From the NCBI GenBank assembly GCA_039934275.1, contig JBDTMM010000001.1, forward strand, positions 1-24,841: 24,841 nucleotides of DNA, given 5' to 3'. The translations under genes and the position numbers were made by a program. The notes below the pieces were generated by a model, which saw only the letters and a list, made by a program, of their open reading frames with translations, searched no databases and had not been told where the DNA came from. Every line of letters starts with the position of its first letter. Within the stretch, counting starts at the first letter, position 1. This stretch comes from Flavitalea sp. GTDB taxonomy: Bacteria > Bacteroidota > Bacteroidia > Chitinophagales > Chitinophagaceae. Shown here piece by piece: positions 1-24,841 of this stretch.

Positions 1-118
1 GTTTTGAGTTAAAAGGATATGGGCGATGCAGTTAAAGGATAGTGTTTTCGGTTAATGGTTGCCGTTAGGTTTTAATAATTATGGCATTGATTTTTAATTT
101 CTCAAACCTCACACTAGA

Positions 119-172
119 TATTTCTGTTAGGCGCTTTATATTTCTTCCTTCATGAATCGCTTTTTCAGTCTT
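119..172 (-). pseudogene. N-terminal remnant of an XRE/Cro-type HTH regulator
   Basis: Minus-strand reading KTEKAIHEGRNIKRLTEI resembles the N-terminus I recall for Bacteroidota XRE regulators (..IHxGRNIKRFRE..). The frame drifts into AT-rich sequence and stops at 65-67. No in-frame ATG; the match is short. Confidence 0.45.
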
Positions 173-511
173 GCCATTGATTTAAGTACAGGAGAGTATG
201 TATGGACAGTTCCCGCAGGCAATGACGAAAAACTTCAGAAAAAAGGCGACCTTCCTACAGGTTCAAGTGGTTCTCCCGGACCGATAGTTACGGCAGGAGG
301 ATTGGTTTTTCTTGGAGGCTCAAGCGATAAAAAGCTATCGGCCTACGATAAAGACAGCGGAAAATTACTTTGGGAATATGCCTTGCCATCCTTTGCGTCT
401 TCGTCACCGTCTTCGTTTATGAGCAATGGAAAACAGTATATCGCTGTATCGGTTGGCGGCGACAAGGAATCATACGCCGGGCGCATAATGGTGTTTGCAT
501 TGCCAGATTAA
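173..511 (+). pseudogene. C-terminal remnant (~112 codons) of a PQQ-dependent quinoprotein glucose dehydrogenase-like enzyme
   Basis: AIDLSTGEYVW, GPIVTAGGLVF, GKLLWEYALP and NGKQYIAV..VFALP are the last PQQ beta-propeller blades of the GDH family. In-frame TAG at 128-130 upstream, so the large N-terminal part is absent. The ORF-track ATG at 152 lies outside the homologous part. Confidence 0.8.
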
Positions 512-528
512 ACGATTAAAATATAACG

Positions 529-1458
529 ATGAAAAATCAGCGCAACTATTTAACTTCGGCGTCCATTTTGTTTTCGTATTGGTGCGCTGTCATTCCGCTT
601 ACTTCCTGCGCCCAGGAACCCAAAGAGAAGGAATTATATAAGGCCTCTATTTTCACTCCGGTAAATAGTTTTTTAAGTGATGTGGAAGGTCCCGCGGTGG
701 ATAAAGAAGGTAATCTTTATGCGGTAAATTTCGAAAAGAAGGGAACAATTGGAAAAATTTCAGATTCGGGTACTACGGTTATTTATGTAACCTTGCCCGA
801 AGGAAGTGTTGGTAACGGGATAAGATTTGACAGTCATGGTAACATGTTCATTGCTGATTACACCGGTCACAATGTTATAAAAGTAGAACCAAAATCAAAA
901 GTGATTTCTGTTCTGGCACACGAACCGACAATGCATCAGCCCAATGACCTGGCAATTGACAGTAAGGATAGAATATATGCAAGTGACCCTGACTTCAAAA
1001 ACAATACAGGAAGAATCTGGAGAGTTGACCCAGATGGAAAAGTAACATTGCTCGACAGCACAAAAGACGGATCGGCAAATGGGCTTGAAGTTAGTCCTGA
1101 TGAAAAAATACTATATGTAAACGGTGGAAAAACTATTTGGGCGTATGATTTAAAAGACGGGAAGATCGGTAACCAGAGGGTATTAATAAAATTTTCTGAT
1201 TTTGGCGTGGATGGAATGCGATGTGACGTCAAAGGAAATATTTACATCGCAAGATTTGGAAAAGGGGTGGTGGCAAAAATATCTCCCCACGGGCAGATAT
1301 TAAAAGAAGTTGTTTTATCAGGAAAACAATCGACCAATGTTGCATTTGGTGGTACAGACGGGCGCACTGTTTTTGTAACGCTGATGGACAAGGGAAACCT
1401 TGAAACCTTCAGGGTTGATGAGCCGGGGCGTGAATGGGAAATGCAACATGGTAAATAA
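529..1458 (+). CDS. SMP-30/gluconolactonase family lactonase, predicted lipoprotein or exported
   Basis: EGPAVD, PNDLAIDSKDRIYASDP, ANGLEVSPDEKILYV and DGMRCDVKGNIY motifs; hydrophobic N-terminus ending LTSC (possible lipobox). Confidence 0.9.
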   Translation: MKNQRNYLTSASILFSYWCAVIPLTSCAQEPKEKELYKASIFTPVNSFLSDVEGPAVDKEGNLYAVNFEKKGTIGKISDSGTTVIYVTLPEGSVGNGIRFDSHGNMFIADYTGHNVIKVEPKSKVISVLAHEPTMHQPNDLAIDSKDRIYASDPDFKNNTGRIWRVDPDGKVTLLDSTKDGSANGLEVSPDEKILYVNGGKTIWAYDLKDGKIGNQRVLIKFSDFGVDGMRCDVKGNIYIARFGKGVVAKISPHGQILKEVVLSGKQSTNVAFGGTDGRTVFVTLMDKGNLETFRVDEPGREWEMQHGK

Positions 1459-1560
1459 TTCAATCAGCGTTTTATCGGGGTCCTGAATAGAAAAGAATTA
1501 CTTTCAGGGGCTATTTAATATATAGAAATCAGTTTTTTATTCATCATTAAAATAAAGTTT

Positions 1561-2040
1561 ATGCAACAACAACGCAGATCCGCTTTAAAGAAATTACTGG
1601 CATCCGTAGCAGGCCTTACTGGTTTTGGCGTAGCAGCTAAAGCAATGGGTGGCGCAACTTCTTCTTCACCAAAATTGGAAAAGGAAGTGCAGAGCATCGT
1701 TTACGACCAGGAAGTTCCTTTGTACTCAGGTTCTACGAAATTCAACGGGCTTATTTTCATATCTGGTAAAGGCGCACATTTTCCCGGGGATATCACTTCA
1801 CATACCGATCGCGTGTTAAAAGATTTGGAAGAAGAATTGAAAAAAGCAGGTTCCTCTATGGATAAGGTGCTGAAGGTAAATGTTTACCTGAATGACATCG
1901 CAGATTTCAAAGGAATGAACGAAGTGTACAAGGGAAAGTTCGGTAAAAATCCTCCGGTACGTACAACTGTTGCCGTTTCAAAAGGTGGTTTACCCGGAGA
2001 TTCACTTGTAGAAATCGATTGTATAGCAATGGCTAATTAG
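1561..2040 (+). CDS. RidA/YjgF/YER057c/UK114 family imine deaminase with twin-arginine (Tat) signal peptide
   Basis: LKVNVYL, PPVRTTV (conserved Arg) and LVEIDC motifs; N-terminus QQRRSALKKLLASVAGLTGFGVAAKA. Confidence 0.92.
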   Translation: MQQQRRSALKKLLASVAGLTGFGVAAKAMGGATSSSPKLEKEVQSIVYDQEVPLYSGSTKFNGLIFISGKGAHFPGDITSHTDRVLKDLEEELKKAGSSMDKVLKVNVYLNDIADFKGMNEVYKGKFGKNPPVRTTVAVSKGGLPGDSLVEIDCIAMAN

Positions 2041-2086
2041 TCGCTGCACGGTATCATAATCCTATCATTCATCAAACAACTCATCA

Positions 2087-3301
2087 ATGAAACGCAGAGA
2101 CATTTTAAAAGGATTTTCCCTTTTACCGATTAGCGGGGTCATTGGCGGTAGTGTTCTTCCATTAACATCGAAGGCATCTCCATCACCAAAGCTTACACGC
2201 AACGTCTTCAAGGAACTGGGCGTCCGTACATTTATTAATGCGGCGGGTACCTACACTTTTATGACGGGTTGTTTGATGCATGATTATGTTCTGGATACCA
2301 TCAAAGAAACCGCTACCGAATTTTGCATGCTTGACGACCTACAGGATAAGGTGGGGGAAAAAATCGCTAAGATGACACATGCAGAAGCGGCAGTGGTTAC
2401 CTGCGGTGCATTCTCTGCCCTAACATTGGGAACGGCGGGTATTATGACCGGTACCGATGACAAAAAAGTAAGACAGCTACCTAATGTTGAAGGGACAGAT
2501 ATCAAAAATGAAGTAATTGTTCAGAAAGCACATGTCATTGATTACAACCATGCATTTACCAATACGGGTTGTAAAATTATCGTGGTGGAAACTGCCGAGG
2601 ACGTTGACAAAGCAGTGAACGATAAAACGGTAATGATGCACTTTCTCAATATCCAGGCAGATAAGGGCCAGATCAAGCACGAAGAATGGGTGGCGCTTGG
2701 AAAGAAACACAATATTCCTACCTCGATTGATATTGCAGCAGATGTACCTCCCGTATCGAATCTTTGGAAGTTTAACGATATGGGATTTGATTATGTTACC
2801 TTATCGGGCGGTAAGGCCCTTCGCGGACCGCAGAGTGCAGGAATACTGATGGGTAAAAAAGAAGTGATCGCCGGCGCAAGGATGCATATGTCTCCGCGCG
2901 GGGCGAATGTTGGACGTGGAATGAAAGTGAACAAAGAAGAGATCCTTGGTATGTACGTGGCGCTGGAACATTTTTTAAGCTACGACCACGACGCAGAATT
3001 CAAGAGATGGGAAAAGGGAATCGCATTAATTGAAGCCGCAGCAAAAAGCGTAAAGGGTGCAAAAACAAAAGTATACGTTCCCGAACTCGGTAATATTACT
3101 CCAACACTTGAACTTACATGGGACAAACCTGGATTAAAAGCAAAAGATATCCAGGAAAAACTGCGTAATGGAAGCCCATCCATTGAAGTAATCAGTAAAG
3201 ACGAAAACAGTATCACTATTACCGTTTGGGTGATGAAACCCGGCGATGAAAAGATCGTTGCCAAAAGATTGAAGGAGGACCTTACCACTCTGCTGGCCTA
3301 A
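2087..3301 (+). CDS. SelA-like / DgaE-like (D-glucosaminate ammonia-lyase-like) fold-type I PLP enzyme with Tat signal peptide
   Basis: INAAGTYT, DIAAD, SGGKALRGPQSAG (PLP lysine) and GRGMKVNKEEI motifs; MKRRDILKGFSLLP Tat motif. At ~400 aa it lacks the features of true SelA, and no selB/selC/selD is nearby. Confidence 0.88.
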   Translation: MKRRDILKGFSLLPISGVIGGSVLPLTSKASPSPKLTRNVFKELGVRTFINAAGTYTFMTGCLMHDYVLDTIKETATEFCMLDDLQDKVGEKIAKMTHAEAAVVTCGAFSALTLGTAGIMTGTDDKKVRQLPNVEGTDIKNEVIVQKAHVIDYNHAFTNTGCKIIVVETAEDVDKAVNDKTVMMHFLNIQADKGQIKHEEWVALGKKHNIPTSIDIAADVPPVSNLWKFNDMGFDYVTLSGGKALRGPQSAGILMGKKEVIAGARMHMSPRGANVGRGMKVNKEEILGMYVALEHFLSYDHDAEFKRWEKGIALIEAAAKSVKGAKTKVYVPELGNITPTLELTWDKPGLKAKDIQEKLRNGSPSIEVISKDENSITITVWVMKPGDEKIVAKRLKEDLTTLLA

Positions 3302-3370
3302 ACAATTTTGATGTTGTACTATATAATCAATCATTGACCCGGTTTCGGGGTCTGTAATAATTGTATTGAA

Positions 3371-5173
3371 GTGGCTGAACGATTGCTTTTTAAAAATCCC
3401 CTCGGAATTTTATTTTTTGGTATTGTTACTTTTATGATCGTGTTCGTAGCTTGTAAATCAAAACAGGCCGACAATACAGCAACCGGATGGACCGCGCCGG
3501 AAGAAGCGAAGCAACTGATCAACCCCTTGCAGAATCTGCAGGTGGCGCAGGAAAAGGGTAATGAACTTTATCAGAACTACTGTATGCTGTGCCACGGTGC
3601 CACCGGTTTAGGGGATGGTGCCGCAGGAAATGCAGGCGGGCAGAAACCCGCCAATTTCCACGACGACCGTTTTAATAAACAAAGCCAGGGAGAAATATTC
3701 TGGAAGATCACCAATGGAAAGGGAATTATGCCTTCGTTCAAAGCGGTATTAACCGAAGAGCAGCGTTGGCAACTGGTTTCCTACATCCGCATACTTGATA
3801 CCACCACAAACAACAGCGAGCGCCAGCCGCCAAAATCATTAAGACCCGATATCACCGTATCACATGTAATGAAAATAAGTCCGCTTGCTGTGCGCCTTCT
3901 GCAAAATCCGGTAAGCGGCGACCTGTACTATACCACCTTTGATGGCGATATATTCCATTTAAAAAATTACAACGGTGCAGAACCATCTTACGAAAAAATA
4001 TTAACCGTAAAAGAACACGGTATTTCCAGGGTGCAGGGTGCCATCTTTTTAAACAATACCCTTTTCCTCTGCGGCAATGTAGACACCGCTAATAAAACAA
4101 TTACGAGAGGAAGAATGGTGAGATACGCCATTGGCGGAAAAGATTCTTCCAAAATATCCGTAGTATTTAATACCTCTTCTTACGGATCCAATAAAACGAT
4201 CTACGATCACGGGTGGAACGCACTAGCGCTTAGCCCCGATGGCAAATACATTTTTGTAAACAGCGGCGCGCGTACTGATCATGGTGAGGTGCAGGATAAC
4301 GGCGGATTGTTTCCAAATGCAAGAGACAATGCATTTACCTCGAAGATATTCAGGTTCCCTGTTGACGCTACTGACCTGATGCTAACAGACAGCCTTGCAA
4401 GGTTAAAGGCCGATGGATATTTGTATGCCGAAGGTATTCGCAATGCGTATGATATGGCCTTTGATGCCGATGGTAATTTATTTGCAGTAGTAAACTCTTC
4501 GGATTACGATAGTCCTGAAGACATGTTCTGGATAAGGCAGGGACATCATTATGGATTTCCCTGGGTGCTGGGGGGAATTGAAAATCCGCAACAATACGCC
4601 GACTGGGTTCCCGATCCTGAAACCGATAAATTCATTAATAAATTTTCTCATTCCTGGGAGGTAAAATACTTCCATACCGATCTAACATTCCCAAGGATAC
4701 CGGCAGGGGTTAAATTCTCTGCCGGCGTTCAGAATATGGGCCCCGATGCAAACGAGTACCGCGGTCATTCCGGGCACATACAGGATGGTGATACCACAGG
4801 TGTTGCGGTAAGTACATTCACTCCGCATTGTTCGCCACTGGGATTATTCTTTGATATTAGCCACACTTTACCCGGCGACCTTAAGGGTACTGGCTTCGTG
4901 ATACGTTATAGCAACGGAATACACGGAGGAATGATGGGCGCTTTTACAAAACAAGGCTCAGACATGCTACATTTGGAAATGACCTATGATAAAATCCTGG
5001 ATAATTACAGCATGAGAACGACAAGGATCGTTGACGGCTTTGTTGAGCCATCCGATGCTGTGCTAATCGGTAACAACGCTTATGTTATTGAATACGGCGG
5101 TACTGGTGGTAATATCTGGAAGGTCAGTTTTCCAAAAGAAGTGAAAGAGCCGAAGTTTGAGAAAAAGAAATAA
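3371..5173 (+). CDS. Lipoprotein fusing a c-type cytochrome domain to a glucose/sorbosone (PQQ) dehydrogenase-like beta-propeller
   Basis: GTG start, lipobox FVAC, CMLCH heme motif and GKGIMP axial Met; then GIRNAYDMAFD, GHHYGFPW and PHCSPLGLFF GSDH-type motifs. Confidence 0.82.
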   Translation: MAERLLFKNPLGILFFGIVTFMIVFVACKSKQADNTATGWTAPEEAKQLINPLQNLQVAQEKGNELYQNYCMLCHGATGLGDGAAGNAGGQKPANFHDDRFNKQSQGEIFWKITNGKGIMPSFKAVLTEEQRWQLVSYIRILDTTTNNSERQPPKSLRPDITVSHVMKISPLAVRLLQNPVSGDLYYTTFDGDIFHLKNYNGAEPSYEKILTVKEHGISRVQGAIFLNNTLFLCGNVDTANKTITRGRMVRYAIGGKDSSKISVVFNTSSYGSNKTIYDHGWNALALSPDGKYIFVNSGARTDHGEVQDNGGLFPNARDNAFTSKIFRFPVDATDLMLTDSLARLKADGYLYAEGIRNAYDMAFDADGNLFAVVNSSDYDSPEDMFWIRQGHHYGFPWVLGGIENPQQYADWVPDPETDKFINKFSHSWEVKYFHTDLTFPRIPAGVKFSAGVQNMGPDANEYRGHSGHIQDGDTTGVAVSTFTPHCSPLGLFFDISHTLPGDLKGTGFVIRYSNGIHGGMMGAFTKQGSDMLHLEMTYDKILDNYSMRTTRIVDGFVEPSDAVLIGNNAYVIEYGGTGGNIWKVSFPKEVKEPKFEKKK

Positions 5174-5190
5174 CACTTTAAAAAAGGATA

Positions 5191-6465
5191 ATGAAATTAT
5201 TATTCGTGTTCATGGTTTCCCTGTTGTGCACCCGTATGGTAAATGCACAAACATATTCCATCGTTATTAAAGACGGCAACGTTATTGACCCGAAAAATAA
5301 TATTGTCGACGTGATGGATGTAGCTATCAATGATGGTAAAATTGTAAAGGTTGCAAAAAACATAGACGCCAAAGGTGCAGCGCAGGTAATAGATGCAAAA
5401 GGTTTGTATGTTACACCAGGGTTAATCGATATACATACACATGATTTTTTTGGAACCGAACCCGATCACTACCTCAGCAATGGTTTGGTGGCTGTAATGC
5501 CCGATGGATTTACCTTCCGTGTGGGTGTAACCACGGTTGTAGATGCGGGTGGATCAGGATGGAAAAGCTTTGCATTATTTAAAAAGAACATCATCAACAA
5601 TTCTCAAACGAGGGTATTGGCGATGCTGAATGTTGTGGGAGAAGGAATGCGCGGCGGAATGTACGAACAGAATACAAAAGACATGAACCCCAAAATGATC
5701 GCTATGGTTGCGAAAGCAAATCGTGATGTCATTGTTGGGATAAAAGTGGCGCATTTTGAAGGACATGAGTGGACGGCGGTTGACAGCGCAGTAGTAGCGG
5801 GCAACATGGCAAACATCCCGGTGATGGTTGATTTTGGTAGCGCAAACGCTCCATTGCCTATCGAAGAATTATTTATGAAACATTTGCGTCCGGGTGATAT
5901 TTTTACACATTGCTACGGAAACCTAAAGGGCCGCGAAGCGATAGTTGATGAAACAACCAATACGGTAAAACCATTTGTATTCGAAGCAAGAAAAAGGGGA
6001 TTGTTTTTTGATGTGGGTTATGGTGGTATCAGCTTCAGGTTTTCCCAGGCTATACCGGCACTTAAACAAGGATTTATTCCTACCTCCATCAGTACCGACC
6101 TTCATGAAGAAAGTACAAACGGCGCCATGAAGGATCAGTTAACCTGTATGTCTAAGTTTCTTGCAATGGGTATGGACCTTCCTGCAGTAATAAAGGCGAG
6201 CACCATGAACCCTGCATTGGAAATAAAAAGAGAAGACCTTGGAAATTTATCTGTAGGTTCCGGGGCAGATGTTGCAATACTTAACCTAAGACATGGTAAA
6301 TTTGGATATTTCGATTACACTGGGTACAAGATCAGCTATGATAAAAAACTGGAATGTGAAATGACTATTAGGGCCGGAAGAATAGTATATGACGTAAATG
6401 GAATCGCTAACCCGGTTATGGTTCCGGGAAAACCAGCAAAAAATGAAAAACCATCGATACACTAA
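5191..6465 (+). CDS. Amidohydrolase/deacetylase-family metallohydrolase (dihydroorotase-like, EF_0837 type) with Sec signal peptide
   Basis: PGLIDIHTH, GVTTVVDAG, GIKVAH (carboxylated Lys), THCY and ISTDLH motifs; signal peptide ending VNA. Confidence 0.9.
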   Translation: MKLLFVFMVSLLCTRMVNAQTYSIVIKDGNVIDPKNNIVDVMDVAINDGKIVKVAKNIDAKGAAQVIDAKGLYVTPGLIDIHTHDFFGTEPDHYLSNGLVAVMPDGFTFRVGVTTVVDAGGSGWKSFALFKKNIINNSQTRVLAMLNVVGEGMRGGMYEQNTKDMNPKMIAMVAKANRDVIVGIKVAHFEGHEWTAVDSAVVAGNMANIPVMVDFGSANAPLPIEELFMKHLRPGDIFTHCYGNLKGREAIVDETTNTVKPFVFEARKRGLFFDVGYGGISFRFSQAIPALKQGFIPTSISTDLHEESTNGAMKDQLTCMSKFLAMGMDLPAVIKASTMNPALEIKREDLGNLSVGSGADVAILNLRHGKFGYFDYTGYKISYDKKLECEMTIRAGRIVYDVNGIANPVMVPGKPAKNEKPSIH

Positions 6466-6488
6466 GAAATTAAACAACGATAACGATT

Positions 6489-7634
6489 ATGCCTGTCAAT
6501 GAAAATTTAAAAAAGAATACGCTTTCAAAAGTATTGCTTGGGTTATCTGTTGCCTCGCTTGCAACGGCGCTGATTATGACCGCATTGGGATCGATACCAT
6601 TATCGGGTCCCTTTTACATTGCATTTTTTTTATTGCTTGCGATCGCGTTTCGCGGTTTCGATGCCGTAAAGGGATTTAGCTATACGGTCATCATTTTTGC
6701 AGCAGTTACAACTGCATTGTTTTACCCCAATTATTTTAAAGAAATCAATGGTGTAAAACTCACCATCCTTATTACTCCACTGATTCAGATAATTATGTTC
6801 GGGATGGGAACGTCCATGAGCTTTGAAGATTTTGTTGGAGTAGTGAAAATGCCAAAGGGTGTTTTAATTGGGGTGGGCAGCCACTTTTTAATTATGCCAC
6901 TTATAGGGTACACCCTCGCAAATTTGAGTGGCTTTCCTCCTGAAATAGCAGCAGGTATTATTCTGATAGGATGTTCGCCAAACGGTATGGCATCGAATGT
7001 AATTTCTTATCTGGCGAAAGCGAACCTTGCCCTTTCTGTAACCATTACAGCGATATCAACCATGCTCGCACCTTTTCTAACTCCATTGCTGATGAAATTG
7101 CTCGCGGGTGCATTCATCGAAATAAAGGTAATGGACATGATGTTCGAAATTTTTAAAATGGTGATCATACCCATTTTTGCGGGGCTCACCTTTAATAAAT
7201 TATTTCACGGAAAGGCTGCGTGGTTAGATAAAGCCATGCCTATCGTTTCTATGGCAAGTATTGCATTGATCATTGTGGTGATCACTGCTGCGGGCCGTGA
7301 CAGTTTATTAACTATCGGCCCTGCACTGGTCCTACTGGTACTGATTCATAATTTATCCGGTTACACACTCGGGTACTGGAGCGGAAGATTATTTAAGATG
7401 AGCGAACGCGATTGCCGAACCATTGCCATTGAAGTGGGTATGCAGAATGGCGGACTTGCTTCGGGCCTTGCAAAGGCAATGGGCAAAATTGCCACCGTTG
7501 GTTTGGCGCCTGCCATATTCGGACCGCTGATGAATGTTACCGGCTCCATCCTCGCAAGTTATTGGCACAGGAAACCACCGGCTGATGAAGAAAATGGTAG
7601 TAAATTAGTAATGCCCGTAGTAGTGGCAGATTAA
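6489..7634 (+). CDS. Bile acid:sodium symporter (BASS/SBF) family transporter
   Basis: IMFGMG, IMPLIGY, GCSPNGMASNV and IEVGMQNGGLA motifs; multiple hydrophobic helices. Confidence 0.92.
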   Translation: MPVNENLKKNTLSKVLLGLSVASLATALIMTALGSIPLSGPFYIAFFLLLAIAFRGFDAVKGFSYTVIIFAAVTTALFYPNYFKEINGVKLTILITPLIQIIMFGMGTSMSFEDFVGVVKMPKGVLIGVGSHFLIMPLIGYTLANLSGFPPEIAAGIILIGCSPNGMASNVISYLAKANLALSVTITAISTMLAPFLTPLLMKLLAGAFIEIKVMDMMFEIFKMVIIPIFAGLTFNKLFHGKAAWLDKAMPIVSMASIALIIVVITAAGRDSLLTIGPALVLLVLIHNLSGYTLGYWSGRLFKMSERDCRTIAIEVGMQNGGLASGLAKAMGKIATVGLAPAIFGPLMNVTGSILASYWHRKPPADEENGSKLVMPVVVAD

Positions 7635-7651
7635 AATATAAATTTATTTTT

Positions 7652-8086
7652 ATGAAGAAGATGTTTTTTTTATTAGCAGTATTGATAGTAACGATTAGCA
7701 GTGCGAATGCGCAGTCTAAAGATTCAGCAGCAGTAGCTGATCAGGTTGCGAAACTGAATGCCGGGATTTTAAAAGAAGATACGGCTGCATTAAAATTACT
7801 TACAGAAAAGAGCCTGAGCTTTGGTCATTCCAGTGGTAGAATAGAGAGCCAGCAGGTTTTCGTTTCCAACGTTTCACAGGGTGCGATCCATTTTAAGACA
7901 CTCGATATTACGGACCAAACGATCACTGTAAGCGGCGAAAATGCCATTGTTCGCAACAGCCTGCACGGTGACATTACCAATAACGGAGCCCCGGGTGAGA
8001 TCAATTTAAAAGTCCTGATGGTTTGGCACAAAGACAAAAAAGGAACCTGGAGGTTGCTCGCAAGACAGGGTTTTAAAACCACCTAG
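7652..8086 (+). CDS. Nuclear transport factor 2-like (DUF4440-type) exported protein
   Basis: Signal peptide ANA; L..LSFGHSSG.IE and LMVWHK..GTWRLLARQ NTF2-like pattern. Confidence 0.8.
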   Translation: MKKMFFLLAVLIVTISSANAQSKDSAAVADQVAKLNAGILKEDTAALKLLTEKSLSFGHSSGRIESQQVFVSNVSQGAIHFKTLDITDQTITVSGENAIVRNSLHGDITNNGAPGEINLKVLMVWHKDKKGTWRLLARQGFKTT

Positions 8087-8138
8087 TATTATCATAAAAG
8101 AAGGTTTAAAAAAAAATTAAATAAAATTTTTACGGGTT

Positions 8139-9077
8139 ATGTATAAGAATAAACTCTTTAGTTGTATTTGCTTTTTACTGGTGGTTTTTGGTGCAGGGCA
8201 GTTATCGGCGCAACAGATCGCGTTACCGAAGGATCAAATGCTCGCATTGACGGCCTTGTGGAAGGGAGAGCGCTTTCCTGATGGAAGACCAAAAGTTTCG
8301 GATAGCCTTATAAAGCGCCTGCCTAATATTTCCCTGGAAGATGCGTGGCAGTTTTTGTCGAACCAGGGTTACATGAACCAGTTTGATGCTGGATGGAAAA
8401 TTATTCATGACGATAAAACGCTTGCGGGCCGTGTGGTGACGGCGCAGTATATGCCTTCGCGCCCTGATGTTGACAGCATCATAAAAGCAAAGGGTAAAGC
8501 CGAAGGAAGAATCGGGGCGCCAAACTCATGGCCCATCGATGTATTAAAAATTAATGATGTTTATGTTGCGGATGGTTTTTCAAAGATCATCAACGGTACG
8601 CTGATAGGAGACAATCTTGGAAATTCTATTTATGCAAAAACAAAAACAGGTGTGGTATTCGATGCTGGTGTGCGCGATTTGCAGGGCCTCGAAGCTATTG
8701 ATGGTTTTGTGGGATTTGTAAGGGGAATGGACCCTTCGTTTCTTACTAATGTAACCATGACGGGGATAAACGTTCCGATCCGAATAGGCAGGGCTATTGT
8801 TTTGCCTGGCGACCTGGTGTTAGGTAAAAAAGAGGGTGTAGTGTTTATACCTGCGCACCTTGCAGAAAAAACGATTATTTATTGTGAGTTCATCGGGTTG
8901 AAAGATGAATTTGGTCATATGCGCCTGAAGGAAGGAAAATACACTCCGGGCCAGGTAGATTCTGCCTGGACAGAAGAAATAAAAGCTGACTTCCTCAACT
9001 GGGTTAAGAGCAACCCTTCAAAAATGCCGATGAGTAAAAAGGAACTGGACGACTTTCTCAAGGACAGAACCTGGTAA
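8139..9077 (+). CDS. RraA-like / HMG-aldolase-like protein with signal peptide
   Basis: LAGRVVTAQYMP, GDNLG, GVVFDAGVRDL and VLPGDLVLG motifs; signal peptide ending LSA. Confidence 0.85.
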   Translation: MYKNKLFSCICFLLVVFGAGQLSAQQIALPKDQMLALTALWKGERFPDGRPKVSDSLIKRLPNISLEDAWQFLSNQGYMNQFDAGWKIIHDDKTLAGRVVTAQYMPSRPDVDSIIKAKGKAEGRIGAPNSWPIDVLKINDVYVADGFSKIINGTLIGDNLGNSIYAKTKTGVVFDAGVRDLQGLEAIDGFVGFVRGMDPSFLTNVTMTGINVPIRIGRAIVLPGDLVLGKKEGVVFIPAHLAEKTIIYCEFIGLKDEFGHMRLKEGKYTPGQVDSAWTEEIKADFLNWVKSNPSKMPMSKKELDDFLKDRTW

Positions 9078-9256
9078 AAGCTAGTTGTAGAATATATTGT
9101 AGTAAAGGGAGGAGGCCAGATGCCTAAGCTTCGATTGGAAAAAAATGCCAGTACGTAAAAAATACGAACCGGCAGTGAAATGTTCTGGGAATATAATGAT
9201 GACAAGAAAGGATATCTCTTATCTGTGTTGCGAAAGAATTTAAGTACTAAGGTAGG

Positions 9257-9757
9257 TTACTGAACTACTTTGAATTCCGAATATACTTGGTCCTTGTTGT
9301 TGTTCCAGTATGCCCAAACTACAAGATTTGTATCGCTAAAGGACACGAGCCTATAGGTAAGGATCTGGTATTGATGACCAACAAAGTCAATACGAACGCC
9401 ATCTTTATCAGCTGCAACATACCAGTTGCGTTTTAAAACTGCAGAGTCATTGTTTGCAATTTTTATAGAGTCTTGGTTAATGATAACATTTGATGAAGTA
9501 AATTGATACCTGTCGTCAACCAACCATGGACTAACATATTGGTTAAGATCAGTTTCTGCTTTTACAACAGCGTCTGTATCTATGTAATCAATCGGAGTGA
9601 GTGAATAATAATTTGCCAGGTGATATTCGTGTTTAAGCATAATATCTGCAACTTGTATTGCCTTTGCCCTGTCCTCTGCGCTTATGGGGTCGTGTGTTGA
9701 TTCCTTTTTGCACGAATAAATTGCCAGTACGGTACAAACAAATAAAAGCCATTTCAT
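9257..9757 (-). CDS. Hypothetical lipoprotein (possibly lipocalin-like beta fold)
   Basis: MKWLLFVCTVLAIYSC lipobox, 166 aa uninterrupted ORF; no family recognised. Confidence 0.7.
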   Translation of the reverse strand: MKWLLFVCTVLAIYSCKKESTHDPISAEDRAKAIQVADIMLKHEYHLANYYSLTPIDYIDTDAVVKAETDLNQYVSPWLVDDRYQFTSSNVIINQDSIKIANNDSAVLKRNWYVAADKDGVRIDFVGHQYQILTYRLVSFSDTNLVVWAYWNNNKDQVYSEFKVVQ

Positions 9758-9810
9758 GAGATCAAGTTTTAAGGTTCTAATTCACTATAAGTTAATCAAA
9801 TTTTCGGCCA

Positions 9811-9818
9811 CAAATATA
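9811..9818 (-). promoter_or_regulatory. Bacteroidota -7 promoter box (TATATTTG) for the lipoprotein gene
   Basis: Matches TAnnTTTG 53 bp upstream of the ATG at 9757; no well-spaced -33 box seen. Confidence 0.4.
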
Positions 9819-10031
9819 TTTTCCCAACTTCAAATAACCATAACTAGAGGTTAATATTCAATAATTTATGTACACTATAACAAATACATATAGAATTGAG
9901 TGACGAAAAGACCTGTTTTTAGTTTTTGATAAATAAAGATCAACGATATTAGAAGTTAGAAGAACGCTAAAGGTGAACGAATCTATATACGAGTTTGGTT
10001 AAATAATGGTTGATTAAACTACCCGTTTAAG

Positions 10032-10535
10032 ATGAAAGAACGATCCCTCGAATATTTATTACTTATAGTATGGTTGATTTGTAGTCACATGAACAGGAAA
10101 GCAGTTGCTCCTCAGGCAGTTGGACCGGTACGAGTGAGGCACGGTTGGCCTGGCATGAGATGGAGATGACTGCATTCATACATTTTAGCACAAATACATT
10201 TACGGATCTGGGATGGGGATATGGTGAGGAGAAACCTTGTGTATTATCCAACATCGTTATATGCAGAACAGTGGGCACGATCGTGGAAATATGCAAGTTT
10301 TAAGATGGCGATCCTTACCTGCAAGCACAGCTAACCTTGAGCTGCATACAAAAAAGTGTTCTTCCAATTCACGCGGAGGAGAGGGAACCTATGATGCAAA
10401 TAGACTACAGATGGTAATAAAGAAACTCATCGGGCTACCGATGATGGCATTGATACCCGCAGTGTTGATACGATCCGGATTGAAATTAATAAAACGAAGT
10501 CATGCTCGTTAATATCAATTGTGGAGATATATTAA
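10032..10535 (+). pseudogene. GH29 alpha-L-fucosidase remnant (frameshifted, internally deleted)
   Basis: Three frames join as MKERS..APQAVGPV / SEARLAWHEMEMTAFIHFSTNTFTDLGWGYGEEKP / YPTSLYAEQWARSWKYASFKMAILTCKHS*, the GH29 N-terminus. The tail IRIEINKTKSCSLISIVEIY* resembles the end of the C-terminal F5/8-type domain. Confidence 0.85.
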
Positions 10536-10757
10536 TGAGTACACAAATGGAAGAACCTCTGCTCTGAATCCAAATTTTTTCAGAAACCTGATTACTGCAT
10601 TGGGTTCCACATTTTCAGGACAGCAAACACGAAGTACCCTGTCGCAATCGGAAAGATCAAAATTTACCTTGTATCGCGTGAAAGTCCGATGAAGATGCTC
10701 GGTGAGCATACTCGCATCCTCGGCGGCATCAACATCTGTTTTAAACACTTCAATCAT
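10515..10757 (-). CDS. Small conserved Bacteroidota protein (MIEVFKT..FDLSDCDRVLRV type; HMA/ferredoxin-like fold possible)
   Basis: Recognisable MIEVFKTDV and NFDLSDCDRVLRV pattern. ATG 10757 is preferred over GTG 10793 because a -7 box lies at 10782-10789. Confidence 0.7.
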   Translation of the reverse strand: MIEVFKTDVDAAEDASMLTEHLHRTFTRYKVNFDLSDCDRVLRVCCPENVEPNAVIRFLKKFGFRAEVLPFVYSLIYLHN

Positions 10758-10774
10758 TTCGATAAGATTAATTA

Positions 10775-10792
10775 TGGTAAACAAATTTACCA
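10775..10792 (-). promoter_or_regulatory. -7 box (TAAATTTG) embedded in inverted repeat TGGTAAA-N4-TTTACCA
   Basis: Forward TGGTAAACAAATTTACCA; CAAATTTA at 10782-10789 is TAnnTTTG on the minus strand. Confidence 0.5.
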
Positions 10793-10856
10793 CAGGTAGA
10801 TTGCTATCTCCGGGTGCAAATACGGCTGATTAAGGGGTGAGCTGCGACAAAAAAGC

Positions 10857-11630
10857 CTAAAACATTTTTTGCTCGTCGGTATAATATGTTTTTCTTCCTC
10901 CTATTACTTCATGTTTAATTTCTGCGCCTTTTGGACTTATTGTTTTTTTTGCGTTGTGAATTTTCATAAAGTCCCTCAACTCACCACTGATAATGCCAGG
11001 GTTCGATTTCAGGATCTGTTTTTCTGCAGCTACCAAAACTGATGTAATAGATTTTGCAAGAGCCTTAATATGGACTTCAGGAATTTTGTTTCCCGGCGAG
11101 AAGGGTGAAATCTTAGCCTCCCATAATATTTCATCGGCATAGGCATTTCCGATTCCGCGGATTGACTTCTGATTGATCAGAATATTTTTTATCCTTGCGC
11201 GGCTGTTTAAGATACTTTTTAGATATTTCACATCCATCTTTTTATCAAGGGCGTCGGGTACGTCAGATGCCAATGGATTTAAGGAAGGCCTTGCTGCCTG
11301 CTGCCAATCGCTAAGCGCCAATCCGGAGTCGTCGGTAAACAATAACTCAAGGATCGGATTTTTTTTATCATTTTTCCCTTCAAAATAATTCAGTTCCCCA
11401 TGAAGCATCAGGTGCATACCCAATATGGTGCCGTTAGAAAATTGGATCCTCAACTCTTTTCCTTCCCGGTAAACGGCGGATACTATTTGTTTTTCAATGC
11501 TATTTTTATAATTGGCTTCAGTTGCTTTTGATTTTGATTTCACAACCAGAAAAAACGTTTTCACAATTTTACCTTTCAGTTTCTTTTCAAGGTTTTGGCT
11601 GAAGGCCTGCAGATCGGGTAATTCGGGCAT
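10857..11630 (-). CDS. Fpg/Nei family DNA glycosylase, zinc-finger-less type
   Basis: N-terminal MPELPDL, REGKEL, HLMLHG and H2TH GIGNAYADEILW motifs; no CxxC pairs at the C-terminus (GRKTYY instead). Confidence 0.9.
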   Translation of the reverse strand: MPELPDLQAFSQNLEKKLKGKIVKTFFLVVKSKSKATEANYKNSIEKQIVSAVYREGKELRIQFSNGTILGMHLMLHGELNYFEGKNDKKNPILELLFTDDSGLALSDWQQAARPSLNPLASDVPDALDKKMDVKYLKSILNSRARIKNILINQKSIRGIGNAYADEILWEAKISPFSPGNKIPEVHIKALAKSITSVLVAAEKQILKSNPGIISGELRDFMKIHNAKKTISPKGAEIKHEVIGGRKTYYTDEQKMF

Positions 11631-11782
11631 TGCTTATATTTTATTCGTATTTCAACGATATATCATTTCGCTTCATACAATCTTACAATTGCAGAAGAGG
11701 TTCGTATAACACTGAATTTTGGTTGCTTAACTGCATATCACCATAAAAATCTTGCCATATCTATAGAAAAACTAAACCGTTT

Positions 11783-12216
11783 ATGAAACAAATGCCCTTG
11801 TTGCTCTGTACTGTAATCCTTTTGGTTATTTCATGTAAAAGTAAAACTGACAAACCGGGTCCCCAGTGAGGCTGGCCTCAGGCCAAGCAGGAATACAAAA
11901 CAGGCGACAAGAGAGTTGTTGTAACCATCATGGATTATAACTCCGCACCCCAGGCATTCATTGGGCAGGCTAGTATATATGGAATGGGAATGTCATACGA
12001 AGACAACGAGAAAAACAGGTAAGTGCTGACCTTGACATGAAGGACATAATAGGCTATGAGACCCTCTGCAAAAAAGATAAAAAATCTGAACTGGCATTAA
12101 TAATAAATGACAGGTTCATCATCAATCTTAAAAGTGATGGTGAATCGGATGAAGGCTTTTTGAAAGGTGTGGCAAAGGATATGAAGCTAGGAGACCATTA
12201 CAAAAATAATGATTAA
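11783..12216 (+). pseudogene. Lipoprotein pseudogene (in-frame stop, frameshift, probable internal deletion)
   Basis: MKQMPLLLCTVILLVISC lipobox, TGA at 11867, same frame continues GWPQAKQEYKTGDKRVVVTIMDYNSA.., frameshift in the A-run near 12010, then VSADLDMKDIIGYETL..DRFIINLKSDG..MKLG to TAA 12214-12216. Confidence 0.75.
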
Positions 12217-12986
12217 GAATGATGGTCCTGAAGCTGTTCATTTCCCGGAGTAACAGGAACTAATTTCGGGATTCGGATAATGTGCAGCCAGTTGAACAAT
12301 AAAATCACCGGGTAAACAGGATCCAGTTCGTGCCAGCGCACACCAAAGTTTATGGATGACGGGCGTTTGTGGTGATTGTTGTGATACGATTCACCAAGCA
12401 TCAATATATCTATGCTGAATAAATTCTGGGAAGTATTCTTCAATTTATAATTAGTGTACCCGAATTTGTGGGCGAACCAGTTAATGATCGCTCCATGAAA
12501 TGCGCCCATCAGAATGATTACGGGCAGCAACAGGTATTGCCAGGGTGAAGTTGCAAAGAATACAAAAATCGTGATATAAACACCTACCCATAAAAGTCTT
12601 GATATAGGTGTATTTGCCCATTTGTCGAAGCGGGGCCATTCGGGAAGATTTTTCAAAAACTTTTCTTCAACCACTTCTTTGCCATGGAAAATATCTCGGT
12701 AGCGCATGCTGGTGCGCCACATCATGGAAAACATATTAGAAGAATAATTAGGTGAATGCGGATCTCTTTCGGTGTCGGTATAGGCATGGTGCATGCGGTG
12801 CATGATCGCATAAGCCTTTGGACTCATATAATGTGAACCCTGCATTATGTAACTGAGAATAAAGAATACTTTTTCCCAGAATTTGCTCATGCTAAACGCC
12901 CCGTGCGAAGCATATCTATGATGAAAAAAGGTTTGTATGAAAAGCGAAAAATACCACATCGCTATAAAGAGAATGATGATGGTCAT
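12213..12986 (-). CDS. Membrane fatty acid (acyl-CoA/acyl-lipid, delta-9-like) desaturase
   Basis: His boxes HHRYASH, HRMHH and HNNHH; DPHSP motif. ATG 12986 is preferred over the upstream TTG 13076. Confidence 0.92.
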   Translation of the reverse strand: MTIIILFIAMWYFSLFIQTFFHHRYASHGAFSMSKFWEKVFFILSYIMQGSHYMSPKAYAIMHRMHHAYTDTERDPHSPNYSSNMFSMMWRTSMRYRDIFHGKEVVEEKFLKNLPEWPRFDKWANTPISRLLWVGVYITIFVFFATSPWQYLLLPVIILMGAFHGAIINWFAHKFGYTNYKLKNTSQNLFSIDILMLGESYHNNHHKRPSSINFGVRWHELDPVYPVILLFNWLHIIRIPKLVPVTPGNEQLQDHHS

Positions 12987-13316
12987 AAATATCCCTGGAT
13001 GAAAAGTGTGATCAAGTAGGAGAGATAAAATATTGTGCTGCGGTAATCGAAAGGTGCAGAATGCAAGAATTAGCAATCAACTTGATTATTAAAAATGGTA
13101 ACACCAGAAAGGTACGGAATTCGAGCTTATCCGGACTCAGAAATCGTGTATTCGTTCAGTTAATGTAACATTAATGAACAATGAGTTTGAGTTTCGTTGA
13201 CGTGAAAAGATTGAATTATAGATATTTATACATCTGGTATTATCTTAGGCTTAATAGACCATGCTAAAAATTATTTCAATAACACCATCCGGGTGTTAAA
13301 ACAAAAGAATATAATT

Positions 13317-13457
13317 AAGACCCACATCTGGTATAATTGCCTTCGCTACGCGCTCAGGATTTTTTCCTTTCATTCTAGGGTCTTCATGCTGACCGTAATA
13401 CGAATAGGGCCAGCCATAAAAGCCTCCGTCTTTTACGCTTGTTACATAATCGGGTAA
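13317..13457 (-). pseudogene. Internal fragment (~47 codons) of an L-sorbosone dehydrogenase-like PQQ sugar dehydrogenase
   Basis: [47 protein letters not shown]; flanked by stop codons and non-homologous AT-rich sequence. Confidence 0.8.
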
Positions 13458-13533
13458 TGAGAAAGTAAGCACCAATCAATAATATAGGTTACGCATCAAT
13501 TTTGTAACTTTTCATTGGATAATTACAGTATAA

Positions 13534-14814
13534 ATGAGATATCTGATCAGCCTTTTATTCTTCTCCCTGTTTGTGAATGCTAATCTTAAATTAATTGCGC
13601 AGGAACAGGAGCAATTGAACCTGCCAGGTGACAATCTCAATTTATATGCGGTACTTAAATTGTTCCAGGAATCAAAAACGCTGGAAAGTTTTGAGAAATC
13701 GCTCAATGAAGAAAATAATAAAATAAACAATCTCGACCTCAACGGTGACGGTAAAACTGATTACATTTTTATTGATGACAGCCTGGTGAACAACGTTCAT
13801 AACATTTTGCTCCGCATTGCGGTTAACGCTACTGAAACGCAGAGTGTAGCCGTTATAGCGGTTGAAAAAGACAATAGCGGCCAGGTAAATATGCAACTCA
13901 TCGGGGATGAGGATCTTTATGGAAAAGATTATATCGTAGAGCCCGATTCCGAGGGGCTTGCCCAAACACAAAACCCTGGTTATTCAGGTAACGCATCGCA
14001 GGCGCCCCTGCCACAAGATAATGTGCAGGTTGATGCCTCAGCTGCTTACTACCCGGTTAATTTCTGGCCAGTGATACAATATATATATGTGCCCACATAT
14101 TCCGCGTGGCGCTCACCATGGTTCTGGAACTATTACCCGAGTTACTGGACGCCATGGCGCCCATTTTACTGGCACACTTACTACGCCTACCAATATCACT
14201 GGAACTATTATTATTCCGCTCACTACCGCCAGGTAAATGTTTACCGCATACCCGGATGGCGACAGAAATACTACAATACACCAGGGTTCAGGTCGAGATC
14301 GGTTGTTGTGAAGACGAGATACCAGCAGGGAAATTACAGGCAAACCTATTCACGGCCTCATTTCGCGAACCGCGGTACAGAATTGTTCAGAAGAGACCAT
14401 CCAAATGCTCCATCAGTAAATACAAAACCTCCACTGTTTGATAAGAATGGGCGGCCTGTGGTTATTAACTCTGGAAGGCCGGTTACCAATGCGGGCACCC
14501 GTCCAATCGCCAGGCCAATAGTCACAAATCCCAGGACAAGGCCTGTAAAGAATCCTGGTACAAGGCCGGCAAATCCATTAACACGTCCTGTAGTCAATCC
14601 GGGCACCCGTCCATCAAACAGGCCAATCGCGCATCCGGTTACAAGACCGGTTTCACCTTCAGTGAACAGGCCAGCGCAAAGACCATCGGTGTCTCAACCC
14701 AGTAAAAGACCAATTAATAGCCCGGGTGCCAGGCCAGCCATTTCCCGGCACCAAACCGAGCGACCCACACCTCAGACACAGGCTTCTGCTGTTAGGGAGC
14801 GCGACGACCATTAA
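13534..14814 (+). CDS. Exported conserved Bacteroidota hypothetical protein with EF-hand-like DLNGDG loop, W/Y/P-rich segment and Arg-Pro repeat tail
   Basis: Signal peptide; FEKSLN..INNLDLNGDGKTDYI; YYPSYWTPWRP; low-complexity C-terminus. Confidence 0.8.
   Translation: MRYLISLLFFSLFVNANLKLIAQEQEQLNLPGDNLNLYAVLKLFQESKTLESFEKSLNEENNKINNLDLNGDGKTDYIFIDDSLVNNVHNILLRIAVNATETQSVAVIAVEKDNSGQVNMQLIGDEDLYGKDYIVEPDSEGLAQTQNPGYSGNASQAPLPQDNVQVDASAAYYPVNFWPVIQYIYVPTYSAWRSPWFWNYYPSYWTPWRPFYWHTYYAYQYHWNYYYSAHYRQVNVYRIPGWRQKYYNTPGFRSRSVVVKTRYQQGNYRQTYSRPHFANRGTELFRRDHPNAPSVNTKPPLFDKNGRPVVINSGRPVTNAGTRPIARPIVTNPRTRPVKNPGTRPANPLTRPVVNPGTRPSNRPIAHPVTRPVSPSVNRPAQRPSVSQPSKRPINSPGARPAISRHQTERPTPQTQASAVRERDDH
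14452..14772 (+). repeat. Imperfect intragenic peptide repeats, 15 RP-initiated units (e.g. RPVVNPGT, RPVKNPGT)
   Basis: Counted by eye in the translation; mostly 4-10 aa spacing, degenerate at DNA level (GGGCACCCGTCCA occurs twice). Confidence 0.8.
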
Positions 14815-15004
14815 TGCCTCGTTCAAAAAGTTAATTACAAGGCGGGCATCTTTGTGCCCATACAGAAATATTTTTTTTCTTTCACTTCCCTATAACAGTT
14901 TCGCGGTACATGATAAGTAGGGTCATTCAATAATGACCTTCTACCCCTTCATCACGAATTATAAAAACTGCTAATTGATCTTAAAACAAAACCAAAACAA
15001 CGTT

Positions 15005-18000
15005 ATGGAAAACGCTCCTGTTTGTAACTACATGGCGCATTGGGTACGCCGGAACATCTTTCACCTCACAGGAATATTTTTATTGACCATCAGTCTTAAC
15101 GTGTCTGCAAAAGGCGATAAAAATCTACGTATTGAAAACGGAAATGCGGATTTTAATGTCCCATTACCTGTTCCCATTACTGGTACCGTAACTGGTCCGA
15201 ATGGAGCACCGGTTGCAGGTGTCAATGTAATTATCAAGGGAACTACGAGGGGAACCGCCACCAGCGAAAGCGGAAAATTTACCATTGATGCGGATGCCGG
15301 TCAGGTACTGGTGATCAGTTCAGTGGGGTTTGCTACGCAGGAAGTGACCATTGGTTCCAATAACACTATCAATGTTCAATTGGTTGGTGAAAACCAATCG
15401 CTTAACGAAGTAATCGTTACGGCGCTGGGTATCAGAAAATCTGTAAAGGGATTAACCTATGCTGCGCAAAGCATCAAGGGTGACAAACTGAACAAGGCAA
15501 AGGAAACTAATGTAATAAACTCCCTTCAGGGTAAAGTTGCCGGTGTTACCATCACCAAAAATGCAACAGGCCCAGGTTCCGATTCGAAGGTGATTATCCG
15601 CGGAAACCGTTCTATTACCAATAGCAGTGAACCATTATATGTAGTAGATGGTGTGCCTTTAAATGGCAATGTCGGTATGCTTAGCTCGGATGATATTGAA
15701 AGCATGACCGTTCTTAAAGGTGCATCTGCTGCAGCATTGTATGGTAGCCAGGGGCAGAATGGTGCCATCATTATCACTACTAAAAGAGGTAAAGCCGGTG
15801 AAACAAGTGTAAACTATGTTGGCGGCATTACGCTGGACCAGGCAGCAGTTTTACCCGATCTTCAATTTCAATACGGACAGGGAGATGCAGGCGGTTACAT
15901 CGCATCATCACAACATAGCTGGGGACCAAAAATCACTGGCCAGGAAGTAGAATTGTGGAACGGTGATAAAGTGGCTATGCAAGGTCAGCCCGACAGGTTG
16001 AAAGACTTTTTCAGAAAAGCTACCACTATTAATAATACAGTGATCGTACAAGGTGGTAATGATAAAATGCAAACTTTCTTTTCTTACGGAAACACCACAG
16101 CGCAGGGTATCCTGCGAAACAATGACCTCGTAAGGCATAATCTAGACCTTAAAATAACCAACCAGATCAATTCAAAACTTTCCTTCTTTTCCAAGCTGAG
16201 CTACATCTATGAAAAAGTAGACAACCGCGTTGAGCCAGGTGATGCAGGAACATACACGCTTCCGTCTATTTACCGTGCACCGGTAACCATTCCGATCAGT
16301 GAAATGCAAAAATTTAACTACTACGACGAAGCAGGTACGGAAAAACAGAGTTACTGGAGCCCGGGTTCATCAGTACAGGTTAATCCTTACTGGGCCCTGA
16401 ATCGTGTATTGTATTTTCAGAAACAGGAACGTTTAATTGGATTGATATCTGCGAAATATGAATTTACCGACTGGTTAAATCTTCAGGTTCGCGGAAGCAT
16501 TGACAAACGCATTACTAATACTGACCATAAGGTTTATGATGACAGCTATTTTAGCCAGGTTGGGTCTGACTACGAACGGGGCGAAAATAAGCTTCAGGGA
16601 AGTAATATAGATGCGTTGTTGTCATTCAATCATGCACTTTCAAAAGATTTCAACCTGTCAGGAAACATTGGTGCATCCGTGCAGGAAAGCAAGTACGAAT
16701 CAAATTCAGAACAGGCAAATGGGTTAAATAAAGCGAATTTCTTTTTCCTGGCCAATGCAAAGGCTCCGTTTGCGACAAACTCTTTTGGACAATCCCCGCA
16801 GGTTCAATCATTATATGCCACTGCAACAATTTCCTATAAGGAATACTTATACTTTGATGTAACAGCAAGAAACGACTGGTCATCAGCCTTGCCTAAAGCA
16901 AACCGCTCATACTTCTACCCATCTTTCGGGTTGTCTGCAATTGTATCTGAAATGACCAAAATGCCAGACTGGGTAACTTATGGAAAAGTGAGGATATCTT
17001 CTGCCGGTTCAGGTTTTGGTGGCACAGAATATCTTAACCGTAACTATTTCCGTGTTGCCTCAGCAGGTATAATATCAACACCAGATATTATATCCTTAGG
17101 AAACTATAAACCGGAATTCACCAAAGCATTTGAAACCGGTTTAGACTGGCGCTTTTTCAATAACAGGGTTGGATTTGAGTTCACCTATTATAATACAGAA
17201 ACAAAAAACCAGCTGTTGTTAATTGGTATTCCACTCGCGACTTTATTCAACGAGAAATATATAAATGCGGGATTGATACGGAACAGGGGTATTGAAGTTG
17301 CTGCAGATTATTCGCCTATAAAAACGAAAAACTTTACCTGGACCTTGGCAGGTAATTTTTCAAGAAATAAAAACAGGGTTCAGAAACTCACCCAAGAGAT
17401 TAAATCTGTGGTGATCGGCGCAGGGGATGGAGTTTACCTGATTAAAGTTGATGAAGGCAGCAGTTTTGGAGATGTATATGTTAAGGGATGGCAGAAAGAT
17501 GCCCAGGGAAGACACCTTGTTGACGCAGACGGCAGCCCAACTTTAACTGAGGGATTAAATTCATTTGTTGGAAATTACAATCCGGACTGGATGGGTGGAT
17601 TGTCAAGTACATTCACTTTCAAAAATTTCGCTTTGAGTTTCCTGATCGATCATCGCCAGGGTGGAGTAGTGATATCAGGTACACAGGCATTGATAGATGC
17701 AGATGGGCATTCAAAAGCCTCGTTGCTTGGTCGTGAAACAGGAGGAATTTTGCTTGATGCGGTAATGGCAGATGGTAGCAAGAATACGCAGCGCATTGAA
17801 TCACAGAAATACTTTGGTTTGATCGGTGGGCGTTATCCAATTGCGGGATTTTACAGTTATTCTGCAACCAATACGCGTCTCAGAGAACTTGTTTTTACGT
17901 ATACTATACCTACAAAGGCATTGGGAAAAACAAAGTTTATCAAGCGTGCTGAAGTTTCTGTAGTCGGAAGGAACCTTTTCTTCTTTGATCGCTCAGCGCC

Positions 18001-18103
18001 TATCGATCCTGAAATTACAAGGGGAGCCGATGGCGGTGGTTTGGAATATGCAGCGTTGCCTTCGACTCGTAACTATGGTTTAAATCTTAATTTATCATTC
18101 TGA
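15005..18103 (+). CDS. susC: SusC/RagA family TonB-dependent receptor
   Basis: ITGTVTG..GVNVIIKGT N-domain, plug DIESMTVLKGASAAALYG..NGAIIITTK, C-terminal YGLNLNLSF. ATG 15005 is preferred over TTG 14975. Confidence 0.96.
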   Translation: MENAPVCNYMAHWVRRNIFHLTGIFLLTISLNVSAKGDKNLRIENGNADFNVPLPVPITGTVTGPNGAPVAGVNVIIKGTTRGTATSESGKFTIDADAGQVLVISSVGFATQEVTIGSNNTINVQLVGENQSLNEVIVTALGIRKSVKGLTYAAQSIKGDKLNKAKETNVINSLQGKVAGVTITKNATGPGSDSKVIIRGNRSITNSSEPLYVVDGVPLNGNVGMLSSDDIESMTVLKGASAAALYGSQGQNGAIIITTKRGKAGETSVNYVGGITLDQAAVLPDLQFQYGQGDAGGYIASSQHSWGPKITGQEVELWNGDKVAMQGQPDRLKDFFRKATTINNTVIVQGGNDKMQTFFSYGNTTAQGILRNNDLVRHNLDLKITNQINSKLSFFSKLSYIYEKVDNRVEPGDAGTYTLPSIYRAPVTIPISEMQKFNYYDEAGTEKQSYWSPGSSVQVNPYWALNRVLYFQKQERLIGLISAKYEFTDWLNLQVRGSIDKRITNTDHKVYDDSYFSQVGSDYERGENKLQGSNIDALLSFNHALSKDFNLSGNIGASVQESKYESNSEQANGLNKANFFFLANAKAPFATNSFGQSPQVQSLYATATISYKEYLYFDVTARNDWSSALPKANRSYFYPSFGLSAIVSEMTKMPDWVTYGKVRISSAGSGFGGTEYLNRNYFRVASAGIISTPDIISLGNYKPEFTKAFETGLDWRFFNNRVGFEFTYYNTETKNQLLLIGIPLATLFNEKYINAGLIRNRGIEVAADYSPIKTKNFTWTLAGNFSRNKNRVQKLTQEIKSVVIGAGDGVYLIKVDEGSSFGDVYVKGWQKDAQGRHLVDADGSPTLTEGLNSFVGNYNPDWMGGLSSTFTFKNFALSFLIDHRQGGVVISGTQALIDADGHSKASLLGRETGGILLDAVMADGSKNTQRIESQKYFGLIGGRYPIAGFYSYSATNTRLRELVFTYTIPTKALGKTKFIKRAEVSVVGRNLFFFDRSAPIDPEITRGADGGGLEYAALPSTRNYGLNLNLSF

Positions 18104-18117
18104 TAAACTTAAATAAA

Positions 18118-19677
18118 ATGAATTACAAGAAATTATTACCAAAACGAATACTGGTGTGCGTTATGCTACTGTCGGTATTTATCTTATCAGGCTGTACAAA
18201 AAAATTCGACGAAATAAATACCGATCCTACCAGACTTCCTGTTTTAATAAACGCGGATATCAATGGGTTATTCACCAGTGCAGAATACATGGCCATGTAC
18301 TCCGGGAACGGCTCTGCAGAGTATCAGTATGCGCAGGGTTTTGTTGCTGATCTTTATTGCCAGTATTCAGCCATTACAGAAACATTCGATCCCACGGACC
18401 GTTACAACATCGTTCAGGAATGGCTGCAGGAACAATGGTTCGGTACATTCAGGGCTATGGCCCCTTTGTATAATATTATTAAGGTAACCACTGGTGATGA
18501 CAAGAAAGCGATGAACGCAATTGCACGTATCTGGAAAGTTTGGACTATCCATCGCGCAACGGATTATTATGGGCCGATGCCTTATTTCAGTATCGGAATC
18601 GATAGCACTGTTGTTCCATACGACAAACAGGAAGACATCTACCATGATCTTTTTAAAGAACTGACTGAAGCAACTGCGGTTCTCGAGGCAAATGTAGACC
18701 AGCTGTCATTTGGTGGTGCAGATTTAATTTTTGGTGGAGATAATTCAAAATGGCTGAAATTTGCAAACACACTTCGATTAAGGCTTGCCATGCGCATTTC
18801 GAATGTTGAACCTGCGCTTGCAAAAACTGAAGCGGAAGCTGCAGTAGCGAATGGTGTAATGGACGATGTTTCCGATGATGCATACCTTGCTTCTTCTCCA
18901 GTTAACTATAATGGATTCAACCGCCAGTCTGGATGGAATGAATTTAGGATGAGTGCCGCAATGCAAAGTATCCTGGTTGGTTACAGTGACCCAAGGTTAC
19001 CAAAATTTTGGCAACCGGCGGTAAATACGGGAGTTTACAAAGGGGTAAGAAACGGTATGGATGTTGGAGAAATAGTTGACGCAGCAAACGTAGCGGATAA
19101 CAACTCTCAGCCAAGTCTCCCATTGTTACCCGAAAACCTTGGATCAACACCATCAACAGTAATGCACAGTGCCGAGGCTTATTTCCTTCGTGCGGAAGGT
19201 GTGCTGAACGGATGGGACATGGGTGGAGGAACAGCCGAATCACTTTATAACCAGGGAATTGAAATGTCGATGAAAACATGGGGCATCAACGATAATACAG
19301 TGATTAATAACTATGTCAACAGTAGCGCGGTTCCCATTGCACTTAATGACATTTATAACACACCTGCCCTTACCGACATCCCTGTTAAATTCGGAACGGA
19401 TCCCGAAAAACAACGTGAACAGATCATTACACAAAAATGGATCTCTTTGTTCCCTGAAGGTCATGAGGCATGGGCTGAACATCGCAGGTCGGGCTATCCA
19501 AAATTATATCCATTATTACATTCAGATAACCCCGATGCACCGGTTGGCACTGAAATCAAACGCGTACCATTCCTAGACTATGACAGGGATAGAAATGGAG
19601 CAGCAGTTGATGCGGCAGAAGCTTTACTTGGGGGTCCGGATAAAATATCTACACGTCTTTGGTGGGATGTAAACTAA
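18118..19677 (+). CDS. susD: SusD/RagB family nutrient-binding lipoprotein
   Basis: Lipobox LSGC, INTDP, KWLKFANTLRLRLAMR, QKWISLFPEGHEAWAE.RRSGYP and LWWD; 14 bp after susC. Confidence 0.95.
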   Translation: MNYKKLLPKRILVCVMLLSVFILSGCTKKFDEINTDPTRLPVLINADINGLFTSAEYMAMYSGNGSAEYQYAQGFVADLYCQYSAITETFDPTDRYNIVQEWLQEQWFGTFRAMAPLYNIIKVTTGDDKKAMNAIARIWKVWTIHRATDYYGPMPYFSIGIDSTVVPYDKQEDIYHDLFKELTEATAVLEANVDQLSFGGADLIFGGDNSKWLKFANTLRLRLAMRISNVEPALAKTEAEAAVANGVMDDVSDDAYLASSPVNYNGFNRQSGWNEFRMSAAMQSILVGYSDPRLPKFWQPAVNTGVYKGVRNGMDVGEIVDAANVADNNSQPSLPLLPENLGSTPSTVMHSAEAYFLRAEGVLNGWDMGGGTAESLYNQGIEMSMKTWGINDNTVINNYVNSSAVPIALNDIYNTPALTDIPVKFGTDPEKQREQIITQKWISLFPEGHEAWAEHRRSGYPKLYPLLHSDNPDAPVGTEIKRVPFLDYDRDRNGAAVDAAEALLGGPDKISTRLWWDVN

Positions 19678-19698
19678 TCGTTTCATCACCATCTATAA

Positions 19699-19740
19699 AA
19701 ATGGCAGGCATTTTTCCCGAAGGAAAAATGCCTGCCATTT
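19699..19740. terminator. Bidirectional intrinsic terminator between susD and the convergent dehydrogenase
   Basis: Perfect 19-bp stem AAATGGCAGGCATTTTTCC-CGAA-GGAAAAATGCCTGCCATTT with A/T-rich flanks. Confidence 0.9.
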
Positions 19741-19772
19741 CTTTTATTCAGAATGCCTGGTGATTATTTCAA

Positions 19773-20624
19773 TTATTCAATTGCATCTTTTGAGATAATG
19801 GTCCAGTCATTTTTTGCATGACCCTTTTCCAGCCAGAAGTCCATCTTTTTCGCAACTGCCGGTACTACCATTAATGTTTTTTGTGTAGAGGCTGCTTGTT
19901 CCATCATCAGTCGAGCATCTTTGCGAGCCATTGACAGTTCCCAGGACGGCTGGTCGAAACTTTTGCTGGCTATCTTTTTTAATCTTCCCTGTGCCACTGC
20001 GCTTGGGTTAATATTCTCGAGCAATGTGCCAAGTTCTTCAATAGCAATATTCAGTGAACCTGCGAGGGTCACCAGATCTACGACACCGGCTGTAAGGCTG
20101 ATATGGAAAAGGTTGCCCAATAATTTAATGGCTGCGGCTTTGTTGGGCAGATCACCGAGGTTCCATAGTTTGCCCGTCATTCCAGATAATTCTTTTTCTA
20201 TTGTTTTTATTATGGACTGGTCACCGGAAACCATCATTATGCCGGTACTATCCAGTGCATTTGGTGGGCCCATGAATACGGGTGCATGGATGTAAGGAAA
20301 TCCTTTTCCTTTCCAATACACGCTTCGTTTGGTGGCTCCGGTTGCGGAAGTAGTAGTATGATCAATAATAATTGCTCCCTTTTCAAATCCTGAAGATGCT
20401 TTTGCAAGCACTTCTTCCACTGCTTCATCGTCGGAAACGATAATGTGAATATGATCCACCCCTTTAACTGCGTCGGCAGGATTTTCAAATGCTTTTGCCC
20501 CGAATTGTTCCAGTGCCTTCGCCTTTTCGAATGTGCGGTTCCATACGTTAACCTTCTCTCCCTTTTTTAATAATGCCTTTGTGAAGTTTGCTCCCAGCAA
20601 ACCCGTTCCAAGAAATGCGATCAT
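19773..20624 (-). CDS. NAD(P)-dependent beta-hydroxyacid dehydrogenase (3-hydroxyisobutyrate dehydrogenase/6PGD NAD-binding family)
   Basis: IAFLGTGLLG, VWNRT, APVFMGP and catalytic AAAIKLLGN motifs. Confidence 0.9.
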   Translation of the reverse strand: MIAFLGTGLLGANFTKALLKKGEKVNVWNRTFEKAKALEQFGAKAFENPADAVKGVDHIHIIVSDDEAVEEVLAKASSGFEKGAIIIDHTTTSATGATKRSVYWKGKGFPYIHAPVFMGPPNALDSTGIMMVSGDQSIIKTIEKELSGMTGKLWNLGDLPNKAAAIKLLGNLFHISLTAGVVDLVTLAGSLNIAIEELGTLLENINPSAVAQGRLKKIASKSFDQPSWELSMARKDARLMMEQAASTQKTLMVVPAVAKKMDFWLEKGHAKNDWTIISKDAIE

Positions 20625-20776
20625 CTTTAATTATTTTAAGTTTATTCTATACCAATAATGATTCTTTAACACCTGAAATTACAAAACTGTTGAGCATTAA
20701 GGTAGACAATTTCTTAACCTGCGGTAGAATTATGACAATAGTTACCCGCGCAAAGCACTAATATTTTTTCATATAA

Positions 20777-21637
20777 TTAATTGCAGCAGTCAGGACCGCA
20801 ACATGCCTTTGCCGCTGCGGGTTTATTTGCCAAAACCGTGATGCTATATATTCCTGAGACTGAATTTCTGAAATTCAATATTTCGTCGGCTGATAAATAA
20901 TTTGATAGGATGTCGTCAGGGATCACGATGATCTTTTCTTTTTGAATAACAATGTCTTCAAAACCATTCGCTGCTATCAGGTCAAGATACTCCTGTTTCT
21001 GAATTGCGCCCGACACGCATCCTGCATACATTTCAGCAGCTTCTTTCAAGTTATAGGGAAGAGATCCTTCCAGCACAATATCTGATATACTGAAATGCCC
21101 CCCTGGTTTCAGTACACGATAAATTTCAGCCATCACTCCATTTTTGTTGGGAACGAGGTTAAGTACGCAATTGCTGATCACTACATCTGCGGTATTGGCG
21201 GTAACGGGCATCTTTTCAATATCTCCCTGCCGAAATTCCACGTTATGAAGATTCAATTTCTCCGCATTCATTCTTGCCTTTTCTATCATCGCGGCTGTAA
21301 AATCTATACCGATCACTTTTCCTGTTTCACCGGTTTCTGCCCTTGCGATGAATGCATCATTTCCTGCGCCGCTGCCAAGATCAATTACTACGTTGCCTAT
21401 CTTGATCTGCGCAAATTGGGTGGGCAAACCACATCCCAGGCCAAGGTCGGCGTTGGCATTATAGCCTTCCATTTGAGTATAATCTTCACTCATGATATTG
21501 TATACTTCGGTGCTGCAGCATCCCGATCCACAGCAGGATGATTCATTGATTGTTTTATCCTGCAGCGCTATGGCACTATATTTCTGGCGGACCATTTCTT
21601 TTAATTCTTCCTGGGTTTGCATGATAATTTGTTTCAT
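20777..21637 (-). CDS. arsM: Arsenite S-adenosylmethionine methyltransferase
   Basis: LGLGCGLP, VIDLGSGAGND, ISNCVLNL, YAGCVSGA and Cys-rich ends CCGSGCC / CCGPDCC; downstream of arsR. Confidence 0.93.
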   Translation of the reverse strand: MKQIIMQTQEELKEMVRQKYSAIALQDKTINESSCCGSGCCSTEVYNIMSEDYTQMEGYNANADLGLGCGLPTQFAQIKIGNVVIDLGSGAGNDAFIARAETGETGKVIGIDFTAAMIEKARMNAEKLNLHNVEFRQGDIEKMPVTANTADVVISNCVLNLVPNKNGVMAEIYRVLKPGGHFSISDIVLEGSLPYNLKEAAEMYAGCVSGAIQKQEYLDLIAANGFEDIVIQKEKIIVIPDDILSNYLSADEILNFRNSVSGIYSITVLANKPAAAKACCGPDCCN

Positions 21638-21648
21638 AAAAATGTATT

Positions 21649-21664
21649 AATGCAATATTGCGAT
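21649..21664. promoter_or_regulatory. Second ArsR operator-like box upstream of arsM
   Basis: AATGCAATATTGCGAT, 14/16 match to the palindrome ATCGCAATATTGCGAT; core GCAATATTGC is a perfect palindrome. Confidence 0.6.
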
Positions 21665-21683
21665 GATTATATTCAAAAAATTA

Positions 21684-22013
21684 TTAACAACAGTCTTCCT
21701 TCATGGATATTTCCTTAAAAAATGAATTGAACAGATCACGGTAGCGCGCCCATATTTTAGGATTGATGCAATAACAAACTGCTGCACCATCAATATTGCC
21801 CTGGATGATGCCTGCATTTTTTAATTCTTTCAGGTGTTGTGAGGTGGTTGCCTGCGCCAGGCCCAATTCATCTACTAGATCTCCGCAAATGCATGCATTC
21901 TTTTTTAGAAGGTGTTGCAGTATGGCGATCCTGGCAGGGTGGCCAATAGCCTTTGCCATGCTGGCCAGGTAGTTCTGCTGTTTGGTGAAAAGTGCCGTTT
22001 TTGATAATCCCAT
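21684..22013 (-). CDS. arsR: ArsR/SmtB family metalloregulator
   Basis: KAIGHPARIAIL, CICGDL, LAQATTSQHLKELK and C-terminal CC. Confidence 0.95.
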   Translation of the reverse strand: MGLSKTALFTKQQNYLASMAKAIGHPARIAILQHLLKKNACICGDLVDELGLAQATTSQHLKELKNAGIIQGNIDGAAVCYCINPKIWARYRDLFNSFFKEISMKEDCC

Positions 22014-22030
22014 ATCGTAATATTACGATA
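22013..22030. promoter_or_regulatory. ArsR operator-like perfect palindrome abutting the arsR start codon
   Basis: TATCGTAATATTACGATA is a perfect 18-bp palindrome. Confidence 0.75.
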
Positions 22031-22059
22031 GAAATTTGTTTGAACAAGATATTACCACT

Positions 22060-22236
22060 TTATATTTTTGAATAGACAAGATTTTGGCTATCCCGTTTGT
22101 TTGGATCCAAAGAAAAGTCTGTGCTGAAGTCGTTAAGCTTTTTGTTGTAGCAAATTCCAAGCATTAAAGGTGCTACACCTTTTTTGTTAATCCAGTTGGC
22201 CTTAATCCAAAACAGGATACTGACATTGTTTGCCAT
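22060..22236 (-). mobile_element. Truncated tyrosine integrase (N-terminal Arm DNA-binding domain only), 58 codons
   Basis: MANNVSILFWIKANWINKKGVAPLMLGICYNKKLNDFSTDFSLDPNKRDSQ resembles the Bacteroidota integrase arm domain (ILFW..NKxGxAPxxxRI...FSTG.S.DP.KWD). It starts 233 bp downstream of the tRNA 3' end, in the same orientation. Confidence 0.8.
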
Positions 22237-22423
22237 GTGGTAGGGTTAAAAATGTCCACCTTTTAAGGGTGGGTTCACTATTGGTTTAAATTGTTCATTC
22301 TTAAAACCCATTGAAAATCTAAAAGTTAGGGAGAAAATATATAAACCTGTTTTTTGAGCTTGTACACCTTAAGAACACCTTTAAAATGGATCTTAGGGTA
22401 TTAAATAGATGCTAAGCAGAAAC

Positions 22424-22455
22424 AAAAAAGCCCATAAACGAAGTTTACAGGCTTT
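22424..22455 (-). terminator. Intrinsic terminator downstream of tRNA-Asn
   Basis: Minus strand AAAGCCUGUAAAC-UUC-GUUUAUGGGCUUU (13 bp including two G-U pairs) followed by a U tract. Confidence 0.8.
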
Positions 22456-22469
22456 AAGTATCTTTTCTG

Positions 22470-22543
22470 CTCCCCCTGCTGGACTCGAACCAGCGACCCT
22501 CTGATTAACAGTCAGATGCTCTAACCAACTGAGCTAAGGAGGA
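22470..22543 (-). tRNA. trnN: tRNA-Asn (anticodon GTT), CCA not encoded
   Basis: TCCTCCTTAGCTCAGTTGGTTAGAGCATCTGACTGTTAATCAGAGGGTCGCTGGTTCGAGTCCAGCAGGGGGAG folds into a full cloverleaf. Confidence 0.98.
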
Positions 22544-22568
22544 CTGTACCCCATTGAATTGGGGAGTG

Positions 22569-22598
22569 CAAATTTAGCCAATTCACTTAATTCTCAAA
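22569..22598 (-). promoter_or_regulatory. Bacteroidota sigma-A promoter for tRNA-Asn (TTTG-N18-TAAATTTG)
   Basis: -7 box at 22569-22576 and -33 box at 22595-22598 on the minus strand. Confidence 0.7.
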
Positions 22599-22648
22599 AT
22601 CTACTTTGATATAATATAAAATCCATTTTCTGCCCCATTTTTTGATCC

Positions 22649-22656
22649 TAAATTTG
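22649..22656 (+). promoter_or_regulatory. -7 box (TAAATTTG) of the divergent GT9 promoter
   Basis: TAnnTTTG followed by CA, 34 bp before the ATG at 22691. Confidence 0.6.
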
Positions 22657-22690
22657 CAGCCCGGCTCCGCAAACAAAGCCGCACCAGAGC

Positions 22691-23911
22691 ATGAACGTTA
22701 ACGCAATGCGCTCTATTGATAAATGGGTGGGTGTGCCACTTTGCTTCCTCGCGTCCCTGCTGTCCAATATCCGCAATCTATTCTCCTCCAAACGCGTCCC
22801 CGATACACGTAACACCCTTTTTATAGAATTATCCGAAATGGGCAGCGCCGTGATCGTGGACCCTGCCATGCGCAAGCTACGCCGCGAAACCAACGCCGAT
22901 CTTTATTTTGCCATCTTTAAAGACAACTCAAAATCGCTCGAAATACTCAATACCATCCCCAAAGAAAATGTGTTCCGGATGGATTCCTCCAACCTTTTTG
23001 CCCTTTTCTTCAGTATGCTCAGGTTCATGGGCTGGTGTCGATCTAAAAAGATCACCTGCGTAATCGACCTTGAGCTTTTCTCAAGATTTACCGCACTCCT
23101 GGGCCTGTTAAGCGGCGCCCGTTCTCGTATCGGGTTCGCCAGCTTTCACGACGAAGGATTGTACCGCGGGTCTATTATCAATTTCCCTGTGCGATACAAC
23201 GCGCACGTGCACGTGGCTGTGAACTTTGTTTCGCTCGTGAACAGGGCAATGAACAGGTTCCAGAATCCTTACGCCACCGTTGCCATCGAACACGGCGACC
23301 TTGACCTGGTACAGGCAAGCGTTCATCCCGCAAATATTGCGAAAGTGAGGGCTAAGATCAAAGCACTTTATCCTTTATGGCGCCACGAAAAAATAGTCCT
23401 GTTTAATGTAAATGCATCCGATATGCTGCCGCAGCGCCGCTGGCAACAGGAGAATTTTGCAACGGTCGCCTCACAACTACTCAATACTTTTAATGATATT
23501 ATTATTGTCGGCACCGGTGCGCATTCGGAGAGAAAATATGTACAGAAAGTTATTGACCTAAGCGGGCATCCGCGGTTTGTTAATTCTGCGGGAACATTTC
23601 TTTTTAATGAACTCGTTCCATTATACAGCATCTGCAATTTTATGCTCACCAATGATTCGGGACCTGCACATTTTGCGTCGGTAACGCCATTAAAAGTATT
23701 TGTACTATTCGGACCGGAAACGCCGGCCTTGTACTCCCCACTCGGCGGAAATGCAGAACCATTTTATTTAAAATTGCCTTGTTCACCTTGCGTGAGTGCT
23801 GCGAACCATCGTAAAACCACTTGTCTTACACGACCCTGCATCACCACCATTCAACCTTCATGGGTGGGTGGCAGACTCACCGAGTGGTTACATCAACAAC
23901 AGGTATCCTGA
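22691..23911 (+). CDS. Glycosyltransferase family 9 (heptosyltransferase-like)
   Basis: LSEMGSAV, RRWQQENF, LTNDSGPAHFAS, LFGPET and PCSPC motifs. Confidence 0.92.
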   Translation: MNVNAMRSIDKWVGVPLCFLASLLSNIRNLFSSKRVPDTRNTLFIELSEMGSAVIVDPAMRKLRRETNADLYFAIFKDNSKSLEILNTIPKENVFRMDSSNLFALFFSMLRFMGWCRSKKITCVIDLELFSRFTALLGLLSGARSRIGFASFHDEGLYRGSIINFPVRYNAHVHVAVNFVSLVNRAMNRFQNPYATVAIEHGDLDLVQASVHPANIAKVRAKIKALYPLWRHEKIVLFNVNASDMLPQRRWQQENFATVASQLLNTFNDIIIVGTGAHSERKYVQKVIDLSGHPRFVNSAGTFLFNELVPLYSICNFMLTNDSGPAHFASVTPLKVFVLFGPETPALYSPLGGNAEPFYLKLPCSPCVSAANHRKTTCLTRPCITTIQPSWVGGRLTEWLHQQQVS

Positions 23912-24841
23912 AATCTGCTGGGTTAACCTTCATTAAATATTTAGGCTCCACTTCTGCGGAACGCGTTTTTCGGTTGATGAATTTTCCGGTGAGCCGCGTA
24001 ACAGGAAAATCTTCAAATGTTTTGATGATGCTATATTTCATTCCCAAAGAATCTAATTTGTTCCGACCCTCTGGAGAAGTGAATACGTATTTGTCGCTGA
24101 CATCCGCTTTTTCTACCGTGTCATTATCCACTACTGTAGTAACATGATGCAAAATGATGTCGGCCACTGATTGTATCGGTCCAACAAAAACAATTTTATC
24201 TGCTGGTATATTATTAGTCTTCATATAGTAGGCCACTTCGCTTTCGGCCTGGTAGTGCATCAGAGCGGGATAAAAATCGCGGTTCACATAGTAATTCACC
24301 GACAAACACACCATCGCGGTAGCAAATAATATTTTCTTCAGATAAATTCCGCGTTTTGAAAATAAATAAAACCCAGCTGTAAATCCGGCCAATATGATAA
24401 TGATGGTGTCGATATAAGGAAGTGTATTTAAGAAGAAATAGTTTAGCGCCAATAACCCTACCGCTAAGAAACAACAAACCACCATATGAATAACTGAAAA
24501 TATTTTGAGTGTTTTTATTCTTGCATCCAAAAGTGTTGCGGTGGTGATGATCGCTAATAAAGGAAACAAAGGGTTTAGATAAAATGACAACTGAAATTTT
24601 GAAAATGAAAATATCAGGAACAAGGTGATGAAACCAAAATAAGAATAGGTTTCCCCTGTTGATTTTCTTTTAATTATTTCTTTTGTTTTTTTAAACAATG
24701 CAAAGAACCCTGCGAATGACCATGGCAGAAATGCCCATAAAGTAGTATGAACAAAATAAAAAAGATCGCCTTTACCTTTTATTGGCCCGGTGTTGGTAAA
24801 CCGTCCCCACTGGCTGGTCCATAAAAAGAATTTCACTCCCG
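23877..24841 (-). CDS. GT39/ArnT-like membrane glycosyltransferase, C-terminal part (5' end beyond the window)
   Basis: FFLWTSQWGRF, FVHTTLWAFLPW and FSFSKFQLSFYLNPLFP motifs; frame is open to the right edge of the window. Confidence 0.8.
   Translation of the reverse strand, partial: GVKFFLWTSQWGRFTNTGPIKGKGDLFYFVHTTLWAFLPWSFAGFFALFKKTKEIIKRKSTGETYSYFGFITLFLIFSFSKFQLSFYLNPLFPLLAIITTATLLDARIKTLKIFSVIHMVVCCFLAVGLLALNYFFLNTLPYIDTIIIILAGFTAGFYLFSKRGIYLKKILFATAMVCLSVNYYVNRDFYPALMHYQAESEVAYYMKTNNIPADKIVFVGPIQSVADIILHHVTTVVDNDTVEKADVSDKYVFTSPEGRNKLDSLGMKYSIIKTFEDFPVTRLTGKFINRKTRSAEVEPKYLMKVNPADFRIPVVDVTTR

Follow-up and report, generated by a model that had tools for sequence, protein, structure and literature searches.

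A nine-gene module in a rhizosphere Chitinophagaceae appears to encode extracytoplasmic catabolism of an N-acylated amino sugar or amino-aldonic acid. The window analysed here is a stretch of 24,841 nucleotides, the entire contig of a 74%-complete MAG whose source sample was a rhizosphere metagenome, and we read positions 173-9077 as belonging to a PUL-like operon, of which they make up the downstream part. We give this reading as a whole, with its chemistry deduced throughout, a probability of roughly 55%. The gene content of the module, its conserved export signals, its co-conservation, the fold of its dehydrogenase and the conservation of its cofactor and metal residues we observed directly.

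The nine genes all lie on the + strand, separated by successive gaps of 17, 102, 46, 69, 17, 23, 17 and 52 bp (Table 1). Calls and gaps agree with the initial annotation, which had described nine same-strand genes or remnants with 17-102 bp gaps, and its coordinates, strand and families were confirmed; the start of the first call (173-511) is given as 152/173. No kinase, PTS or regulator was found within 173-9077, as had been claimed, but the missing regulator is a window-edge effect, because the contig starts inside the operon and lacks its upstream genes. In a 91% identical relative (locus L020), SusC, SusD, DUF4380 and an intact PQQ dehydrogenase are encoded upstream. The SusC/SusD pair, absent from the window and directly upstream in L020, occurs in 19-20 of the 46 related loci; ECF sigma/FecR frequently accompany it, and many of the loci have this combination. 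By blastn, window 172-1500 corresponds to L020 6922-8251 and window 1495-8529 to L020 9412-16478, with ~1160 bp missing from the window. The extra gene that L020 and L021 carry at this junction encodes a second SelA-like protein with a Tat signal (400 aa, 45% identical).

Table 1. Features of the module, with their positions in the window and the profile or structure matches on which each assignment draws.
Feature	Position	Strand	Evidence
8-bladed PQQ quinohaemoprotein dehydrogenase, C-terminal 112 residues	173..511	+	PF01011, profile positions 501-595 only
SMP-30/gluconolactonase-type (SGL) lactonase, predicted lipoprotein	529..1458	+	PF08450, 129.6 bits
Indel junction	1495..1500	.	Extra gene here in L020 and L021, between lactonase and RidA genes
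RidA-family imine/enamine deaminase, twin-arginine signal	1561..2040	+	PF01042 (Ribonuc_L-PSP), 78.9 bits
SelA/DgaE-like fold-type I PLP enzyme, twin-arginine signal	2087..3301	+	TIGR01437, 154 bits
c-type cytochrome (CMLCH, N-terminal)-six-bladed propeller fusion, lipoprotein	3371..5173	+	Cytochrome_CBB3, 54.5 bits; GSDH, 20.5
cog3964-type binuclear-metal amidohydrolase, Sec signal	5191..6465	+	NF006689, 444.1 bits, above cut-off 371
BASS/SBF-family Na+-coupled organic-anion symporter, inner membrane	6489..7634	+	PF01758, 131 bits
NTF2-like DUF4440 protein, Sec-exported (predicted)	7652..8086	+	PF14534, 46 bits; PDB 3fsd NTF2-like, E 8e-4
RraA-fold protein, Sec-exported (predicted)	8139..9077	+	PF03737, 57.5 bits (cut-off 24.5)

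The first gene, previously labelled a PQQ dehydrogenase remnant, is probably not a pseudogene; edge truncation is here indistinguishable from real decay. Its product shares 95.5% identity with the end of the intact 735-aa L020 protein (residues 624-735). The match to L020 begins at window base 172, window bases 1-171 gave no other match, public contigs begin at 191-195, and residues 1-154 of the same dehydrogenase gene lie at the edge of another contig (C148) of the same MAG. Relatives have an intact copy and none of the 46 wider loci has one; the gene is a lineage add-on. That it is not assembled intact in this MAG we counted against our reading.

Co-conservation was scored over 46 related loci with full flanks. 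The triad of PLP enzyme, amidohydrolase and RidA is complete in 43 of them; singly, the amidohydrolase is found in 44, RidA in 43, a GSDH-type dehydrogenase in 35, a lactonase in 20 and RraA in 12. Gene order is shuffled across families, classes and distant genomes, and the proposal that these genes are co-conserved is borne out. Among 300 genomes sampled, 4 were SelA-positive, and all 4 carried the triad. The neighbourhoods of related loci have no recurring glycoside hydrolase, chitinase or LPMO, nor any recurring deacetylase of a known sugar family, which we counted against our reading, and the GlcNAc-type substrate first suggested is so far an inference. A literature search found no paper on this exported module.

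Export signals were read by eye, as N-terminal extensions of 20-52 residues preceding the profile starts. RidA and the PLP enzyme carry Tat signals, and the other soluble proteins a lipobox or Sec signal; orthologues that share 45-92% identity keep these signals, even in other families and in another class. The twin-arginine pair is at least 95% conserved both in 49 RidA sequences (leader QRRS..KK, R5-R6) and in 62 SelA-like sequences (KRRDILKG, R3-R4), and tatC is present in the genome. We predict, in keeping with the export signal initially assigned to every intact non-transporter protein, that the soluble part of the module is exported.

The oxidative arm includes the cytochrome c-propeller fusion. 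Its propeller scores 20.5 bits against PF07995 (GSDH), under the cut-off of 25, and the protein has no PDB match by sequence. Its AF2 model (pLDDT 93.3, pTM 0.93), however, returned only PQQ sugar dehydrogenases among the top 16 Foldseek matches (E 4.9e-15 to 5.8e-11), the best being sGDH 8re0 (E 4.9e-15), CcPDH 6jt5 and E. coli Asd 2g8s. At fold level, the model confirms a PQQ sugar-dehydrogenase propeller (six-bladed, sGDH/Asd/AA12). The family alignment shows an invariant His and also an Arg-Asn pair, which may correspond to sGDH His144 and Arg228-Asn229. CxxCH cytochromes mature only outside the cytoplasm, and the lipobox Cys of the fusion is kept in orthologues, as is that of the SGL lactonase (...LTSC). 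Cytochrome c-linked PQQ sugar dehydrogenases turn up repeatedly near SelA-like genes, and so, independently of each other, do two non-homologous lactonase folds, SGL and 7-bladed PF10282; five further paralogous modules of the same genome are among these cases. A bona fide GSDH (329 bits) adjoins a paralogous amidohydrolase in this genome. This recurrence fits a lactone-to-aldonate feed and strengthens the lactone and aldonate steps of the original scheme. A search for pqqC in five genomes of the genus found none, which we counted against our reading, although the control search gave no signal either.

With no dehydrogenase in 11 of the 46 loci and no lactonase in 26, oxidation may not be obligatory. 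The same deacylase-lyase-RidA core could act on substrates already oxidised by LPMOs or oxidases that other organisms secrete, such as C1-oxidised chito-oligosaccharides or N-acetyl-glucosaminate, with the dehydrogenases and lactonases serving other sugars or electron scavenging. The 11 loci fit this, as does genome G332, in which the triad stands with RraA and BASS and with neither dehydrogenase nor lactonase. There is also a precedent in the Ong pathway of Pseudoalteromonas prydzensis ACAM 620, which uses OngB, OngC, OngD and KdgK on oxidised chitin (PMC9537276, PMC12017989). We nevertheless consider pre-oxidation by others unlikely, as 35 of the 46 loci hold a same-strand, cytochrome-linked PQQ dehydrogenase within the cluster, lactonases of two folds recur, and no LPMO or GH20-like gene is recurrent nearby.

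The amidohydrolase is a proposed N-deacylase. It passes the broad NF006689 (PRK09237) model and, in the HMM check first suggested, scores 214 against the EF_0837 model TIGR03583, under the cut-off of 432. Its PDB matches are the amidase 8je0 (2.2e-46), 2ogj and 2ics. Across 59 sequences, conservation reaches at least 95% for the HxH motif (H82, H84), K185, H188, H240 and D303, which by the general pattern of the superfamily would be the binuclear metal ligands. For cog3964 members, only weak esterase-type activities are known in vitro, a point that we counted against our reading.

The three genes at the downstream end are more sporadic. The BASS gene, below the cut-offs of TIGR00841 (234 vs 326) and of the PanS model NF047939 (240 vs 400), occurs in 14 of the 46 loci, 8 of these with RraA. 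DUF4440, found in L020, L022, L023 and L034 and in 3 of the 46 wider loci, is an accessory lineage add-on. The RraA-fold protein is a candidate metal-dependent pyruvate aldolase or oxaloacetate decarboxylase: it matches the HMG/CHA aldolase 3noj (E 1.4e-11), its VRD (R179-D180) falls on Arg123-Asp124, and R179-D180, E250 and D256 do not vary among 13 orthologues. D158, the equivalent of metal-site Asp102 in 3noj, varies between D, S and Q in orthologues, and this too counted against our reading. Assignment as a LigK equivalog was rejected, since the score against TIGR02798 (52.3) misses the cut-off of 304.5 and the metal site is not fully conserved. As BASS, RraA, DUF4440 and the 8-bladed dehydrogenase are accessory (14, 12, 3 and 0 of 46), the kinase-free route to pyruvate envisaged at the outset can hold for a subset of loci and not for the module at large.

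An aldolase also bears on whether the core instead degrades N-acyl-D-amino acids or D-peptides (e.g. N-acyl-D-serine or D-threonine; cell-wall or peptide debris). The module would then comprise a D-aminoacylase and a D-Ser/D-Thr dehydratase that, with RidA, yields pyruvate or 2-oxobutyrate, BASS as importer, and sugar dehydrogenases as unrelated neighbours. SusCD-like pairs are able to import non-glycan substrates, glycoside hydrolases are absent from the loci, OngB derives from D-aminoacylases, and reference titles point to D-amino acid specificity of DgaE-type enzymes. But such a scheme, which we rate as less likely again, leaves an RraA-type aldolase without a role, pyruvate being already the product, and sits poorly with the repeated, independent recruitment of lactonases and sugar dehydrogenases.

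For the central step, we propose that the PLP enzyme is a D-amino-(aldon)ate ammonia-lyase, a reaction type extrapolated from its relatives. It matches DgaE (PDB 7lc0) with E 2.3e-26 over ~330 residues, and its PLP lysine, Lys243 in SGGK, pairs with that of the SGAK motif in 7lc0 and is at least 95% conserved (n=62). The family match to TIGR01437 that had been suggested as a check stands, at 154.2 bits, but falls short of the curated DgaE cut-off of 385.3; NF047797 gives 134.1 vs 600, and none of the five SelA-like copies in the genome reaches the DgaE family cut-off. In DGL, His162-His163 are strictly conserved, and docking places an Arg301/Arg332/Arg346 cluster at the substrate phosphate (PMC9529869). 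In a phmmer alignment to 7lc0, His162 is replaced by Gln and His163 by a gap, in a loop region where the alignment is uncertain; Arg301 is replaced by Thr, and Arg332 and Arg346 lie past the end of the local alignment. A basic residue is retained at the carboxylate-binding position, as in DgaE. A lack of His162-His163 and Arg301 would be compatible with the unphosphorylated substrate of the initial annotation. Membership of the DgaE family was rejected on the two cut-offs and the unconserved His162-His163, which also counted against our reading. SelA-like proteins form a large and varied family, in which 404-aa and ~545-aa subfamilies coexist and genomes carry several paralogues each.

RidA scores 77.6 against TIGR00004, under the cut-off of 106, and has, as Arg134 (PVRTT; at least 95% conserved, n=49), the subfamily arginine that 2-aminoacrylate/imine deaminase activity requires. 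The least probable alternative, that the substrates are other amine-bearing carbohydrate acids or conjugates (for example rhizosphere Amadori or opine-type compounds, aminouronic acids or muramic-acid derivatives) or that the PLP enzyme acts as an aminotransferase or racemase and not as a lyase, suits the rhizosphere sample and the diversity of the SelA-like family, but the strict RidA pairing (43/46) indicates a released enamine/imine, i.e. elimination or oxidation and not transamination, and a periplasmic aminotransferase would require a co-substrate pool.

In the catabolic route that we favour, the substrate would cross the outer membrane via the SusC/SusD pair. PQQ dehydrogenases would oxidise the anomeric carbon, each handing the electrons to a c-type cytochrome domain of its own; they comprise the propeller fusion and, within the genus, the 8-bladed quinohaemoprotein. 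The SGL lactonase would open the lactone, and the cog3964 amidohydrolase would take off the N-acyl group. The Tat-exported SelA/DgaE-like enzyme may then carry out beta-elimination on a D-alpha-amino-beta-hydroxy acid, with Tat-exported RidA hydrolysing the enamine/imine to NH3 and a 2-keto-3-deoxy acid. Only at loci that have these genes would the RraA-fold protein cleave this acid to pyruvate and an aldehyde, and BASS import an anionic product.

Parts of this route have known counterparts. Periplasmic aldose oxidation combines PQQ glucose dehydrogenases with gluconolactonase (Pseudomonas, Gluconobacter, Acinetobacter sGDH; E. coli Asd/YliI). The six-bladed PQQ-dehydrogenase fold, the periplasmic location and the lactonase partner are shared, but the dehydrogenase of the window carries a c-type cytochrome of its own as a fused domain and is lipoprotein-anchored, and whereas the aldonate is imported and phosphorylated in those systems, here it would be processed further in the periplasm. 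The HMG/CHA aldolases (LigK/PcmE, PDB 3noj), the enzymatic RraA-fold branch, share the RraA-like fold and Arg-Asp catalytic/metal dyad, and cleave 4-hydroxy-2-oxo acids to pyruvate, the chemistry needed for a 2-keto-3-deoxy-aldonate. In contrast, the window protein is predicted to be exported, has ~80 extra N-terminal and ~45 extra C-terminal residues, belongs to a family in which one metal-site Asp equivalent is variable, and lacks an aromatic-degradation context. DgaE, the nearest solved relative of the PLP enzyme, is a beta-eliminating ammonia-lyase of a D-amino-aldonate (PMC9529869), and in its pathway, too, an aldolase follows the lyase. DgaE, however, works in the cytoplasm on a PTS-phosphorylated substrate, and the aldolase there is a KDPG-aldolase TIM barrel in place of an RraA-fold candidate.

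The closest parallel is the Ong pathway, in which an amidohydrolase-superfamily deacetylase, a PLP deaminase and RidA convert N-acetyl-glucosaminate to KDG (PMC9537276). Both systems encode an amidohydrolase-superfamily enzyme, a PLP enzyme and RidA together; in both, here by proposal, the first two act as N-deacetylase and D-amino-aldonate deaminase, substrate enters by TonB-dependent outer-membrane receptors and a 2-keto-3-deoxy acid results. The earlier statement that no characterised pathway has this architecture thus fails for the deacetylase-PLP deaminase-RidA logic and stands for its location: OngB, OngC and OngD are cytoplasmic and act after uptake by an SSS transporter, whereas the window enzymes all have export signals. 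Ong also requires the kinase KdgK, and the window locus encodes no kinase; OngB is a D-aminoacylase relative and OngC of the D-amino-acid-deaminase type, in place of cog3964 and SelA-like enzymes; and a secreted LPMO performs the oxidation that we propose for PQQ/cytochrome c dehydrogenases. Removal of the acyl and amino groups from an oxidised amino sugar has so far been shown only inside cells, and here it is probably periplasmic. Our analysis partly supports the view that the conserved module is a new periplasmic variant of chemistry known from the cytoplasmic Ong pathway.

Profile searches confirmed each gene family that the initial annotation had named in the cluster, whose nine ORFs are spaced by 17, 102, 46, 69, 17, 23, 17 and 52 bp (Table). 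The window is the entire contig C1 of a MAG of 387 contigs that is 74% complete, and its proteins have best matches labelled Chitinophagaceae or Flavitalea. As a sequence search of the PDB with the propeller of the cytochrome fusion gave no match, structure prediction was required. With 54 family members as input, AlphaFold2 returned a propeller model with a pLDDT of 93.3, and its 16 top PDB matches were PQQ sugar dehydrogenases throughout (E 4.9e-15 to 5.8e-11), including Acinetobacter sGDH, Coprinopsis PDH, E. coli Asd and Streptomyces Adh. Searches of the PDB with DUF4380 and DUF4440 yielded nothing beyond one weak NTF2-like match. Promoter and terminator scans of window positions 1-10000, and a scan for the Bacteroidota -7 motif, found none exceeding shuffled expectation, which is operon evidence neither way. 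Beyond three genes on the minus strand, 4 kb downstream of the cluster, lies a SusC/SusD-like pair, probably an uptake locus with no relation to it.

Table. Positions and content of the cluster, of other window features and of related loci.
Feature	Position	Strand	Match or content
Cluster	window 152-9077	+	nine ORFs, in the order of the next nine rows
8-bladed PQQ dehydrogenase, fragment		+	final ~95 profile positions only
SGL lactonase		+	profile match
RidA-type protein		+	profile match
SelA/DgaE-like PLP enzyme		+	profile match
Cytochrome-propeller fusion		+	c-type cytochrome (CMLCH), then ~440-residue region with weak GSDH match
cog3964 amidohydrolase		+	NF006689, 444 bits, exceeds cut-off
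BASS transporter		+	profile match
DUF4440 protein		+	profile match
RraA-fold protein		+	profile match
SusC/SusD-like pair	window 13534-19677	+	SusC (1042 aa), SusD-like (PF12741); 426-aa protein without Pfam match ahead
Regulator pair	window 20777-22543	-	ArsR-family regulator and SAM methyltransferase, beside tRNA-Asn (22469-22543)
Module on C9	1-3910		7-bladed lactonase, 542-aa Tat SelA-like, amidohydrolase
Module on C159	2014-5476		CBM9-like, SelA-like, 7-bladed lactonase
Module on C93	4513-7567		SelA-like, amidohydrolase
Module on C210	1377-4975		SelA-like, two amidohydrolases
Module on C40	1889-10697		SusC, SusD, cytochrome c-GSDH (329 bits), amidohydrolase, GSDH-cytochrome c, GFO/Oxidoreduct_C oxidoreductase
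~545-aa SelA-like form	L031:929-2557 (C9)		
~545-aa SelA-like form	L032:5924-7567 (C93)		
~545-aa SelA-like form	L030:3175-4701 (C159)		
CBM9/DOMON-like protein	L056:11234-11968		example beside SelA-like gene
CBM9/DOMON-like protein	L030:4694-5476		beside C159 paralogue
BASS and RraA in L020	L020:14440-16540		BASS in two pieces (270 and 118 aa), RraA down to two small fragments
Set upstream of the G017 cluster	L014:2875-5725		PALP enzyme, JAB, ThiS-like, ThiF/rhodanese

In species-representative genomes, a pattern scan turned up at least 540 related loci, and we counted neighbours in the best 46 of these, those with full 10-kb flanks; as the loci are kin, the counts are descriptive, not statistical. 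The co-conservation across Bacteroidota that the initial annotation implied held for the core: the amidohydrolase lay beside the SelA-like gene in 44 of the 46 loci and RidA in 43, all 43 with the amidohydrolase present. A GSDH-type dehydrogenase was found in 35/46, a lactonase of either fold in 20/46, SusC in 19/46, BASS in 14/46 and RraA in 12/46 (8 with BASS). We rejected DUF4440 (3/46) and the 8-bladed PQQ dehydrogenase (0/46) as core members, and DUF4380 was found in 0/46. Further same-strand neighbours recurring in these loci were SusD, an ECF sigma factor, FecR, a free cytochrome c and a CBM9-like 246-aa protein, the last adjoining the SelA-like gene in 17/46 and being a candidate for binding sugar or haem. 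No kinase or glycoside hydrolase recurred among the neighbours in the 46 loci, and the neighbourhoods of related loci showed no link to chitin through adjacent CAZymes.

Within the genus, the PLP enzyme was present in 10 of 24 genomes, and the orthologous loci retained RidA, the SelA-like gene, the cytochrome-propeller fusion and the amidohydrolase, together with either lactonase and 8-bladed PQQ dehydrogenase or else RraA and BASS. Upstream of the orthologous cluster in one genus genome (G017) lies a sulfur-carrier type cysteine or thiocarboxylate system that is unrelated to the module (Table). Only 4 of 300 high-quality, evenly drawn Bacteroidota genomes carried a close homologue of the PLP enzyme; amidohydrolase and RidA adjoined it in all four, in differing gene orders. 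Cultured genera among the related loci include Niastella, Terrimonas, Flavihumibacter, Larkinella, Spirosoma, Dyadobacter, Xanthocytophaga, Dawidia, Sphingobacterium and Parapedobacter. Acidobacteriota and Gemmatimonadota also have look-alike protein clusters.

The genome of the window holds five more modules (Table), which suggests a substrate-diversified family. The SGL and 7-bladed lactonases have unrelated folds, and each has been recruited beside SelA-like genes, which is the strongest argument from within the data for aldonic-acid-type compounds as substrates of the PLP enzymes. Three of the contigs bear a second SelA-like subfamily with a C-terminal extension of ~140 residues, which has neither a Pfam match nor similarity to RidA, and no RidA gene is adjacent on these contigs.

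The soluble proteins of the cluster carry N-terminal extensions of 20-52 residues ahead of the profile start. Judged by eye, these are Tat leaders on RidA (QRRS..KK) and on the PLP enzyme (KRRDILKG). Those of the lactonase and the cytochrome-propeller fusion look like lipoprotein leaders, and those of the amidohydrolase, DUF4440 and RraA proteins like Sec leaders with an ..AQ end. Orthologues within the genus, in other families and in another class have signals of the same types, and the RR pair reaches at least 95% conservation across 49 RidA and 62 SelA-like sequences. The genome encodes tatC, and CxxCH cytochromes mature only outside the cytoplasm. We regard an extracytoplasmic location of the module enzymes as a strong prediction from their sequences.

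The PLP enzyme aligned with Salmonella DgaE (7lc0) at E 2.3e-26. The PLP lysines match (SGGK, Lys243), and Lys or Arg stands where DgaE has its carboxylate-binding Arg226. According to Phillips et al. (PMC9529869), the His162-His163 pair is strictly conserved in DGL; in the window enzyme, Gln and a gap align with it, in a loop where the alignment is uncertain, and Thr aligns with Arg301 of the docked phosphate cluster. As these residues differ in the alignment and the enzyme falls far below the curated DgaE models, its sequence marks it out as an exported relative distinct from DgaE. Lack of the phosphate-site residue fits, without proving, an unphosphorylated substrate. To carry the alignment on to Arg332 and Arg346, we looked for a DgaE sequence in the control genomes, none of which reached the cut-off. 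In the amidohydrolase, the HxH, Lys, His, His and Asp residues that make up a binuclear centre are all present, and RidA keeps the arginine typical of active imine deaminases. In the RraA-fold protein, the Arg-Asp dyad of HMG/CHA aldolase (3noj) is kept and the Asp102 equivalent is variable, the active-site roles of these residues being those given in the literature.

The initial annotation had described the PQQ dehydrogenase as a remnant and the cluster as having no regulator, and we read both claims as artefacts of the contig edge. In L020, a metagenome contig with a 91%-identical PLP enzyme, the gene order is SusC, SusD, DUF4380, an intact 735-aa PQQ quinohaemoprotein, lactonase, a second SelA-like gene, RidA, SelA-like, cytochrome-propeller, amidohydrolase, split BASS, DUF4440 and RraA remnants. 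The window begins inside this operon, with SusC-SusD farther upstream in L020, and its missing SusCD and regulator are an edge effect. A stretch of ~1160 bp with the second SelA-like gene is missing in the window, with the junction at ~1495-1500. BASS and RraA are intact in the window and broken in L020, either by mosaic decay among closely related strains or by sequencing error.

DNA similarity to L020 begins at window base 172. Bases 1-171 are AT-rich and unrelated to PQQ dehydrogenase, matching no other part of the genome and none of the fetched loci; they may represent a strain-specific junction or the end of a chimeric contig. Public runs containing window sequence are four rhizosphere metagenome runs; independent public contigs begin at window 191-195, and none covers 1-190. 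Another contig (C148) of the same MAG carries residues 1-154 of the PQQ dehydrogenase at its edge. Given this N-terminus, the unique bases 1-171 and the starts of the public contigs, a break from assembly or strain variation is at least as likely as a dead gene, and we did not accept the pseudogene reading. The candidate causes are an assembly break, strain variation and a real rearrangement.

What stands of the pathway proposed in the initial annotation is the core of deacylase, lyase and RidA, with their export, which is well supported; feeder and exit steps are plausible as accessories. An N-acylated amino sugar or oligomer would enter via SusCD, and from family chemistry and gene association we infer the steps that would follow. 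C1 would be oxidised by PQQ dehydrogenases, each with a cytochrome c domain of its own as electron acceptor, and hydrolysis of the lactone would follow. The amidohydrolase would take off the acyl group and the PLP enzyme would eliminate the beta-hydroxyl; hydrolysis of the resulting enamine/imine by RidA would give NH3 together with a 2-keto-3-deoxy acid. In loci that encode them, the RraA-fold enzyme could split this acid into pyruvate and an aldehyde, and BASS could take up the anion. In five genus genomes (G000, the source of the window, G003, G011, G013 and G017), each bearing several PQQ-type dehydrogenases, pqqC had no match, and control genomes were equally without one; its absence, if true, would imply reliance on scavenged PQQ.

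Complete extracytoplasmic amino-sugar catabolism, comprising periplasmic oxidation, deacylation, a Tat-exported PLP lyase with RidA and cleavage by an exported RraA-fold aldolase, is an unlikely whole, to which we give a chance of about one in five. Electrons would then pass straight to c-type cytochromes, conserving energy, and the cell would take in only pyruvate (via BASS), ammonia and acetate. Sugar kinase and ATP investment would be unnecessary, and the paralogous modules would be substrate-specific versions for different amino sugars of soil necromass.

Periplasmic oxidation of aldoses by PQQ enzymes, followed by a lactonase, is classical. In the Ong pathway of Pseudoalteromonas, the route from N-acetyl-glucosaminate through glucosaminate to KDG has been demonstrated, catalysed by a deacetylase of the amidohydrolase superfamily, a PLP deaminase and RidA, which is essential (PMC9537276). 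That pathway is cytoplasmic, uses other enzyme families and continues with KdgK, whereas the window module is predicted to be exported. The Salmonella dga pathway has a homologous lyase, but its substrate is PTS-phosphorylated, and the Bacteroidota glucosamine route in GapMind, via NagX, differs from the module. We found no description of the module in the literature on cog3964/Atu3266/EF0837, on periplasmic RidA or PLP enzymes, on glucosaminate lyase in PULs, or on PQQ/cytochrome c dehydrogenases in Bacteroidota PULs. New in the module are its predicted compartment, its enzyme families (SelA-like, cog3964, RraA fold), its cytochrome wiring and its PUL-type context.

The hypothesis is directly testable, since several carriers are in culture (Niastella soli, Terrimonas pollutisoli, Flavihumibacter profundi, and Larkinella, Spirosoma and Dyadobacter spp.). 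The enzyme families are now mis-annotated as selenocysteine synthase and dihydroorotase; if the proposal is true, functions would be gained for the exported SelA-like family, with about 8000 database homologues, for cog3964 amidohydrolases and for the exported RraA-fold branch, and periplasmic PLP beta-elimination and a periplasmic role of RidA would join known biochemistry. A large pool of organic nitrogen in soil consists of amino sugars from the cell walls of microbes and fungi. Should the proposal for the module hold, this nitrogen would be mineralised outside the cytoplasm by many Bacteroidota of soil.

Follow-up and report, generated by a model that had tools for sequence, protein, structure and literature searches.

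The window analyzed here is the whole 24,841-nucleotide stretch of Flavitalea sp. (Chitinophagaceae, Bacteroidota) at positions 1 to 24,841 of contig JBDTMM010000001.1. In its first part, a gene for a RidA-family protein and a gene for a PLP enzyme lie next to each other, and both encoded proteins carry a predicted twin-arginine (Tat) signal peptide (Table 1). They are accompanied on the same strand by genes for a lactonase-like lipoprotein, a cytochrome c-dehydrogenase fusion, an amidohydrolase, a sodium symporter, which is a candidate importer of a keto-acid product, and an RraA-like protein. All soluble neighbours in the cluster are exported too. The operon structure is suggested solely by the common strand and the 17- to 102-nt gaps between genes; in a scan of positions 1 to 9600, promoter and terminator sites were no more numerous than in shuffled sequence, and no terminator lay between genes. 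The PQQ dehydrogenase at the left end of the window is present as a C-terminal piece only.

Table 1. Features of the RidA/PLP enzyme cluster (positions in the window)
Feature	Position	Strand	Basis
SMP-30/gluconolactonase-like lipoprotein	529..1458	+	PF08450; 18/77 loci; accessory context
RidA-family imine/enamine deaminase precursor, 159 aa	1561..2040	+	PF01042, E=4e-22
Predicted Tat signal peptide, RidA (aa 1-28)	1561..1644	+	Cleavage after A-K-A; read from sequence
Twin-arginine codons R5-R6, RidA	1573..1578	+	Sequence, homologues
Catalytic Arg134 codon (P-P-V-R), RidA	1960..1962	+	Aligned with conserved Arg of 2DYY and 2CSL chains
SelA/DgaE-like fold-type I PLP enzyme precursor, 404 aa, putative ammonia-lyase	2087..3301	+	PF03841, above cut-off
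Predicted Tat signal peptide, PLP enzyme (aa 1-30)	2087..2176	+	Cleavage after S-K-A; RR conservation
Twin-arginine codons R3-R4, PLP enzyme	2093..2098	+	Sequence, homologues, alignment
K243 codon (S-G-G-K), predicted PLP-binding lysine	2813..2815	+	Invariant in alignment; aligns with S-G-A-K lysine of 7LC0
Cytochrome c fused to GSDH-like propeller dehydrogenase, lipoprotein	3371..5173	+	PF13442 and weak PF07995; 23/77 loci; accessory context
Sec-exported amidohydrolase/deacetylase	5191..6465	+	NF006689, 444 bits (cut-off 371); Sec-type leader; 63/77 loci
BASS/PanS-like sodium symporter	6489..7634	+	PF01758; NF047939, 240 bits, below cut-off; 15/77 loci
Sec-exported RraA/HMG-aldolase-like protein	8139..9077	+	PF03737; 16/77 loci; accessory context

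The RidA-family protein scored 78.9 bits against PF01042 (cut-off, 27.3), and its nearest solved structures were RidA/YjgF proteins. An earlier sequence-only reading of the window had stated that the catalytic arginine is kept (PPVRTTV); indeed, R134 matches the conserved arginine of solved RidA proteins, which we take to be Arg105 in Salmonella RidA numbering, and Y55 and E151 likewise align with the 2DYY and 2CSL RidA-family chains. The protein thus resembles Salmonella RidA and the members of TIGR00004 and PF01042 in its domain, its catalytic Arg, and its aligned Tyr and Glu, but it differs from known Rid proteins in its 28-residue Tat leader and in its TIGR00004 score, which is under the cut-off (77.6 versus 106.25 bits). 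These matches place it, with its catalytic Arg, in the Rid family, though not necessarily among the archetypal RidA proteins. A genome-wide search with PF01042 returned the window copy as the sole match. Our search of the literature turned up no report of RidA export by Tat, and the only extracytoplasmic RidA that we found mentioned is the M-beta subunit of the periplasmic L-amino-acid oxidase of Chlamydomonas (as cited in PMC5053998).

The PLP enzyme had been called a lyase from its sequence. The nearest characterized relative is DGL/DgaE, the D-glucosaminate-6-P ammonia-lyase (PMC9529869); it and the window enzyme have the same SelA-like PLP fold of type I, and the PLP lysine is conserved between them. 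phmmer matched it to DGL (PDB 7LC0) with an E value of 2e-26 and to Cap15 with an E value of 5e-24. Its AF2 model (pLDDT, 91) was closest in Foldseek to Cap15 (8T7J; TM, 0.88) and DGL (TM, 0.85), with SelA at a TM of ∼0.6. However, the enzyme is only ∼23% identical to DgaE and scored 134.1 bits against the DgaE equivalog model NF047797 (cut-off, 600) and 154.2 bits against TIGR01437 (cut-off, 385.3). The phmmer alignment with 7LC0 pairs H162 of DGL with Q190, sets H163 against a gap, and pairs R301, a residue of the proposed phosphate site, with T340; the carboxylate-binding R226 is conservatively replaced by K257, and R332 and R346, which form the phosphate-binding Arg cluster together with R301, lie beyond the stretch that aligned. 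The His pair is also absent from the corresponding loop of the exported lyase clade. In DGL, His162-His163 is strictly conserved and His163 is the C-3 proton donor, which protonates the enamine before its release, and an H163A mutant lets the enamine go (PMC9529869). We rejected the window enzyme as a DgaE equivalog on the basis of its scores, of the missing His162/His163, and of an apparently missing Arg301; its reaction may therefore differ from that of DGL. A selenium-related SelA function was rejected as well, the match being weak and confined to the PLP core. With DgaE equivalence rejected and the O2-dependent Cap15 among the nearest folds, "lyase" is a family-level guess.

Both precursors begin with a twin-arginine motif. 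The RidA N terminus reads M-Q-Q-Q-R5-R6-S-A-L-K-K, followed by an uncharged, mildly hydrophobic stretch and a small-x-small site (A-K-A28/M); that of the PLP enzyme reads M-K-R3-R4-D-I-L-K, followed by a stretch of the same kind and the small-x-small site S-K-A30/S. The residue immediately after the predicted RidA cleavage site is a Met, which is common among homologues. Cytoplasmic relatives of the lyase have no N-terminal extension and start at about query residue 39, and the AF2 model leaves the first 35 residues out of its confidently predicted fold, with a pLDDT below 50 for residues 11 to 32. The sequence-only reading had pointed to RRSALKK and KRRDILK and to the hydrophobic stretches behind them. 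We recovered both, and the arginine pair was present in 116 of 120 RidA homologues and in 119 of 120 lyase homologues; mis-called starts seemed to account for three of the four exceptions in RidA and for the single one in the lyase. Furthermore, R3 and R4 of the lyase leader were invariant, together with K243, in a 24-sequence alignment reaching down to 33% identity, whereas the rest of the leader drifts among exported relatives at that distance.

Sec or lipoprotein signals had been ascribed to the neighbouring enzymes, and inspection of their leaders by eye agreed: the SMP-30-like protein shows L-T-S-C and the cytochrome c-GSDH fusion F-V-A-C, and the sites of the amidohydrolase, a DUF4440 protein, and the RraA-like protein are V-N-A/Q, A-N-A/Q, and L-S-A/Q, respectively. 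To compare families, we used 77 related loci retrieved with a 7-sequence lyase alignment as the query. The Tat motif occurred in 104 of 111 lyases and 68 of 70 RidAs versus 2 of 85 amidohydrolases and 0 to 1 protein per other exported neighbour family. In the same loci, the median peak hydropathy over 10 residues was 1.74 and 1.88 for the two Tat-motif families and 2.2 to 2.9 for the Sec neighbours. Signal peptides that avoid Sec typically have a basic residue in the c-region, ahead of the small-x-small site. By a loose and rough measure, such a residue was found in all 116 RidAs, where it lay 14 to 32 residues past the arginine pair, and in 107 of 119 lyases versus 6 of 77 amidohydrolases. 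A loose Tat-like filter was passed by 28 of the 2020 ORFs of the genome, which also codes for TatC (198 bits) and TatA/B/E (48.7 bits), both above cut-off.

Together, these observations make it very likely, as far as sequence can tell, that both RidA and the PLP enzyme would be exported by Tat. If the N termini were instead Sec signals of the usual kind or membrane anchors that stay uncleaved, with an incidental arginine pair and proteins facing the periplasm without Tat, one would account for the silence of the curated Tat-signal HMMs (Pfam TAT_signal and NCBIfam TIGR01409), which gave no match at E≤10 to the 50-residue N termini, and for the departure from the consensus S/T-R-R-x-F-L-K, in which the F position is A in RidA (Q-R-R-S-A-L-K-K) and I in the lyase (K-R-R-D-I-L-K). 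The HMMs are short models and the HMMER filters lose weak matches; given their silence, the case for Tat rests on motif conservation and on the internal Sec control. Both argue against that explanation, since the arginine pair is invariant at 33% identity within a drifting leader and nearly missing from the Sec-type neighbours, and the clearly less hydrophobic h-regions, the basic residue in the c-region, and the Tat machinery of the genome point the same way; we consider it very unlikely. Rid paralogues with Sec signals do occur in related loci, a point in favour of that explanation, so that the Rid fold alone does not explain the use of Tat, and Tat is not obligatory for it. The proposal that cofactor loading suits Tat export of folded oligomers has precedent for PLP enzymes (see below). 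Even less likely is that the start codons are mis-called and that the true starts lie downstream, leaving the proteins cytoplasmic. Met29 of RidA would offer such a start, with its counterparts frequent in homologues, and a few database entries have shorter N termini, but the leader is conserved as protein and in frame over hundreds of homologues and distant relatives, and the export of every soluble neighbour speaks against a cytoplasmic pair.

The two genes had been proposed to form a dedicated exported lyase/imine-deaminase pair. The conserved arginine pair, the selective occurrence of the Tat motif, the presence of TatA and TatC, and the linkage to RidA in 64 of the 77 loci agree with this proposal, as does a distant relative at 38% identity in which a lactonase, a Tat lyase, and a Tat RidA are found together again. 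However, the amidohydrolase is linked in 63 of the 77 loci, as tightly as RidA, and the unit is a trio that includes this Sec-exported protein, set inside a larger exported oxidative cluster. Gene order varies among these loci, and the strand is nearly always common. Related loci often include periplasmic sugar dehydrogenases, lactonases, and SusC/D, and an unbiased clustering of neighbours added GSDH-cytochrome c, lactonases, and SusC/D with ECF sigma/anti-sigma; dehydrogenases and lactonases are each found in a minority of the 77 loci. No glycoside hydrolase or LPMO appeared among the conserved neighbours, which makes for a weak link to chitin. The Flavitalea genome itself holds paralogous sets with a Tat lyase, a Sec amidohydrolase, and a lactonase. 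In one distant relative (P0300), a 141-residue exported neighbour was not RidA-like by BLASTP, and in 545-residue lyase paralogues considered for a fused Rid domain, the ∼140-residue C-terminal extension had no Pfam match. The present analysis directly shows the signals, how conserved and selective they are, which genes are linked, and to which families the proteins belong.

A combination of similar parts is known from the Ong pathway for oxidized chitin in Pseudoalteromonas prydzensis, in which the deacetylase OngB, the PLP deaminase OngC, and the RidA protein OngD are all needed for growth on GlcNAc1A and yield KDG (PMC9537276). As in that pathway, an N-deacetylase, a PLP deaminase, and a RidA are encoded together in the window and in about 63 to 64 of the 77 related loci. 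For the Ong enzymes, however, a cytoplasmic location is described and full-length forms were cloned, whereas the window trio carries export signals, and a KDG kinase follows in the Ong pathway, whereas the window cluster has no kinase. OngB is a D-aminoacylase-type amidohydrolase, from which the window amidohydrolase is set apart as another subfamily by name alone. OngC is described as fold type III and the window enzyme is of fold type I; homology between the two is not expected, and the analogy is one of function. DgaE differs in being cytoplasmic, without a signal peptide, and in acting on a 6-phosphate supplied by the PTS, and for its pathway PMC9529869 names only the lyase and the aldolase DgaF, whereas RidA and a deacetylase accompany the window lyase. 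Searches of the literature for periplasmic DgaE-like enzymes, Bacteroidota glucosaminate lyases, and Tat-exported or periplasmic RidA found nothing on the module. The idea that cofactor loading of a PLP enzyme suits Tat export has experimental precedent in PvdN and PtaA, periplasmic PLP enzymes of pyoverdine tailoring in Pseudomonas that are exported folded, with the cofactor bound, via Tat (PMC6206403; cited in PMC13673990), as predicted here. PvdN and PtaA are biosynthetic, act on a siderophore, and differ in reaction and subfamily, and no RidA partner was described for them; they are precedents for the logic of export.

Our best reading, by analogy, is that the module may do in the periplasm what the Ong (OngB/C/D) and Dga (DgaE) routes do in the cytoplasm. 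What we infer here is that the proteins are exported, which reactions they catalyze, and on which substrate. RidA and the PLP enzyme would be made with cleavable twin-arginine signal peptides, and TatABC would export them in folded form, with the cofactor already in the PLP enzyme and RidA probably a trimer at that stage. In the periplasm, the amidohydrolase would deacylate an N-acyl-2-amino acid. The likeliest substrate is an N-acetyl-hexosaminic acid, such as GlcNAc1A, which periplasmic sugar dehydrogenases and lactonases encoded nearby would make. The PLP enzyme would then beta-eliminate water to give an enamine/imine, and hydrolysis of this imine by RidA would release ammonia together with a 2-keto-3-deoxy acid. 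As in DgaE, a 2-amino-2-deoxy-aldonic acid is predicted to become a 2-keto-3-deoxy acid. This product may be imported by the BASS or an MFS carrier or cleaved by the RraA-like aldolase. The lack of the DGL His163 in the window enzyme provides a rationale for a dedicated RidA. We hold a deaminating lyase with imine hydrolysis by RidA to be probable, and the whole proposal, in which a Tat-exported lyase and RidA work with a Sec amidohydrolase as a periplasmic module for deacylation, beta-elimination, and imine hydrolysis, to be somewhat favoured; an amino-sugar acid as the substrate is a tentative assignment that falls just short of an even chance.

Two explanations keep the export and change the chemistry or the substrate. 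The enzyme could carry out other imine-yielding PLP chemistry, either an O2-dependent oxidative deamination or decarboxylation like that of Cap15 or a transamination like that of PtaA, with RidA hydrolyzing the imine. The fold of Cap15 is as close as that of DGL, the enzyme falls below the cut-offs of the DgaE models and lacks the DGL residues His162/His163 and Arg301, and the periplasm is oxidising, with cytochrome c partners encoded nearby. Its sequence, on the other hand, is slightly nearer to DGL, the recurrent deacetylase and lactonase suit an amino-aldonic acid, which is a DGL-type substrate, and PLP dehydratases and lyases are the classical partners of RidA (PMC3565831); we regard this chemistry as unlikely. 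The same module might also act on N-acyl-D-amino acids or on free amino acids of the D-Ser/D-Thr type, for example from peptidoglycan or microbial necromass, with the sugar-oxidizing neighbours as passengers. The amidohydrolase family bears a generic name (amidohydrolase/deacetylase) and its solved relatives are uncharacterized, OngB and OngC are akin to D-aminoacylases and D-Ser deaminases, OngC deaminating D-Ser and D-Thr too (PMC9537276), and dehydrogenases and lactonases occur in a minority of loci. Lactonases nevertheless recur beside lyase/amidohydrolase pairs, including the paralogous loci of the genome and the distant relative, and the sole characterized close relative of the lyase uses a sugar acid, so that we give D-amino acids a small, though not negligible, chance. 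Compared with these substrates, an amino-sugar acid remains our preferred assignment.

With conserved Tat signals on both neighbouring genes, many soil Bacteroidota probably carry out in the periplasm a deamination known only from the cell interior. RidA has been seen as a protector of PLP enzymes in the cytoplasm against intermediates of the 2-aminoacrylate type; if confirmed, a conserved RidA that Tat exports and that is tied to an exported PLP lyase would extend this picture to the periplasm. The cargo of Tat would then gain a catabolic PLP lyase, next to the biosynthetic PvdN and PtaA that are the Tat-exported PLP enzymes known to date, and a cofactor-free trimer. By this uncharacterized and widespread route, with a compact module of three soluble proteins, soil Bacteroidota could draw on N-acyl amino (sugar) acids as sources of acetate, ammonia, and a keto acid with no need to import them. 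In the furthest-reaching version, these bacteria would run a complete, kinase-free periplasmic catabolism of oxidized amino sugars, the enamine/imine-forming PLP step being deliberately kept outside the cytoplasm along with a dedicated RidA exported by Tat, the missing DgaE His163 making the enzyme dependent on RidA, and the whole being the first bacterial case of extracytoplasmic RidA-type damage control or catalysis; we consider this version doubtful. Matches were found in more than 530 species genomes, and metagenomic homologues number in the thousands.

The N-terminus of RidA reads M-Q-Q-Q-R-R-S-A-L-K-K followed by an uncharged stretch to A-K-A/M, and that of the adjacent PLP enzyme (hereafter lyase) reads M-K-R-R-D-I-L-K followed by an uncharged stretch to S-K-A/S, exactly the twin-arginine signals that the sequence-only reading had described. 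It had also assigned Sec or lipoprotein signals to the neighboring enzymes, and the remaining soluble proteins of the cluster indeed carry short, strongly hydrophobic leaders of the Sec or lipobox type. Among the 120 best database homologues of each protein, the arginine pair is kept in 119/120 lyases and 116/120 RidAs, and the homologues lacking it mostly have start calls that are too short. Representatives of 50%-identity clusters include a broad N-terminally extended clade with classic motifs (S-R-R-K-L-L-K and T-R-R-D-F-L-K, for example), and cytoplasmic relatives of the lyase start at the equivalent of residue 39. R3, R4, and the PLP lysine K243 are all invariant in a 24-sequence lyase alignment reaching down to 33% identity. 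The AF2 model of the lyase (pLDDT 91) is confident from about residue 38 on, with residues 11 to 32 unstructured.

Neighbors encoded at the same loci served as an internal control for motif and hydropathy, which we rate the best control. Across 77 related loci, the Tat motif was present in 104/111 lyases and 68/70 RidAs, versus 2/85 co-located amidohydrolases and 0 or 1 members of each other exported neighbor family. Peak hydropathy of the leader was 1.74 for the lyase and 1.88 for RidA, versus 2.2 to 2.9 in the other exported neighbors. By a rough measure, a basic residue ahead of the cleavage site was near-universal in lyase and RidA and rare in the Sec neighbor. Curated Tat-signal HMMs did not match the N-termini of RidA and the lyase. 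The leaders may instead be Sec signals or membrane anchors, or the start codons may have been mis-called, but neither explanation fits the conservation data well. Twin-arginine signals on RidA and the lyase are strongly conserved. The genome holding the window, a MAG (74% complete), encodes TatC and TatA; only 28 of its 2,020 ORFs passed a loose Tat-like filter, including RidA, the lyase, and three further SelA-like paralogues.

Nine ORFs separated by gaps of 17 to 102 nt lie on one strand in the first 9 kb of the window, and we counted the loci matched by their products by tblastn against the 77 loci. The PQQ dehydrogenase propeller piece upstream of the lactonase appears truncated rather than lost to contig run-off.

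Features of the cluster, with number of related loci matched, and SelA-like paralogues in the same genome
Feature	Coordinates	Strand	Assignment	Loci matched
PQQ dehydrogenase, C-terminal piece	152-511	same as cluster	~120 residues, profile positions 501-595 of 595	
SMP-30 lactonase		same	family profile	18/77
RidA	1561-2040	same	PF01042	64/77
SelA/DgaE-like PLP enzyme	2087-3301	same	family profile	
Cytochrome c-GSDH fusion		same	family profile	23/77
Amidohydrolase/deacetylase	5191-6465	same	family profile	63/77
BASS symporter		same	family profile	15/77
DUF4440 protein		same	family profile	
RraA-like protein		same	family profile	16/77
SelA-like paralogues (L081-L084)	C9:929-2557, C93:5924-7567, C210:4150-4977, C159:3583-4671			

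The dedicated exported lyase/imine-deaminase pair proposed earlier appears largely right but is too small: given the frequency of the amidohydrolase, the conserved core is a trio of a deacylase with predicted Sec export and a PLP enzyme and a RidA with predicted Tat export. The most economical reading of the gene content is a periplasmic route in which an N-acyl amino sugar would be oxidized to an aldonic acid and then deacylated by the amidohydrolase, after which the PLP enzyme would catalyze a beta-elimination and imine hydrolysis would yield a 2-keto-3-deoxy acid. We favor this route because of the lactonase and dehydrogenase neighbors, the BASS carrier of 2-keto-acid type, and the RraA/HMG-aldolase-like protein. 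In Sphingobacterium (locus L036:13048-14316), the position of BASS between the amidohydrolase/DUF4440 genes and RidA is occupied by an MFS transporter, suggesting that different carriers can substitute for one another in importing the product. The nearest functional parallel to the trio is the cytoplasmic Ong route, in which OngB deacetylates GlcNAc1A, OngC converts GlcN1A to KDG by deamination, and OngD, a member of the RidA family, is genetically essential (PMC9537276). However, OngC is a fold-type III PLP enzyme, not homologous to the fold-type I enzyme of the window.

The lyase has a SelA-like fold, and among solved structures it is closest to Salmonella DGL/DgaE (7LC0; E=2e-26, TM 0.85) and Cap15 (8T7J; TM 0.88). 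It is not a DgaE equivalog, scoring 134 bits against a cut-off of 600. In the alignment, the strictly conserved His162-His163 of DGL is replaced by Gln and a gap, and Arg301, a residue of the proposed phosphate site, by Thr (residue roles from PMC9529869). Loss of the phosphate contact fits, since a periplasmic enzyme is not expected to meet a phosphorylated substrate. In DGL, protonation of the enamine by His163 ensures that an imine, not an enamine, is released, and H163A releases the unprotonated intermediate (PMC9529869); absence of a His163 equivalent could plausibly explain why the lyase has a RidA of its own. The PLP enzyme may nevertheless form an imine in another way, for example by transamination or by oxidative reactions like those of Cap15, and the substrates may be N-acyl-D-amino acids instead of sugar acids.

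RidA retains the catalytic Arg reported previously (R134), together with the aligned Tyr and Glu, and scores under the TIGR00004 cut-off. A six-frame PF01042 search of the 74%-complete assembly found this exported copy as the only Rid-family gene and no cytoplasmic RidA. The argument that Tat suits folded cargo holds better for one partner than for the other. It fits a PLP enzyme obliged to fold around its cofactor, as shown for PvdN and PtaA (PMC6206403; PMC13673990). For RidA, the rationale is less obvious and rapid cytoplasmic trimerization is only a guess, because an additional Rid-family protein (PF14588/PF01042, ~180 aa) at some related loci bears a Sec-type leader (L037:12549-13100, L010:7471-8004); the Rid fold can apparently take either route. 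That PLP enzymes can be exported by Tat is already known. We found no literature description of a Tat-exported RidA or of an exported DgaE-like enzyme with RidA, the nearest mention being a complex of LAAO and RidA in the Chlamydomonas periplasm (cited in PMC5053998).

The related loci come from Chitinophagaceae, Dyadobacter, Larkinella, Spirosoma, Sphingobacteriaceae, and others, with variable gene order but nearly always a single strand. Unbiased clustering of every locus ORF recovered a second GSDH-cytochrome c protein (43 loci), SusC and SusD (24 loci each), and, also frequently, FecR-type anti-sigma and ECF sigma factors, small cytochromes c, 7-bladed lactonases, and CBM9-like proteins; the frequent neighbors included no glycoside hydrolase. 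In an unrelated metagenome, lactonase, Tat lyase, and Tat RidA are again adjacent at the locus of a relative with 38% identity. Strict orthologues (E≤1e-100) are patchy, occurring in 4/300 other sampled Bacteroidota genomes, and yet matches extend to more than 530 species genomes of the collection. The genome of the window encodes at least three more SelA-like paralogues with Tat signals (35 to 37% identical, ~545 aa), and a fourth (C159) lacks a recovered N-terminus. Each adjoins a Sec amidohydrolase, a 7-bladed lactonase, or both, and none has a RidA nearby; the ~140-residue C-terminal extension of the ~545-aa forms has no Pfam match. In one Larkinella cluster (L019), two Tat-bearing lyase paralogues (3312-4532 and 9998-11215) occur alongside just one Tat RidA and one amidohydrolase. 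In the window, positions 13534-14814 encode an exported 426-aa protein with no Pfam match, Tyr/Trp-rich in the middle, with consecutive degenerate repeats resembling N-P-G-T-R-P at its C-terminus. Genes for a SusC-like TonB-dependent transporter and a SusD-like lipoprotein (14975-19677) lie downstream on the same strand, ~6 kb from the cluster; other genera have SusC/D immediately next to the lyase cluster.
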